Shown: positions 1-64,000, counted from the stretch's first letter. The stretch: 64,000 nt of DNA from an uncultured bacterium (GCA_965368975.1 CBDUPA010000012.1:32001-96000), one strand, 5' to 3'. A program made the numbers and translations. The notes: a model not told the origin generated them from the sequence alone.

Positions 1-1865
1 CGCCCGACTTCGCCTTCCCTGAGCGCCAGAGCCTGTGGCTGCCGCTGCGCGTCGACGCCGTCGCCTTGGAGCGCGGAAGCGGGCCACAGCTGGAGGTCTA
101 CGGCCGTCTGCACGAAGGCCAGTCGCTGGCCGCGGCGCGCACTGAGCTGGACACCATCTGCCAGCGTCTGGAGGCCGCCTATCCGGACACCAACTCCGGC
201 CTGCGCACCCTGGTCAAGCCGTACATCCAGGAATTCATCGGCGCGCGCTCGCCAGCCATGCTCAAGGTCATGCTCGGGGCGGTCTTCGGCGTCTTGCTGA
301 TCGCCTGCGCCAATGTCGCCAACCTGCTGCTGGCGCGCGCCGAGGTGCGCGGCAAGGAGATCGCCGTGCGCTCTGCCTTCGGCGCTCCGCGCGGACGCCT
401 GATCTTCCAGCTGCTGGTCGAGGTCACGGTCTGGTCGACTCTCGGGGCCGCGCTGGGTCTCGGCCTGGCCTCAATGGGGATCTCGCTCTTCCGGCGCAAC
501 ATCGAGGGCCTGGAGATCCCCTACTGGATCCACTTCCAGGTCGACCAGCGAGCCTTCTTCTTCGCCTTCGGCGCCGCCTTCCTGGCCAGCCTGCTGGCCG
601 GCTTGCTGCCGGCGCTCAGCGTTTCGGCGAAGCGTCTCGGTGAGACCCTGAAGGGGCATGAGCGAGGCACGGGAAGCCGTCGCCTCAGTCGCTTCAGCCG
701 CACCCTGGTCGCCTTCCAGATCGCCGTCTCCGTGGCGCTGCTGGCAGCGACCGGGCTGATGGTGCGGGGGACGCTGAAACTGCAGGAGGTCGACTTTGGC
801 TTCCCGGCCGGAGAGATCCTGACCGCCAACTTCGAGCTCTTCGACAGCGACTACCCCGAGGCCGTCCAGCGCCAGGCTTTCTTCGACAGCCTGCTGCGCG
901 GTGTGCGCTCGCTGCCCGAGACCGAAGTGGCCGCCCTGGCCAGCGCCTTGCCGACCCAGCACCCCGGCAACTGGTACTTCGCGCTCGAAGGTGAGAGCTA
1001 CAGCCGCAACGAAGACCATCCGATCACGCGCCAGGTCTTGGTCACCCCCGGCTTCTTCGAAGCCTTCGACGCCGCCCCCATCGACGGGCGAGCGCTGGCC
1101 GCCAGCGACGATGCCGAGCATCCGCCGGTGGCCGTGGTCAACCGATCCTTCGCCCGCCGCCACTTCGGCAGCGAAAGCGCCCTGGGCCGACGCATCCGCT
1201 TTGGCGTCGCCGATTCCGAACGCCCCTGGCGCACGATCGTCGGCGTGGTGCGCGATCTCGCCATCAGCGGCGCCGACGACCAGCAACCCGCCGGCGTCTA
1301 CGTGCCGCTGGCCCAGGAAGACGCGCAGACCCTGAAGCTGGTATTGCGCGTCGCCGGAGACCCAGCGTCGCTGGCGCCGCGCGTGCGCTCGGAAGTCGGG
1401 GCCATCGATGCCAACCTGCCGCTCTACGGGGTCGACACCATGCAGCAGGTGATCCACAAGGGCACCTGGTCGTACGGCGTCTTCACCGAACTCTTCGTGA
1501 TCTTCTCGCTGGTGGCTTGCCTGCTGTCCTCCGTCGGCCTCTACAGCCTGGTGGCCTTCTCGACCGGCCAGCGGCGGCGCGAAATGGGCGTCCGCCGTGC
1601 CCTGGGAGCCACGCGTCGCCAGGTCCTCTCGCAGCTGTTCCGCGAGTCGGCGGTCCAGGTGGCGGTCGGCCTGGCTATCGGCGTCGTCCTGGCGCTGGCT
1701 CTGGGGCAGGCCGTGCGACGCCTGCTGTTCCAAGTGGCGCCCACCGATCCACTGGTGCTGCTGGCCGTCGTCGTGGTGATCGCCGGCGTTTGTGCCCTCG
1801 CCGTGTGGCGCCCAGCGCGGCGGGCCGCCAATACCGATCCGGCAGTGGTCTTGCGCCACGAGTGA
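1..1865 (+). CDS. ABC transporter permease, MacB/FtsX duplicated type (ADOP-like), 5'-partial
   Basis: Frame is open from the window edge (PDFAFPERQSLWLPL...). Motifs LLIACANVANLLLAR, EIAVRSAFGA, RRREMGVRRALGA and C-terminal PARRAANTDPAVVLRHE. Confidence 0.92.
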   Translation, partial: PDFAFPERQSLWLPLRVDAVALERGSGPQLEVYGRLHEGQSLAAARTELDTICQRLEAAYPDTNSGLRTLVKPYIQEFIGARSPAMLKVMLGAVFGVLLIACANVANLLLARAEVRGKEIAVRSAFGAPRGRLIFQLLVEVTVWSTLGAALGLGLASMGISLFRRNIEGLEIPYWIHFQVDQRAFFFAFGAAFLASLLAGLLPALSVSAKRLGETLKGHERGTGSRRLSRFSRTLVAFQIAVSVALLAATGLMVRGTLKLQEVDFGFPAGEILTANFELFDSDYPEAVQRQAFFDSLLRGVRSLPETEVAALASALPTQHPGNWYFALEGESYSRNEDHPITRQVLVTPGFFEAFDAAPIDGRALAASDDAEHPPVAVVNRSFARRHFGSESALGRRIRFGVADSERPWRTIVGVVRDLAISGADDQQPAGVYVPLAQEDAQTLKLVLRVAGDPASLAPRVRSEVGAIDANLPLYGVDTMQQVIHKGTWSYGVFTELFVIFSLVACLLSSVGLYSLVAFSTGQRRREMGVRRALGATRRQVLSQLFRESAVQVAVGLAIGVVLALALGQAVRRLLFQVAPTDPLVLLAVVVVIAGVCALAVWRPARRAANTDPAVVLRHE

Positions 1866-1891
1866 CGGGGGTGCTGTGCCCTGGTGACGGC

Positions 1892-1928
1892 ACGACCCTG
1901 CAGCACGCGGAGTGTCCTGCAGGGTCGT
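1892..1928. terminator. Hairpin between convergent genes, likely terminator
   Basis: Perfect 12-bp inverted repeat ACGACCCTGCAG (1892-1903) / CTGCAGGGTCGT (1917-1928), followed by TT. Confidence 0.6.
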
Positions 1929-1965
1929 TTCATGACCGAGGTTTCGCCCTCGTCGGCTGCGGCTC

Positions 1966-4830
1966 CTAGAAACGGATGCCGGCGCTGATCCGATACTGGC
2001 GCGGGCTGACGAAGTTGCCGTTACTGGTAGCTTGACCGAAGAGCGGGCTCTCGACGTAGCCGGTGGGTAGGCCGAGGTCGTCCAGCGGGCTGGTCGGGTC
2101 GGCCGTGATGCTGGTGTTCCAGCTGATCTGCTTGTCTTCGTCGAGCACGTTGAGCACCTCGAAGCGCACCCAGGGTTCGACCGTGCGCCACACCGGCAGG
2201 GCGTGCTGGAGCGTCAGGTCGACGGTGGCGGAGTCCTCGAATTCGATGGTGCCGCGGCGGGCGAAGAAGATGTCCTGGTTGAACGGCAGGCCGAGGTAGC
2301 CGGGGTTGAGGGCGCGCTGTGCTGCCGTCAAACGGCTGCTGCTGACCAGGCTGGTGGTGCTGCCGGAGTCGTAGTTGAGCAGCAGGCTGAGGGTGAGCGT
2401 GCCGGCGCGCTGGAGGTCCAGGTTGTAGACCGACCACAAACGGGCTCGGTGTTGCTGGTAGCCGGGTAGCCGGCCGTCCGGGTAGTGACGTTCGGCGCTG
2501 AACAGTTCGGGGTAGTCGCCGTAGGGACTGCCGCCACCGGGCTGCGACGAAGCTTCGCCGACGAAGTTGCCGTGGTTGCGCAACTGGTAGGTCCAGTTGC
2601 CCTCGACGTACAGATCGTGGGCCAGGCGGTAGCGCCCCTGCAGCTGCAGCGATTGGTACTCGCGCTCGGGGACGTTGGTGTTGCGGTAGACCTCGCGGTC
2701 TTCGGGCAGCACGCCGATCGGGGTCTCGATGAACAGCGGATCCCCCGGCTGGTCGATGAAGTTCTCCAGGAAGTCCCGCAGCTCGCGCCGCACCCACGTC
2801 AGCTTGACGTAGCCCCCGCCGCGCAGCTGGGCCGCCACGGAGGCGCTCCATTCTTCCGACTTGGCCGACGACAGGCCGTCTTCGAAGTTGACGCTCTGCG
2901 ACTGGAAGTTGGCGTTGTAGGGCAGGTAGTTGGCCAGGTCGAGACCGGGGGCGAAGTCGAGCCCGAGGCCGGAGGGGCCGATGTAGAAGGCGAAGGCGGA
3001 GTCGGGGGTGCCGACCTTGCCCAGGGAGCCGAACTCGCCCTCGTTGTAGCTGCCGGCGTACTGGGCGTAGCTGATGTCGACCTTGTACTTGCCATTGCCG
3101 TGGATGTCGTACGACGCTGCCAGGCGCGGCAGGAGGGTGGTGCTGTCGGCCGGTTTGAGGCCGGCGGTGCTGGTGCCCTCGACGTCCTCGTAGCGCACGC
3201 CGAGGTTGAAGCTCCAGTGGTCGTCGAGGTTCCAGCGGTCATTGAGGTACAGCGTGTTGGCCTCGATCTCGATCTGCGAACCGCGTTCCGGGAACCACAG
3301 CTCGAGGGTGCTCAGGAAGTTGAAGAACGGTTGCAGCCGGCCTTGGGCGTCGGGCTGCGCGAAGTCGTTGGCGTCGAGGAAGACTTCGACGTCGAAGATG
3401 AAGTCGGTAGAGCTCTGGCTGTTGCCACCGACCCGGGTGAGCGAGAAGCGCTCGGCGCCGGCTTTGAGGTCGTGGCTGCCCCAGCGCTCGCTGTCGAGGT
3501 AGTGCGAGACGGACGCTGTCAGTTGCTCGTTGTTGCTCTGCAGCGGGTCGTTCTCGTCGAAGTAGGGCGCGTTGTAGTGCGCGAAGGGCGAGAAGCCCAG
3601 GAACGGCGAATCGATGATGTCGGTGCTGGTGCCGCCGCTGCGCTGCTCCACGTTGCGTTCGGAGTACTGCAGCTGGCCGAACCAATCCTCGTGCCAGACG
3701 CCGCTGTAGCGCGCCACGGCCAGGTCGGTGGGGGCATCGATGCGGTCGAAGGTGCGCGGGTCGATGGAGAAGAAGAAGCTGGGCTTGGTGCGCAGCGTGT
3801 CGTTCTCGCTGTAGGTCGCCTGCAGCGTCTGGCTGCTGCTCAGGTTGCCGGTCAGCTTGACCTCGAAGCGTTCGTTGTCAGTGGTCGAGGTGTAGGGCAC
3901 CTCGGTATAAGCGAAGATGTCGCTGGTCGAAGAGTCGGTAGCGCGACCGGCGGAGAAGAACCACAAGCGATCCTTGACCAGGTAGCCGCCCAGCGTCGCG
4001 CTCAGCGTCTCGTTGGTGTCGCCCTCGAGCTCGACTCCGGCCGCGTCTTCGAGCGGCGTCGTTTCACGCCACTCGGGGTTGCTCAGGTCGACGCGCAGGC
4101 TGCCCTCGAACTCGTTGCCGCCCACCTTGGTGATGGCGTTGATCACGCCGCCGGTGAAGCGTCCGTACTCGGCCGACACGCCGGAGGTGAGGATCTGCAC
4201 CTCTTCGAGGGCATCTTCGATGAAGAGGTCGTAGGCGTTGCCGGTGGAGCTGGCGATGTCGACGCCGTCGAGCAGGAAGGCGTTGTCGTAGCTGTAGGCC
4301 CCGTTGATGCTGACCAGTCCGGGCCCTTCGCCGACCGTCGTCACGCCGGGTGCCAGCATGGCGATGTTCTCCAGTTGACGCCGGATGGGCAGGGCTTGCA
4401 GCGTCTCGGCGTCGAAGTTGGTGCTGATCGAGGTGTTGGCCAGTGCCGGCGGCAGCTCGTCGAGGACCACCAGCGTTTCTTCCCCCTCGCGCGCTTCCAG
4501 CTGCACATCCGCCCGCGTCAGCAAACCGACCCGCACGGTCGCCGTTCGTTGCACGCTGGTCTTGCCGTCGAGTTCGAAGACCAGTTTGTAGTCACCGGCC
4601 GGCAGACCGCGCAGGCCGTAGCGTCCGTGGAAGCCGGTGACCGCCGAGCGCTGACTGAGCAGGCTCGTCGACCCGACCGTCACCACCACGCCGGCCAACG
4701 CTCGACCGTCGCCGTCCGTAACCTGGCCGCTCAGGTCGCCGGTTTGTTGCCCCTGTGCCCACAGGGGGCTGTTCCAGAAGAGAAGCAGTGCACATAGCAC
4801 GGCCATAGAAAGGTGTCGTAGAGAAGGCAT
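1966..4830 (-). CDS. TonB-dependent outer-membrane receptor, Oar-like, with N-terminal carboxypeptidase-regulatory-like domain
   Basis: Signal peptide; [14 protein letters not shown]; [17 protein letters not shown] plug motif; beta-strand-rich body; terminal Phe (ISAGIRF). Confidence 0.9.
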
Positions 4831-4941
4831 GGGATCTCCTTACAGAACCAAGGTTGATGTGTCCGGACGCTCCGGACCCACCTCGTCTGGAGTCCCGCTC
4901 GCGGCGGGCAAAACAGATGAATTTCAGCTGCCTTGGCAAGG

Positions 4942-4957
4942 AGCAAGTCCTGTGCCA
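4942..4957 (-). promoter_or_regulatory. sigma54 (RpoN) -24/-12 promoter for the TonB receptor gene
   Basis: Minus strand reads TGGCAC-AGGAC-TTGCT, an exact match to TGGCAC-N5-TTGCW, about 110 nt upstream of the ATG at 4830. Confidence 0.75.
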
Positions 4958-5140
4958 GGGCTGCGAAGTTCTGTAAGGTGCTGAAGTTATTTGGTTTGTG
5001 AGTGCGAGCTTGGGTTGCCGATGTCCAGCTGCGGGAACGTGGGTGTCCTGGAGGGACTACGCTGAGCGGGATCGAGGTTATCGATCAGAGATCGTGAGGT
5101 AGCTTTGATGCGGTCACCGAGAAGGGTTTACGCTGGTTGA

Positions 5141-7183
5141 TCAGTTCGGCGGTGTCCACGGATAGGCGGCGCTCTGGCTTTGACGGTAGCGTTGCAGGTT
5201 GCCGTCGAGGCGCGCCGTCAACTCGGGATCCCTGGGCTGCAGCTGGGCGATCAGGCGTTCCTGGATCGCTTGCGCTTCTTGGAAGCGACCGGCGGCGGCG
5301 TAGGCCATGGCCAGGGTTTCGGCGGTGGCGGCGTCGGCGCGGGCTTGGAAGAGGGCTTCGGCGAGCTGCACGGCACGGTTGGGGTCGCGTGCCGGGGGGT
5401 GGGGGGCGGTGGCCATGACGCGGGTGAGCAGGAGGGCGGGGGCGGGGTCGCCGGGGAGCGCTTGAAGGGCGATCTCGAGTCGGTTGCGGGCGGTGGCGGG
5501 GTCGCCGGCAAGGAGCAGGGCGTTGGCTTCGCCGAGCCGCGCGGCGCGCTGGCTGGGGTCGAGTTCGATGACGCGACGGTAGGCGGTGGCGGCTTCGAGG
5601 AACTGGCCTTGGCCGCCGAGCAGGCCGGCGAGGTAGAAGTGCGCTTGCGGCAGTGCGGCGTCGAGCTCGAGGGCGCGGCGGTAGCCGGCTTCGGCGCTGG
5701 CGACGTCGCCGTTGGCACGCTGGCGGTTGGCCAGCTCGACGGCGGCGCGGGCGCGCGCCGGGGCTGGCAGGCTGGCGTCGTCGAGCAGACGTTCGAAGAG
5801 TTGACGCGCGGCGGCTTCGTCACCGGTGCGGGCTATGAGCATGCCCAACTCCAGGATGGCGTCGGCGTCGCTGGGGTAGTCGGCGACGATCGAGCGCAGG
5901 GCGGACACGGCGCGCGAGGTGTGCCCTTGTGCCAGCCAGGCGCGTGCGCGGGCACGGCGTGCGGCGGGGTTGTCGGGCAGGCGGCGCAGCAGGTCTTCAG
6001 CGGTCGCCAGGGCGGCGTCGGGATCGTCGGCGGCCAGCTGGGCTTCGATCAACTTGAAACGCGTCTCGTCGAACGAAGGGTTGAGTTCCAGCGCCTTCTG
6101 CAGGTTCTGCAGGGCTCCCTCGACTTCACCCAGCTGGAGCAGGACGGTGCCCAGGTTGTAGTGCACCACCGCGTTGTCCGGTTCCAGTGCGAGCGCCTTC
6201 TGGTACTGCTCGACCGCGGCCGGCAGGGCTCCCAGGCGGGTCAGGGCGGAGGCCAAGTTGTGCCGTGCACCGGCGTTCTCGGGGTCTTCGCGCACCGCGC
6301 GCTCGAGGTTCTGCCGCGCTCGCTGCAGGTCGCCGTCGACCAGGGCGCGGCCGCCGAGCTGCAGGTAGTAGCTGACGCCGCGTGCGTCGCGGGTGAGGTC
6401 CAGGAAGCGTGGGTCTTCGTAGCGCACGGGTTGGCGACCGGTGCGGTCCAGGTGGTAAGCGGCGCGTTCGCGGTCGCCCAGCTTGCGGTAGGCCTCGCCG
6501 AGCGAGAAGTGGACCAAGCCGGCACGCGGCTGGGCGTCGAGAGCGGCTTGCAGATGCTCCAGCGCTTCCTCGGTTTCGCCCTGGTCGAGCAGCGTGCGAC
6601 CGAGACCGTTGTGCACGGCGGCGTTGTCCGGATGGCGGTCGAGGAGCGCCGCGAAGATCGTCCGTGCCTCGGCTGCCTGCCCCAGCTCGAGCAAGACTTC
6701 GCCCAGCTGCAGCTGCGCCGGCATGTCGTCCGGCTCCAAGCTGAGCACGGCTCGGAAGCTGTCCACCGCCTGCTGCAAGTCTCCGTCCGTGCGCTGCAGC
6801 ATGCCGAGGTAGTAGGGCCAGTCGGCATTGCGGGGGTCGAGCAGGTGAGCGTTGCGGTAGCTGGCGACGGCGCTGTCGACCAGGTCGTAGAGGTGGTAGA
6901 GCCGGCCCATCTCGCCGTAGGCGTCGGCCAGCTGCTGGACGTCGGCGCTGCCGCTGCGCAGCTCTTCGAGCGTGCGCCGCTGAGCGCGCAGCTGCTCCTG
7001 CACCGGCTGGTCCATGTTGTCGAGCGGTGGGTGCGGGATCGGCTCCAACTGGTCGAAGTCGACCCCCGGGCCGCAGGCTGCCAGCAGTATGGCGACCAGC
7101 AGGAGCCCGACGGCCCAAGAAGGGCCGAGCGAAGCATGGCCAGAGTCGGGGCAGGCTGCCCGTGGAGTTGTGTCGAATCTCAT
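5141..7183 (-). CDS. Tetratricopeptide-repeat lipoprotein
   Basis: Lipobox LLAAC; many TPRs (e.g. YQKALALEPDNAVVHYNLG); AGGAGA RBS before the ATG at 7183. Confidence 0.88.
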   Translation of the reverse strand: MRFDTTPRAACPDSGHASLGPSWAVGLLLVAILLAACGPGVDFDQLEPIPHPPLDNMDQPVQEQLRAQRRTLEELRSGSADVQQLADAYGEMGRLYHLYDLVDSAVASYRNAHLLDPRNADWPYYLGMLQRTDGDLQQAVDSFRAVLSLEPDDMPAQLQLGEVLLELGQAAEARTIFAALLDRHPDNAAVHNGLGRTLLDQGETEEALEHLQAALDAQPRAGLVHFSLGEAYRKLGDRERAAYHLDRTGRQPVRYEDPRFLDLTRDARGVSYYLQLGGRALVDGDLQRARQNLERAVREDPENAGARHNLASALTRLGALPAAVEQYQKALALEPDNAVVHYNLGTVLLQLGEVEGALQNLQKALELNPSFDETRFKLIEAQLAADDPDAALATAEDLLRRLPDNPAARRARARAWLAQGHTSRAVSALRSIVADYPSDADAILELGMLIARTGDEAAARQLFERLLDDASLPAPARARAAVELANRQRANGDVASAEAGYRRALELDAALPQAHFYLAGLLGGQGQFLEAATAYRRVIELDPSQRAARLGEANALLLAGDPATARNRLEIALQALPGDPAPALLLTRVMATAPHPPARDPNRAVQLAEALFQARADAATAETLAMAYAAAGRFQEAQAIQERLIAQLQPRDPELTARLDGNLQRYRQSQSAAYPWTPPN

Positions 7184-7240
7184 CAAGTCGTCTCCTGCCC
7201 TGGCCGCCGTGGGCCTGCGTACCGTGTCTGTGGGCGCGCT

Positions 7241-9109
7241 CTACGAGTCCGGCACCGCCGTCTCGTCCCTCTCCGGCGTACCCGTGCCCTGGACGAGGGT
7301 CACATACTCGCCGGTCTGGATGCCGCGGAACAGCTCTACTGCCGGCGCACCATCGACGGCGTCTGGCCAGTGTACCTCGACGTCGACCGTCGTGGCGGGT
7401 GTCTCGGTGCCGTCGCCGATTCCGAGTCCAAAGAGGACGCGTGGTGAGTGGGCCGAGACGTAGCTGCCGGCGCTACGCACGCGCCGTACGAGCGGTGTCT
7501 TCCCGGAGCGAAGAACAGCGGCACGCGCTCCCAGGCGGGGGCTGCCCTGGGCATTGACCAGGTTCAGGCCGAGCCAGCCGGCGTCGCTGGCGGCCGTCTG
7601 GTTGCGCAGCAAACGCACCGGGCCGCTGTTGTTGATCACCAGCACGTCCGGGGCGCCGTCGTTGTCGACATCGCCGACCGCCGCGCCGCGGCTCACTTCC
7701 ATCAGCTCGAACACCTCGCCGGCCAGCGCCGTCACCTCTTCGAACTGGCCGCCGCCCAGGTTGCGGTAGAGCTGATTCGGCTGCTTCATCGGGTAGACGT
7801 CACCCGCCCGCACCTGCGCCTCGCGTTTGCGCACCGCACCGTTGACCACGACCAGATCGAGATGACCGTCGAGGTCGTAGTCGAAGAAGGCGGTGCCGAA
7901 GCCGGTGTAGTCCCAACTCGGTGCGCCGAGGCCGGTCTCCAGGCTGGCGTCGTGGAACATGCCGGTCCCATCGTTGCGGTAGAGCGTGTTGGTCTCGCGT
8001 GCCAGGTGCGCCATGAACAGGTCTTCGTCGCCGTCGTTGTCGAAGTCCGCAGCGTCGACGCCCATGGACGCTTCCGCCTGCCCGTGCCGGTTCACAGCCG
8101 CCCCGGCCATCAGGGCCTCGTCCTCGAAGCGGCCCTTGCCGAGACCGAACCACAGCTGGTTGGGCATCTGGTCGTTGGCCACGTAGAGATCCATCCAGCC
8201 GTCGTCGTTGAAGTCGCTGGGGATCGCCCCCAGGGTCGAACCCGCCAGTCCCATGCCGGCGCGGCGCGTGACGTTGGTGAAGGTGCCGTCGCCGTCGTTG
8301 CGCAGCAGCCGGTCGGCCACCGGCTGGAAGGCCAACGGACCGCAGTAGTCGGGTACACCGCTCTCGGTGACGCAGACCTTGTGGCTGCTCAGGCTGAAGT
8401 CGACATAGTTGCCCACGTACAGGTCCTGGTCGCCGTCCCGGTCGATGTCGAAGAAAGCCGCGGCCACGCTCCAGCGGTCATCGTCGACACCCGCTGCCGC
8501 GGTGACGTCGGTAAACGTGCCATCGCCGTCGTTGCGCCACAGCTGGTTGGGGCCCAGGTTGGTCAGGTAGATGTCCATGTCGCCATCGTTGTCGTAGTCG
8601 CCCGTCGCCATGCCCATGCCGTAGCCGGAAGCGTCCAGCTCGGCTTGTTCGGTCACGTCGACGAAGCGCAATTCACGCCGTCCGTCCGGGTGGACTACCA
8701 GGTCGTTGCGGTACAAGCGGTCGCGGAACGTCTCGCCCGGTGCCGGCGGGATCAACGCGTCGTCGACCGTCTTGCCGTGACCGAGCAGATGCCCCTGCAC
8801 CAGGTAGACGTCGAGATCCCCGTCACCGTCATAGTCCAAGAACCCGCCACCGCCGCCAGTCATTTCCGGAAAGTACAATTCTCCGGTCATACCGTTGAAA
8901 TGGTGGAAGTCGAGACCCGAGTCGGCAGCGACGTCGACGAACAACGCCTCTACCGCAGCCGATGCAGCCGCATCCGCAGCCCCGGCCGGTGAGGCAGGGG
9001 GCTGTGAAGACGGTGCGGGTGAGGAACCTGAAGTTTCATCAGAAGGTGCATCCGCGCAGGCGGCGAGCAGCAGCGCTGCCGCGGTGCACAACACCATAGA
9101 ATTGTTCAT
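7241..9109 (-). CDS. CRTAC1-family FG-GAP repeat lipoprotein with ASPIC/UnbV C-terminal domain
   Basis: Lipobox LLAAC; repeated DYDNDGDxD motifs; SAGSYVSAHSPRVLFGLG...VEVHWP. Confidence 0.9.
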   Translation of the reverse strand: MNNSMVLCTAAALLLAACADAPSDETSGSSPAPSSQPPASPAGAADAAASAAVEALFVDVAADSGLDFHHFNGMTGELYFPEMTGGGGGFLDYDGDGDLDVYLVQGHLLGHGKTVDDALIPPAPGETFRDRLYRNDLVVHPDGRRELRFVDVTEQAELDASGYGMGMATGDYDNDGDMDIYLTNLGPNQLWRNDGDGTFTDVTAAAGVDDDRWSVAAAFFDIDRDGDQDLYVGNYVDFSLSSHKVCVTESGVPDYCGPLAFQPVADRLLRNDGDGTFTNVTRRAGMGLAGSTLGAIPSDFNDDGWMDLYVANDQMPNQLWFGLGKGRFEDEALMAGAAVNRHGQAEASMGVDAADFDNDGDEDLFMAHLARETNTLYRNDGTGMFHDASLETGLGAPSWDYTGFGTAFFDYDLDGHLDLVVVNGAVRKREAQVRAGDVYPMKQPNQLYRNLGGGQFEEVTALAGEVFELMEVSRGAAVGDVDNDGAPDVLVINNSGPVRLLRNQTAASDAGWLGLNLVNAQGSPRLGARAAVLRSGKTPLVRRVRSAGSYVSAHSPRVLFGLGIGDGTETPATTVDVEVHWPDAVDGAPAVELFRGIQTGEYVTLVQGTGTPERDETAVPDS

Positions 9110-9218
9110 AGCGTCGCGGAATGTACCATAGAGAGGACGAGCGACTACGATCGGGGGCGGTGGGTCAGGAGGGCGAAATGGGGAAGAGCCAAAGCTTTCA
9201 GAGCAAGGCTAGTTCGAC

Positions 9219-9584
9219 TCAGCCGATCGGCAAGCTACGAAGACGGAGAGCCTTTTCGTTGACGCTGACAATGACTCCCTGCTCCAGTGCCTGAGTGCAC
9301 CGGTCCAGAACCTTCAGCAGGTGATCCCGCACATTGTCCGGGCGCATGTCTCGTAGCCGAAAGATCACGACGCTAGGTAGCGAGAATCCACCAGCAGCCA
9401 TCAAGTCTGCGAAGTCGAGATCATGGGTGAGGATGATCCAGCCTTCGTCCTGAGCCTTCCGTAGTATCTGGGAATCTGTCAGCGTAGCTAGCCCGGCAGT
9501 ATTTAGGTGCAAGGATTCGTGGCCGTGCTCCGACAAGACTTGCGTCAAGCGGTGGGAGATGCCCATATCGAGCAGGAAGCGCAT
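9219..9584 (-). CDS. DUF5615 PIN-like toxin (VapC45-like)
   Basis: MRFLLDMGIS...D...ILTHDLDF PIN-like acidic motifs; coupled to the upstream DUF433 gene. Confidence 0.85.
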   Translation of the reverse strand: MRFLLDMGISHRLTQVLSEHGHESLHLNTAGLATLTDSQILRKAQDEGWIILTHDLDFADLMAAGGFSLPSVVIFRLRDMRPDNVRDHLLKVLDRCTQALEQGVIVSVNEKALRLRSLPIG

Positions 9585-9817
9585 CAGGCCGTAGCGGCAG
9601 CCGGGATCACTTGCTCGTCTGCCAGCCAGGCCGCGTAGCGCAGCGCTTGGTGCACGTCCTCGACTTCCAGGTAGGGATACTCGGCGACGATCTCATCTGC
9701 ACTCATACTATTGGCCGAGAGGTTGAGCAGCAGGGCCACGGAAACGCGCAGCCCGCGGATGCAGGCTCGACCGCCAAGAATGGCGGGGTCGAAGGTAATG
9801 CGGTCGAAGGTGGGCAT
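9584..9817 (-). CDS. DUF433 antitoxin-like protein
   Basis: MPTFDRITFDPAILGGRACIRGLRVSV...EIVAEYPYLEVEDVHQALRYA; AGGAG RBS; start at 9817 rather than the ORF-track start. Confidence 0.9.
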   Translation of the reverse strand: MPTFDRITFDPAILGGRACIRGLRVSVALLLNLSANSMSADEIVAEYPYLEVEDVHQALRYAAWLADEQVIPAAATA

Positions 9818-9903
9818 GGCGGGGCTCCTGTCAAGTGGACCGTGTCGAGAATCCATCATACCTGAGGCCTGCCGCGCGAGGCGCTGAGGTAGCATCAGAC
9901 GCG

Positions 9904-12063
9904 ATGCGTATTCTTCTCGCCCTCGCCCTCGCCCTCGCCCTGACGCTCTCCGCCTGCGCCCCGGACGCACCCGCGCCGGAACCGCTTCCTGAAGAGCCTG
10001 CGGCAACTGGTCCGCGCTCGCCCGATCTCGACGGCCGCGACGTCGTCTTGATCACCATCGACACTCTGCGTGCCGACGCACTCGGCTTCCTTGGCAACGA
10101 AGAAGTACAAACCCCGACGCTCGACCGCCTCGCTGCTGGCGGCGTGGTGTTCACCAACGCCCACGCCCACAACGTCGTGACGCTGCCCAGTCACGCCAAC
10201 CTGCTCACCGGGCTCTATCCCTACCAGCACGGCGTGCGCGACAACACCGGCTTTCGACTGCCGCCCGACGTGCCGACCCTGGCGTCCTCTTTGAAGGACG
10301 CTGGCTACACGACGGCAGCGTGTGTCGCGGCGTATCCCCTCGACTCGCGCTTCGGACTCGATCGTGGTTTCGATCTCTACGACGACCGCACGGGTCGCGA
10401 CACGAATCCGGGGGACTTCCACCTCGCGGAACGCTCAGGAGACGAGGTCGTCGCCTGCGGCAAGGCGTGGTGGGACGCCAACGCCGATCGCCAGCGCTTC
10501 CTGTGGCTGCATCTCTTCGAACCGCACGCTCCCTACCAGCCGCCGCCGCCGTTCGATCGACAGTTCGCCGACGCGCCTTACCTCGGGGAGGTTGCTGCCG
10601 TCGACGCGTACTTGGCACCGCTGCTCGAGCCGTGGCTGGACGCTGAGCAGGCAGCACCGCTCGTCGTCCTGACCTCGGACCATGGCGAAGCGCTGGGCGA
10701 GCACGGCGAAGCGACGCATGGACTCTTCGCCTACGAGGCGACGCTGCGAGTACCGCTCGTCCTGTGGGCGGCGGGAGCCCCCGGAGCCGGCCTGCCAGCG
10801 GGTCTTGACGCGCACCCAGCCGGGCACGTCGACGTCCTGCCGACGGTCTTGACGCTCCTCGGCCTGACCGTACCGCCCGATCTCCCGGGCCGTTCACTGG
10901 TTGCCCCGAGCGATCCCGCGGTGCTCGAGTCGCGCGATCTCTACTTCGAAGCTCTGACGGCCAACCTCAACCACGGTTGGGCACCCCTACGCGGCAGTCT
11001 GCGCGACGGCAGCAAGCTGATCGAGTTGCCGCTGCCCGAACTCTACGACCTGGCGAGCGACCCCGGCGAGACCGTCAACCGGGTCGACGAGGAACGCCGC
11101 CGCTACCACGAACAGCGCGACCGCCTGCCCGCCGAATCCGTCTGGCCGCCGGCGCGCGAGACGGGCGCGGACGCGGAAGAGCGGGCCCGGCTGGCCAGCC
11201 TCGGCTACATGACTGCCGACGCCGCCACCAAGGACGTCTACACCGCCGCCGACGATCCCAAGACCCTGGTGCACCTCGAACAGAAGATGCAGCGCGTCGT
11301 CGCCCTCTACCGCACTGGCGAGGCCCGAGCGGCGGCCAAGCTGGCGCAGGACGTGATCGACGAGCGACCGTCGATGCCCATGGCCTGGTCCCTGCTCGCA
11401 CAGGCCCTGCTCGAAGCCGGCGATCCGCGCGCCGCCCTCGACGTCATGGCCGAAGCCCAACACCGCGGCGTCGCCACCGCCTCCCTGCGCCGCCAGGCTG
11501 CTCTCACCTTGGTCGACCTTGGTCGTGCGGAGGAAGCTGTCGACGTGCTGCGTCAGCTTCTCACCGTGACCGACTCGGGGGCCATCGATGTAGCCTCCTC
11601 CGATCCCGCCACCCTCACCGCCCTTGGTATCGCTCTCTCCGCCAGCGGCCAGCAAGACGCCGCCGCCAGCGTCCTAGAACAAAGCCTCGCCCTCGATCCC
11701 GGTTCGCCCAAGACCCTCGAGAGCCTCGGCATGGTCGACCTGCGCCGCCAGCGTCTCGACACCGCCCGTGGCTACCTAGAAGAGGCTCTCGACCTCAACG
11801 ACGCCCTACCCGAGAGCTGGAACATGCTCGCCGTCGCGCGCTTCCAGAGCGGTGACGGACCGGGTGCGCTACAAGCCTGGGAGCGCTGCCTGCAGCTGCG
11901 CCCGAACAACTGGGACGTCCTCTTCAACCTCGGCCTCGTCGCGCCGAACCTGGGGCGTCCCGACCTGGCGCGCCAAGCCCTGGAGCGTTTCGTCGAGGGC
12001 GCGCCGGAGCGCTATGCCGCAGACGTCGAGACGGCGCGGGGGATCCTGGCGCAGCTGCCCTAG
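9904..12063 (+). CDS. Sulfatase-like (alkaline phosphatase superfamily) hydrolase with C-terminal TPRs, lipoprotein
   Basis: Lipobox LSAC; LITIDTLRAD, TLPSHANLLTG, TSDHGE, ELYDLASDPGE; TPR tail. Confidence 0.88.
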   Translation: MRILLALALALALTLSACAPDAPAPEPLPEEPAATGPRSPDLDGRDVVLITIDTLRADALGFLGNEEVQTPTLDRLAAGGVVFTNAHAHNVVTLPSHANLLTGLYPYQHGVRDNTGFRLPPDVPTLASSLKDAGYTTAACVAAYPLDSRFGLDRGFDLYDDRTGRDTNPGDFHLAERSGDEVVACGKAWWDANADRQRFLWLHLFEPHAPYQPPPPFDRQFADAPYLGEVAAVDAYLAPLLEPWLDAEQAAPLVVLTSDHGEALGEHGEATHGLFAYEATLRVPLVLWAAGAPGAGLPAGLDAHPAGHVDVLPTVLTLLGLTVPPDLPGRSLVAPSDPAVLESRDLYFEALTANLNHGWAPLRGSLRDGSKLIELPLPELYDLASDPGETVNRVDEERRRYHEQRDRLPAESVWPPARETGADAEERARLASLGYMTADAATKDVYTAADDPKTLVHLEQKMQRVVALYRTGEARAAAKLAQDVIDERPSMPMAWSLLAQALLEAGDPRAALDVMAEAQHRGVATASLRRQAALTLVDLGRAEEAVDVLRQLLTVTDSGAIDVASSDPATLTALGIALSASGQQDAAASVLEQSLALDPGSPKTLESLGMVDLRRQRLDTARGYLEEALDLNDALPESWNMLAVARFQSGDGPGALQAWERCLQLRPNNWDVLFNLGLVAPNLGRPDLARQALERFVEGAPERYAADVETARGILAQLP

Positions 12064-12154
12064 GCTCAGTTTTCTATTGCTCTGAGACTTTTCTTTCGCG
12101 CTAGAAATTCCGATACTTCAGGATGCAGAGCAATTGGGACTACGTCCTTGTTGC

Positions 12155-14293
12155 CTACTTTGGGACGATTCCGGTCCGCCGCGCACCACTCTCAAAGATC
12201 GAGGACTGAGGGACTTCGGGCGGCCTTTCGCGGCACCGAGCCGCTTCGTCGAGGCTGCGCGACAGCTGATTCCACTGCAGGTAGACGAGAACCTGCCCCA
12301 GTCTTCCGAGCGCGTCGATCTTTTCCGAGTCCAGATGATCGTCGAGCGTTGATGTCGCTCGGAAGATGTCTAGATGCCTCATCAGCTCATGCCGTACCAG
12401 CGTCCGGAGCGCTACCGCCTCGCAGGTGCCAGCCAACAGATCCTTTTTGAGGTCGTTCGTGTCGGCGCACCGTTCCAGGCCTTGGCGTAGTGACCGCGAC
12501 CAGCGGTGATCGCGGATGCCATGACGCTCCCAGGTTTGCCGAAAGGATCGCGCTAGTGAGAGAGCATCCACTTCGGGCGCCTTGGGAGATGGCTCGGGTA
12601 GTAGGACGAGGATGCGTTCGAGTACGGCTGCCGGATAGCGCACCGGATCGAAGCTCACGCTCCACTCGCGACTCGGTCCCTCTTGTGGCTTGGTTTCAGG
12701 GCGGCGGTTGAATTGCATGTCGGGTGGCAGCAACATCTGGGACGGTGAGAATCGGGGTGGCCTCTGCCAGAGATACTGGCAGGCATCGCGCGAGATCTTG
12801 CCTGGGATCTGGATGTTCGCGACATCGAAGGCGCGCGGTAGCATCGACAAGAACCCCGGCTCTTCGAGCACGCCGATCACTGCCCCGCCATCGGACACCA
12901 GCACTGCATCGAGGTCCCAGGTCTTGGGCATGAACTCGCCGCTGGCTTCCCCGGCCGCCGGATCCTCTCTATTCGCTCCCGCCTGCGCTGAAGAGTTTGC
13001 CGCATTCAGCAGGTCCAGGCCGAGATTGTCGCGCACGCCTCCGTCCACCAGCAGAAGGTCGCGTGGACCGTGGTAAGTCGTCGTGGCCGGCGAGACACTC
13101 AGCCGGAATGGACGCGGCGGGAAGGCGAGCGGGAAGGCACCCGAGGTAGCGACGCGACGGGACAGGCTCCAGGTCTCGTCCGGGTCGTAGATGGGCCCTC
13201 GGTAGACTCTGGAACCTTGTGAGCCCAGAATAAGCAGGCCATCCGACAGCATGCCAACCTGGAAGCCATACTTCATGTCCGTGACCGCGATCATCAGGTG
13301 GGGTTGGCCGGGAGCCAGTTGAGCTGCCTGCTCGGGCGCCAGCAGCGCCTGCGTGTCGACATCGGCCAGCAGAACGTCGGCCAGCAGCGCCTCCTGCACA
13401 TCCAATCTGTCGAAGCGATACCAAGGGAAGAGTTCTACTTCCAACCCTGGTACTTTCATGGGTGTGGTCAGGCGGGTCGCGTTGTGGAACAACATCAACC
13501 TGTGCTTGAGGTCTAGGCGCCGGTCGCGCAGAGCCTGGACAAAGTCCTCCGGAGCCCCACCGCCAGCGTAGTAGCTGCCGATGATCGACCCGCCGGAGAC
13601 CGTACTCAGGTTCGAGACCCGGATGCCGAGATCTTCCAGCGCCTGCAGTACCCCCGCGTGGAGTGTGGCCGCTCGGTAGCCACCGCCGGACAACGCCAAG
13701 CCGATGCGCAGATCCTGCCAGCGCTCGGCCCGCTCTGGCATGATCGAGCGCTGCGGCCCGAGCGTCGCGAAGCGCGCAGGGTCTACCGGCATTGGTCGGC
13801 TCCACCAGCTGGACACCAACGAGACGAAGATCCAGGCCAGCAGTGCCCACACTGCTACGTCCAGATCTCGCCAAGCCCGCCCGAGTTCCGGCGCCTGTGG
13901 CCAGTGTCGCCGTCGCCAGCGCCCGAGCAGCTCGAACACTCCCCACGTCAGCCCGAGGGCGACCACCGCGCACAGCAGGTCGAGTCCCGTCCGCTGCCAG
14001 CTGTGGCGGGTCCCCGAGTAGACGATCCAGGCGAAGATCCCAGCCAACGCCATCGCAGCCAGGAAGTACACGGGGCCCGCTTTCCAGGCTTTGTACAGGA
14101 ATGCGAGGGTCAGCGCGGGCCGGACGACGTAGCACAGGTACCAAACGGTCAGTGCTCCGAGTCCACTCCAGCCGTGCTGCCAGATGGCCATGCCGGGCAA
14201 CCAGAACGCCAGCACTGCCACCAAGATGCCGAACAAACTGAGCCACCAGTCGCTGGCCTTGGAGGTCTTCGTTTTCTGCCGCACCTTGCTCAT
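12155..14293 (-). CDS. Membrane-anchored patatin-like phospholipase
   Basis: About five N-terminal hydrophobic helices; LALSGGGYRA, STVSGGS and LVDGG motifs; AGGAG RBS before MSKVRQ at 14293. Confidence 0.8.
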   Translation of the reverse strand: MSKVRQKTKTSKASDWWLSLFGILVAVLAFWLPGMAIWQHGWSGLGALTVWYLCYVVRPALTLAFLYKAWKAGPVYFLAAMALAGIFAWIVYSGTRHSWQRTGLDLLCAVVALGLTWGVFELLGRWRRRHWPQAPELGRAWRDLDVAVWALLAWIFVSLVSSWWSRPMPVDPARFATLGPQRSIMPERAERWQDLRIGLALSGGGYRAATLHAGVLQALEDLGIRVSNLSTVSGGSIIGSYYAGGGAPEDFVQALRDRRLDLKHRLMLFHNATRLTTPMKVPGLEVELFPWYRFDRLDVQEALLADVLLADVDTQALLAPEQAAQLAPGQPHLMIAVTDMKYGFQVGMLSDGLLILGSQGSRVYRGPIYDPDETWSLSRRVATSGAFPLAFPPRPFRLSVSPATTTYHGPRDLLLVDGGVRDNLGLDLLNAANSSAQAGANREDPAAGEASGEFMPKTWDLDAVLVSDGGAVIGVLEEPGFLSMLPRAFDVANIQIPGKISRDACQYLWQRPPRFSPSQMLLPPDMQFNRRPETKPQEGPSREWSVSFDPVRYPAAVLERILVLLPEPSPKAPEVDALSLARSFRQTWERHGIRDHRWSRSLRQGLERCADTNDLKKDLLAGTCEAVALRTLVRHELMRHLDIFRATSTLDDHLDSEKIDALGRLGQVLVYLQWNQLSRSLDEAARCRERPPEVPQSSIFESGARRTGIVPK

Positions 14294-14549
14294 GATCCAT
14301 CTCCTCGCAGTGCATGGGTATTGCTGCACATAGAGGGACACCAAGCTCGGAACTGGCCCGAGCGCCATCAACGCACCACCCGCCACATTCGCCCACGGTC
14401 CAGCGATGGAGCAGCCGAACAGGCCGATGCCGGCGCTTGCGCGGCGTCCGGCGCGAGGCGCCTGAATCAGTTGTGATGTTTGCAGGATAGCGTAAGCGCT
14501 CGCCCGTCAACCAGTCTCATGGATTCTCGGGATGCGCTGTACGACCGCG

Positions 14550-15218
14550 TCAGCTCACTTCGACGAACCGCCCCTGCTGCCCGTCGTACTTGACGGTAAT
14601 CGACATCACGGAGTTGCTGAAGTCTAGCGTCGTTGCCTGACTGGTGATCACGCCACCGCTCGAGGCCGCGGCTGCTGTGGCGATGCTCGGAATCTCGATG
14701 ATCTGGCCAGCGGTGACATCGGTACTGAGGAAGATTGTGACCTGGTCTTCGGGCTCGAAAATGACGAGGTTCTGGTTGGGTACCGTCGACGCGTTGAGTA
14801 GAGCCCGGCTATAGGCGTTACCGTTGGCCTGGACCGGCTGTGTCATACCGAAGGTCGTCGTCGAGCCGAATTGGTTCAAGACCTTGTACTGGTTTTGCTG
14901 CAAGCTTGGATCCGCCGTCGGGCCCTGGAACGTTCCGTTCTCGAGGAACGTGTACTGCGATGCGGACTGAGCGTCGTCCTGGAAGGCCTCGGAGCGAATG
15001 ATAACGCCGCCGGAATCCTGTTGCTGAGAAGCGTAGAGCCCGTAAGGTTGTGCCGCCCATTCGATGGCATTGCTCTCAAACGGTGTGACGGCGACCCAGG
15101 CGACGTTGGCGGGACCTTGGGGTGCGAAGGACTTCACCAGCACGATCTTCTGGCCGATCTCGCTGATGGTGGTGAGGTCCGTGGTGTCGATGATGGCGGT
15201 CAGCTGGAAGTCAGGCAT
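14550..15218 (-). CDS. Hypothetical beta-strand-rich protein
   Basis: Clean 222-aa ORF with purine-rich RBS; Thr/Ser/Gln-rich with alternating hydrophobic strands; no recognised motif. Confidence 0.75.
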   Translation of the reverse strand: MPDFQLTAIIDTTDLTTISEIGQKIVLVKSFAPQGPANVAWVAVTPFESNAIEWAAQPYGLYASQQQDSGGVIIRSEAFQDDAQSASQYTFLENGTFQGPTADPSLQQNQYKVLNQFGSTTTFGMTQPVQANGNAYSRALLNASTVPNQNLVIFEPEDQVTIFLSTDVTAGQIIEIPSIATAAAASSGGVITSQATTLDFSNSVMSITVKYDGQQGRFVEVS

Positions 15219-15266
15219 TGTGCGTCCCCCTGTGCGGATGGATAGGTAGTCGATTTGCCAGTGACG

Positions 15267-15309
15267 CTACCACGATGCACACCGCCGTCTGGTCATCCTC
15301 GGGAGGCTC
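15267..15309 (+). repeat. 43-bp direct repeat, left copy (att-like boundary)
   Basis: CTACCACGATGCACACCGCCGTCTGGTCATCCTCGGGAGGCTC matches 23770-23812 at 41 of 43 positions. Confidence 0.85.
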
Positions 15310-15467
15310 CAGAGCAAGGCAGGACTATCAAACCGTCGGAAGTTCCATGGGGAAACGTTGTCTGATCCCGACCGCAGCTGCGCCTTCACGTGCAAGCGTG
15401 GATCTTTGAGATAAGGTCTGACCCATCGAACACGCTTCAAGCGCAGACTCGCCGAGCCGGAGATCCC

Positions 15468-17474
15468 ATGCCTGACCACAGCTATTTCGAGAACCTGATC
15501 TGGGACATTGCCGACCTGCTGCGCGGCCCCTACCGGCCGCCGCAGTACGAGCGCGTCATGCTGCCGCTGACGGTGCTGCGGCGCTTCGACTGCGTGCTGG
15601 CACCGACCAAAGACGCCGTGCTCGACGACTATGCCCGGCGCAACCCCAAGCTCAACGACGACGCCCTCGACCGCGTGCTCAACCGCGCCGCCGGTCAGCG
15701 CTTCCACAACCGCTCGGATCTCGACTTCAGCAAGCTCAAGGGCGATGCCGATCACGTCGAGCAGCACTTGGTGAGCTACATCCAGGGCTTCTCGGCCAAC
15801 GTGCGGCGGATCTTCGAGTTCTTCGAGTTCGAGGCCGAGATCGAGAAGATGCAGGACGCGAATGTTCTGTACCTGGTGATCTCGCGCTTCGCCGACGTCG
15901 ACCTACACCCGGACCGCGTGCCCAACGCCGAGATGGGACGCATCTTCGAGAACCTGATCCGGCGCTTCAACGAACTGGCCAATGAGACAGCCGGTGATCA
16001 CTTCACGCCGCGCGAAGTGATCCGCCTGATGGTGCACCTGCTGTTCCAGGACGACGACGACCTGCTCGCCACCCCCGGCACCGTGCGCAAACTGCTCGAC
16101 CCGGCCTGCGGCACCGGCGGCATGCTGGCCGAGGCGCAGAACTACCTGCGCGAGCACCACCGAGAGGCTCGCCTGTTCGTGTTCGGCCAGGACTACAACA
16201 AGCGCGCCTACGCCACCGCTGCCGCCGACATGTTGATGAAAGACGTGGACCAGAACGGCGGTAGCAACAACATCCGCTTCGGCGACATCTTCCTCGACGA
16301 TCAATTCACCGAGCCGCCCTACGACCGCTTCGACTACCTGCTGGCCAATCCGCCGTTCGGCGTCGACTGGAAGAAGCAGAAGAAAGACATCCAGCGCGAG
16401 CACGAGAAACTCGGCTTCGACGGCCGCTTCGGCGCCGGCACGCCGCGCGTCAACGATGGTTCGCTGCTCTTCGTGCAGCACATGATCAGCAAGTTCGAGC
16501 CGGTCGAGCCCGAGCAGCACAAACACGGCTCGCGCATGGCCGTCGTGCTCTCCGGCTCCCCTCTGTTCACCGGCGGCGCCGGCTCCGGCGAGAGCGAGAT
16601 CCGGCGCTGGATCCTGGAGAACGATTGGCTCGACGCGATCGTCGCCTTGCCCGAGCAGATGTTCTACAACACCGGCATCGGCACCTACGTGTGGCTGATC
16701 ACCAACCGCAAAGAGCCGCGCCGCCAGGGCAAAGTACAGCTGCTCGACGCCCGCGACAGCTGGGTGCCCATGCGTCGCAGCCTGGGCGACAAGCGGCGCA
16801 AGCTGGGCGAAGGCGAGGGCGGCGAGCCGGACCAGATCCGGGACATCGTGCGCCTCTACGGCGCTTTCGAGGAAGGGGAGCACAGCAAGATCTTCGACAA
16901 CGAAGACTTAGGCTTCACCCGCGTCACCGTCGAGCGACCGTTGCGCCTGCGCTTTCAGTTCGGGGGCGAAGCTGGGCTAGAAGATAAGGCCCGCTTCCTC
17001 GACGCCTGCCCGCGCTTGCTGGACGACATCCAAGCTCTCGAAGCCGAACTCGACCCCGGCCCACAGCTGGACTGGAACGCCACCTGGAAGCGCATCCGGA
17101 AGATCCTGCGCGCTCGCGGTTCGAGGTGGAAGAAGGGCGAGATCAAGCTGTTCCGGGACGTCTTCACCGTCGTAGACCCGGAAGCCGAGCCGGTGGCGGC
17201 GGAGAAGGGCAAGGGCTTCGAGCCGGATTCGAACTTGCGGGATACCGAGAACGTGCCGCTGAAGGTGGATGTGGACGAGTACTTCCGCACCGAAGTGCAG
17301 CCCTACGTGCCGGACGCCTGGATGGACCGCGACAAAGATCGCGTGGGCTACGAGATCAACTTCAATCGCTACTTCTACGTCTACACCCCGCCGCGTCCGC
17401 TGGCGGAGATCGATGCGGATCTGCAGCAAGCGGAGGAGAAGATCTTGCGGTTGTTGCGGGAGGTGACTTCGTGA
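15468..17474 (+). CDS. hsdM: Type I restriction-modification methyltransferase subunit
   Basis: IWDIADLLRG, GDHFTPREVI, DPACGTGG (motif I), ANPPFG (motif IV), GYEINFNRYFY. Confidence 0.95.
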   Translation: MPDHSYFENLIWDIADLLRGPYRPPQYERVMLPLTVLRRFDCVLAPTKDAVLDDYARRNPKLNDDALDRVLNRAAGQRFHNRSDLDFSKLKGDADHVEQHLVSYIQGFSANVRRIFEFFEFEAEIEKMQDANVLYLVISRFADVDLHPDRVPNAEMGRIFENLIRRFNELANETAGDHFTPREVIRLMVHLLFQDDDDLLATPGTVRKLLDPACGTGGMLAEAQNYLREHHREARLFVFGQDYNKRAYATAAADMLMKDVDQNGGSNNIRFGDIFLDDQFTEPPYDRFDYLLANPPFGVDWKKQKKDIQREHEKLGFDGRFGAGTPRVNDGSLLFVQHMISKFEPVEPEQHKHGSRMAVVLSGSPLFTGGAGSGESEIRRWILENDWLDAIVALPEQMFYNTGIGTYVWLITNRKEPRRQGKVQLLDARDSWVPMRRSLGDKRRKLGEGEGGEPDQIRDIVRLYGAFEEGEHSKIFDNEDLGFTRVTVERPLRLRFQFGGEAGLEDKARFLDACPRLLDDIQALEAELDPGPQLDWNATWKRIRKILRARGSRWKKGEIKLFRDVFTVVDPEAEPVAAEKGKGFEPDSNLRDTENVPLKVDVDEYFRTEVQPYVPDAWMDRDKDRVGYEINFNRYFYVYTPPRPLAEIDADLQQAEEKILRLLREVTS

Positions 17475-18775
17475 CCTGGCAATCCTGGAGGGAGGATGTT
17501 CCCGCAGACTGGCAGGTAGTGCCCTTACGCGCAGTTGCTGCCTACCGTGTCAGCAACGTCGACAAGCTCAAGAAGGAGGATGAGTTACCTGTAAGGCTAT
17601 GTAACTACGTGGACGTCTACCACAATGAATTCATTGACCTCGGGCTCGATTTCATGGAGGCGACTGCGACTCCTGAAGAGATTCAGAGATTCAAAGTACG
17701 TCGAGGTGACGTGATCATCACCAAGGATTCCGAGTCTTGGGACGATATTGCCGTCCCTGCTTTGGTGCGTGAGTCGGCAAGAGACTTGGTTTGTGGCTAC
17801 CATTTGGCTCAGATTCGGCCACGAGCAGACCGGCTGGATGGTGCGTTTCTGTTCAGATGTTTGCAGGCCAAGCCGATCCGACTGTCTCTGGAACTGGCAG
17901 CGAATGGCGTGACGAGATTCGGTCTGCCAAAGAGTGCAATCGGAGACACAGCTCTACCAGTTCCACCCCTCGCCAGCCAGCGCGCCATCGCCGACTTCCT
18001 GGACACCGAAACCGCCCACATCGACGCCCTGATCGCCGCCAAGCAAGACCTGCTCGACCTGCTGGCCGAAAAGCGCCGCGCCCTGATCATCGAAGCCGTC
18101 ACGCGGGGGCTCGATCCGGATGTGCCGATGAAGGACTCGGGGGTGCCGTGGTTGGGGGAGATTCCGGCGCATTGGGTCGTGGAAAAGGCTAGGTGGCTCT
18201 TCAGACTTAAGGAAGTTCGGTCGAACTCTGGAGAGGAAGAGCTTCTAACTGTTTCTCATATTACAGGGGTTACCCCTAGATCCGAGAAAGAGGTAAATAT
18301 GTTTGAAGCTGCGTCTACGGTTGGTTATAAAGTCTGTAACCCAGGGGATTTGGTGATCAATACGATGTGGGCTTGGATGGGGGCCATGGGTGTTGCCCCA
18401 TGCTTGGGCATCGTTAGCCCGTCCTACCATGTGTATGAAGTCGGCCCCAACTTTATTCCGGGCTATATTGATGAACTCGTCCGAACTCAGAACTTTGCGG
18501 ATGAAGTAGCGCGCTATTCCAAGGGGGTTTGGTCCTCACGCCTTCGCCTCTATCCAGAAGGCTTTCTTGGCGTCCACTTTCCCGTACCCCCTGTAGATGA
18601 ACAGTTTTCAATCTTAGAGAGCTTACGGGATGAGTTGTCGCGTATCGATAGGCTAAGTGCGGCGGTATCAGGCAGTCTGACTTTTCTCCAAGAACGCCGC
18701 GAAGCCCTCATCGCCGCCGCCGTCAACGGCCAGCTCGACCTGGGAGACTTCGAAGCCGAGGCGAACCCGGCCTGA
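17471..18775 (+). CDS. hsdS: Type I RM specificity subunit
   Basis: GTG start overlaps the hsdM stop (GTGA); two variable TRDs; conserved PPLASQRAIADFLD, MKDSGVPWLGEIPAHW and ERREALIAAAVNGQ. Confidence 0.92.
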   Translation: MTWQSWREDVPADWQVVPLRAVAAYRVSNVDKLKKEDELPVRLCNYVDVYHNEFIDLGLDFMEATATPEEIQRFKVRRGDVIITKDSESWDDIAVPALVRESARDLVCGYHLAQIRPRADRLDGAFLFRCLQAKPIRLSLELAANGVTRFGLPKSAIGDTALPVPPLASQRAIADFLDTETAHIDALIAAKQDLLDLLAEKRRALIIEAVTRGLDPDVPMKDSGVPWLGEIPAHWVVEKARWLFRLKEVRSNSGEEELLTVSHITGVTPRSEKEVNMFEAASTVGYKVCNPGDLVINTMWAWMGAMGVAPCLGIVSPSYHVYEVGPNFIPGYIDELVRTQNFADEVARYSKGVWSSRLRLYPEGFLGVHFPVPPVDEQFSILESLRDELSRIDRLSAAVSGSLTFLQERREALIAAAVNGQLDLGDFEAEANPA

Positions 18776-18805
18776 CGCAGTCGCGACCGCGCCGAGCCGA
18801 CAGCC

Positions 18806-19285
18806 TCAGCGCCGCAGCACCCAGACGGCGGCGCCTGCCAGGGCGAGGGCGAAGAGCGTCCAGGTGAGGGGGGAGAAGGGAATGGCGGGAGCGTGGCCGA
18901 TGAGGAACTGTGCGCTGCCGACGGTGCGCGGAGCCGGGTTCGAATCGACGTGGATGGCTTCGAAGTCATAGAGGCCTGCGGGAATGCCTGGAACGGTCGT
19001 CCGATATTGCCGGGGCGCGGGGTCTGGAGCGATGAAAATACAGTGGCAGTTGATGTCGAGTCGTACTTCGGCAGCGGAGACCACGAGGTCCTCTGCTGTA
19101 GTACATCCCACACTGCTCACTTCGTAGTCCACCACCAGCTCGAATTCCATCTCGGCCTCTGGGAGGCTGGGAACAGTAGAGACGCTGAAGTCGCCGAAGA
19201 AGCAAGCAGCGGCCGGGTTGGCCCCAGCTAGCAACACCAGGGTCAGCAGGCCTGCTAGTTGTATCGTCTTCTCTCGCTTCCGCAT
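18806..19285 (-). CDS. Small secreted protein with IPTL-CTERM-like C-terminal anchor
   Basis: Signal peptide ending AAA; small beta domain with Cys residues; C-terminus AIPFSPLTWTLFALALAGAAVWVLRR. Confidence 0.65.
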   Translation of the reverse strand: MRKREKTIQLAGLLTLVLLAGANPAAACFFGDFSVSTVPSLPEAEMEFELVVDYEVSSVGCTTAEDLVVSAAEVRLDINCHCIFIAPDPAPRQYRTTVPGIPAGLYDFEAIHVDSNPAPRTVGSAQFLIGHAPAIPFSPLTWTLFALALAGAAVWVLRR

Positions 19286-19469
19286 CACTCTTTCTCTTTC
19301 CTTCTGGCCGCACTCAATTCAATTCCTGGACTACTAGCCACTGTAACAGGTCACCCTGCTCGAGACGTCCAAAAACATCGGCTCTAGCAGACCCAGGCAA
19401 GGGCCATCGACCGGGAGAGATTCGGTGAGTCTGATGCCTCACCGGCCAGCTTGCAGTAAAGTCGAATGG

Positions 19470-20567
19470 ATGACTCGAGACGAATTAGAAACCCTACGCG
19501 AAGGATGGGACTTCGAGGCCGAGCGGGCAGGTGGCCGTAGTGGTGGAGGTGAGCTTCCGGCTTCGCTGTGGGAAACCTACAGCGCCATGGCTGTGAGTGA
19601 GCCGCGCAATCCGGCGCTGCAGCGGTTGTTCGAGCTTCTCCGCCTGGGTGAGCGTGAAGGTTCGGGTGGGCCGACCATGCGTCGTGTCTGGCGGGAGCAG
19701 CACTGGCGAGCGCCGAGAATTTGGGAAGATGTGGAGAACAATGAAACTCATCTCCAACCGCCGCTCGAGAGTCTCCTGCCGGAGGTGGCGGTCGAGGCTC
19801 TGGTGGAGCGTTGGGGAGATGACTTCAAAGGGCAAGACGAACTCGGGCGCATCATTCTCGTCACGGCCGAGGCCGAAGGGAGTACCAGTCATGGGCGCAT
19901 CCGGGAGCTGAGCGACGCACACCCTCATGACATCACACAGAAGCTGCGGGAGTTGGTCCGGTCAGGAATGCTGGAGTCACAGGGCCGGACCAGGAACATG
20001 ACCTACTGGCCCAAGTCCTCTTCGAGAAGAAAATTGACGACTGCGTCTCTTTTCCCTTCGAATCTGAGTCTGCCCCTGGAAGACGCCAGCTCTACCCAAA
20101 GCAGTTCGAGCTCTACCCAAAGCGGTTTGAACTCTACCCAAAGTGGCTCACGCCTACCCCAAAGCCTACCCCAAAGTGGCTCAAGCCCCTCCCAAAGTAG
20201 CTCGAGGTACCGGCAGAACTTGGTGGACGATTCACGGCCGCAGCTGAGCCAGGACTCGCACCAGGCCGAGCCGGATGCTGGCAGAGAGTACGAGGTGGCA
20301 CGTCCTGATCCTGTAGCGGAAGTTGCTACGAGTGGCTGGGCGCCGGCCAGTAAGGTTCGCTCTGCCATTCTGACGCTGTGTAAGCAGGGTTTTCAGTCTG
20401 CAAGCGAGCTTGCAAGCAATCTGAACCGAGAGGCCAAGACGCTGCGGCAGAACTATTTGTCGAAGATGTACGCTGAAGGGAAGCTCGAGGTTCTCTATCC
20501 GGAAACCCCGAGTCATCCAGAGCAGAAGTACCGGGCAGTCCAGTCGCCAGAGACCAACAAACCATGA
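19470..20567 (+). CDS. AlbA_2/HATPase_c_4/wHTH-type protein with a large in-frame internal deletion (possible pseudogene)
   Basis: EGWDFEA...LPASLWETYSAMA is joined directly to SEPRNPALQRLF...GEREGSG; C-terminal wHTH with YPETPSHPEQKYR. Confidence 0.7.
   Translation: MTRDELETLREGWDFEAERAGGRSGGGELPASLWETYSAMAVSEPRNPALQRLFELLRLGEREGSGGPTMRRVWREQHWRAPRIWEDVENNETHLQPPLESLLPEVAVEALVERWGDDFKGQDELGRIILVTAEAEGSTSHGRIRELSDAHPHDITQKLRELVRSGMLESQGRTRNMTYWPKSSSRRKLTTASLFPSNLSLPLEDASSTQSSSSSTQSGLNSTQSGSRLPQSLPQSGSSPSQSSSRYRQNLVDDSRPQLSQDSHQAEPDAGREYEVARPDPVAEVATSGWAPASKVRSAILTLCKQGFQSASELASNLNREAKTLRQNYLSKMYAEGKLEVLYPETPSHPEQKYRAVQSPETNKP
20088..20204 (+). repeat. Degenerate ~21-bp tandem repeat encoding an S/T/Q linker
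   Basis: Units AGCTCTACCCAAAGCAGTTCG, AGCTCTACCCAAAGCGGTTTG, AACTCTACCCAAAGTGGCTCA and further degenerate copies. Confidence 0.8.
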
Positions 20568-23500
20568 CCCGCCACACTGAAGCCGCCTTCGAGGCCGTGA
20601 TCGAAAAGAACTTCCTCGACCACGGCTATGCCGAGATTCCGCCCGGCCCCGATAGCTACGACGCCGAAATCGCACTGTTCCCGCGCGTCGTCCTCGACTT
20701 CATCCAGGACACCCAGCCCACCACCTGGTCCAAGCTGCAAGCCCTGCACGGCGACAAGACCGGCAAGCAAGTCCTCGACGCGCTGGTCAAGTGGTTGCGC
20801 GACCATGGCGCTCTGTCGACACTGCGCCACGGCTTCAAGTGCTACGGCAAGAAGCTGCGCCTGGCGTATTTCAAGGCCGCCCACGGCATGAACCCGCAGC
20901 TCGAAGAGCTGTACGCCAAGAACCGGGTGGGCGTGACGCGGCAGTTGCGCTACTCGGCGCGATCGCGGGACTCGCTGGACATGGTGCTGAGCGTCAATGG
21001 CTTGCCGCTGGTCACCCTGGAACTGAAGAATCCGCTCACCGGCCAGGGCTTCGAAGACGCCAAGACGCAATACAAGCGTGATCGAGATCCGCGCGAGCTG
21101 ATCTTCGAGTTCCAGCGTCGCACCCTGGTGCACTTCGCAGTCGACACCGAGCAGGTGGCCATGGCCACCCGGCTGGCGCGCGAAGCGACGTATTTTCTGC
21201 CCTTCAACAAAGGGCACGACGGCGGCGCTGGGAACCCTCCGAACTCCCGGGACTATCGCACCGCCTACCTGTGGCGGGACGTGCTGCAGCGCGATTCTCT
21301 GCTCGACCTGCTGGCCCGCTTCATCCACCTGCAGGTCGACGAGAAGCGCGACGACGCCGGGTGCAAGGTGAAGAAGGAAACCATGATCTTCCCGCGCTAC
21401 CACCAGCTGCGAGCGGTGCGCAAGTTGGTGCGGCTGGCGCGCGAGGAGGGGGTGGGGCACAACTATCTGGTGGAGCACTCAGCGGGCAGCGGCAAGAGCA
21501 ACACCATCGCATGGCTCAGCCATCGCCTGGCGTCGCTCCACGACGTGCAGGACGAACGAGTGTTCGACAGCGTCATCGTGGTCACCGATCGACGCGTGCT
21601 CGATCGCCAGCTGCAGGACACCATCTACCAGTTCGAACACAAGCGCGGTGTGGTGCAGAAGATCGACCGCGACTCGAGGCAGCTGGCCGAGGCGCTGGAG
21701 TCGGCGGTGCCGATCATCATCACCACGCTGCAGAAGTTCCCTTTCGTGTCCAAGAAGCTGGTCGAGCTGGCCGAGAAGCGCGGCGAAGCGGCTAGCGGTG
21801 TGTTGCCGACGCGGCGCTGCGCGGTGGTGATCGATGAGGCGCACAGCTCGCAGGGCGGCGACGCGGCGACCGACCTGCGCGAGGTCCTGGGTGGCGAGCA
21901 GCTGCGAACCGAGGCGCGGCGGGCGGCGAGGGAGGAGGTCGAAGAGGGGGTCGAGTCAGAAGCAGGGCTGGATTCGCAGGCGATGGAAGAGCTGTTCCGC
22001 AGCATGGCCAAGCGCGGCCGTCAGGCCAATCTCTGCTTCTTCGCCTTCACCGCCACGCCCAAGCACAAGACGCTGAAGGTCTTCGGCCGCGACGGCGAGC
22101 CGGTGGACCGCTACACTATGCGCCAGGCGATCGAGGAGGAATTCATTCTCGACGTGCTTCAGCACTACACCACCTACAAGACCTACTACGGCCTGCTCAA
22201 GGCGTCCGAGGACGATCCCGAGGTCGAGCGCAAGAAGGCGGCGCGGGCGCTGGCGCGCTTCCTGAAACTGCATCCGCACAACATCGCGCAGAAGACGGCG
22301 ATCATGGTGGAGCACTTCGAGAAGTCCACCCGGCACAGGATCGGTGGCCGCGCCAAGGCCATGGTGGTCACCGGTTCGCGACTCGAGGCGGTGCGCTACA
22401 AACAGCACTTCGACAAGTACATCCGCGCCAAGAACTACGCCATCCAGAGCCTGGTGGCGTTCTCCGGCACGGTGGTGGACGATGTCGACGAGAGCGTCAC
22501 CTACACCGAGGAATCGATGAACTTCGGCGTGCGCGACAAGGAACTGCCCGAGGTCTTCGCGACGCCCGAGTTCCAGGTGCTGCTGGTGGCCGAGAAGTAC
22601 CAGACCGGCTTCGACCAGCCGCTGCTGCACACCATGTTCGTGGACAAGCGGCTGGCCGGCATCCAGGCGGTGCAGACCCTGTCGCGCCTGAACAGGACGC
22701 ACCCGTTGAAGGAAGACACCTTCGTGCTCGACTTCGTCAACGAGCGCGACGACATCCGCGCCGCCTTCAAGCAGTTTTACGAGGGTGCCCTGCTCGGCGA
22801 CGAGGTGGAGCCGGAGCGCATGTACCAGCTGAAGGCGGAGCTGGACGCCTCGGGCATCTACCTGCACGAGGAGTTGGACGCCTTCTGCGCCGTCTACTTC
22901 AAGTCCAAGCGGCGCCAGAGCGAGAAGGACCACAAAGCGATCAACGCGGCGCTTGGGCTGGCGGTGGGCCGCTTCGAGGGGTTCTACCGGGAGGAAGAAG
23001 AGGAGGCCGAGATCTGGCGCGGCAAGCTGGGGGCGTTCTGCAACCTCTACGCCTTCCTGAGCCAGGTGATCCCGTACCAGGACTCGGACCTGGAGAAGAC
23101 CTACGTCTTCCTGCGTCACCTGTCGTCCAAGTTGCCGCGCCGCGCTGCCGGGCCGGCTTACCAGTTCGACGACGAGGTGCGCCTGGAGTACTACCGGCTG
23201 CAGAAGATCGCCGAGGGTTCGATCTCGCTGAGCGAAGGCGAAGCGGCGCCCCTGGACGGGCCGTCCGAGGTGGGCAGCGGCCTGCCACGGCGCGAGGACG
23301 TGCCGCTGTCGCGCCTGATCGACGTGCTCAACGAGCGCTTCGGCACCGATTTCAACGAAGCCGACCAGCTGTTCTTCGAGCAGATCGAAGAGACCGCCGC
23401 CGGCGATGAGCACCTGCGGCAGGCCGCCGTGGTCAATCCGCAGGACAAATTCGAGCTGGTATTTCAGCAGCGCGTCGAGGGTCTGTTCGAGGAGCGCATG

Positions 23501-23644
23501 GAGCAGAACGAAGAGATCTACCTGCGCTACATGAACACTCCGGAATTCCAGCGCGAGATCAACAGGCTGCTGGCCGCCCAGGTCTACCGTCGCTTGCGAC
23601 GCGACGACGCGACGGCGGCTGGCGGCACACGGCGGTGCGCCTGA
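20564..23644 (+). CDS. hsdR: Type I restriction endonuclease subunit R
   Basis: DMVLSVNGLPLVTLELKN nuclease motif; HSAGSGKS, IDEAH, FTATP, TGFDQP and QTLSRLNR helicase motifs. Confidence 0.95.
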   Translation: MTRHTEAAFEAVIEKNFLDHGYAEIPPGPDSYDAEIALFPRVVLDFIQDTQPTTWSKLQALHGDKTGKQVLDALVKWLRDHGALSTLRHGFKCYGKKLRLAYFKAAHGMNPQLEELYAKNRVGVTRQLRYSARSRDSLDMVLSVNGLPLVTLELKNPLTGQGFEDAKTQYKRDRDPRELIFEFQRRTLVHFAVDTEQVAMATRLAREATYFLPFNKGHDGGAGNPPNSRDYRTAYLWRDVLQRDSLLDLLARFIHLQVDEKRDDAGCKVKKETMIFPRYHQLRAVRKLVRLAREEGVGHNYLVEHSAGSGKSNTIAWLSHRLASLHDVQDERVFDSVIVVTDRRVLDRQLQDTIYQFEHKRGVVQKIDRDSRQLAEALESAVPIIITTLQKFPFVSKKLVELAEKRGEAASGVLPTRRCAVVIDEAHSSQGGDAATDLREVLGGEQLRTEARRAAREEVEEGVESEAGLDSQAMEELFRSMAKRGRQANLCFFAFTATPKHKTLKVFGRDGEPVDRYTMRQAIEEEFILDVLQHYTTYKTYYGLLKASEDDPEVERKKAARALARFLKLHPHNIAQKTAIMVEHFEKSTRHRIGGRAKAMVVTGSRLEAVRYKQHFDKYIRAKNYAIQSLVAFSGTVVDDVDESVTYTEESMNFGVRDKELPEVFATPEFQVLLVAEKYQTGFDQPLLHTMFVDKRLAGIQAVQTLSRLNRTHPLKEDTFVLDFVNERDDIRAAFKQFYEGALLGDEVEPERMYQLKAELDASGIYLHEELDAFCAVYFKSKRRQSEKDHKAINAALGLAVGRFEGFYREEEEEAEIWRGKLGAFCNLYAFLSQVIPYQDSDLEKTYVFLRHLSSKLPRRAAGPAYQFDDEVRLEYYRLQKIAEGSISLSEGEAAPLDGPSEVGSGLPRREDVPLSRLIDVLNERFGTDFNEADQLFFEQIEETAAGDEHLRQAAVVNPQDKFELVFQQRVEGLFEERMEQNEEIYLRYMNTPEFQREINRLLAAQVYRRLRRDDATAAGGTRRCA

Positions 23645-23745
23645 AGCCGGACTCGGACGACCCGTCGTTCCAGCCGATCGAGCTACGGCCCGAACAGGCC
23701 GAGGAACTGGCGATCGTCGCCGAGCTGGTCGAAGTGCTGGGCTGA
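23611..23745 (+). pseudogene. Out-of-frame C-terminal remnant of an S24-like domain after hsdR
   Basis: Alternative frame reads DGGWRHTAVRLKPDSDDPSFQPIELRPEQAEELAIVAELVEVLG* with coding-like codon usage. Confidence 0.55.
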
Positions 23746-23755
23746 GCAGCGCCGA

Positions 23756-25126
23756 CTAACCCGCCGCTCCTACCACGACGCACACCGCCGTCTGGTCATC
23801 CTCCGGAGGCTCGTCGTTGCCCTGGTGCTCCTGCACCAGCTGGAACAGACTCTCGACGTACTGCTCCGGATCGAGCGTGCCCTTCGAGGCGCGGACGGCG
23901 TCGCGGAAGTGGCTCTGGACGCGGCCCAGGCCCAACTCAGGGCCTCGGTTGGGGCCGAAGTAGTCTTCCTCGGCCTTGGCCGCTTCGACCAGTCCATCAG
24001 TGAGCAGCAGGAGCGCGTCACCGGGGGCGAGGTCGCGTTCGATTGTTCTGTAGTGGGCCTTGCCGGTGAGTCCCAGGCCCAGGGCGCCAGCCTTGACGCG
24101 CTCGACGGTGTTGCTGCGGGTGCTGTAGTGCAGCAGTGGTAGGTGCCCGGCGTCGACGACTTCGGCGTAGGTGCGATCCTCGCGGACGTGCAGACGCACG
24201 GCGCATAGGGTGGCGTACATTTGCTTGGTGGAGTGCGCGTGTAGGTTGCGGTCGAGGGCGGCGGTGAGAGTGTGCAGGTTGGCTCGGTGGTGGACTTCCG
24301 CCTGCAGGGCGCCCTTGAGCAGCGCCATCAGCAGGCCAGCGCCGGTGCCGTGACCGCTGACGTCGCTGACCGCGGCGATCAGGCGCACATCTTCGCCCTC
24401 GTCCGGTTCCAGCTCGACGACATCGAAACCGTCGCCGCCGACCTCCAGAGCCAGCCGGCTGCGGGCATAGACGCGCAACGGGCCGTGCTCGAGTGACACG
24501 GGCGGAATCAGGCGGTCTTGGATCTGGCCGGCGAGTTCCAGGTCGAGTTCGCGGCGGGCGGCGGTGGTGTGCAGGCGGCGGGTGATGCGGACGATCCAGC
24601 GCAGGCTGACCGTGATGGCGATGACCACTAGGGGGCCGCTTGCAACCGCCCAAGCACCTACCGTACGCAGGGTGTCTACGGCTACGTCGTTGCCCAGGAC
24701 TTCGATGCTGGGCACGGGCGCCGGGGGCTCCTCGACGGGGTCTGCTGACATCTCTCGCTGCTTGCGCTGGTAGGCAAGAACGCTGCTCAGGATGACTCCG
24801 GCCGAGAACAAGGTTCCGGCCACGATCCAAGAGATCCTGGCGGCGTGTCGCTGCGCCTTGGGGAAGAGGATGAACCAGACGTAGAAGCTACTGACGTAGG
24901 AGGACACGACGATCAGCACGATCGTGGCGAGTTGTGCCCGAGGAACCGGCGGTACGAAGTAGAGCGCCGTCGGAATCGCGGCTGCCGCCATGACCGTGAC
25001 GAACAGCAAGAAGGCGAAGGTAGCGCGTAGGCGGTCCGCCAGGCGCAAATGGTAGAAGGCCTCGTAGTCGTCCTCGGTGAAGCCTAGAAAGTCCACCCGC
25101 AGATAGTGGCCCCAGCTTTTCTTCAT
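23756..25126 (-). CDS. PP2C/SpoIIE (RsbU-like) serine phosphatase with N-terminal transmembrane region
   Basis: LELAGQIQ, VGGDGFD, DVSGHG, LLLLTDGLVEA, EDDQT. Confidence 0.92.
   Translation of the reverse strand: MKKSWGHYLRVDFLGFTEDDYEAFYHLRLADRLRATFAFLLFVTVMAAAAIPTALYFVPPVPRAQLATIVLIVVSSYVSSFYVWFILFPKAQRHAARISWIVAGTLFSAGVILSSVLAYQRKQREMSADPVEEPPAPVPSIEVLGNDVAVDTLRTVGAWAVASGPLVVIAITVSLRWIVRITRRLHTTAARRELDLELAGQIQDRLIPPVSLEHGPLRVYARSRLALEVGGDGFDVVELEPDEGEDVRLIAAVSDVSGHGTGAGLLMALLKGALQAEVHHRANLHTLTAALDRNLHAHSTKQMYATLCAVRLHVREDRTYAEVVDAGHLPLLHYSTRSNTVERVKAGALGLGLTGKAHYRTIERDLAPGDALLLLTDGLVEAAKAEEDYFGPNRGPELGLGRVQSHFRDAVRASKGTLDPEQYVESLFQLVQEHQGNDEPPEDDQTAVCVVVGAAG
23770..23812 (+). repeat. 43-bp direct repeat, right copy, inside the 3' end of the PP2C gene
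   Basis: CTACCACGACGCACACCGCCGTCTGGTCATCCTCCGGAGGCTC; encodes EPPEDDQTAVCVVV on the minus strand. Confidence 0.85.
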
Positions 25127-25139
25127 CTCTTGAGATTCC

Positions 25140-28685
<3,546 letters not shown>

Positions 28686-28806
28686 GGGGTGTCGAGGCTC
28701 CGGTGGCGTGGGTGGAGGAGTGGTTGCCGAATCAGGGATTCGGGAGAGGTAAGGCTACCGGATTTGGGGGGATGGCGGCTAGGGAGGGGGGGGAGCTAGC
28801 AACCGG

Positions 28807-28833
28807 CGGCGGGCCCCGACGCGGAGCCCGCCG
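28807..28833 (-). terminator. GC-rich hairpin immediately downstream of the small peptide gene
   Basis: CGGCGGGC (28807-28814) / GCCCGCCG (28826-28833); U-tract is weak. Confidence 0.5.
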
Positions 28834-28842
28834 AGCGTCACA

Positions 28843-28998
28843 TCAGTACACCGTGCTCATGCACGCTTCCGCGTCCGAGCAGGTACCGATCGGGGTCGTC
28901 GGCAGGGCGCCTTGGACTTCGATCAGCTCGTTTTCGGACAGCTTGCGCAAGGTTTCGCGGTGCAGTTCGAGCTTGGTGTGCTTCGATTTCGTCCTCAT
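28843..28998 (-). CDS. Putative RiPP (class I lanthipeptide-like) precursor, 51 aa
   Basis: AGGAGG RBS; MRTKSKHTKLELHRETLRKLSENELIEVQGA|LPTTPIGTCSDAEACMSTVY; LxLxxET leader, ELxxVxGA double-Gly-type site, Ser/Thr/Cys core. Shorter than any ORF in the track. Confidence 0.75.
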   Translation of the reverse strand: MRTKSKHTKLELHRETLRKLSENELIEVQGALPTTPIGTCSDAEACMSTVY

Positions 28999-29197
28999 GA
29001 CGTCCTCCTGTGGACAGATGGTTGGAACGGAGATGAGCCGAATGCTATCACCGCGGAAGCGACGGCTCTGACGGTCGAAGGTGGGGGGCGCAAGGAGTCT
29101 CGCTTGAATCCGGGGCTACCGTCGGGTTCTCGAGGCTCTGGAGCGGCCCGCGCCTCGAGGTGAAGAGAGAGGTCGCGGACTGATAGGCTGCGACGTC

Positions 29198-30121
29198 ATG
29201 TCCACCACCACCCCCGTCATCCAGGCGACCGACCTGCGCAAGACCTATGGCAAGCTCGTCGCCGTCGACGGTGTGTCGTTCGAGGTCTACGAGGGCGAGA
29301 TCTTCGGCCTGATCGGCCCCAACGGGGCTGGCAAGACGACGACGATGGAGTGCATCGAGGGTATCCGCAAGCCGGACAGCGGCTCGGTCTCGGTGCTCTC
29401 GCTCGACCCGTGGCAGGACGCGCGGGCGGTGCAGAATCGCATCGGTGTGCAGTTGCAGCAGGCGCAGTTGCAGAAGCGGATCAAGGTGTGGGAGGCGATC
29501 GATCTGTGGGCGTCGCTGTACTCGTCGGCGATCGACACCGAAGTGCTGCTGGAGCGATTGGGCCTGACCGCCAAGCGCGACGCCTGGTTCATGACGCTCT
29601 CGGGCGGGCAGAAGCAGCGGCTGTTCATTGCGCTGGCGCTGATCCACGACCCGGAGGTCGTCTTCCTCGACGAACTCACTACCGGCCTCGACCCGCAAGC
29701 GCGGCATGCGATCTGGGATCTGGTGCGCGGGATCAAGGCGCGCGGCCGGACGGTGTTCTTGACCACGCACCTGATGGAGGAGGCGGAGCGGCTGTGCGAT
29801 CGCGTGGCGTTGATCGAGCATGGACGCCTGATCGCCATGGACACGCCGGCCGGCCTGGTGCGGGCGCACTGCCCGCAGCGGACGGTGCGGCTGACCAGCG
29901 ACGTGGTGCGGGCAGAAGACGTCTTCGACGGTATCCCGGGGCTCGACGGGCGGGCGGTCGAAGGGGCAACCTTCACCCTGCGCGGCCGGGGTGACGACTT
30001 CGTCTCGGCGGTGATCCACCGCGTGTCCGAGCACTCGATCCGGGTGCGCGACTTCCACACCGAGCTGCCGTCGCTCGAGGATGTCTTCCTGAAACTGACC
30101 GGCCGGTCGATTCGGGACTAG
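29198..30121 (+). CDS. ABC-2 exporter ATP-binding protein
   Basis: GPNGAGKT, LSGGQ, FLDE, TTH; C-terminal SLEDVFLKLTG. Confidence 0.95.
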   Translation: MSTTTPVIQATDLRKTYGKLVAVDGVSFEVYEGEIFGLIGPNGAGKTTTMECIEGIRKPDSGSVSVLSLDPWQDARAVQNRIGVQLQQAQLQKRIKVWEAIDLWASLYSSAIDTEVLLERLGLTAKRDAWFMTLSGGQKQRLFIALALIHDPEVVFLDELTTGLDPQARHAIWDLVRGIKARGRTVFLTTHLMEEAERLCDRVALIEHGRLIAMDTPAGLVRAHCPQRTVRLTSDVVRAEDVFDGIPGLDGRAVEGATFTLRGRGDDFVSAVIHRVSEHSIRVRDFHTELPSLEDVFLKLTGRSIRD

Positions 30122-30139
30122 GGAAGGGCCAGGGAATCC

Positions 30140-30886
30140 ATGCTACGAGGTTTGCTGCAACTCACCTGGGTCGAGATCAAGGTCTTCCTGCGCGAGCCGA
30201 TGGGCGCCATCGGCACCATTGCCATCCCGGTCGGCGTCTTCTTGATCCTCGGCAAGCTCTTCCAGAAGCGTGCCGACGTCAATCCCCAGGTCGCCGAATT
30301 CGTGGCCACCGGCCTGCCCGTGTTCGCCACTATCCTGATCGCGCTGAGCAACGTGCTGTCGCTGATCGCCATCATCTCGATCTACCGCGAAGGCGGCATC
30401 CTCAAGCGCTTGCGTGCCACGCCGCTGCAACCGCAGACCATCCTCACCGCGCACGTCATCGTCAAGCTGCTGCTCACCACCGCCACGCTGATCCTGCTGG
30501 TGATGGCGGGCAAGACCTTCTACCAGGGCGAGCTGCAGGTCCACCCGCTCAGCTTTGCGCTGGCGATGCTGGTCAGCATGGTGAGCATCTTGTCGATCGG
30601 CTTCGTCATCGCCAGCCTGGTGCCTACGGCCCGCTTCGCGCAGCCGGTCGGGGCGATGACGCTCTACCCGATGCTCGGCTTCTCGGGTCTGTTCGTTCCC
30701 CTCGACCGCTTCCCTGAGTCAATCCAGACCTTCGCCAACTTCCTGCCGCTGACCCATGCCACCCAGCTGCTGGAGGGGATCTGGACCGGCGGCGCCTGGG
30801 CGGACCACGGTTGGAACGTCGCGGCGCTGGCGATCAACTTTGTGGTCTGCGTCGCGGTGGCGGGGAAGGTGTTTCGCTGGGAGTAG
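30140..30886 (+). CDS. ABC-2 exporter permease
   Basis: Six hydrophobic segments; YREGGILKRLRATP, FSGLFVP, C-terminal FRWE. Confidence 0.93.
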   Translation: MLRGLLQLTWVEIKVFLREPMGAIGTIAIPVGVFLILGKLFQKRADVNPQVAEFVATGLPVFATILIALSNVLSLIAIISIYREGGILKRLRATPLQPQTILTAHVIVKLLLTTATLILLVMAGKTFYQGELQVHPLSFALAMLVSMVSILSIGFVIASLVPTARFAQPVGAMTLYPMLGFSGLFVPLDRFPESIQTFANFLPLTHATQLLEGIWTGGAWADHGWNVAALAINFVVCVAVAGKVFRWE

Positions 30887-30977
30887 GTCGGTATACTGAT
30901 CGAACCCACTTGCTCGAAGCGCCATTTGCTCGAAAAACCACTGCTACATCTGCTCGTTCGTAAGTCAGGAGTCCAGT

Positions 30978-31199
30978 ATGAAATCGATCCGCAACAAGAC
31001 CAACGGCCCCGTCCGTGTACCGCTGCCCAAGGGCAAGACGCTCTTCCTGAGCTTCAACGAGGTCGCAAACATTTCCGTCCACGACGCCGATCATCCGCCG
31101 CTCAAGAAGCTGATCGAGGAGGGCAAGGTCCAGTTGCTGGAAGACTCCGGCAACGAGGCCATCCCGGACGCGGGGCGCAAGCTGCCGTTCGGGGGGTAG
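30978..31199 (+). CDS. Small hypothetical protein (73 aa)
   Basis: AGGAG RBS, host-like codon usage, fills the gap between the permease and lhr. Confidence 0.7.
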   Translation: MKSIRNKTNGPVRVPLPKGKTLFLSFNEVANISVHDADHPPLKKLIEEGKVQLLEDSGNEAIPDAGRKLPFGG

Positions 31200-31205
31200 G
31201 TACGA

Positions 31206-34200
31206 CTAATACCGTCGACGCAGCTTCAAGCTCCCTAGCTCCCGCGTGACGCTGAACATCTCCGCGAGCACTCGCGCGAACGGACTGCTCGCCGCCGGCT
31301 CTTCGTTGATCGTTTCGACATCGATGCTCTTTCTCGGTCCGACGTCGCGGCCGAGGAGCACCTTGAGGAACTCCAGGTACTCTGCCAGCTGTGGGTGATC
31401 CGGGCTGACCTTGATCTCCAGGTCTTTGCCGCCGCGCTGGGCGAGGACGACGGGCTCGGTGCCGTGGAAGGAGAGGTAGGTCGTGGCGCGGCGCGCTGGG
31501 TAGACTTTCTTCAGTGGCTCCAGATCCAGCCCGCAGGGCGACGCCGGGTCGGTGGCGACGAGCCAGTAGATGGCATCTTGCGCCAGACCCTCGGGCTCTC
31601 GGCATTCGCGCAGGCGACGGAAGGCGGTGTGGGAGATGAATTGCAGGCCGGGAATGTCGGCGAAGAAGTGGCCGGCCAGGATCTCACCGGAGAGTTCCAT
31701 CAGACGTAGGGCGCGGAAGAGCCTGGACCACTGCAGGGCGGGCAGTTCGCGCGTCAGCAGCTGACGGCACAGCAGGCCGTAGCGTTCGAGCAGCAGGCGC
31801 ACGCGATCTTTGTTCAGTTCTTCGCGGTCGAGGACGTCGAGATCGTCGAGGTCGGCGGCGGTGGGCAGACGGATCCAATGACCGGGGGTGGTGGCGGCGT
31901 TGGCGCTGCCTCCCACCAAGCTGGATTGCCAGCCGGCGAGCGGGCGTCGACGCAGGCCGCGACGGGCGCTACGCGGGGTGCTGGCGACGCTGCGCGCGGG
32001 GGCGTCCTGGAACTGGAAGCGGGCCTGGACGGTCTTGCGTAGGGCGAGGAAGGTCGTGTTGGTGACGTGCCCCTGCCAGGCGAGCTCCCAGAGCTGGTCG
32101 TGCAGCTCTTCGGCGGTCGTGGCGCCTTCTCGGGAGCTGGTAAGCCGGTGCAAGAGCGTGTCGAAGGTGGGGCGGTCGGGTTGCGGGGAGTCAGCCTTGG
32201 GGAACAGCCGATCGAGGGACGAGGTCGCGCCCCGGTCCGTCGAGGGTTCTGCGCTGGCGTCGACGTCGAGCAGCAGGTCCAGGTCGGCGGCGGGCACCAA
32301 GGTGGCTCGCTTTGAACCAGTCCCGAGCCACAGCAGGTCGGTTTCTTGGAACAGGCTGTCGAGCCACTGCGGGTAGTAGGGCGCGAGTCTCGACGGCAGC
32401 AGCTCGGTTTCCCAGCTGGCGGCGGGGGCGGACCAGCCGTAGAGTGGGGCGAGGCGGGCTTGCAGGGTCTCGATGCTGTCGGGACCTCGCTCGGTCAGCA
32501 TTGTCTGGGTAGGCATCGTCTGGGCGAGGCCCTGGTGCTGGGCGAGGAAGAGGGGGAGCTCCGTCAGCGGACGCGCTTCGAACTGCGGCCGCTGCTCGGC
32601 GCGCAGCAGGCGCAGCAGGATTTCCAGGTTGTCGACGTCGCAGATTTCGGGCGTGGGAGCGTCGGAGGTGTTCTCATCGAGAGTCAGGGTGTCGACGACG
32701 AGGCGCTGGTCGTCGGCGAGCAGGGTGAGGGCTTCGTCTATCTCTCCCCACACCCGCGTTGGCATCTCGACCGGAACCGGTCCATAGAATCGCAACCAAT
32801 CTGCCAGGATAGCCGGCAAGATCTCGGATGTATCGGTTTCATCGGGGCCGCCCCTACCCACATCGGAGCGCAAGGTTTCTATCGCTCGCAACGCCTCCTC
32901 GACGTCCCCGCCGTCGACCAGCGCCTCGGGACCCAGGTCTGTCAACTCGACTCCCAGCGCGGCAAGCAGGCGCGCCACCGCCTCGACGTGCACGACCGCT
33001 GGCGAACCTCCGGGTATCTCGACGCGCAGTAGTCGATCCTGCGCCGCCTCGACCATGGTTGCCGTGACCTCGGAGGCCGTCTGCGCACCGTCTTCAGCTT
33101 CTTCCTCCCGATCCCGTACGATTGCCGCCACCAGCTCCGGCCACTCGCCGAGCGGGATCAGGACGCGCTCGTGCACCCAGTCGCGCAACTCGTCGGCGTC
33201 GCGTGGAGCGTAGCCGGGGGCGGTGCGGTGCAGCTTGGCCTGGAAGCGGGCCACCAGCTCGACGGGCAGGCGCGGACGCAGGTCACCGGCGAAGACGAGT
33301 TCCTGGATCAGGTCGCCGCGCAGCTGCGAGCCCTTCGCGCTGCCTTCGGGCACGTCGTCCTCGTACATCAGGCGATTGGTCTGCTTCCAGACGACGCTGC
33401 CGGCAAAGGGCGACGGCTCGCGTGTGTGCGCGTGGCTGACCCGGATCTCACCGCTCGCCAGCTCGCCGAGCACCTGGCGCAGGGCGTCGAGGTCGAATTC
33501 GTCCTGCAGGCAGGTGCGCCAGGTCTCGGCCAGGACGGGGAAGTCGTCGTAGCGGCTAATCGTCTCCAGGAGCTTTTTCGAGCGCGCGCGGTTGAGCCAC
33601 AGCGGCGTGCGGCTCTGGAAGCCGGCCCGTGGTAGCAGCAGGGCACGGGCGGCGTTCTCGCGGAAGCGGGCGCCGAAGAAGCCGGTGGCTTCCAGCCGGG
33701 CGCGCAGCAGGCGTTCCAGGTTGTGCTCGCCGACCAGGCTCAGCACGTCGTCGGTGGGGATGTCGTCGTTGAGGCCGAGGGCGATGCAGTCGTTGTCCTG
33801 GATGATCTCGACGGGGAAGGGAAATGCCTCGTCCCAGGCGGCCTGCAGCGCGATGGCGAAGGGCCGGTTGACGCGGCCACCCCAGAAGGTGTGCAGGACG
33901 ACGAAGCGGCGCACGCCGACGCGCGACAGGTCACGAGAACCGTTCGCGTCCTCCGTGCTCTCGGGTCGTGCCTGCGAGGCACCGCCGGCTTCGGTATCGG
34001 CATAGTGCTCGACCACCAGGTGGCGGCGGTGCGGCAGCGGCGTGTGCGTAGCTTCCTTTTGGCGGCGCAGGAAGTCGACCAGTTCGTCGGCAGCGGCGGG
34101 CGTCATGCCGTGACGCTGGCGCAGTTCCTGGGCGAACGCCGCGTTGGCCGTCTGCGCCTTTCTCGACGCTCCCTTTTGCACCTGCCGATCCGCGTGCGCC

Positions 34201-36077
34201 AGCAGCTCACCGATGCGCTCGGAGAGGTGGAAGCTGCGGTTGCGCTCCTCGCCGCGCCAGAAGGGGGCGAAGTTGGCGCCGCGCCGCGCTGGGCTGACGA
34301 AGACGTCGTTGTGGGTGATGCGGTCGATGCGCCAGGCTTGGGTGCCGAGCACGAAGGCATCGCCGAGCGAGCGCTCCCAGACGAACTCTTCGTCCAGCTC
34401 ACCGAGCTTGGCCTTGGTGTCCGCCAGGCGCAGCTGGAAGTAGCCGCGGTCGGGAATCGTGCCGCCGCTCATGTAGACCAGGCGCGCGATACCGGGGCGC
34501 CCGCGCACCGTGCCGCCGACGCGGTCGAGGTGCAGGCGTGGTTTCAAGTCGCGCAAGCGCGAGTCTGCATAGCGCCCGGCCAGCATGTCGACCACGCGGT
34601 CGAACCAGGGGCGTTCGAGGTGACGGTAGGGGTAGCTGGTGCGCAGCAGGTCGTAGAGGTTGTCGAGCTGCCAGGTGGCGCCGGCGCACATCGACACCAG
34701 AATCTGCGCCAGCACATCGAGCGGCGCGCGCACCGGCGTCAAGTCCTCGACGTCCTGGTCGAAGATGCCGCGCACGGTGACCGCGGCGTCCAAGAAGTCG
34801 CGGCCGTGGGTCGGCACGAGCAGCCCTTCGCTCACCTCGCCCACCCCGTGCCCGGCGCGCCCGACACGCTGGATGGCGGCGGCGATGGTCGGTGGGGTCT
34901 GCACCATCACGACGGCGTCGAGGGCACCGATGTCGATGCCCAGCTCCAGCGAGTTGGTGGCTACGATGGCCGCTAGCTCACCGTCCTTGAGCCGCTGCTC
35001 GACCGCCGTGCGCAGCTCACGCGACAGCGAGCCATGGTGCGCGTACACTTTTCCCTCGGTGCCCCCCAGACCTTCATTCAGCAACCGCGCCAACCGTTCC
35101 GTCAAGCGCCGGCTGTTGCAGAAGATCAGCGTCGCGCGATGGTCATCGACCACCCCGCGCAACTCGTCCGCCAGCCGGCTCCAGAAGTCGTTGCCCTCCT
35201 CCTCCGCCGCCCCGGCCGAGCTGCCGGGGGCCGGTTCCCGCAGCGACTCGGGAAAGTCGACCGTCAACTTGTAACGCTTCGGCGTCTTGGCCTCCAGCAC
35301 CGCTACCTCGCGCCGCTCGTACGCAGCCTCCCCCTCGCCGGACTGGCTACCGCCGTCCTCACCGCGCGTCGACGCCCGCAGCAGCCGGTAGCCACCCAGG
35401 AACTCCGCCATGCGCGCCAGCGGCTTGACCGTCGCCGAGATGCCGATGCGCTGGAAGTCGCCGGCTGCGGTGTTGAGAGGGACGAGCCGGTCGACCGCCG
35501 TGATCAGGTGCGTCCCCCGCTTGCCATTCGCCACCGCGTGGATCTCGTCGACGATCACCGTCTCGAGCCCGGTCAGCAGCTTCTGCCCGCCCTGCGACGT
35601 CAGCAGGATGTTCAGACTCTCCGGCGTCGTGATCAAGATCTCCGGCGGTCGTCGCACCATGCGCTGGCGCTCCTGACTTGGCGTGTCGCCACTGCGCGTC
35701 AAGGCCCGGATGCGCGGCACCGGGATCCCCGCCCGTGCAAAGCGGGCAAAGAGCGCGGCCAAGGGAGCGTCGAGATTGCGCCGGATGTCCGCGTTGAGCG
35801 CCTTGAGCGGCGAGATGTACAGCACCCGCGTGCCGCCCGGCTCCCAGGCGCCGGTGAGCAGTTGTTGCAGCGCCCACAAGAAAGCCGTGAGCGTCTTGCC
35901 ACTGCCCGTCGGCGCGCTGATCAACACATGCTCGCCCGCCGCGATGCGCGGCCAGGCGAGCGTCTGGATTTCCGTCGGGGTGCCGATGTCGTCGCGGAAC
36001 CAGGCGCGGATCTCGGGGTGGAAGAGATCGAGCGGGGCGCGGGCGTCGGAAGCGTCGGCGTTGGGGGAGGGAGTCAC
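31206..36077 (-). CDS. lhr: Lhr-family large SF2 helicase with C-terminal extension
   Basis: APTGSGKT, YISPLKAL, VDEIHA, ISAT, HHGSLS, LELGIDIG, QRVGRAGH, GGTIPDRG. Confidence 0.92.
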   Translation of the reverse strand: MTPSPNADASDARAPLDLFHPEIRAWFRDDIGTPTEIQTLAWPRIAAGEHVLISAPTGSGKTLTAFLWALQQLLTGAWEPGGTRVLYISPLKALNADIRRNLDAPLAALFARFARAGIPVPRIRALTRSGDTPSQERQRMVRRPPEILITTPESLNILLTSQGGQKLLTGLETVIVDEIHAVANGKRGTHLITAVDRLVPLNTAAGDFQRIGISATVKPLARMAEFLGGYRLLRASTRGEDGGSQSGEGEAAYERREVAVLEAKTPKRYKLTVDFPESLREPAPGSSAGAAEEEGNDFWSRLADELRGVVDDHRATLIFCNSRRLTERLARLLNEGLGGTEGKVYAHHGSLSRELRTAVEQRLKDGELAAIVATNSLELGIDIGALDAVVMVQTPPTIAAAIQRVGRAGHGVGEVSEGLLVPTHGRDFLDAAVTVRGIFDQDVEDLTPVRAPLDVLAQILVSMCAGATWQLDNLYDLLRTSYPYRHLERPWFDRVVDMLAGRYADSRLRDLKPRLHLDRVGGTVRGRPGIARLVYMSGGTIPDRGYFQLRLADTKAKLGELDEEFVWERSLGDAFVLGTQAWRIDRITHNDVFVSPARRGANFAPFWRGEERNRSFHLSERIGELLAHADRQVQKGASRKAQTANAAFAQELRQRHGMTPAAADELVDFLRRQKEATHTPLPHRRHLVVEHYADTEAGGASQARPESTEDANGSRDLSRVGVRRFVVLHTFWGGRVNRPFAIALQAAWDEAFPFPVEIIQDNDCIALGLNDDIPTDDVLSLVGEHNLERLLRARLEATGFFGARFRENAARALLLPRAGFQSRTPLWLNRARSKKLLETISRYDDFPVLAETWRTCLQDEFDLDALRQVLGELASGEIRVSHAHTREPSPFAGSVVWKQTNRLMYEDDVPEGSAKGSQLRGDLIQELVFAGDLRPRLPVELVARFQAKLHRTAPGYAPRDADELRDWVHERVLIPLGEWPELVAAIVRDREEEAEDGAQTASEVTATMVEAAQDRLLRVEIPGGSPAVVHVEAVARLLAALGVELTDLGPEALVDGGDVEEALRAIETLRSDVGRGGPDETDTSEILPAILADWLRFYGPVPVEMPTRVWGEIDEALTLLADDQRLVVDTLTLDENTSDAPTPEICDVDNLEILLRLLRAEQRPQFEARPLTELPLFLAQHQGLAQTMPTQTMLTERGPDSIETLQARLAPLYGWSAPAASWETELLPSRLAPYYPQWLDSLFQETDLLWLGTGSKRATLVPAADLDLLLDVDASAEPSTDRGATSSLDRLFPKADSPQPDRPTFDTLLHRLTSSREGATTAEELHDQLWELAWQGHVTNTTFLALRKTVQARFQFQDAPARSVASTPRSARRGLRRRPLAGWQSSLVGGSANAATTPGHWIRLPTAADLDDLDVLDREELNKDRVRLLLERYGLLCRQLLTRELPALQWSRLFRALRLMELSGEILAGHFFADIPGLQFISHTAFRRLRECREPEGLAQDAIYWLVATDPASPCGLDLEPLKKVYPARRATTYLSFHGTEPVVLAQRGGKDLEIKVSPDHPQLAEYLEFLKVLLGRDVGPRKSIDVETINEEPAASSPFARVLAEMFSVTRELGSLKLRRRY

Positions 36078-36145
36078 GCGTCTAGGATATCGCGGCGGGG
36101 TGGTGGGAAGGTCGAATCAGGCTTCGAACACTTCCGCCGCGCTGC

Positions 36146-36787
36146 TCACTCCAGCGCCGCTACCGCCTCCTGGATCTGACCCTGGTGCCGGCGGTCGTGC
36201 TGGGCTAGCAGGCGCAGCAGGCCGGCGACCTTGGTGAAGCCGAACAGGGGGCTGTAATAGAGGCCGGCGTCGAGGTCGAGGCCGGTGTCCTGGCCCAGGT
36301 GGTCGAGCTGGTCGAGGCTGGCGCGGAGGTCGGTGAACAGGTCGGCGCGGGGACGCCGGGGGCGGGGGCGGAGCATTTCGGGGGCCTGGGCGCGCACTTG
36401 ACGCTGACCGAGGAAGCCTTCGCGCACGGTGGCGGGAACGCCGAGGTTGAAGAAGAAGAAGGCGCCTTCGAAGGGCAGGCGGAAGGGGAGGGGGAGGCGG
36501 CCGATGACGGGGGCGCCGGCTTGACGTAGGTTGCGGTAGACGTAGGGGGGACGGCCTTGGCGCTGCTTTTCGATGACGGCGCCGATCTCGCGCTGGAACA
36601 TCTGGTCCGCGCGTACCAGGTGGTCGAGGACCTCGCCGACCGACCAGCGGCCGGGCTTGGGCACGGCGTCGAGCTGCTCCTGGCTCAGGTGCTCGGTGAG
36701 GGCAATGTTCTGCTCGCGCACGGTGCGCAGGTCGGCAATGGCGTCGAGGTAGCTGCGTGGGGCGTGGTGCATCTCGTGGGTCCTCAC
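36146..36787 (-). CDS. DinB-family protein
   Basis: PKPGRWSVGEVLDHL...HDRRHQGQI metal-binding His triad. Confidence 0.88.
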   Translation of the reverse strand: MRTHEMHHAPRSYLDAIADLRTVREQNIALTEHLSQEQLDAVPKPGRWSVGEVLDHLVRADQMFQREIGAVIEKQRQGRPPYVYRNLRQAGAPVIGRLPLPFRLPFEGAFFFFNLGVPATVREGFLGQRQVRAQAPEMLRPRPRRPRADLFTDLRASLDQLDHLGQDTGLDLDAGLYYSPLFGFTKVAGLLRLLAQHDRRHQGQIQEAVAALE

Positions 36788-38085
36788 ACGGTTCGACCGT
36801 CCAGCACGAACGCCGGCAGCGACGCCGCGTCGAGCCAGTCGGGGATCTGACGCCAGGTCTGTAGCGAGCCGAGGATGGTCTGGTAGTGCTGCTGGAAGTG
36901 CAGGAAGAGGAACTCCTTTTCCAGCTGCTCGGTGGAGATGCAGAAGCGCTTGCTGGCCTGGCCGAGGGTGGCCACGTCGAGCAGGCGCAGGGCGGGGAAG
37001 ACAGGGTCGAAGCGCAGGCCGCTGCCGGGTAGGCTGTGGTAGAAGCGCTTCCAGGGTTGCAGGAAGCGTTTGACGCTGGGCGGGCCGAAGGTGTTGGCGA
37101 ACTGGAAGCCCCAGGCGAAGGGGTCGGCGGCCAGGCGTAGCATGGCGCGCGGGCGTTCGGCGACGAAAGTGGCGCGGACGGTGACCTGGCCGCTGGCGTG
37201 GACGGTCCAGACGAGCAGTTCGAAGGCGGGTTCGAGTTCGCCTGGGCCGTAGCCGAGGGCGGAGGGTTCGGGCTTGCGCACGAAGGCGTAGCCGAAGCCG
37301 TAGCGGCCCAGGATGCCGGGCTCGGGGTGGTGTTCGTCGACCACGAAGTCGCGCGACAGGGCCAGGTAGTTGAACTCGCTCAGCGGCAAGCTGAGGCTGG
37401 GGCCCTGGGGGCCGAAGGGTTGGAGCTTGAACTGGAAGTCGTAGATCGGGTTGCGCAGTACCAGCAGGTCGAGATCGCTATCGCTAGTATTGGCATCGCT
37501 GGTGCTGGTACCGCCGGGGCCGAGAGTGCGCAGGTCGACGATCGCGTCGCGACGCGTTTCCCGGAACCGGTGCCACAGGCCGGGGGTCGCGTGGGTCGGG
37601 CCGCCGCGGTAGTAGAGCTGCTGGAAGCCGAAGCCTTGACGCTGGGCCGGGTCGGGGATGCACTGGCTGAGCAAGCCGAGGCCCGGGGGTGTCGGTGCGT
37701 GCGGTTCGGGGGTGCGCTGGGGCTGGCGGAAGTCGGAGACGCGCAGGAAGTAGTGCAGCACGAACTCGCGCACCTGCTCGGCCATCCACTCGGCGGCTTG
37801 CTCGACGCTCTCGCCGCCGCCGCGCGCGGTCTTGGGCTCGTCGTAGAACATCTCCTGCACGTTGCCGTTGACCGCGATCGTGCCGCTGCTCAGCGGTGCC
37901 CGGTCGAAGAAGCCGAAGCTGCGGTCTTCGGGGCGGTTGAAGACGTAGGTTTCGGGGTAGGTGCGGGCGTAGCTGCCGGCGGCGTCGGTGTGGCGCCACC
38001 AGTCGAGCAGTTCCCTGCCCGAGCGCAGCGCTGCCGGCACGCGCTCGAGGAGCTCGGACTCTTCGGGGGCCAGGGGCGTGGTCAT
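36784..38085 (-). CDS. Hypothetical protein (433 aa)
   Basis: Long ORF with host codon bias, coupled to neighbours; aromatic-rich; no recognised family. Confidence 0.8.
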   Translation of the reverse strand: MTTPLAPEESELLERVPAALRSGRELLDWWRHTDAAGSYARTYPETYVFNRPEDRSFGFFDRAPLSSGTIAVNGNVQEMFYDEPKTARGGGESVEQAAEWMAEQVREFVLHYFLRVSDFRQPQRTPEPHAPTPPGLGLLSQCIPDPAQRQGFGFQQLYYRGGPTHATPGLWHRFRETRRDAIVDLRTLGPGGTSTSDANTSDSDLDLLVLRNPIYDFQFKLQPFGPQGPSLSLPLSEFNYLALSRDFVVDEHHPEPGILGRYGFGYAFVRKPEPSALGYGPGELEPAFELLVWTVHASGQVTVRATFVAERPRAMLRLAADPFAWGFQFANTFGPPSVKRFLQPWKRFYHSLPGSGLRFDPVFPALRLLDVATLGQASKRFCISTEQLEKEFLFLHFQQHYQTILGSLQTWRQIPDWLDAASLPAFVLDGRTV

Positions 38086-38092
38086 GGTCGTC

Positions 38093-41000
38093 CTACGCTT
38101 TCGTGCGCTGTGCCGGCTTGAGATCGACGTTGGAGGTGACGCCGCCGTCGACCTGGATGCCGACGAAGGGAGCGTCGTCGGCCCGGGAGATCTGGACCGA
38201 GACCTGGTGGATGCCGCCCGGATCTTCGCTCCAGGTGCCGAAGCCGCTGAAGCTGAGCACGTCGGGTTCGCTGCCGTCCCTGGCCTCCAGCGTGTGACTG
38301 AGGTCGAGCCAGGTGAGGGTGCTCAGGCGGAAGGTGCCGCCGTGGGTGTGGTTGCTGTACTCGAACCAGGCTTCGGGGGCGCGTCGCGGATCGTGGGGAA
38401 TCGACCAGCGGTAGGAGAATTCGACGCCGGTGGCGGGGGAGCGCGCGCGCTGGACGTCGCCCCGGCTGCAGTCGTTCGGGTCGTGTGTGAGTGTGGGCGC
38501 GGCTGCAGGCGTCACGGCGCGCACGCTGCGGAAGGGGTCGAGGCGCGAGTGCTCGCGGATGAGGAGGGGGGGGCGGCCGCCGGGGGCCGCGGAGGGGAAG
38601 TGGAAGCCGGCCGGGTAGGGCAGGAAGACGTCGCCGTTCCAGCGCAGCACGAGGGTGCCGTCGGGGCCGCGTTCGAAGCAGCCGGGCCCCTGGTAGTTGA
38701 AGGAGTCGGCGGGGGTGCAGGGTTCGACCTGGATCAGCTCGGCGAACAGGGATTGCACGACGTAGCCGCGCCACAGCAACGGGCCGGCGATCTGGCCGCT
38801 GGGCAGGTGCAGGGTGGCGGTGCAGACGTTGAACGGATCGTCGGGTGAGGACAGGCCGCTCTGGTCGTAGCTCAGCTTGGGGAAGTGCATCACTGTGTCG
38901 AAACCGCCGCCGCCGCGCGAGACGCCAGGGGGCAGGAAGGGTGGCACCACTGGTGCATCGTCGAGCAAGCCGCCGGCGGGTAGGATCTGCAGCACGACGG
39001 GCACTGTGTTCCCGCAGCGCGCGCCGAATTGCACGCGCACGCGCGCCAAGAGGTGACCGCGACCGGTGGCGGGGCCGCCGAGCTCGGGGGCGTGCAGGTC
39101 GAAGGCGTCGCCGAAGCAGGTCTCGTGGCCGAAGGCGCTCAGCTCGCAGACGCGGTCGCAAGGCCAGTCGTCGACCGAGACGCGAGAGTTGGTGCTCGGG
39201 GTGGCGCGGGTGGTGAGGTAGATCCGCGGGTGCAGGGAGGTGCCGCGGGCGACGAAGCTGGCGGCCTGCAGATCCGGGGTGGTGAAGGGGAGGGCGAAGC
39301 GCACTGGTTGTTCGGCGCTGCCCGCTCCCAGCGGCACGAACATGTGAGCTGCCACCTCGACATCGAAGCCGTCACCCTGGGCCCCAGCTCCCGGGCGCGG
39401 CGTGAAGCGGGCCCAGCTGGAGCCGCCGTTGGGTTGGCCGGGGAAGGTGAGCAGGGCCGCGCGCACGGGCGGCGGCAGGTCGGGGTTGAGCGCCATCAGG
39501 CAGTGCAGGGCGGTGTTGGTGTTCTGCAGGTTGTAGTGGAAGTTGTAGACGCTCCCGGTGCGCGTGTCCAGGACGCCGCCGGAGACCAGGCCCGGCAGGT
39601 CCTGCACCTGGGTGTGCTGCACCGGCATGCGGAACAGTTGGGGGCCGCTGAGATCGCCGTCGGTGCCTTGCAGGCCGCTGGGATGACGGATCTCGAAGCG
39701 CGCCTTGCCCTCGGCGTCGGGCGGCTCGATGCGCACGTGGATCTTGCCCGACAGCGCGCTAGTGGTAGGCAGGAAGCCGCCGAAGAAGGTGCGCTCGCAC
39801 AGCCCGAAGGGCGGGAAGCCGGGCAGCAGGGGCGGCTCGCCGGGGCAGTCCACCGGCCGCAAGGCGTCGCCGACGCAGCTCAGTTCGGGGTTGACGTCGA
39901 GGGTGGCTTCCCAGCCGCCGGCCGGGATCTCGAGGGGCTGGAAGTCGGGGTCGTCGTAGGACGGATCGTCCAGGCCGCCGGCCGGAATGCCGACGGCCGG
40001 GGTGCACTGCTGCTTGCCCGGCTGTAGCGACGGATAGGTGGTCTGGATCGGCGGCTCCTGCAGGGGCTGTGCGGACGGGGGCAGCGGTGGAATGCTCGGG
40101 ATCTCGTCTGCCGTGCGGGGGTGCAGGAAGGCGTCGGTTGCCGGCTCGCCGGGGGCCAGCTGGGTGAGGGTGTTGACGTCGCTCGCCGCGATCTCGTCCA
40201 CCGGCACCGCGGTCACGGCAACGCTGCTGAACTCCTGCCCGATCCAGGCGACCATCTCGGCGGCCAAGTGGGCGTTGAGAGTCGGGCCGGGATAGGCGCC
40301 GTTGAGCAGGTAGAGACCGCCCAGGTAGCCGGCGTCGAGGTGGTGGCCGGTCGTCCCCCGTGTGGCCTGCAGGCCTTGACGCGCGACTCTCTCGACGGTC
40401 GCGTGCAGGTCGAAGACGTGGGCGCCGGCGCGCTCGGCCGCCGCGCGCACGGCGGTGTTGGCATCGGCGATGGTGGCGCGCACGGAGGCCGCCAGCGCGG
40501 CCGGCAGGATGGGGGATTCCGCCAGGGGGCCGACTTGGCGCGCCATGGTTTGGTAGCCCATGGCCCACAGGCCGGGCAGGTGGACGAGGTCGTCAGCGCC
40601 GACGCCCCAGTGCCGGTGCAGGAACTCCGGCGTGGTCTTGAGGATCGCGGCGGCGGTCTCCGGCGTCGAAAAGTAAGCGCTGTCGAGCGGGTCGGGGACG
40701 GTGGTGACCAGAGTCGTGGTGGCCGCGGGCAGCGTTTGCAGCAGGCGGGTCAGGAGCTGCTCGACCTGGTGGCCGGTGGGGAGCTGCGTGGCGTCTTGCT
40801 CGACCGCCGCGCGCAGTAGCTGGTCATAGCCGAGGCAGACCAGGGCCAGGGTCGGCTGGCGGTCGTGGGCGTATTCGGCCTGGGTGCGACCGTGGTCGGC
40901 GCCCAACTGCAGGTCGGGCAGGCCGAGGATGAAGTTGGCCAGGGTGGTGCGGCTGCAGGCGCGGTCGATCAGCGGTGCTCGCGGGCGCAGGTCGAGGGCG

Positions 41001-41611
41001 TCGGCGAAGCTGAAGCCGGGCACGGAGAGGTTGCCCAGGTCGCTGGAGCGCGGTAGCTCTTCGAGCACGGTCGACTGGCGGATGCCGGGCACGATGGCGG
41101 GCTGCGGCGGTAGGCCGATGACGTCGCCCAGGCCGGGTGGCTGCAGCAGCGGCTGGCGCAGCTCGGTGCCGATGGCCTGCGCCAGCAGGGCCGGCAGGCT
41201 GGTGGCCTGGAAGGAGCCTTCGAGCGCGAAGTGGCCCATGCCGGCGCTGAAGCCGTCGCCGAGCACGACGAAGGTCGAGGCGTCGAGACCTCGCCCGGGA
41301 CGCTGGCGCTCGGTGGCCGGGCTGAAGGCGTCGAAGACCCCATCGACGATCGAGTCCTGGACCTTCTCCGCCAGCTCGGCGGCGCGCTCGAAGGGGCCGT
41401 CCAGCTGCTCGGCGGCGCGCTGGCTGAGCTCATCCAGCTCTGCGCTGGACGCGGGTGGGCGCAGTCGTAGCAGGTTGGCCATGCCGCGCGCGCCGAGCAG
41501 GGTCATCGACCAGGCGAAGCGACCGCCGGAGCGCAGCAGGCGGGGCAGGTTCTCGAGCGGTCCGTCTAGGGGGCCGTCGGGCAGGTTGTTGGATTCATTC
41601 GGGCGTTTCAT
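38093..41611 (-). CDS. Large multidomain protein: helical module, degenerate SGNH/GDSL-like domain, beta-rich C-terminal region
   Basis: FVVLGDGFSAG, NLSVPG and LNGAYP correspond to SGNH blocks but lack the catalytic Ser and His; N-terminus resembles 49590-50279. Confidence 0.7.
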   Translation of the reverse strand: MKRPNESNNLPDGPLDGPLENLPRLLRSGGRFAWSMTLLGARGMANLLRLRPPASSAELDELSQRAAEQLDGPFERAAELAEKVQDSIVDGVFDAFSPATERQRPGRGLDASTFVVLGDGFSAGMGHFALEGSFQATSLPALLAQAIGTELRQPLLQPPGLGDVIGLPPQPAIVPGIRQSTVLEELPRSSDLGNLSVPGFSFADALDLRPRAPLIDRACSRTTLANFILGLPDLQLGADHGRTQAEYAHDRQPTLALVCLGYDQLLRAAVEQDATQLPTGHQVEQLLTRLLQTLPAATTTLVTTVPDPLDSAYFSTPETAAAILKTTPEFLHRHWGVGADDLVHLPGLWAMGYQTMARQVGPLAESPILPAALAASVRATIADANTAVRAAAERAGAHVFDLHATVERVARQGLQATRGTTGHHLDAGYLGGLYLLNGAYPGPTLNAHLAAEMVAWIGQEFSSVAVTAVPVDEIAASDVNTLTQLAPGEPATDAFLHPRTADEIPSIPPLPPSAQPLQEPPIQTTYPSLQPGKQQCTPAVGIPAGGLDDPSYDDPDFQPLEIPAGGWEATLDVNPELSCVGDALRPVDCPGEPPLLPGFPPFGLCERTFFGGFLPTTSALSGKIHVRIEPPDAEGKARFEIRHPSGLQGTDGDLSGPQLFRMPVQHTQVQDLPGLVSGGVLDTRTGSVYNFHYNLQNTNTALHCLMALNPDLPPPVRAALLTFPGQPNGGSSWARFTPRPGAGAQGDGFDVEVAAHMFVPLGAGSAEQPVRFALPFTTPDLQAASFVARGTSLHPRIYLTTRATPSTNSRVSVDDWPCDRVCELSAFGHETCFGDAFDLHAPELGGPATGRGHLLARVRVQFGARCGNTVPVVLQILPAGGLLDDAPVVPPFLPPGVSRGGGGFDTVMHFPKLSYDQSGLSSPDDPFNVCTATLHLPSGQIAGPLLWRGYVVQSLFAELIQVEPCTPADSFNYQGPGCFERGPDGTLVLRWNGDVFLPYPAGFHFPSAAPGGRPPLLIREHSRLDPFRSVRAVTPAAAPTLTHDPNDCSRGDVQRARSPATGVEFSYRWSIPHDPRRAPEAWFEYSNHTHGGTFRLSTLTWLDLSHTLEARDGSEPDVLSFSGFGTWSEDPGGIHQVSVQISRADDAPFVGIQVDGGVTSNVDLKPAQRTKA

Positions 41612-42806
41612 CGAAGCTCTCCTCGTCCACCAGTAGGCAGCCCGCTCGCTCACAGTCGTGCTCCACCGTGTCTTCGAAGCCTTGACGCATCAGGCGCTCG
41701 ATGCGGCGGGCGTCGAGATCGAGCAGGCCGACGGCGCCGCCGAAGTCCTCGCGCGGGGAGAAGCGGTGGATGGTCAGCGCGTGGAGGTCGCGGTGGCGCC
41801 GGGCCATGTGGCGGTACAGCGGACCCTCGGTGTCGCCCAGCTCGCGCGCGCGGCGCAGCCAGGCCAGGGCGAGGTTGATGCGCCGCGCGGCGGCGATGTC
41901 GAGGCGGATCTTGGCGGCCCAGGCGATCTGCTGCGAGCGGTAGAGGGTCTCCAGCGTGTTTTCCAGGTGTGACAGCGGCACGGCGCTGATGTCGGGGTCG
42001 AGGTAGACCACGAACAGCTCGCGACCGCCGGCACGGATCGCCGGTTTGAGCGGTGTATTGAGCAGCACGCCGCCGTCGATGTAGGGCTGGGAGCCGACGT
42101 CGGCGGGCGGGTAGAAGCCGGGTAGGGCGCTCGAGGCTTCGATCGCCAGCGGGCCCAGGGTGTCGCTCATGTTGCTGTTGTCGAAGATGCGTAGCTTGCC
42201 GGTGGCCCAGTTGGTGGCGACGATCCGCAGCTGGCGGCTGGAGCGGCGGATGGTCTCGAAGTCGATGCTGCGGCGGATGGTGCGGCTCCACGGCTCGCGC
42301 GAGACGAAGCTCGAGAAGTTGACCAGCTCCGCCGAGCGTTGCACCAGGCCCTCATCGTGACTACTGGCCGCGTGCACTAGGCGCTGCAGGCCTTCCCAGC
42401 CCAGTGACGCGCTGTCGCGCGCCAGGCGCAGGGCGGTCGAGAAGGGGTTGGGGAAGTAGCAGCGTGGGTCCAGGTACTCGGTCGGGGAAGCCTTGATGCG
42501 GTAGGCACCGTTGCCGCACGAGCCGGGGCGCTCGGCCAGCTGTTGGCGCCACACGTCGGCCAGGCGCCCGGCCGAGGCGTTGCCCAGATGGTCCCAGTTG
42601 GCGGCCAGGAAGGCGGCGTTGAAGGAGCCGATGGAGGTGCCGGCGAAGATGCCCGGGTCCAGTGACTGGTGACCGGTGGCAGACGAGCGGCCAGCTGCCA
42701 GGGCCTCGACGACGCCGACTCCGTAAGCACCGTCGGCACCGCCGCCGGAGAGCACCAGCGCTTGCGCGGTCGAGGAACCCGTGGAAGAACTAGTCGAGGC
42801 GCTCAT
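41595..42806 (-). CDS. Patatin-like phospholipase
   Basis: LVLSGGG, GTSIG (GxSxG) and YIDGG are intact; ATGA overlap with the upstream gene. Confidence 0.92.
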   Translation of the reverse strand: MSASTSSSTGSSTAQALVLSGGGADGAYGVGVVEALAAGRSSATGHQSLDPGIFAGTSIGSFNAAFLAANWDHLGNASAGRLADVWRQQLAERPGSCGNGAYRIKASPTEYLDPRCYFPNPFSTALRLARDSASLGWEGLQRLVHAASSHDEGLVQRSAELVNFSSFVSREPWSRTIRRSIDFETIRRSSRQLRIVATNWATGKLRIFDNSNMSDTLGPLAIEASSALPGFYPPADVGSQPYIDGGVLLNTPLKPAIRAGGRELFVVYLDPDISAVPLSHLENTLETLYRSQQIAWAAKIRLDIAAARRINLALAWLRRARELGDTEGPLYRHMARRHRDLHALTIHRFSPREDFGGAVGLLDLDARRIERLMRQGFEDTVEHDCERAGCLLVDEESFDETPE

Positions 42807-43825
42807 GGCAGGTACCTGAACAGTTCGGGGGCGGGGACGTCCTGGCGCAGGGCCGGCGCGGCGCTCGACAAGCCCCAGTGCCGCCAGCGCGCGTCGCCGG
42901 CATGGCGCAGCAGGGCGTGGAGCAGGTCGTCGCGGCCGTTGGCGCGCTGCCACAGGTGCAGTGCGCTGTGCACGCCGTGGCTCCAGGCCGTTGCTGCGTC
43001 CCGGTTGGCCGTTGGGTTGGGCGTGAGGTTGGACAGGGTGGTGGGTAGGGCGCGTTCGAGGATCGCCGGCTGGCGCAGGTTGACCAGCGTAAGCGCCCAG
43101 GCCAGGCCGCTGAGCGCGTTGAGCCGCGCCAGCGGATGGGGGGCGTCGCGCTGTGCGCGCGCCAGTGCCTGCTCGACCGAACCCACGTAGGGCAGGGCAT
43201 GGAAGGGGGAGAAGTAGAGGCCGCGGCCGTAGCCGTGCCACAGGTAGGGCACCAGGTGGGGGGCCAGGCGGTGCAGGTCGCGGTCCGCGCGGTGTAGCAG
43301 GCGAGCGTCACCGTCGGCGCGCAGGCCGAGCACCAGGCCGCTGGCTTCGAAGGTGACCTCGGCCCAGCCGGGGTGAGAGTGCCGTCGCGCGGCATCAAGG
43401 AGTTGCTCGAAGGGCTCGTCGAAGCTAGGCAGCGCGGCTGGGGCGCGCAGCGTCCGCGACGCCAGCTGCATGCCGAGACCTGGGTGCACGCAGGCCAAGG
43501 TTGCGCTCGGTAGGCCGTCGCGACCCAGGGGCGTGGACTCCAGGTGCTCGGCAGCCAGCCAGCCCAGCCCTTCCCAGGTCCACAAGCGACGCCAGGGCGC
43601 TAGCTCGTTGGTGCTGTGCAGGGAGCGGCTCAGGTCGCCGCGCCAATACGGGTCGGCGTGGCGGAAGAAGGTGAAGGCCTGCACCCGGTTTTGGAACTCC
43701 TGCCACACCGCCTGCTGCCCGGGCAGACGCTTGGCGGCCAGCGCCCAACCCTCGGCCATCGCCAGCGGTAGCAGGCTGACGGCGCGTGGCGCCAGGCCGT
43801 CGAGGCTGGGCAGCAGGTCTCTCAC
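42803..43825 (-). CDS. Hypothetical helical protein, remote DUF1702-like; paralog of 52149-53453
   Basis: GTG start in a GTGA overlap; WEGLG, HPGLGMQLA, YLWHGYGRGLYF, GLAWALTLVN. Confidence 0.7.
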   Translation of the reverse strand: MRDLLPSLDGLAPRAVSLLPLAMAEGWALAAKRLPGQQAVWQEFQNRVQAFTFFRHADPYWRGDLSRSLHSTNELAPWRRLWTWEGLGWLAAEHLESTPLGRDGLPSATLACVHPGLGMQLASRTLRAPAALPSFDEPFEQLLDAARRHSHPGWAEVTFEASGLVLGLRADGDARLLHRADRDLHRLAPHLVPYLWHGYGRGLYFSPFHALPYVGSVEQALARAQRDAPHPLARLNALSGLAWALTLVNLRQPAILERALPTTLSNLTPNPTANRDAATAWSHGVHSALHLWQRANGRDDLLHALLRHAGDARWRHWGLSSAAPALRQDVPAPELFRYLP

Positions 43826-45018
43826 GAGCGCACCAAGTCCAGCAGCTGGCGGCCGGGCGAAGCGCTCAGACGCACGGCGTAGAAGGTGGAGGTGGCATGG
43901 GGGGCGACGCCGACCGCCGAGTTGTCGGTGAGGATTCCCTGCAGGCCGTCGAAGCAGCCGCTGGTGGTGGTGATCGGTTGGAAGGCACCGAAGCGCAGCG
44001 CCTGCTGCTCGGGCAGGCCGCGCAGGCGCAGCACGAAGGAGCGCCCCTCGCCGCCCCGGGTTTCGAAGCTGCCGAGCTGCCGGCCGTCGGGTGTGCGCAG
44101 GAAGAACTCGTTGCGGCTGTCGAAGGGGATCGGACGCACGAGGGTGCCGGGAGCGCCCGGATCCAGGATGTTCAGGAATACCTTCGAGGTCATGCGTCCG
44201 ACCACGCGCCCGACTTCGACCTGCGTGCGCAGGCCCCGCTCCCCGTCGACCGCGCAGCGCAGGCGCAGCTGGGTCAGCTCTTGCTCGAGCTGGAAGCCGC
44301 GTGGAGTGCCGTCGGGGTGGAAGAGGAACTCGGTACGCGACTGCTTGCTGTGCTTGCGACCGTGGAAGTGCAGGTGGTGGATGCCCGGGTGTGTTCCGGT
44401 GCCGGTGTCGGGACTGCCGGTGTCGGGACTGCCGGTGTAGGGGGGGCCGGCGCCGAGGTCGTTGCTGAGCAAGCTCTCGACGGGGTTGAGCACGCGCAGG
44501 GTGAGGCGACCGCGGAACCCGGAGTCGGGACGCAGCTCGCCGTTGTAGGTGAAGGTGCCGTCGCCTTGCGCCAGCTTGCCGAAGCCGCGGTGCAGCACGC
44601 CCACCGCGGCGGCCCACAGGCGACCGTCGCCCGTCGGGAAGGTGCAGCCGGTGCCGAAAGCTTGGAAGCCGTCGCGCTCACTGGCGAAGCGGCACTCGGT
44701 GCCGACCATGGCGAAGCGCTGCGGGCGCTCCGGTCGGAAGGGAGTGGCCGGGGGGAGCTGGCCGGGGCGGGCGGCGTAGTCGTCGGGCATGAACAGCCAG
44801 CGCTGCGTCAGGTTTGCCAGCGGCGTGCCTTCGGGCGCGCTGCCGAAGGGGTACGCCGCGTCGACCAACTCGAAGCCGACCACGTCGCCGCCGTGCCGCA
44901 AGCCACGGCTCCGGTTCTCGACGCACGCCGTGACCAGGTCGAAGTAGGCGCTGCGGTCGAGCAACTCCTCGACGATCCCGAACGGGTGGGTCTCGGCGTT
45001 GAGGTCGGGCAACTGCAT
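43822..45018 (-). CDS. Hypothetical beta-rich protein, paralog family C (copy 3)
   Basis: LLDRSAYF, PPATPFRPERPQRF, FGTGCTFP, GFGKL, GRSFVLRL, LRFGAF, GCFDGLQG. Confidence 0.78.
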   Translation of the reverse strand: MQLPDLNAETHPFGIVEELLDRSAYFDLVTACVENRSRGLRHGGDVVGFELVDAAYPFGSAPEGTPLANLTQRWLFMPDDYAARPGQLPPATPFRPERPQRFAMVGTECRFASERDGFQAFGTGCTFPTGDGRLWAAAVGVLHRGFGKLAQGDGTFTYNGELRPDSGFRGRLTLRVLNPVESLLSNDLGAGPPYTGSPDTGSPDTGTGTHPGIHHLHFHGRKHSKQSRTEFLFHPDGTPRGFQLEQELTQLRLRCAVDGERGLRTQVEVGRVVGRMTSKVFLNILDPGAPGTLVRPIPFDSRNEFFLRTPDGRQLGSFETRGGEGRSFVLRLRGLPEQQALRFGAFQPITTTSGCFDGLQGILTDNSAVGVAPHATSTFYAVRLSASPGRQLLDLVRS

Positions 45019-45020
45019 CG

Positions 45021-46076
45021 TTACCTCACGAAGGAGAAGTGGGACTTGCGGAAGCTGTCGCCGAAGGCCTTGGCGCTGCCCTGCTCGAAGTCGATCTCGA
45101 ACATCACGCCGTACATGTAGTAGGACTTGCGCGGCCGGCTCTTGTACCACTCCAGGAACATCCAGAAGACGTTCTCCTGCATCACCGGCTTGAGGTCGGG
45201 TCCCAGCACCTGGCCGATCCACAGGAAGGCGCCGCGGCTGAGTTCGTAGGCGATCAGGGCCAGCTCCTGACGGAACTCGATGCGCGTGGTCAGCCAGCCG
45301 GTGATGCCGATCTCCGGCCGGTAGACGTTGAGCGCCAGGTCGACCTTGTTCTCGGCGATCGGTGGCAGCTTGTCGGCGGTGAAGTGGCGCAGCTGCGAAC
45401 CGACCACCGTCTGCACGTACTCGTCGCCGCTGGTCTCGCCCTTGCCCCAAGTCATGTGCCAGGTGGGGGGATCCGGGTCCATCTCGTCGCCGCCATCGAA
45501 GGCGAAGCGGCGGTTGACGCCCTGCCATTTGCCCGGGAAGCTCTCCAGGCCGGCGGGGTCGAAGGGGGCATCGCTGCCCGCCGCGAAAGCCTTCTCGAGT
45601 GCTTTGGTTTCGACTTCCATGGCCTCGAAGTGGCCGCCCTCGCGGTATTTCTCGAGCACCCCGGCGACGTCGGTGGCGAGGGGGCCGGCGTGCCGCTGGA
45701 AGCCGTTGCGCAGGAACTGCAGCCGGTCGACGTTGCGATCGAGTCGCCGCGCTACGATGTCGAAGTAGCTCTTCTGGGCGATCGCCTCGGAGATCCCACG
45801 CAACTGCTCCAGCTGCTGCTTCTGGTAGTTTCGATCCTGGCGCGGCCAGCGGTCGAGAACCTCGTAGTTGACGCGCAGGTACTTGTTGTCCTGCTTGGGC
45901 AGGGTGCTCTGCCCGGCATAGTCGGAGATCACCCAGGCCGAGAAGGCGGCCTCGTCCAGGTTGTCGTCGAAGATTCTCTCGTGGCCGCTCACCAGGGTCG
46001 TCTCGTGATCGCGTTGGACCGAGACGATGCTGTAGCGGACCAGCTTCACCATGTCGTCGCTCAGGTGGGTATCCAT
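45021..46076 (-). CDS. Hypothetical protein: N-terminal repeated domain B plus C-terminal beta domain
   Basis: AGGAG RBS before MDTHLSDDMVKLVRYSIVS...RWPRQDRNY; C-terminal part has FPGKWQG and beta strands. Confidence 0.78.
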   Translation of the reverse strand: MDTHLSDDMVKLVRYSIVSVQRDHETTLVSGHERIFDDNLDEAAFSAWVISDYAGQSTLPKQDNKYLRVNYEVLDRWPRQDRNYQKQQLEQLRGISEAIAQKSYFDIVARRLDRNVDRLQFLRNGFQRHAGPLATDVAGVLEKYREGGHFEAMEVETKALEKAFAAGSDAPFDPAGLESFPGKWQGVNRRFAFDGGDEMDPDPPTWHMTWGKGETSGDEYVQTVVGSQLRHFTADKLPPIAENKVDLALNVYRPEIGITGWLTTRIEFRQELALIAYELSRGAFLWIGQVLGPDLKPVMQENVFWMFLEWYKSRPRKSYYMYGVMFEIDFEQGSAKAFGDSFRKSHFSFVR

Positions 46077-46111
46077 TGTCGCGTTCTCCTGCGCAGCGTG
46101 TTGTGGGGGTG

Positions 46112-46522
46112 TCAGAGTTGGCCGATCTGCTCGCCGATGTCGCGCAGCGTCTCCAGCTTCCGTTTCTCGTACTCGCGGTCCTGGCGCGGCCAGCGGCGCG
46201 ACACCACGAAGTCGACCCGCAGGTCCTTGTGCTCGCCCTCCTGCAGCTGGTCCGCCGGCTCCAGCTGGTGATAGTCGTCGGACTGCAAGTACTCGGTGAT
46301 GCGCCAGGCGGCGAAGGCCTCGGCGGTCATGCTGTCGGTCACCATCACCGTGCCGGAGCCCTGGGGCAAGACGCGCTCGTGGTCGCGCCGGATCGAGACG
46401 AGGGTGTAGGCGACGAGTTTGACCTGGGTGTCGCCCAGGTCGTAGGGCGAGGGCAGGCCGTACTTCTGGGCCGCGCCGCCGGTTGACGTGGTGGGGGGCT
46501 GGTGGGCCGTGGAGTCGCTCAT
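46112..46522 (-). CDS. Hypothetical protein, stand-alone repeated domain B
   Basis: VKLVAYTLVSIRRDHE...AFAAW...LRV...RWPRQDREYEKRKLE. Confidence 0.8.
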   Translation of the reverse strand: MSDSTAHQPPTTSTGGAAQKYGLPSPYDLGDTQVKLVAYTLVSIRRDHERVLPQGSGTVMVTDSMTAEAFAAWRITEYLQSDDYHQLEPADQLQEGEHKDLRVDFVVSRRWPRQDREYEKRKLETLRDIGEQIGQL

Positions 46523-47775
46523 CGATGACCTCCGGCGCGCCAGCGACCCTCGGGGTCGACCAGCTGCAGGACGTTGACCATCGACAGCGCGTGCGGCGTG
46601 ATGCCAATGGCCGAGTTGACGGACAGCAGGCCCTGGACGCCCTCGAAGCTGCCGCGACCGGCGACCACCGGGCCGACGCCGCCGTAGCGCATGGCCGGTT
46701 GCTCGGGATGCGTCGGGAAGCTGAGGCCGAAGGAGCGACCCAGGGCGACGCCGGCTTCGATCACCCCGGCGCCGCCGCCGAAGGTGTATTCGTTGTGGGT
46801 GGTGAAAGCGTTGGGTTGCTGGTCGCTGCCGGGCGGTGCCAGGATGTCGAGGTGGACCTCGGCGACCAGCTCGGCGAGCAGCGGACCCAGCGTGGCGGCG
46901 CAGCGCGGGCCGTCGTGGCCGTGGTGCTGGCGGTAGCGCACCGCGCGCATCTGCGCTGGCGTCACCAGGCTGACGTGCCCGGGTGCGGGCGGTGGTCCGT
47001 ACTCGGTGCGCACATTTGGGTCGGCTTTCTCGCCGCGCATCAGGACGTACGTGACGCCGCCTTCGGGATCGTCGAAGACGCCGGATACGGCCGGCATGGA
47101 TTCGGGCTCGCGTTCGCTGCGCAGGCGGCCGTCAGGGTCGAGGATGCGGCAGTCGACGTGACCGCGGAAGCCCAGCTGCGTAAAGCTGCCGTTGAGCGCG
47201 AAGGTGCCCTGCATGCCGCTCAGGCGGCCGAAGCCCTCGCGAACATTGCCCACCGCGCCCGCCAGCAGGTAGGGGCGTCCGGCTACCACCACCGGGTGCG
47301 TGCGGCCGACTGCGTAGCCGCGCACGCCGTGTCCCGGCGCGATCGTGATCTCGACGTCGACCAGGGCGAAAGACTGCGCTCGCCAGGGGTCGAAGAGAGT
47401 TGCCGGCGGTAGCTTTCCCGGTGTCCAGGGGATGTCGTCGGGGCCGATCAGGAAGCGGCCGCTGAGCGTGCCCGTTGCCGCGCCGACCTGCTGGGTCACG
47501 CGCAGTCCGCCGTCGGCACGCGGGCTGGCTTCGGCCTCGAAGGGGTGCAGGGCGCTGCGCGCATCGAGGCCGTAGCCGCCGTGGATGCCGAAGTAGTCGT
47601 CGGGGTGGCCGGGGGTGAGCGTCGCCTGCCGCTCGCTGTAGCCGCGGTCCGGGACGGCGAAGAAGACGAAGTTGGCGGCCTGGTCGAGCAGGTGTTGCAC
47701 CAGGGGATAGGGCGAGGTCAGCCGGTTGACGTCGGGCAGCTGCGCGGGTTGGGCGCTCGGGGTCGTCATGGTCAT
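46519..47775 (-). CDS. Hypothetical beta-rich protein, paralog family C (copy 2)
   Basis: LLDQAANF, PPATLFDPWRAQSF, GRTHP, AVGNVREGFGRL, GRSFGL, MRYGG, GSFEGVQG. Confidence 0.78.
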   Translation of the reverse strand: MTMTTPSAQPAQLPDVNRLTSPYPLVQHLLDQAANFVFFAVPDRGYSERQATLTPGHPDDYFGIHGGYGLDARSALHPFEAEASPRADGGLRVTQQVGAATGTLSGRFLIGPDDIPWTPGKLPPATLFDPWRAQSFALVDVEITIAPGHGVRGYAVGRTHPVVVAGRPYLLAGAVGNVREGFGRLSGMQGTFALNGSFTQLGFRGHVDCRILDPDGRLRSEREPESMPAVSGVFDDPEGGVTYVLMRGEKADPNVRTEYGPPPAPGHVSLVTPAQMRAVRYRQHHGHDGPRCAATLGPLLAELVAEVHLDILAPPGSDQQPNAFTTHNEYTFGGGAGVIEAGVALGRSFGLSFPTHPEQPAMRYGGVGPVVAGRGSFEGVQGLLSVNSAIGITPHALSMVNVLQLVDPEGRWRAGGHR

Positions 47776-47787
47776 CGCAGCCTCCTT

Positions 47788-48984
47788 TCACGTGGCACGG
47801 AAGCGCGCCTCGGGGTCGAGCAGGCGGGCGACGTAGCGGTTGGTGATGACGTGGTCGAAGGGCGGAGGTCCGAAGACCGAGCCGGCGGTGCCGTAGATCA
47901 TGCCCTGAGCGCCGCGCAAGCAGCCCTTGCTGCCGACCACGGCGCCGAAGTAGCCGAAGCGCAGCGCCGGTGCCTCGGGGGCGCCGGGTAGCTGCATCTG
48001 GATGCTGCGCCCTTCCAGGAAGTTGGCGGTCAGGCTACCGACGGTGGTGCCGGCGGCGTCGTGGAAGAAATACTCGCTGACGCCTTCGAATTGGAACGGG
48101 GTGGCCGCTGTGCCGGCGCCCGGACGGCGCGCCTGGGTTTCGCGCCCAAAGCCGATCTCCAAGCCGAGCCGGGCGCCGATCTGGAACTCCTGCACGCGCA
48201 GGCCGTCGCGGCTGCTGAAGTCGGCACTCGCGTGCTTCAGGTGTACAGGGATGTTGACGCCGCGCGGCTCGCCCTCCGGCGTCGTGCTCCAGTGGTTCTC
48301 GAGCTGCGGGTCGTCGTCTTTCTGCGCCACCCAGGTGAGCAGCGTCGCGGAGCGATCGGGGAACGGCACCGGGTCGAGGGCGGGCAGCTCAGCGCCGCCG
48401 CGCCGCAGCTTGCCGCGTGGGTCGACCAAGCGCACCATGATGTGTCCCTGGAAGCCGGCTTCGGCGCTCAGATCGCCGCACAGGGTGTAGTTGCCCTGCA
48501 CGCCGCGCAGGCGGCCGAAGCCCTCGGTGAGGTTGCCCACCGCCGCCGCCAGAAGCCGCGGTCCTCCGCCGGACGCCCCCCCGGGGGACCACATTGGAAA
48601 GGTGCGACCGGTACCGAAGCTGTGGAAGCCGTCGCCGCTGCCGAAGCTGAACGTGGCGCGTCGCAGTTCGAAGCGCTGGCTGCGGTCGGGATCGAGTTCG
48701 GTGAGCGGTGGCGTGTGGCCCGGGCGCGCCAAGGTGGACCACGGGATCATGCGCAGCTCGAGGTCGAGCCGGCCTTCGGCTGCGGCCACCTGGTTGCGCG
48801 CCTGCACGCCGGTGGTCATGGACGGCGGCAGTAAGTCGATGCGGCAGCGGTGGATCGCCAGCTGCTGACGCAGGCCGCCTGCCGCACCGCCGGCGGGCGC
48901 GGTCTCGGGCACTACGAACAGGTCGAAGCTCGCGGCCTGGTCGACCAGGTGTTGCAACGCAGGGGCTGAGTGCCGATCGCTCAT
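47788..48984 (-). CDS. Hypothetical beta-rich protein, paralog family C (copy 1)
   Basis: LVDQAASF, PPLTELDPDRSQRF, FGTGRTFP, AVGNLTEGFGRL, GRSIQM, LRFGYF, GCLRGAQG. Confidence 0.78.
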   Translation of the reverse strand: MSDRHSAPALQHLVDQAASFDLFVVPETAPAGGAAGGLRQQLAIHRCRIDLLPPSMTTGVQARNQVAAAEGRLDLELRMIPWSTLARPGHTPPLTELDPDRSQRFELRRATFSFGSGDGFHSFGTGRTFPMWSPGGASGGGPRLLAAAVGNLTEGFGRLRGVQGNYTLCGDLSAEAGFQGHIMVRLVDPRGKLRRGGAELPALDPVPFPDRSATLLTWVAQKDDDPQLENHWSTTPEGEPRGVNIPVHLKHASADFSSRDGLRVQEFQIGARLGLEIGFGRETQARRPGAGTAATPFQFEGVSEYFFHDAAGTTVGSLTANFLEGRSIQMQLPGAPEAPALRFGYFGAVVGSKGCLRGAQGMIYGTAGSVFGPPPFDHVITNRYVARLLDPEARFRAT

Positions 48985-49024
48985 GGCGAGGCCTCCTTCC
49001 GGGAGTCGGAGAGCGAGTGCGGGA

Positions 49025-49573
49025 CTACAGGCGGTCGATGGCTTCCTTGATGCCTTCCAATTCTTCTAGCTTACGCTTCTCGTACTCACGGTCTTGCCGC
49101 GGCCAGCGATCCTTGACCGACCAGGAGACGCGCAGGTACTTGCGGTCGTTGGAGTCCATGTTGGTCTCGCTGGCGTAGTCGGAGATGACCCAGGTGGCAA
49201 AGGCGTCGTCGGTCAGCTTGTCGTCGAAGATCTTTTCCTGCTCCTTGACCAGGACTTCTTCTTTGTCGCGCTGGATCGAGACGATGCTGTAGCGCACCAG
49301 TTTGACCATGTCGTCGTTGAGGTTACGGTCGCTCATGATGGTGTCCTCTCGGGATGGTGGGGGTTGAGTCGTGGGTTGCGGCAGTACCGGGCCGCCAGTG
49401 CGGGTTGCGGAAGGCGGGGTGACGCCGGCCGGGGGCCGGGGTTCTCGAGCCACCTCTGCCACGGGATCCGCTGTGAAGCGCTGCACCTCGTGCAGGGTCT
49501 GGCCGGCCAGCTCGAAGATGGCACTCGAGAAGGCCAGAGGCAGGCGGATCAGGTGGCGGAAGAGCTCGAACAT
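49025..49573 (-). CDS. Hypothetical protein: amphipathic N-terminus, Pro-rich linker, repeated domain B
   Basis: MFELFRHLIRLPLAF...; an internal RBS and ATG at 49336 start MSDRNLNDDMVKLVRYSIVS...RWPRQDREYEKRKLE. Confidence 0.78.
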   Translation of the reverse strand: MFELFRHLIRLPLAFSSAIFELAGQTLHEVQRFTADPVAEVAREPRPPAGVTPPSATRTGGPVLPQPTTQPPPSREDTIMSDRNLNDDMVKLVRYSIVSIQRDKEEVLVKEQEKIFDDKLTDDAFATWVISDYASETNMDSNDRKYLRVSWSVKDRWPRQDREYEKRKLEELEGIKEAIDRL

Positions 49574-49589
49574 GGATCTCTCGCGGTTC

Positions 49590-49994
49590 TCAGGAGCCGG
49601 CCGGCACCGGGCCCCAGCCCTCGGGCGGCGCCTGGGCGGCTGCGTCCTGAGGGGCTGCGGCCTGATGGGCAGTGTCCTGATGGGCAGTGTCCTGATGGGC
49701 GGCGTCGTGATGCGCTGCATCGGAGTGCGCTGACGACGGCGAAGCGGCACTGTCGCCCATGGCACCGAAGACCAGGTCGAGCGTGCTGCTCTGCACGCGG
49801 TCGCCCAGGTCGTAGACCTCCTGCAGTCCTTCGCCCAGCTGGTCGCGCGCCGCCGAGCTGACGGCGTCGAGGGCTTCGGTGACCTTGCCGGGGCGGGTCC
49901 ACTCTTGCGGCGTGGCCAGGCTCGCCATCTGTTTCATGGCGAACAGCGGCAGGGTCCAGCCGAAGCGCAGCATGGCCTTGGTCAGGTCGCGCAT
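49590..49994 (-). CDS. Small helical protein, module A, with H-x-D-x-A repeats
   Basis: MRDLTKAMLRFGWTLPLF...ALDAVSSAARDQLG...YDLGDRVQ; 15-bp tandem repeats; tail GWGPVP. Confidence 0.78.
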   Translation of the reverse strand: MRDLTKAMLRFGWTLPLFAMKQMASLATPQEWTRPGKVTEALDAVSSAARDQLGEGLQEVYDLGDRVQSSTLDLVFGAMGDSAASPSSAHSDAAHHDAAHQDTAHQDTAHQAAAPQDAAAQAPPEGWGPVPAGS

Positions 49995-49997
49995 GGC

Positions 49998-50279
49998 CTA
50001 CGGGCCGTCCGTGCCGGTGCTGGTGCGGGTGCCGGCGTCGACGGCCGAGAAGGCGGCATCGACCACCCGGCGCTGCAGCTGGTCGCCCTGCTCGTAGAGC
50101 TTGCGCAGCTGCGGCCCCATGTGGCGTTCGGCTTCTTCGGCCAGGGCGTCGAAGGTCTCGGTGGCGGCCTCGAGTGGTCGCTGACCTTCGCCGGGTTTGA
50201 CCAGCTTGACCATCTGGTCCAAGCCGAGCATCGGCATGGCCCAGGAGAAGCGGAGCATCGATCGGGTGAGTTCTCGCAT
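49998..50279 (-). CDS. Small helical protein, module A
   Basis: MRELTRSMLRFSWAMPML...FDALAEEAERHMG...YEQGDQLQ; AAGGA RBS. Confidence 0.8.
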   Translation of the reverse strand: MRELTRSMLRFSWAMPMLGLDQMVKLVKPGEGQRPLEAATETFDALAEEAERHMGPQLRKLYEQGDQLQRRVVDAAFSAVDAGTRTSTGTDGP

Positions 50280-50295
50280 GTGGGATCCTTTACAT

Positions 50296-52152
50296 CTAAG
50301 GGCGCGTGATCGCGCGCAGCAGCCAGGCACCGAGGACCAGGAAGAGGACGGCCGTCCCGGGCTCGGCCCACGCCGGGTCGACGCCGAGGTCGGGCAGGCG
50401 CGGTGCCAGCAGTGCCACGGCCGCCATCAGCAAGCCCAGGCACAGTACGGTGGTGAAGGTGTCGCTGCGCTGCTCGCCGCGGTCGGCGACGCGCAGGTCG
50501 AGGCGCAGGGGGTGGTCGGCTTCGCCGGACAGCAGGTGCAGCAGCCGGTCGAGCTTCTGGGGCATCTCGAGCAGGCCCGAGAGGTTGGCTTCCAGGGCCT
50601 GGCCGAAGACGGCGGGGCCGGCGAACTGGCGCAGTCGTCGTACGCCGGTGAGCCAGTGCAGGTCGTCGAGCGCGCGCCGCAGTGGGTCGCCCGTAGGGTC
50701 GAGATGGCGGCTGTCGGCCGCGCTCTCGAACAAGCCTGTGTAGAGACTGGCGAGGGCTGGTGACGGCTGCAGGCCGAGCTCGCGCAGCAGGCGCCAGTGC
50801 AGCACCAGCAACTCGGCCAGCGTGTCGCGCTTCTCGCTCCAGCCGCCGTCGCGGAAGGGGACGAGCTGGCGCAGGCGCTGGCGCACGCGACGCTCGTCGA
50901 TCTGAGCCTTGCCGCGCGTCGACCCGACGGCGGTCAACTCGCCGGCAATGGCGTCATAGGCCTCTTCCGGCAAGTGGTCGGCGAGCTGCTGCAGGTAGGC
51001 ACAGAGCCGTGGCAAGGCCGCTGTGCCGAGGTGGCAGCAGCGGCCGGCGAGCAGGGCGAGGCGGCCGTCGCGCAGCTCGGCCCACGCGGCGTCGAGGGGG
51101 GCATGACCGGTGACCAGGGCCTGCTGCAGCCAGGCCAGGTGCAGGCGGCGCGCCAGGTCCCGGGCCCGGGGCGAGCTGGCCCGTGATGAGCCAGCCCGTG
51201 ATGAGCCAGCCTGTGATGAGCTAGCCGCGGGCTCGTCCCCGTCGCTCGACGGCGGGCGCAGGTCGAAGTGGGCGACCGGCAGCGCACCCAGGATCAGCAG
51301 GCGCGGGGTGGCGAAGAGCACGCGCGGTACGGCCAGCAGATCCGCGTCCGCCAGTTCGGCGGCCAGCTGGCGCAAGCTGGCACCCTCGGTGCGCAGGTCG
51401 AGGTCTTGTTCGAGGCGCGCCTCGAAGTCGCGCAGCAGGCGTTGGAAGGTGTCCCTGGCTGGGTTTGTGGCCTGGAACACGCTCCACCCGTTCGTTCTGT
51501 CCGCGTCGGTGGGGTCGAGACGCCTGGCGAAGGCGGGCTGCAAGTACTGCAGCTGCGGCAGCTCGTGCTGCGCCGCCGCTGCCAGTCCCGGGCGGCGCAG
51601 CCGCAGCCAGACCTCGACCGCCGTAGCGTCTGTAGCGGTCGCGTCCGCGAGCACGACGCCCGGGTGGAGCCTGGCGCGGTAGTCGTCGCTGCTGCGGCCA
51701 CGGCGCACGGGCTCGGGGTCGAAGTCGGCGAACAGCTCGGCTGCCGGACGCTGCAGCTCGCGCGCGGCTCGTTGCACGGGGTCGCTGTTCGTCGGCGGGA
51801 TGGGTGTTGGTGGTAGGAGTGGCGGGGGCTCGCTCACCGGAACCCGTGCGGCGCGCAGTTGCAGCACGTCGTCGATCGGCAGCACGTCGGGACGCGACCC
51901 CAGGTAGTCGGTGAACAGTTGGAAGGTAGGGCCCAGGTCGCTGGCGGCGTCGATCAGGCGCTGCGCCCAGAGGCCGTCCGCGGCCTGGGAGTCGGTCGGG
52001 TTCGCGTCCGAGGAAGGTGTCGGGGCAGCCCCTCCGAACCAGCCCTGCTGCTCGAACCAGCTCGATCTTTCGAACAGGCCGTGCTGGGCCAGGCAGGCCT
52101 CGACGCGGTGACGAGCGTCGTCGCGGTGCACGCGGTGACCGGCGCGCCTCAC
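50296..52152 (-). CDS. Degenerate ABC1/UbiB-family pseudokinase with C-terminal transmembrane helices
   Basis: GTG in a GTGA overlap; RLIDAASDLGPTFQLFTDYLGSRPDVLP echoes the UbiB N-terminus; KxGQ, VAVK, HADxHxxN and DFG are not recognisable. Confidence 0.65.
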   Translation of the reverse strand: MRRAGHRVHRDDARHRVEACLAQHGLFERSSWFEQQGWFGGAAPTPSSDANPTDSQAADGLWAQRLIDAASDLGPTFQLFTDYLGSRPDVLPIDDVLQLRAARVPVSEPPPLLPPTPIPPTNSDPVQRAARELQRPAAELFADFDPEPVRRGRSSDDYRARLHPGVVLADATATDATAVEVWLRLRRPGLAAAAQHELPQLQYLQPAFARRLDPTDADRTNGWSVFQATNPARDTFQRLLRDFEARLEQDLDLRTEGASLRQLAAELADADLLAVPRVLFATPRLLILGALPVAHFDLRPPSSDGDEPAASSSQAGSSRAGSSRASSPRARDLARRLHLAWLQQALVTGHAPLDAAWAELRDGRLALLAGRCCHLGTAALPRLCAYLQQLADHLPEEAYDAIAGELTAVGSTRGKAQIDERRVRQRLRQLVPFRDGGWSEKRDTLAELLVLHWRLLRELGLQPSPALASLYTGLFESAADSRHLDPTGDPLRRALDDLHWLTGVRRLRQFAGPAVFGQALEANLSGLLEMPQKLDRLLHLLSGEADHPLRLDLRVADRGEQRSDTFTTVLCLGLLMAAVALLAPRLPDLGVDPAWAEPGTAVLFLVLGAWLLRAITRP

Positions 52153-53453
52153 GGTGCACCTCCGCCGACGGTTGCGTCTCGACCTGCTGGCGCGTCCCGA
52201 TCTGCTGGCGCGCCTCGATATGCTGGCGTGCCGCGCTCGCGGGCCGCTCGCGCCAGCTGGACCACCACCGCGCTGGCGCCCGGACCTCTGCCGCCGCTGG
52301 CGCCACCCTCGGCGTGGGCCAGCAGGGCACGCACCGGCTCGATCAGCCGGACGTGCCAGGGGCTCGAGGTGACCGCTGGATGGTCGAGGAAGGCGTCGAC
52401 CTCGGGGCCGGCGGGGGCCAGGCTGCGGCGCAGGAGCAGGGCCGAGGCCACACCCTCGACGAAGGCGGCGTCGACCGCTTCGGGGTCGTGGCGCACGAAA
52501 CGTTCGAGCACGAGAGGTCGCTCCAGGTTGACCAGGGTCGCGGCGTAGGCGATCCCGGCACTGCCGTTGTCGAGCGCCAGGCGATGCGGCGCTTCGTGCC
52601 GCAGGCGGCGCAGGGCGGCGTCGACAGTGCTGTAGCCCGGTAGCAGGTGCAGTGGCAGGAAGTAGAGCGCGCGCCCGACGCCGTGCCAGTAGACGACACT
52701 CACTGACGCTCTCGCGGCTGCCGGGTCCTGGCGCGCCAGCGCATCGCAAGCGCGGCCGAGGTCGGCGGTCAACTCGGGGAAGAAGCAGCGCACGGTGAGA
52801 CCGAGGGCCTCCACCGCCGCGTCCTCGTGCGCGGTCTCGGCGTTGGCCTGGCACAGCGCCAGGAAGTCCTGCAGCACGCGGCGCGCGCCGTCGTCGTCGC
52901 CCGGCTGGAGAGCGGTGCACAGGTGTTCGGCCAGTGCCATGCCCATGCCCAGGTGCGCCATGATCAGGGCGCCGTCGCTCAGCCGCAGGTCGTGCAGCAG
53001 ACCGCGCGGTGCGGGGTCGTGGGCCAGCACGGCGGCGGCGTGGCCGTGACCGAGACCCTCGAGCAGCCAGGGCGCGTGGCTCGAGTCCAGGCCGAGAGCG
53101 TGCTCGGCGGCGACTTCGAAGACCTCGCGGCGCGCGGCCCGTTCATGAGGGCCGAGGCTGCTGCTGGCGCGGCGCACCAGGGTGTAGACCTCGAGCTTGT
53201 CGAGCAGTTCCTGGCGCACGGCGGTGCCGTCGGCGCTGGGGGCCAGGGCGCTCAGGGCGGCGTGGGTGTCGCTGGCCAGGCGCTCGCCGAAGCGGCGCCA
53301 GGTCGTCGCGGACAGGTCGCCGGGCAGCAGGTCGAACCACTCGTTCTGGAAGTCGTCGCCGAGCCGGAAGAGGAGCTGCGGCAGCGGCGCCATGCGCCGG
53401 CGCGCGCGCAGGGAGAAGGCGTCGAGGGCGGCGGCGGCCGTGCGCAGGATCAC
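52149..53453 (-). CDS. Hypothetical helical protein, remote DUF1702-like, with partial module A at the N-terminus
   Basis: LEGLG, HLGMGMALA, YWHGVGRALYF, GIAYAATLVN. Confidence 0.72.
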   Translation of the reverse strand: MILRTAAAALDAFSLRARRRMAPLPQLLFRLGDDFQNEWFDLLPGDLSATTWRRFGERLASDTHAALSALAPSADGTAVRQELLDKLEVYTLVRRASSSLGPHERAARREVFEVAAEHALGLDSSHAPWLLEGLGHGHAAAVLAHDPAPRGLLHDLRLSDGALIMAHLGMGMALAEHLCTALQPGDDDGARRVLQDFLALCQANAETAHEDAAVEALGLTVRCFFPELTADLGRACDALARQDPAAARASVSVVYWHGVGRALYFLPLHLLPGYSTVDAALRRLRHEAPHRLALDNGSAGIAYAATLVNLERPLVLERFVRHDPEAVDAAFVEGVASALLLRRSLAPAGPEVDAFLDHPAVTSSPWHVRLIEPVRALLAHAEGGASGGRGPGASAVVVQLARAARERGTPAYRGAPADRDAPAGRDATVGGGAP

Positions 53454-55102
53454 GCCAGGCTCCGCAGGTTCGCCGCCAGGGCCAGGGCGGTGGCGGTGGT
53501 GAAGGTGAGGGCGGCGGTGAGCAGGTTGAGGCCGAGCGCCGGGTCGGGCAGGGAGGCGGCGACGGCGGCGCCACCGAGGGTGGCCAGCGCCAGCTGCACG
53601 GCGCGCGTGCGCCGCTGCTTGCCGGGCTGTGACCGCAGGTGGACGCGCACCGGCACGTCACCGGTGTTCAGGCGGTCGAGCAGGCGTGCTCCGCGCGCCG
53701 GGCCGTCGTGCAGCAGCTGCGCCGAGGCGGTGGTCCAGTCGAGCAGAGAATCGCTGCTCAGCAAGCGGCCTCGGTACTGCCAGCGCAGCAGACCGGCGCA
53801 GCGCTCGGCCAGGTAGGCGCTGAGGTCGAAGTCAGGCTCGAAGCGGGTGACCAGGCCGTCGATGGCGATCGAGGAGCGGATGTACTTGATGACGTTGCGC
53901 TCGGGCATGACGTTGGTGCGCCGGGACAGGTGCAGCATTTCGGTCATCACGCGCGTGAAGTTGGCCACCAGGCGTGGCCCGTCGGGGCCGTCGGCATACC
54001 AATCCGCCGACAGCGTGTCGAGGCCGGCCCGGAAGCCCTCGAGGTCGGACCCGTCGTCCCAGATGGTGACGCGCAGGAATTGCTCGTGGAACGTGTCCAT
54101 GTCGCCGCGGGCGAGCGCCAGTGTCATGCGCATCAGGTGGCGGCGGGCGTACTCGTTCATCACGCCGGTGATGCCGAAGTCGATGTAGCCGACCACGTTG
54201 CGGTCCAGAATCATCAAGTTGGCCGGGTGCAAGTCGGCGTGGTAGACGCCCAGCTCGAAAGCGTTGGCCAGGAAGTTGTCGATCACGTGGCTCGCCACCT
54301 GCCGGCGGTCGAACCCGCGGCTGGCCAGGCGGCGCGACAAGACCTCGTCGCCGTGCTCGCGGGCGCGCAGGTAGTCGAGCAGGGTGACGCCGTCCAGGAA
54401 CTCGACCACCAGCGTTCGGCGCGTGGTGTAGCGGTCGTAGACGCGCGGCACGTACTGGCCCGCGCGCCCCTGGATCCGCTGGCGCAGCGTCTCGGAGCAG
54501 CGCGCTTCGTGACGGTAGTCGAGCTCTTCACGCGTCCAGTCGACGAACTCGCGCAGCGGCTCGAGTAGCCAGTACAGCGGCGCCAGGCGCAGCCCACGGA
54601 TGGTGGCCATCAGCGCCAGCATCATGCGGATGTCGCTCTTGAATTCACTGTCGACGTTGGGCCGTTGCACCTTGACCGCGACCTTCTGCCCGTCGAGCCA
54701 GGCGACGTGGACCTGTCCCACCGAGGCGGTGGCCAGCGGTTCGCGCTCGATCGAGTCGAAAACCTCGTCGGGCGCGCGCCCGAGTTCTTCTTCGACGATG
54801 CGCTCGACGTCGTGCCAGCCGAACGGGTCGACCTGGTCGAGCAGCTTGAACAGGGCGTTGCAGTACGCTAGCGGCAGGATGTCCGGTTGCAGGGCCAGCA
54901 TCTGTCCCAGCTTCACGAAGGTACCGCCCAGGTCTTCGAGCGCCAGCCGCAGGCGCTCGGGACCCGGCAAGGACGGCCCCCAGCGGCGCGCCGCCCAGCT
55001 GGGTCCGCGTTGATGCAGCAGGTGCCCTAGGAGATGCGCCAGTCCATGGCGCAGGGCGATGCCGGCGACATGCACGAAGCGGCGCGGGGTGGTGGCACGC
55101 AT
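53450..55102 (-). CDS. ABC1/AarF/UbiB-family atypical kinase
   Basis: FVKLGQ, ATASVGQVH, VAVKVQRP, ELDY, HADLHPAN, IDFG; C-terminal TM helices. Confidence 0.93.
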   Translation of the reverse strand: MRATTPRRFVHVAGIALRHGLAHLLGHLLHQRGPSWAARRWGPSLPGPERLRLALEDLGGTFVKLGQMLALQPDILPLAYCNALFKLLDQVDPFGWHDVERIVEEELGRAPDEVFDSIEREPLATASVGQVHVAWLDGQKVAVKVQRPNVDSEFKSDIRMMLALMATIRGLRLAPLYWLLEPLREFVDWTREELDYRHEARCSETLRQRIQGRAGQYVPRVYDRYTTRRTLVVEFLDGVTLLDYLRAREHGDEVLSRRLASRGFDRRQVASHVIDNFLANAFELGVYHADLHPANLMILDRNVVGYIDFGITGVMNEYARRHLMRMTLALARGDMDTFHEQFLRVTIWDDGSDLEGFRAGLDTLSADWYADGPDGPRLVANFTRVMTEMLHLSRRTNVMPERNVIKYIRSSIAIDGLVTRFEPDFDLSAYLAERCAGLLRWQYRGRLLSSDSLLDWTTASAQLLHDGPARGARLLDRLNTGDVPVRVHLRSQPGKQRRTRAVQLALATLGGAAVAASLPDPALGLNLLTAALTFTTATALALAANLRSLA

Positions 55103-55106
55103 CGTC

Positions 55107-56789
55107 TCAGGCTCCAGCCTGGTCCAGAATGGAGCCGAAGAAGATCGACTTGCGGCGCTCCAGCATCTCGGCGATCGCGGCCTCCATGCGCTGGCGCACT
55201 TCCTGGCTCAGCTGGCGGACCAGCTCGGCGTCGTCGGCAGCGGCGGGGCCCTGCGCGTCGAAGTACTCGGCGACCGGCACGGGTTGCAGAAAGCGGGTGT
55301 GCCACTTGGAGGGCAGGGGCACGGTGCCCATGGTCGGGGTAATGGGCAGGTAGGGCCATTCGCTGAAGCGCTTGAACCAGCTCCAGTCGATGCGGCCGAA
55401 GATCGGGAAGATCTCGGCACTGCCGACGGTGACGAAGGGCACGATCGGTGCGCCGTGGCGTAGCGCCGCCTTGACGAATTCGTCGCGCCCGAAGCGCCCC
55501 AACTTGTAGGCGTCGCGGTAGGGCGTGAAGGCGCCGCGGATGCCCTCGGGAAAGATGGCGAGGAGACCGTCGTTTTCGAGGATGCGGGCGCTGTTGTCGC
55601 GGCAGGCGTGCAGGCCGCCGCAGCGCAGCATGTAGGGCGCCAGGAAGGGAAACTTGACCAGCGTCGGATGGATCAGGAAGCGAGGGTAGCGCTGCAGCTC
55701 GCGCACCAGCAGGTGCAGCATCATGACGCCGTCCCAGGGCTGGTGGCCGCGGTGGACGCCGGCGAGCACCGCGCGCCCGCTGCGCGGCACGTGCTCCAGG
55801 CCCGCGACCTCGATGCGCCACCAGGCGTCGTGCAGGAAGCGGAAGAGCGTCTTGCCCAGGCGGCCGATGTACGCCGGGTCCATGCCGAAGTCGTCGTACC
55901 GGTTGGGCAGCGGCGACGCCGCGGAATTCTGCTGTGGGTCGCCCCGCGGCCCGGCGAAGGTGCGGGCGACCTCGGCGCTGGAGATGGCCGGTTCGACGCC
56001 CAGCTCGCGCCGCAACGTCTCGCCGCCGGCGGTCCAGCTGTGGCGCAGGTAGTCGCTGGCGTCGGCGGAGCGCGGCTGCAGCGGCGACGGCAGGCGACGG
56101 CTACCGGCGTGCCGTAGCGCCTGGCGCAGCGGTACGGCGACCGGCGGCACGACGTGGTAGACACCGTTCTGCCCGCGCTGCACCCGGCGTTCGAGCAAGG
56201 CTTCGAGCGCGGCGGCCAGGTCGTCGAGACTGAGCAGTTGCACGGTCGGGTCGAATCCGACAGGCACGACAGCCCAGCGGCCGGGGTTTCGTCCGCTGAG
56301 CAGACGGGAGACGAGATCGTGGGCACCCGGCACCGGCGTGGGCGCCGGGCGCAGAATGGACAGGCGCGCGTCGGCGGCCGCGGCCAGTTCCGCGGCGCGC
56401 GCTTCCAAGGCCCGCCAGGCGTCGGCGATCGGATTGCGCTTGCGCGCCGCGCCGCGGTACTGCTCGCTCACCAGGCCCGCGTGGTGGTGGCTGGGAGCGT
56501 GGACGGCGGTGCTCGAGATCAGCACCAGGTGGCGCACCCCTGGTGGTAGTTCGTCGCTCGCCAGCGGTCCGCGCTGGCGCGCGGCGTCGAGCACGGCGGG
56601 GTCCCAGCACGGCGGCTGCGCCCACACGAGGGTGCTCGCCTCGGGGACCTCCTGTGTCGCTGCCGACTCGGGCGCAAACCACTGCCAGCTACCGCCCTGC
56701 CGCGCTTCCAGCGCTCGCTGCAGGTGGTCGCGCCAGGCACCACGAGGGGCGCTGATGGCGACCGACGGACCGGCTGTGCCTTGGCTCAT
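55107..56789 (-). CDS. Fusion of a degenerate extended-SDR/epimerase domain and a lysophospholipid acyltransferase
   Basis: LVLISSTAV, SILRP and QLLSLDD (SDR-like, no GxxGxxG seen); GLEHVP, HRGHQPWDG, IFPEG, APIVP (acyltransferase). Confidence 0.85.
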   Translation of the reverse strand: MSQGTAGPSVAISAPRGAWRDHLQRALEARQGGSWQWFAPESAATQEVPEASTLVWAQPPCWDPAVLDAARQRGPLASDELPPGVRHLVLISSTAVHAPSHHHAGLVSEQYRGAARKRNPIADAWRALEARAAELAAAADARLSILRPAPTPVPGAHDLVSRLLSGRNPGRWAVVPVGFDPTVQLLSLDDLAAALEALLERRVQRGQNGVYHVVPPVAVPLRQALRHAGSRRLPSPLQPRSADASDYLRHSWTAGGETLRRELGVEPAISSAEVARTFAGPRGDPQQNSAASPLPNRYDDFGMDPAYIGRLGKTLFRFLHDAWWRIEVAGLEHVPRSGRAVLAGVHRGHQPWDGVMMLHLLVRELQRYPRFLIHPTLVKFPFLAPYMLRCGGLHACRDNSARILENDGLLAIFPEGIRGAFTPYRDAYKLGRFGRDEFVKAALRHGAPIVPFVTVGSAEIFPIFGRIDWSWFKRFSEWPYLPITPTMGTVPLPSKWHTRFLQPVPVAEYFDAQGPAAADDAELVRQLSQEVRQRMEAAIAEMLERRKSIFFGSILDQAGA

Positions 56790-56840
56790 GCGTCGTCTTC
56801 CTCAACTCCCCGGAAGCTGGCCACAGTCTCCAGCTCGCCG

Positions 56841-57146
56841 CTAGGCGGCGCTCTCGGCGGCCATCGCGGGTGCAGCGGCCGTCGCAGGTTCAGCAGTGGA
56901 CGCCGTTCCCGCGTTCTTCAGAATCAGGTCGACGGCATCCTGGATCGTGCGCAACTGCTGCAGCCGTTCCTCCGGCAGCCCCAGCTGGAAGGCGTAGTCG
57001 ATGTCGATGCCGATCTCGAGCAGCGACAGGGAGTCGAGGTCGAGATCGTCGAGAAACGAATCCTGATCGCCGATGGTTTCGGGGTCGATGCTGGTGATGC
57101 TGGCAATGATCTCTTTGACCTTGCTCCGAACTTCAGTTACGTCCAT
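56841..57146 (-). CDS. Acyl carrier protein
   Basis: FLDDLDLDSLSLLE phosphopantetheine site; TIQDAVD; AGGAG RBS. Confidence 0.93.
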   Translation of the reverse strand: MDVTEVRSKVKEIIASITSIDPETIGDQDSFLDDLDLDSLSLLEIGIDIDYAFQLGLPEERLQQLRTIQDAVDLILKNAGTASTAEPATAAAPAMAAESAA

Positions 57147-57347
57147 AGCAATTCTCCTCAGCCGGTTCCCGGGCCACATGGCCCACAGCGGGCACTCCGC
57201 AGAAGTCTCTTGCAGAGAAGGTGCTGAATACTACCAATTGCTGAAGGTTTGTGGTAGTCGGTTGACGGGATGACGTCGGACCAGGCGTCAGCCAGCCGGT
57301 GGACGCCAACCAGGGGACACCCGCCGCGCGCGCCGCGCGCACTGTGA

Positions 57348-57659
57348 TCACAGCTGTCTCCGGTCGAGTTGCAGGGCCACGGCTACCACCCGCACGACCA
57401 GTTGCACCCGACTATTGACCGCTAGCTTGCGGTAGATGCGTTCGAGATAGGTGTGCACGGTGTGCGGCGAGATACCCAAGTGCTGCGCGATGGTGATCTC
57501 CTTGCCATCGTCGAAGACGCCGCGCACAATCTGGAGCTCCCGCGGCGACAGCGCCAAGATCTCGGCCAACTCGTTCCACTGCGCGATGGAAAAGATCTCG
57601 TGACCCTCTGGCTCCCAAGGCTGCGATGGGTCAGGTAGGACCCTCTGTGCCTTGGCCAT
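57348..57659 (-). CDS. Stand-alone LuxR-type HTH regulator
   Basis: LSPRELQI...IAQHLGISPHTVHTYLERIYRKLAVNSR; GGAGGGAG RBS. Confidence 0.9.
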   Translation of the reverse strand: MAKAQRVLPDPSQPWEPEGHEIFSIAQWNELAEILALSPRELQIVRGVFDDGKEITIAQHLGISPHTVHTYLERIYRKLAVNSRVQLVVRVVAVALQLDRRQL

Positions 57660-57980
57660 GTCTCCCTCCTCTCGATGCTGCCGACTTAGTTGAGACCAGG
57701 ACCTGCCAAGGAAATAAATATCAGTCTTTCTTTAATCTTATAGCAAGACGGATCTCTGTCGAAGTCCCCCGGCCAGACGTCGGCTCTCCAGGGGGCATTT
57801 GCATGTGGTCGCATCTACTAGATCCGAGCCCACACTGCGGTGCCGGGGGCTGCGCCCTCCGGCCCGGTCCCTCGGCGGATCGAGCGTCGCCCCCAGCGAA
57901 CTGTGTGGACCACATCCCAGACCGTCTCCGCTACAATCCCCTCGACCCTTCGCCACTTTTCGCAACCGGGGGATTGCTGC

Positions 57981-60845
57981 ATGCCCGAGCCGCTGTCTGT
58001 TTTTATTTCCTACTCACAAAAAGACGAGGCCTACCGTGAGGCTTTCGTCACGCACTGCGCCACGTTGCAGCAGCAAGGCTGGATCGATGCCTGGCACGAT
58101 GGCCTGATCCCAACTGGTGAGGAATGGGAAGATGCGATTCTGGGCAAGCTGCGGAGCGCTCAGTTCGTGATGTGCCTGGTGTCGGCGAACTCGCTGGCGT
58201 CGGAGTACTGCTGCAAAGAGCGCGACGATGCGTTGGCGCGCGGTAAGCAATGCCTGGTGATTCCAGTGATTCTGGACGACTGTGACTGGCAGGCTTCACC
58301 GTTCGGTCGGCTGCAAGCCTTGCCCAAGCAGGCGGCGATTGTGCCGGTGGCACTGTGGGAGAACCAGAATAGCGGTTGGAACAGCGTCATCCAGAGTCTG
58401 CGGCAGCTGATCAGGGAATGGTTTCCCACTCGAGCGAAACAGGCGGCCTGGCCGAAGCCCAAGGGGCAGGTTGACGTCAACATCCACCGCCTCCCCACTC
58501 CCGGCCCGACCTTCGTCGGCCGCACGGACGAACTCGCCCGCCTCGACGCTGCCTGGACGAATCCGGACGTCCGCATCTTCAGCGTCGTGGCCGCGGGTGG
58601 CTTCGGCAAGTCGGCGCTGGTGCACCGGTGGACGCAGCAGTTGCAGGCGGACGGCTGGCGGGGCGCGGAGCGGGTGTTTGCGTGGTCGTTCTACTCTCAG
58701 GGGACGGCGGAAGCCCCGCAAGCTGGAGAAAGAGGGTCTCGACGCACGGCGGCGTCGGGGGAGCCGTTCTTGATCGAGGCGTTGGAGTGGTTCGGATGGG
58801 AGGGAGGGATACCCGCTTCAGCGAACAAGAAGGGCGAAGTCCTCGCCGACCTCGTGGCATCGACACGCACGCTCCTGATCCTGGACGGCCTGGAACCACT
58901 GCAACAGAGCAGCGAACTCCCCGGCGAGGCGGGCCACCGACTGCTCGACCCGGGGATCAAGGCGTTCTTGCGCCAGCTGGCGACGAGTAACGCCGAGGGA
59001 TTGTGCGTGCTGACGACACGGCTGCAAGTTGCCGACCTGGCGTCGCGGGAGGCTTCGACGGCGCCGGTGCTGCGGTTGGAGAAGTTGGAGAAGGCGACGG
59101 GCGCGGCGTTGTTGGAGGCGGTGGGGGTGACGGGGCCTCGGAAGGAGCTGGAGCGGGTGAGCAAGGAGTTCGAGGGGCATGCGTTGACGTTGCAGCTCTT
59201 TGGGACCTACCTGGTGAGGTACCACGGCGGCGGCATCAAGCACCGGACGGAGGTGCCGTCGCTTGTGACCAAGAAGGGGTTCCAGAATCCGGTAGAACGG
59301 GTGTTCAAGGCGTACGTCGAGCAGATGACGCCGGAGCAGTTGCGGGTGTTGTTGCTGCTCGGGCTGTTCGACCGTCCCGCCGAGCCGGAGGCGGTGGAGG
59401 CGGTACGGGCGGAGCCGGCGATTGCGGGGCTGACGGAGGGGATCAGCGCGGCGGACGAGGAGGCGTGGGTGGATGCGGTTGTCGAGCTGGAAGACTTGGG
59501 GTTGTTGCGGCGGGAGGGAGGAGCCTTGGACGCTCACCCTCTGGTGCGCGAGAGCTTCGGCGCGCGGTTGCAGACGGAGCACGCGGAGGCGTGGCGACAG
59601 GGCAATCGGCGGCTGTACGAGTATTACCAGGCGTCGACGGACGAGTTCCCGGAGACGCTGGAGCAGATGCTGCCGCTGTACACGGCGGTGGTGCATGGGT
59701 GTCGGGCGGGGTTGGAGCAGGAGGCGCTGCACGAGGTGTTGTTCAAGCGCATCAAGCGGGCTAGCGAATTCTACAGCACCAAGAAGCTCGGCGCCTTCGG
59801 CTCGGAGCTGACGGCGTTAGCGGCGCTGTTCGAGCGGCCCTGGGACCGTCCCGCCGTCGCGCTGACGGCAGCGGCCCAGGCGTGGCTGCTCAACCAGGCC
59901 GCCTTCGTGCTGCGCGCCCTGGGGCGGCTGTCGGAGGCGGTGGCGCCGATGGAGGCGGCGCTGGAGCTCGGCATCAAGCAGGAGAACTGGAAAGCAGCCG
60001 CGACCCGTGCCAGCAACCTCAGCGAGCTGACGCTGACGCTGGGGCGGGTGGCGGATGCGGTCGAGTTCGGGGCGCGCGGCGTCGAGTTGGCGGATCGGAG
60101 TGGGGATGAGTTCCAACGCATGGGTAACCGCACCACCCAGGCCGACGCGCTGCACCAGGCCGGCGTAATCGAGGCCGAATCAGGCGACGCCAGCGCGGCG
60201 CGCTTCGCCGAGGCCGAAGCGCTGCAGGCGGAGCGGCAGCCGCAGTACCCGAAGCTGTACTCGGTTCAGGGCTACCAGTACTGCGACCTGCTGCTGACGC
60301 AGTGCGCGCGGGCTGTGGACGTCTCGGCCGTGGACCTCTCGGCGGGGGAGCGGGCGGAGAAGCTCGACGCGGTGCGGCAGCGGGCGGAGACGACGTTGGC
60401 GTGGTTGACCCAGGCAGGGAAAGACGTCCTATCTGTCGCCCTGGACCACCTGACGCTCGGCCGGGTCCACCTGGCCCTGGAGCAGGTGAGCGAAGCGGCC
60501 CTGGCGCTGGAGCGGGCGGTGGCGGGGCTGCGGCAGGCTGGACACGAGTGGTTTTTACCCGCTGGCCTGTTGGCCCGCGCCGCGCTGCACCGCCACACCG
60601 GCGACGGCACGTCCGCCCGCCGTGACCTCGACGAAGCGCTGGAGATCGCCGAGCGGGGATCGATGCGGCTGCACGAGGCGGATGCGCACCTGGAGTGGGC
60701 GCGGTTGTTGTTGTCGGAGGGGAAGGTCGAGGAGGCGCGGGGGCACGTGGCGGTGGCGCGGCGGATTGTGGACGAGACGGGGTATGGGCGGCGTCAGCCT
60801 GAGATTGCGGAATTAGAGGAAAGGTTGGCGGTAGGTTCTGGGTAG
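57981..60845 (+). CDS. TIR-STAND NTPase-TPR protein (bacterial NLR-like)
   Basis: VFISYSQKD...ASEYCCKE TIR domain; FVGRTDEL, AAGGFGKS (Walker A), LLILDGLE (Walker B), GHALTL, HPLVRE; TPR-like C-terminus. Confidence 0.88.
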   Translation: MPEPLSVFISYSQKDEAYREAFVTHCATLQQQGWIDAWHDGLIPTGEEWEDAILGKLRSAQFVMCLVSANSLASEYCCKERDDALARGKQCLVIPVILDDCDWQASPFGRLQALPKQAAIVPVALWENQNSGWNSVIQSLRQLIREWFPTRAKQAAWPKPKGQVDVNIHRLPTPGPTFVGRTDELARLDAAWTNPDVRIFSVVAAGGFGKSALVHRWTQQLQADGWRGAERVFAWSFYSQGTAEAPQAGERGSRRTAASGEPFLIEALEWFGWEGGIPASANKKGEVLADLVASTRTLLILDGLEPLQQSSELPGEAGHRLLDPGIKAFLRQLATSNAEGLCVLTTRLQVADLASREASTAPVLRLEKLEKATGAALLEAVGVTGPRKELERVSKEFEGHALTLQLFGTYLVRYHGGGIKHRTEVPSLVTKKGFQNPVERVFKAYVEQMTPEQLRVLLLLGLFDRPAEPEAVEAVRAEPAIAGLTEGISAADEEAWVDAVVELEDLGLLRREGGALDAHPLVRESFGARLQTEHAEAWRQGNRRLYEYYQASTDEFPETLEQMLPLYTAVVHGCRAGLEQEALHEVLFKRIKRASEFYSTKKLGAFGSELTALAALFERPWDRPAVALTAAAQAWLLNQAAFVLRALGRLSEAVAPMEAALELGIKQENWKAAATRASNLSELTLTLGRVADAVEFGARGVELADRSGDEFQRMGNRTTQADALHQAGVIEAESGDASAARFAEAEALQAERQPQYPKLYSVQGYQYCDLLLTQCARAVDVSAVDLSAGERAEKLDAVRQRAETTLAWLTQAGKDVLSVALDHLTLGRVHLALEQVSEAALALERAVAGLRQAGHEWFLPAGLLARAALHRHTGDGTSARRDLDEALEIAERGSMRLHEADAHLEWARLLLSEGKVEEARGHVAVARRIVDETGYGRRQPEIAELEERLAVGSG

Positions 60846-60926
60846 GGGCGTCCCCATGTGGGCGCCCTGCGGCGGAACGCCGCATCCGGATCCGGATCCG
60901 GAGGGCGCAATGCCTTGCGCCCCTAC
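60842..60926. repeat. Inverted pair of GTAG-family REP elements (REPIN-like)
   Basis: GTAG-GGGCG-TCCCCATGTGGG-CGCCC at 60842-60867 and, on the minus strand, GTAG-GGGCGCAA-GGCA-TTGCGCCC at 60903-60926. Confidence 0.72.
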
Positions 60927-61067
60927 GACCCTCCCGCCCCCCGAACGATACGCATGCGGGATGACATTACCGATGCGGACGTTCGGGGTCCCAGGTTTGA
61001 CCCTCCTTCCACCCCGGTGATAGCGTCCAAACGACCCTACGCCCAAGGAAACCGAAGGAAAAACCCA

Positions 61068-62186
61068 GTGCCCGAATCCTCCGAATCCCTAGCCACCTCG
61101 ACCGACACGCTGGACCTCACCGTCCACCGCGACAAGTCGAGCGAATTCCGCACCATGACGGGCGAGCCGGCGGTGGAGGCGAGCATCATCTTGATCGCGC
61201 ATCCGGAGCACCAGCGCATGGGCACGCGCTACCGCCTGGTACCGGGGGAGATGCTGGAGGTCGGGCGGTCGTCGAAGGCGGGGGTGAGTCTGCCGGAAGT
61301 GGCGGCGTTGTCGAGGGTGCACGCGCGGCTGCAGCATCGCGGGGAGTGGGTGACGCTGGAGGATCTGGGGTCGACCAATGGCACCTACATCAACGGCCGA
61401 CGCCTGCACGAACCGACGGCGCTACACAGTGGCGATCGCTTCCAGGTCTCGTCGGTGCACTTCAAGTTCCTGCACGAGAAAGACGTCGAGGCGGCGTACC
61501 ACGAGGCGATTTACAACCTGGTGGCGCACGACGGGTTGACCGAGGCCTACACCAAGCGCAAGTACGAAGAAGAAGCGGCGCGCGAGCTGGCGCGGGCGGC
61601 GCGGCACCGGCGGCCGTTGTCGTTGATCCTTCTCGACCTCGACCACTTCAAAGACACCAACGACACCCACGGCCACCTGGCCGGCGACGCGCTGCTCAAG
61701 CACTTCGCGGTGGTGGTGCGCCGGCACTTGCGGCCGGAGCAGATCTTCGCCCGCGTGGGCGGCGACGAGTTTGTGGTGCTGTCGCCCGAGATGACGGCGG
61801 CGCAGGCGGAGCGGCTGGCCGAGCGGCTGTGCCACAAGCTGGCGGCGTCGCCGCTGGAGTATGAAGACGTGCGGCTGACGATCTCGGTGTCGTGCGGGGT
61901 CGCCGAGTATGCGATGGACATGGAGCGGCCCGAGGATCTCTACGCCGCTGCCGACCGGGCGCTGTACAAGGCCAAGCTGGCCGGCCGGGGACGCGCCGTG
62001 CGGGCGGAGACGAATTCGGGCGCCATGCCGCCGCTGCCGGGCTCGGACCGCCGGTTCGAGAGCCACGGCTTCGAGGCCGGCTCCGGCAACGACGCGGAGG
62101 AGTCTTCGACCGACGTGGGCGAAGCGAAGGAAGACGCCGCCCAGGATGCGGCTGGCCGCGACCCGCAAGCGGATACGCGGGGCTGA
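61068..62186 (+). CDS. FHA-GGDEF diguanylate cyclase
   Basis: VGR...LSRVHA...DLGSTNGT (FHA); DGLT, DLDHFK, ARVGGDEF, ADRALY. Start codon uncertain. Confidence 0.9.
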   Translation: MPESSESLATSTDTLDLTVHRDKSSEFRTMTGEPAVEASIILIAHPEHQRMGTRYRLVPGEMLEVGRSSKAGVSLPEVAALSRVHARLQHRGEWVTLEDLGSTNGTYINGRRLHEPTALHSGDRFQVSSVHFKFLHEKDVEAAYHEAIYNLVAHDGLTEAYTKRKYEEEAARELARAARHRRPLSLILLDLDHFKDTNDTHGHLAGDALLKHFAVVVRRHLRPEQIFARVGGDEFVVLSPEMTAAQAERLAERLCHKLAASPLEYEDVRLTISVSCGVAEYAMDMERPEDLYAAADRALYKAKLAGRGRAVRAETNSGAMPPLPGSDRRFESHGFEAGSGNDAEESSTDVGEAKEDAAQDAAGRDPQADTRG

Positions 62187-62212
62187 CGGCGAGCTTCGCC
62201 GAGGACGTCGAC

Positions 62213-64000
62213 ATGCTGCGCGAACTCCATGTACGCAATCTCGCCGTGCTCGCCGGAGCGGCGGTGGATTTCGCCGCCGGCTTCAATGTGCTCACCGGCG
62301 AGACCGGTGCCGGCAAGTCGATCGTCGTCGACTGCCTGGAACTGCTGGCCGGGGGCCGTGCCAGTGCCGAGCTGATCCGAACCGACGCCGACAAGCTGAT
62401 GGTCTCGGGCGTCTTCGAACCGGCCGGCAACGGCTGGAAGGTGCTGCTCGAAGAGGCCGGGCTGGACGCCGACGGGCGCGAGTTGCTGATCCGCCGCGAG
62501 GTCAGCCGCGAGGGGCGCAACCGGGTGTATGTGAACGACCAGCCGACGACGCTGCGTCTGCTCGCGGACCTGGCACCGTCGCTGCTGCGCATCCACGGCC
62601 AGCGCGACGAGCTGGGGCTGATCTCGCCCGAGCTGCAGCGCGCCTGGCTCGATCGTGCCGGCGGCGACGAGGCCGGCCCACGGCTCGACGCGGTCGCCGA
62701 CGCCCACCGCGCCTGGCGCCGGCTGGCACGGCGGCTCGAGAGCCTGACGGGTGACGAGGAGCTGCGCCGCCAGCGTCTCGACTTGCTGCGCTTCCAGGCG
62801 TCCGAGATCGACGCTGCTGAGGTGCGCGCCGGTGAGGAGGACGAGCTGCGCCAGGAGCGCGACCAGCTGCGCCACCGCGAGGCGGTGGTGGCGGCGCTGT
62901 CCGAGCTGGTCGAGCGGCTGTACGAGGGCGAGACGGCGGTGGTCGACGAGCTGGCCAAGAGTGGCCACCGGCTGCAGGACATCGGCGAGTGGGAGCCCGC
63001 GGCAGCGAGCTGGACGACGGAACTCGAGGAGCTGCGCATCCGCGCCGAGGAGGTGGCGCGCGGCGTGCGCGAGCGCCTGGACGGCATGGAGAGCGACCCG
63101 CGACGCCTCAACGCGGTGGAGGACCGGCTGTCGACGCTCGAACGCCTGTGCCGCAAGTACCATGGCACGACCGACGACATCCTGGTGCGGCGCGCCGAGA
63201 TCGCCGCCGAGCTCGAAGAGCTGGAAGGCGACGCCGAGAACGTCGAGGAGCTGGAGGCCGAGGCGGCGGCGGCGCTGGACGTCTATCGCAAGGCCGCGCT
63301 GGCGCTGTCGGCGGCGCGCGTGCGCTGGGGACAGGGGCTGGCCGAGCGCATGACCGCCGAGCTGGCCGACCTGGCGCTGGCGCAGGCGCGGCTGGAGGTG
63401 CGGCTGGAGCGCAGGCCACAGCCGAGCAGTCCGCTGCTCGTCGACGGCGTGGCGGTCGACTTCTCGGCGGCGGGTGTCGACCAGGTCGCATTCTACTTCG
63501 CGCCCAACCCCGGCGAGGCACCGCAGCCGCTGTCCAAGATCGCTTCTGGCGGTGAGCTGTCGCGCTTGTCGCTCGCTTTGCAGCTCGCGGCGCGGGCCGA
63601 AGGCATGCAAGATCGACCGACGCTGGTGTTCGACGAGGTCGACACCGGCATCGGCGGTGCCGAGGGTGCGGCGCTGGGGGCCAAGCTGCGACGCCTGGCG
63701 CGCGGTGGCCAGATCTTTGCCGTCACCCATCTGCCGCAGGTGGCCAGCTGCGGCGACCACCACCTGAAGGTGAGCAAGGAAGTGCGTGGCGGCCGGACCT
63801 TCGCCGAGGTCGAAGCGCTGAGCGACAGTGCCCGCGTCGACGAGGTGGCGCGCATGCTCGGCGGCGAGACGCTGACGGACCTGTCGCGCCAGCACGCGCG
63901 CGAGCTGCTGCGGGATGGCCGTGAGCTACAGCGGGAAGGCACAGAGGGCGATCCGCCCTCCAGCAGCGGCAAGAAGCGCCCACGAGCCAAGCGCGCCGCC
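62213..64000 (+). CDS. recN: DNA repair protein RecN, stop codon beyond the window
   Basis: Not in the ORF track. MLRELHVRNLA...TGETGAGKS, IHGQ, ASGGELSR, FDEVDTGIGG, VTHLPQVA. Confidence 0.95.
   Translation, partial: MLRELHVRNLAVLAGAAVDFAAGFNVLTGETGAGKSIVVDCLELLAGGRASAELIRTDADKLMVSGVFEPAGNGWKVLLEEAGLDADGRELLIRREVSREGRNRVYVNDQPTTLRLLADLAPSLLRIHGQRDELGLISPELQRAWLDRAGGDEAGPRLDAVADAHRAWRRLARRLESLTGDEELRRQRLDLLRFQASEIDAAEVRAGEEDELRQERDQLRHREAVVAALSELVERLYEGETAVVDELAKSGHRLQDIGEWEPAAASWTTELEELRIRAEEVARGVRERLDGMESDPRRLNAVEDRLSTLERLCRKYHGTTDDILVRRAEIAAELEELEGDAENVEELEAEAAAALDVYRKAALALSAARVRWGQGLAERMTAELADLALAQARLEVRLERRPQPSSPLLVDGVAVDFSAAGVDQVAFYFAPNPGEAPQPLSKIASGGELSRLSLALQLAARAEGMQDRPTLVFDEVDTGIGGAEGAALGAKLRRLARGGQIFAVTHLPQVASCGDHHLKVSKEVRGGRTFAEVEALSDSARVDEVARMLGGETLTDLSRQHARELLRDGRELQREGTEGDPPSSSGKKRPRAKRAA

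Follow-up and report, generated by a model that had tools for sequence, protein, structure and literature searches.

Module A, a previously undescribed N-terminal helical domain of small tail-bearing proteins and unrelated enzymes in a conserved gene cluster

We characterized module A, a genuine N-terminal domain of about 85 residues with three predicted helices, in a 64,000-nucleotide stretch of DNA from an uncultured bacterium (GCA_965368975.1 CBDUPA010000012.1:32001-96000; hereafter the window). It is a previously undescribed helical domain that heads unrelated enzymes as well as small tail-bearing proteins (Table 1), and comparison with Pfam, NCBIfam, the PDB and the literature gave zero matches. 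The homology of its copies, their N-terminal position, the variety of their fusion partners, their confinement to one gene cluster, the C-terminal motif of the small proteins and the synteny of the locus are directly established. On balance, we lean towards module A being a system-specific assembly or targeting domain that, together with adaptor proteins, gathers lipid-tailoring enzymes.

Table 1. Module A copies and neighbouring genes of the cluster in the window.
Feature	Position	Strand	Evidence or remark
U433, 433-aa protein without assigned family, recurrent in the same clusters	36784..38085	-	
Giant, 1172 aa: module A, weak SGNH/GDSL-like region, ~690 residues without assigned family	38093..41611	-	PF13472 E 0.0015
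Complete module A near giant N-terminus	41324..41539	-	BLASTP; profile E 9.6e-33
Patatin-like phospholipase	41595..42806	-	PF01734 4e-29; GTSIG and DGG motifs
X1, second family-X protein, without module A	42803..43759	-	BLASTP
Y1, family-Y protein	43822..45018	-	BLASTP
Z1, family-Z domain plus C-terminal extension of ~250 aa	45021..46076	-	BLASTP
Z2, family-Z protein	46112..46522	-	BLASTP
Y2, family-Y protein, all-beta	46519..47775	-	AF2 pLDDT 93.3, pTM 0.92; structure matches
Y3, family-Y protein	47788..48984	-	BLASTP
Z3, small family-Z protein, directly downstream of A2	49025..49573	-	BLASTP
A2 (P0003), 134-aa stand-alone module A protein	49590..49994	-	BLASTP; profile
GWGPVP C-terminal motif of A2	49602..49619	-	window version of the family GWG[PA][MVLI] end motif
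Module A within A2	about 49758-49994	-	followed by Ala/His/Gln/Asp-rich tail
A1, 93-aa stand-alone module A protein	49998..50279	-	ATG start; BLASTP; profile; identical to P0001 (93 aa)
Module A within A1	about 50040-50279	-	
ABC1b, divergent ABC1-like paralogue	50296..52152	-	PF03109 1e-7; orthologues; start inferred, GTG 52152
X2, 434-aa family-X protein	52149..53453	-	GTG 53453; paralogue of ORF 42803-44617, E 7e-14 (BLASTP)
Half module A (helices 2-3) at X2 N-terminus	53325..53444	-	BLASTP; profile E 7.5e-11
ABC1a, ABC1/UbiB-family kinase-like, hydrophobic C-terminus	53450..55102	-	PF03109 E 5.3e-59
Acyltransferase, PlsC/LPLAT type	55107..56789	-	PF01553 3e-13; weaker DAGAT match, PF03982 3.9e-6; synteny
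Acyl carrier protein-like, cluster head	56841..57179	-	PF00550 8e-11

The initial annotation, which worked by eye, had claimed a helical module common to four ORFs. Both an all-against-all BLASTP of 18 cluster ORFs and a profile search confirmed the four copies as genuine, and all of them lie on the minus strand. The A2 protein matched the ORF of A1 (49998-50330) with 38.8% identity over 80 aa (E 1e-18). The N-terminus of the giant (ORF 38093-41653) matched the two small ORFs at 28% over 85 aa (E 2.8e-6) and 33% over 70 aa (E 4e-6), and that of X2 matched them at 41% over 37 aa (E 0.007) and 33% over 39 aa (E 0.010). When the whole source genome was searched with the module A profile, the three proteins with a whole module (A1, A2 and the giant) scored E 6.9e-43, 1.9e-39 and 9.6e-33, the last being the giant. 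The X2 match (E 7.5e-11) was confined to positions 37-83 of the 88 in the profile; X2 therefore carries helices 2-3 only. The frame upstream of its GTG start is the out-of-frame 3' end of the ABC1 kinase gene and encodes nothing module-like. Giant proteins do not begin with the module at residue 1: its first residue falls at about position 23-38 in them, and at about residue 25 in the window giant, read from its ATG.

Searched more widely, the profile found 752 representative proteins at E≤1e-3, 352 of them at E≤1e-10. In the best 150 of the 752, read by eye from a table, the match begins at residue 1 or 2 in about 142, and 144 of these best 150 are no longer than 260 aa. Longer relatives (n = 37) include 27 with alpha/beta-hydrolase Pfam domains, three W-type and three X-type proteins, with the module starting at residue 1 in 33 of the 36 scanned. 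In metagenome loci, 19 X-type and five SGNH-type proteins are headed by module A. Carriers thus comprise family X (DUF1702-like), the serine-less SGNH-like giant and small stand-alone proteins, with family W and alpha/beta hydrolases in relatives. The profile search did find other fusions, in at least four unrelated larger partner classes, and the shared tag that had been proposed for the window is well supported by this comparison: the same N-terminal module occurs on small proteins and on these larger partners, and, in the three genomes searched whole, its clear copies are confined to one cluster. In a quick tree of module copies (107 columns; 34 of 60 inner branches unresolved), copies clustered by carrier class and not by genome, with 11 changes of label where shuffling gave 26.3, and none of 200 shuffles was as low; the fusions are therefore old and retained. 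The tag is not uniform. Ten of the 19 metagenome X-type fusions begin at profile position 20 or later and so miss most or all of helix 1, which means that the half module of X2 is not peculiar to the window; X1 has no module at all, and its counterpart in locus L006 retains helix 1.

The stand-alone proteins consist of module A followed by a disordered, low-complexity spacer rich in Gly, Ala, Pro and Ser. Many of them end in a recurrent motif, GWG[PA][MVLI], found in 64 of the 144 small members from the best 150 of 752, within 20 residues of the C-terminus in 63 of the 64 (shuffle mean 0.23). All 17 complete small module A proteins of the large metagenome clusters carry it, and the three large clusters that come from genomes (L006, L007 and that of the window) have one small protein each with it, so that every large cluster examined has one stand-alone form with a GWGPMP-type end (GWGPVP in the window). 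The motif is missing from A1, whose tail is short, from two small proteins of L006 and one of L007, and from all eight small proteins of seven minimal loci, as read by eye. The stand-alone proteins look like adaptors.

In three genomes searched whole, every clear copy of module A lay inside one conserved cluster: four of four in the source genome, eight of eight in G401 (within 15 kb) and two of two in G402 (one contig). One additional marginal match (E 0.158) fell on another contig of the source genome. The cluster contains an acyltransferase, an ABC1/UbiB kinase and a degenerate kinase paralogue, family X, tandem Y barrels, the small family Z, a patatin and the serine-less SGNH-like giant, and it is a conserved, cytoplasmic, membrane-associated cluster built around lipid-handling kinases. 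In five loci (G369, G180, G336, G353 and G100), the genes for the acyltransferase, ABC1a and a small module A protein are consecutive; in G005, one ORF intervenes. Of the 13 genomes whose gene context was read, 12 place a module A gene no more than about 1.6 kb from an ABC1a-type gene; the sole exception, G033, has no ABC1a within 10 kb of its small module A gene. The order ABC1a, small A, A-X, ABC1b, Z, Y, Y, Z, Z, Y, X, U, patatin, A-SGNH recurs, whole or in part, in many of the 76 metagenome loci retrieved by way of family Y. ABC1a is directly upstream in five of 17 metagenome loci, and two metagenome loci with 2.8 kb of upstream sequence have no ABC1 gene before the small module A gene. 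Many loci are close kin, including the near-copies L045/L046, L052/L053 and L080/L081/L082, so that fewer independent cases stand behind the synteny than the counts indicate.

Among the cluster genes, ABC1a is the commonest neighbour of module A genes. It scored 199.7 bits against PF03109 (cut-off 22.9) and 248.9 against TIGR01982, below the equivalog cut-off of 487.6, which marks it as a member of the ABC1/UbiB family and not UbiB proper. The ATP-anchoring Lys is lost in two orthologues of ABC1b. The N-terminal 300 aa of the acyltransferase matched no family in a relaxed scan. In the model of Y2, the C-terminal eight-stranded barrel has the allene-oxide-cyclase/dirigent/Diels-Alderase fold: VIA-align gave 4h69_D (Z 11.2, rmsd 3.5, 140 aligned), 6ooc_A (Z 11.1) and PloI4, AbyU and PyrI4 (Z 10-11), and Foldseek gave a probability of 1.00 to 6ooc_D, 6ood and 8qfu_A. 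Family Y had no Pfam match at E up to 5, PF18678 and PF03018 included. Family X is DUF1702-like by language-model features only (score 0.97; 11-12% of the nearest-cluster members have PF08012), as PF08012 (DUF1702/UnbL-like) had no match in X1 or X2 (E up to 5), in 13 relatives (E up to 1) or in the whole source genome. Both Y and X resemble biosynthetic cyclase-type proteins. The giant had no PDB sequence match and reached 19.5 bits against PF13472, below the cut-off of 32.9 (one relative, 21.0 bits). Its block I (41240-41272) reads GDG and not GDS, and G[DE]G is present in all eight sequences inspected (that of the window and seven relatives). In SGNH/GDSL hydrolases, the GDS of block I holds the nucleophile Ser, which is missing here.

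An AF2 model of A1 places helices at residues 2-28, 36-54 and 57-86 (mean pLDDT 79.6), with helices 2 and 3 as predicted neighbours; with a pTM of only 0.48, the model leaves doubt about how the three helices pack. The top structural match to helices 2-3 was NblA (1ojh_A; Z 6.3, rmsd 3.0, 52 aligned), itself a small helix-loop-helix adaptor in phycobilisome degradation, but it is without sequence relation to module A, and a Z of 6.3 is in the chance range for helical hairpins. Helix 1 is strongly conserved, and conservation across the module is concentrated on particular polar and small residues (M1, S7, W13, G19, G65 and Q69). Such conservation is more in keeping with a defined fold or a protein contact than with a helix of general lipid affinity.

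Several known systems share parts of this arrangement. Microcompartment encapsulation peptides and encapsulin cargo-loading peptides likewise place one tag on several enzymes of a locus beside tag-bearing scaffold proteins. Such tags are about 10-20 residues long and require shell genes, whereas module A is a folded module of 85 residues, and no BMC or encapsulin shell family was found among 19 ORFs scanned or in a relaxed scan. In PKS/NRPS docking domains and dockerin-cohesin pairs, a terminal protein-protein module and a short partner element organise the enzymes of one pathway, and by analogy we conjecture that the module A head and the GWGPMP C-terminal peptide may form a docking pair; however, the cluster is without assembly-line enzymes, and there is no sequence relation. 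UbiJ and UbiK are accessory factors of UbiB in the ubiquinone pathway of E. coli, where a small helical protein is thought to organise lipid-handling enzymes. The adjacency of a small helical protein gene to a UbiB-family gene is echoed in the 12 of 13 genomes noted above, but hmmscan of four module A proteins (A1, A2, the giant N-terminus and P0002) returned zero Pfam families up to an E of 10, enzyme fusions and a tail motif set module A apart, and no ubiquinone genes were recognised among the cluster ORFs with Pfam and NCBIfam. Plastoglobule and cyanoglobule droplets, as described in PMC12223511, house ABC1K kinases together with a DAGAT-related (DGAT2-like) acyltransferase and small proteins of structural type such as fibrillin; that description is a proteomic protein inventory and not an operon. 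No fibrillin or PG18 homologue was recognised in the window cluster, and the host is of a non-photosynthetic Acidobacteriota lineage.

The initial annotation had also suggested a phasin- or apolipoprotein-like lipid coat. On such a reading, the small proteins would cover a droplet or membrane patch, phasin- or oleosin-like, and the same helices would anchor enzymes in the monolayer. The cluster does have a lipid flavour (an acyltransferase with a DAGAT match, an ACP, a patatin and ABC1 kinases), ABC1 kinases and a DGAT2-like acyltransferase are cyanobacterial lipid-droplet proteins according to PMC12223511, and the core of helix 1 is moderately hydrophobic (mean 0.33, Eisenberg scale). The hydrophobic moments that were to bear on this idea proved divided: the best 18-residue windows of single copies reach 0.56-0.67, equalled by only 9 of 500 shuffles for A1 and 16 of 500 for A2, but family averages are modest (0.20-0.27 for helix 1, 0.34 for helices 2 and 3), and the moments of the modules of the giant and X2 were reached in 97 and 85 of 500 shuffles, respectively. 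Invariant polar and small residues are, moreover, unusual in generic lipid-seeking helices. Phasins (PhaP; PF05597, PF09361) are similarly small, largely helical and encoded beside lipid-like storage enzymes; however, they share no sequence or profile similarity with module A, which is enzyme-fused and has invariant polar residues. The hmmscan returned no phasin family, and hhalign of a 48-sequence module profile against the PF05597 phasin of the same genome gave a probability of 0.57%. That true phasin is encoded elsewhere, on contig C1 beside a PhaR-like gene, and no PHA genes (PhaR, PHA synthase) were found among the cluster ORFs with Pfam and NCBIfam. With these results the coat is not supported, and we consider it unlikely.

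Module A might instead serve the neighbouring ABC1/UbiB-type protein as a substrate or docking site, and this protein would switch or release tagged proteins, perhaps at Ser/Thr residues of helix 1. The frequent proximity of ABC1a, its position directly upstream in some metagenome loci, and a nearly invariant Ser plus additional Ser/Thr in helix 1 speak for such a role, although ABC1a adjacency is not universal, X-type fusions often lack helix 1, the site of the conserved Ser, and the protein-kinase activity of the UbiB family is disputed; it seems to us quite doubtful. In formal layout, with a single helical domain heading both small proteins and a range of hydrolase-like C-termini, the family also recalls polymorphic effectors, in which LXG/WXG100-type N-termini direct lipase-type toxins and small partners towards secretion machinery, and patatin and hydrolase domains are common among toxins. 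Such an export function is highly improbable, given a gene order that is fixed and not polymorphic, an SGNH-like partner without its nucleophile, the cyclase-like Y and X, and cluster ORFs in which Pfam and NCBIfam recognised no secretion ATPase, membrane component, channel or immunity-like gene. Least plausible of all is a ribosomal peptide, with the 85 conserved residues as leader and the variable tail ending in GWGPMP as modified core. The small proteins, conserved at the N-terminus and in the end motif but variable in the tail, would suit it; against it, the domain also stands at the front of 430-1170-aa proteins, the tails are of low complexity and rich in Gly, Ala, Pro and Ser, and no peptide-modifying enzyme or protease was recognised in the cluster with Pfam and NCBIfam.

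We therefore return to module A as an assembly or targeting domain, which most likely collects its carriers at one cellular place. We infer this co-localisation, along with the binding partner, the function of the tail and the chemistry. Carriers would be drawn to a common site or complex by association of one module with another through the helix 2-3 pair; alternatively, the modules would bind a common receptor at the membrane that houses both ABC1/UbiB-type proteins, each of which has a hydrophobic C-terminus. The GWGPMP tail of the small proteins may, in turn, recruit an untagged component of the large clusters, be it Y, Z or another. The outcome would be an organised set of enzymes that acylates, cyclises or hydrolyses a hydrophobic, probably unsaturated lipid.

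In the initial annotation, a helical segment, module A, was aligned by eye in four proteins of this window (65-73% G+C) and proposed as a possible coat and targeting tag. The proteins are two stand-alone ones, A1 and A2, and two larger ones, an SGNH-like protein (the giant) and X2; the genes concerned all lie on the minus strand. When 18 ORFs of the region were compared by BLASTP, A1 and A2 aligned over 80 residues with 38.8% identity (E 1e-18), and the N-terminus of the giant's ORF (38093-41653) matched both of them (E 2.8e-6 and 4e-6). The N-terminus of X2 matched the two small ORFs weakly (E 0.007 and 0.010). A module profile run over the whole 7.1-Mb genome found exactly these four places (E 6.9e-43, 1.9e-39, 9.6e-33 and 7.5e-11) and one further, marginal match on another contig (E 0.158). 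In X2, only profile positions 37-83 of 88 are covered, and ahead of its start codon its reading frame runs out of phase through the end of the kinase gene before it. Taken together, BLASTP, profile and upstream frame confirm the shared segment with one correction, namely that X2 carries half a module (helices 2-3) and not a whole one.

Features of the module-A gene cluster and of related or distant loci
Feature	Position	Strand	Remarks
A1, small module-A protein	49998-50279	minus	no GWGPMP-type motif
A2, small module-A protein	49590-49994	minus	ends in EGWGPVPAGS; motif 49602-49619
Giant, module A plus SGNH-like region	38093-41611	minus	block I (41240-41272) reads GDG
X2, half module	52149-53453	minus
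ABC1a	53450-55102	minus	in cluster after acyltransferase; PF03109 5e-59
ABC1b	50296-52152	minus
Acyltransferase		minus	in cluster after ACP; PF01553 3e-13; weaker DAGAT match 3.9e-6
Patatin		minus	in cluster between X1 and giant; PF01734 4e-29; GTSIG and DGG motifs present
Y2	46519-47775	minus	all-beta model
Other family-Y genes	47788-48984; 43822-45018	minus
Z1	45021-46076	minus	long C-terminal extension
LuxR-type gene	57348-57659
1001-aa ORF	57840-60845	plus	divergent from cluster
Phasin and PhaR-like pair	L043:1444-1845 and L043:1946-2524 (contig C1 ~599.8-601 kb)	minus	far from window
Split small module-A genes	L008:9665-11106; L009:3963-5355
Small module-A gene of G033 and genes after it	L039:10509-17529		not beside ABC1 kinase
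Genes upstream of the G005 unit	L031:11596-14175

The AlphaFold2 model of A1, built on a 48-sequence alignment, consists of three helices (residues 2-28, 36-54 and 57-86; mean pLDDT 79.6, pTM 0.48). Among 150 representatives the consensus is MRELTKSMlSFSWAMSLFGlrQMaNLltP...AFDaVTrAAeeQLG...FrAGDrLQRgmVDlmFG; helix 1 is the best conserved part, and M1, S7, W13, G19, G65 and Q69 (numbered from Met) are near-invariant. A word-based search with A1 retrieved a single relative, so that an exhaustive profile search of 1.84 billion representatives was needed; at E<=1e-3 it yielded 752 proteins, of which 352 reached E<=1e-10. Among the 150 matches listed, about 142 begin at residue 1-2, by our reading of the table, and 144 are at most 260 residues long (median 135). 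No Pfam or NCBIfam model matched the module, even at E 10. The best match of the profile to PDB sequences had E 0.48, Foldseek of the model against the PDB gave nothing at E<=0.001, and the best VIA-align score among 48,161 chains (Z 6.3, NblA) is at noise level for helices. When 30 members were compared with Pfam no family was found, except in two with unrelated extra domains, and each of ten members looked up by name was a "hypothetical protein" or unnamed. In two Acidobacteriota MAG contigs of one project (L008 and L009), a small module-A gene is spread over two frames (positions 1-40 and 32 onwards), representing either a frameshift or an assembly indel.

Small members carry a Gly/Ala/Pro/Ser-rich tail behind the module, a feature that the initial annotation had missed. 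The motif GWG[PA][MVLI] occurs in the tails of 64 of 144 small members, in 63 of those 64 within 20 residues of the C-terminus, as against a mean of 0.23 in shuffled sequences. A GWGPMP-type end motif after a disordered tail is seen family-wide (P0002-P0151 and L045-L106), and some relatives (P0093, P0140, L060) have two or three copies.

The search for further fusions that the initial annotation had called for was productive. In addition to the giant and X2 of the window, module A heads 19 X-type and five SGNH-type proteins in metagenome relatives and two W-type proteins in locus L006. A search restricted to longer proteins gave 37 matches, including 27 proteins with alpha/beta-hydrolase domains (PF12697, PF00561), several of which are called "haloalkane dehalogenase" by their sources, three W-type and three X-type proteins. 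Of 36 longer relatives scanned, 33 have the module from residue 1 on. Ten of the 19 X-type fusions begin at profile position 20 or later and therefore, like X2, are without most or all of helix 1. When 63 module sequences were placed in a quick maximum-likelihood tree, with 34 of 60 inner branches unresolved, copies clustered by carrier class (11 label changes vs. a shuffled mean of 26.3; 0 of 200 shuffles as low), and the sister of A1 was an L006 small protein (support 99).

The module-A genes sit in a tight run from ~57179 to 36784, in which genes often overlap by 4 bases, in the order ACP, acyltransferase, ABC1a, X2, ABC1b, A1, A2, Z3, Y3, Y2, Z2, Z1, Y1, X1, patatin, giant, U433. X, Y and Z are internal paralogue sets by the 18-ORF BLASTP, and none of these families has a Pfam or NCBIfam model. 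All clear module copies of the organism's own genome lie in the cluster; in two other genomes, 8 of 8 fall within 15 kb (G401) and 2 of 2 on one contig (G402). At five loci (G369, G180, G336, G353, G100), genes for an acyltransferase, ABC1a and a small module-A protein adjoin one another, and G005 has the same unit with one ORF in between. Wherever context was read, a module-A gene lies within about 1.6 kb of an ABC1a-type gene in 12 of 13 genomes, the exception being G033. The small module-A gene of that genome precedes an unassigned ORF of 500 aa, a pair of ArsA/Get3-like ATPases, a tandem universal stress protein, an outer-membrane lipid channel of the FadL type and, last, an SGNH-like giant. 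Directly upstream of the G005 unit are an FG-GAP repeat protein and an FG-GAP/UnbV_ASPIC ORF.

Large clusters resembling that of the window are present in two MAGs, L006 (labelled Deltaproteobacteria) and L007 (Thermoanaerobaculia), a search with a 12-row module alignment gave four related loci, and many of 76 family-Y metagenome contigs keep all or part of the order ABC1a, small A, A-X, ABC1b, Z, Y, Y, Z, Z, Y, X, U, patatin, A-SGNH (A-X and A-SGNH being module-headed X-type and SGNH-type proteins). Many metagenome loci are near-copies of each other, and locus counts are therefore not independent cases. Upstream of the small-A gene, 17 metagenome loci show ABC1a directly in five, an ABC1b-like gene within 1.6 kb in four and no ABC1 match in 2.8 kb in two, the sequence being too short to tell in six. 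The GWGP motif was present in 17 of 17 complete small-A proteins of metagenome large clusters and, read by eye, in none of the eight small-A proteins of seven minimal loci; the window, L006 and L007 each have one motif-bearing small-A protein, alongside one, two and one without it, respectively. The tail motif accompanies the large type of cluster. Of 401 Acidobacteriota species genomes sampled, nine had module A and one, the organism's own, had family Y. No sequencing runs, RNA included, were found for 46000-55999. A reading of the cluster as a defence system was discarded, as the only PADLOC similarities, to patatin and kinases, were generic, with no match for A, X, Y, Z or U. Beyond the LuxR-type gene, the divergent 1001-aa ORF looks by eye like a STAND-type protein, with an NTPase and helical repeats behind a TIR-like N-terminus.

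Several neighbours could be characterized further. Y2 gave a confident all-beta model (pLDDT 93.3, pTM 0.92); its best match to PDB sequences had E 0.26. Its C-terminal barrel (~residues 240-414) resembles allene oxide cyclase 4h69_D (Z 11.2, rmsd 3.5, 140 aligned), dirigent protein 6ooc_A (Z 11.1) and the Diels-Alderases PloI4, AbyU and PyrI4 (Z 10-11), with a Foldseek probability of 1.00 for single-barrel matches, and the fold agrees with a weak language-model lead. Enzymes of this fold bind hydrophobic substrates, and several of the matched structures are cyclases. The 55 homologue clusters of family Y are all "hypothetical" or unnamed; some homologues reach ~680-720 aa, and Y-Z fusions occur in seven metagenome loci. 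X2 had no better match to PDB sequences than E 0.94; by language-model features only, X is nearest to clusters with 11-12% PF08012 (DUF1702) members, a membership that HMM tests left unconfirmed. One figure legend labels DUF1702 an "enediyne biosynthesis protein" (PMC7692728).

The SGNH-like region of the giant is below the Pfam cut-off, and the whole protein matched no PDB sequence at E up to 1; nor did the acyltransferase at E up to 0.01. In all eight sequences seen, block I has G[DE]G in place of GDS. Since GDG stands where the nucleophile serine is expected, the domain may be inactive or work differently. ABC1b looks like a degenerate kinase: in its L006 and L007 orthologues the VAVK lysine is replaced by R and Q and no alignment to the ABC1a profile was obtained for the catalytic-loop and DFG regions, and the window's copy aligns at none of these motifs. 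Z1 extends ~250 residues beyond its 105-residue Z core without family match. Z3, for which PDB sequences gave nothing at E up to 10, has a hydrophobic N-terminal helix (MFELFRHLIRLPLAF...) and a Pro-rich linker ahead of the core; the idea that this helix is a helix-1-only module was dropped because hmmsearch with filters off gave E 0.065 and a different place.

Module A is a conserved N-terminal domain of about 85 residues that, in the three genomes searched whole, is confined to one cluster type; it heads tail-bearing small proteins as well as partners of at least four unrelated classes. The initial annotation had likened it to phasins and apolipoprotein-like coats and proposed that it oligomerizes or binds a lipid surface and recruits the larger proteins. 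Module A does not belong to the phasins: the gene for the genome's true PF05597 phasin lies on another contig, and this phasin shows no profile similarity to module A. As that gene neighbors a PhaR-like gene (recognized by eye from its translation), the organism probably has a PHA-granule system separate from the cluster. Amphipathicity was detected, with moments of 0.56-0.67 in the best 18-residue windows of single copies. However, family averages were low for the core of helix 1 (0.20, at a moderate mean hydrophobicity of 0.33) and 0.34 for helices 2 and 3, and 9 (A1), 16 (A2), 97 (giant) and 85 (X2) of 500 shuffles reached the observed values, making it unremarkable. A direct lipid coat is an unlikely function. 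The frequent company of ABC1a is what might be expected of a regulatory or substrate domain directed at the kinase, a function we regard as quite improbable; complex prediction of ABC1a (11-row alignment) with module A (48-row alignment) scored 0.00 in two runs without controls, which speaks neither for nor against binding. A role in secretion or trafficking seems very improbable, and one as a ribosomal-peptide leader scarcely credible.

On balance, we lean slightly towards module A being an assembly or targeting domain that gathers its carriers. Modules could associate with each other through the helix 2-3 pair, which every carrier keeps, or they might dock on a shared receptor at the membrane, the expected location of ABC1a and ABC1b with their hydrophobic C-termini. 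As an assembly domain, its small carriers would serve as adaptors whose head joins the tagged set and whose GWGPMP tail holds a component specific to large clusters (Y, Z or another), and the gathered enzymes would tailor a hydrophobic lipid. The nearest systems in presumed working are microcompartment and encapsulin cargo tags, docking domains and dockerin-cohesin pairs, UbiJ/UbiK with UbiB and the cyanoglobule ABC1K/DGAT-like protein set (PMC12223511); module A is a member of none. The strings GWGPMP, GWGPVP, FSWAMSLFG and FSWAMPLFG were found in no paper, and literature searches on ABC1 kinases with lipid droplets or phasins and on UbiB/acyltransferase operons in Acidobacteria brought up nothing on such a cluster among the papers listed. 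A shared terminal tag combined with an adaptor is a known kind of arrangement, whereas the present domain, its tail motif and the cluster appear to be undescribed.

The module-A family has hundreds of representative members, for which we found no curated model, solved structure or paper. Module A marks proteins that belong together in a large, conserved, otherwise "dark" soil-bacterial cluster and is therefore a handle for experimental dissection of the system. To our knowledge, UbiB/ABC1 proteins are poorly understood everywhere, be it E. coli UbiB, human COQ8 or the plant plastoglobule kinases. The operon ties an ABC1 kinase to fixed tagged partners, a motif-bearing adaptor and cyclase-like barrels, and makes both lipid action and client recruitment tractable. 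Should the adaptor reading prove right, a possible portable pair for co-localizing enzymes would be module A with the GWGPMP motif. A bolder and rather unlikely proposal is a sticker-spacer-sticker scaffold, in which small proteins, each made of a folded head, a disordered linker and tail motifs (one to three), would cross-link the head-bearing X, SGNH-like giant, W and alpha/beta-hydrolase proteins with the untagged Y and Z barrels into a membrane-attached enzyme body controlled by two ABC1/UbiB-type proteins. If true, this would be a new kind of bacterial enzyme-organizing compartment, for cyclizing and remodeling an unsaturated lipid.
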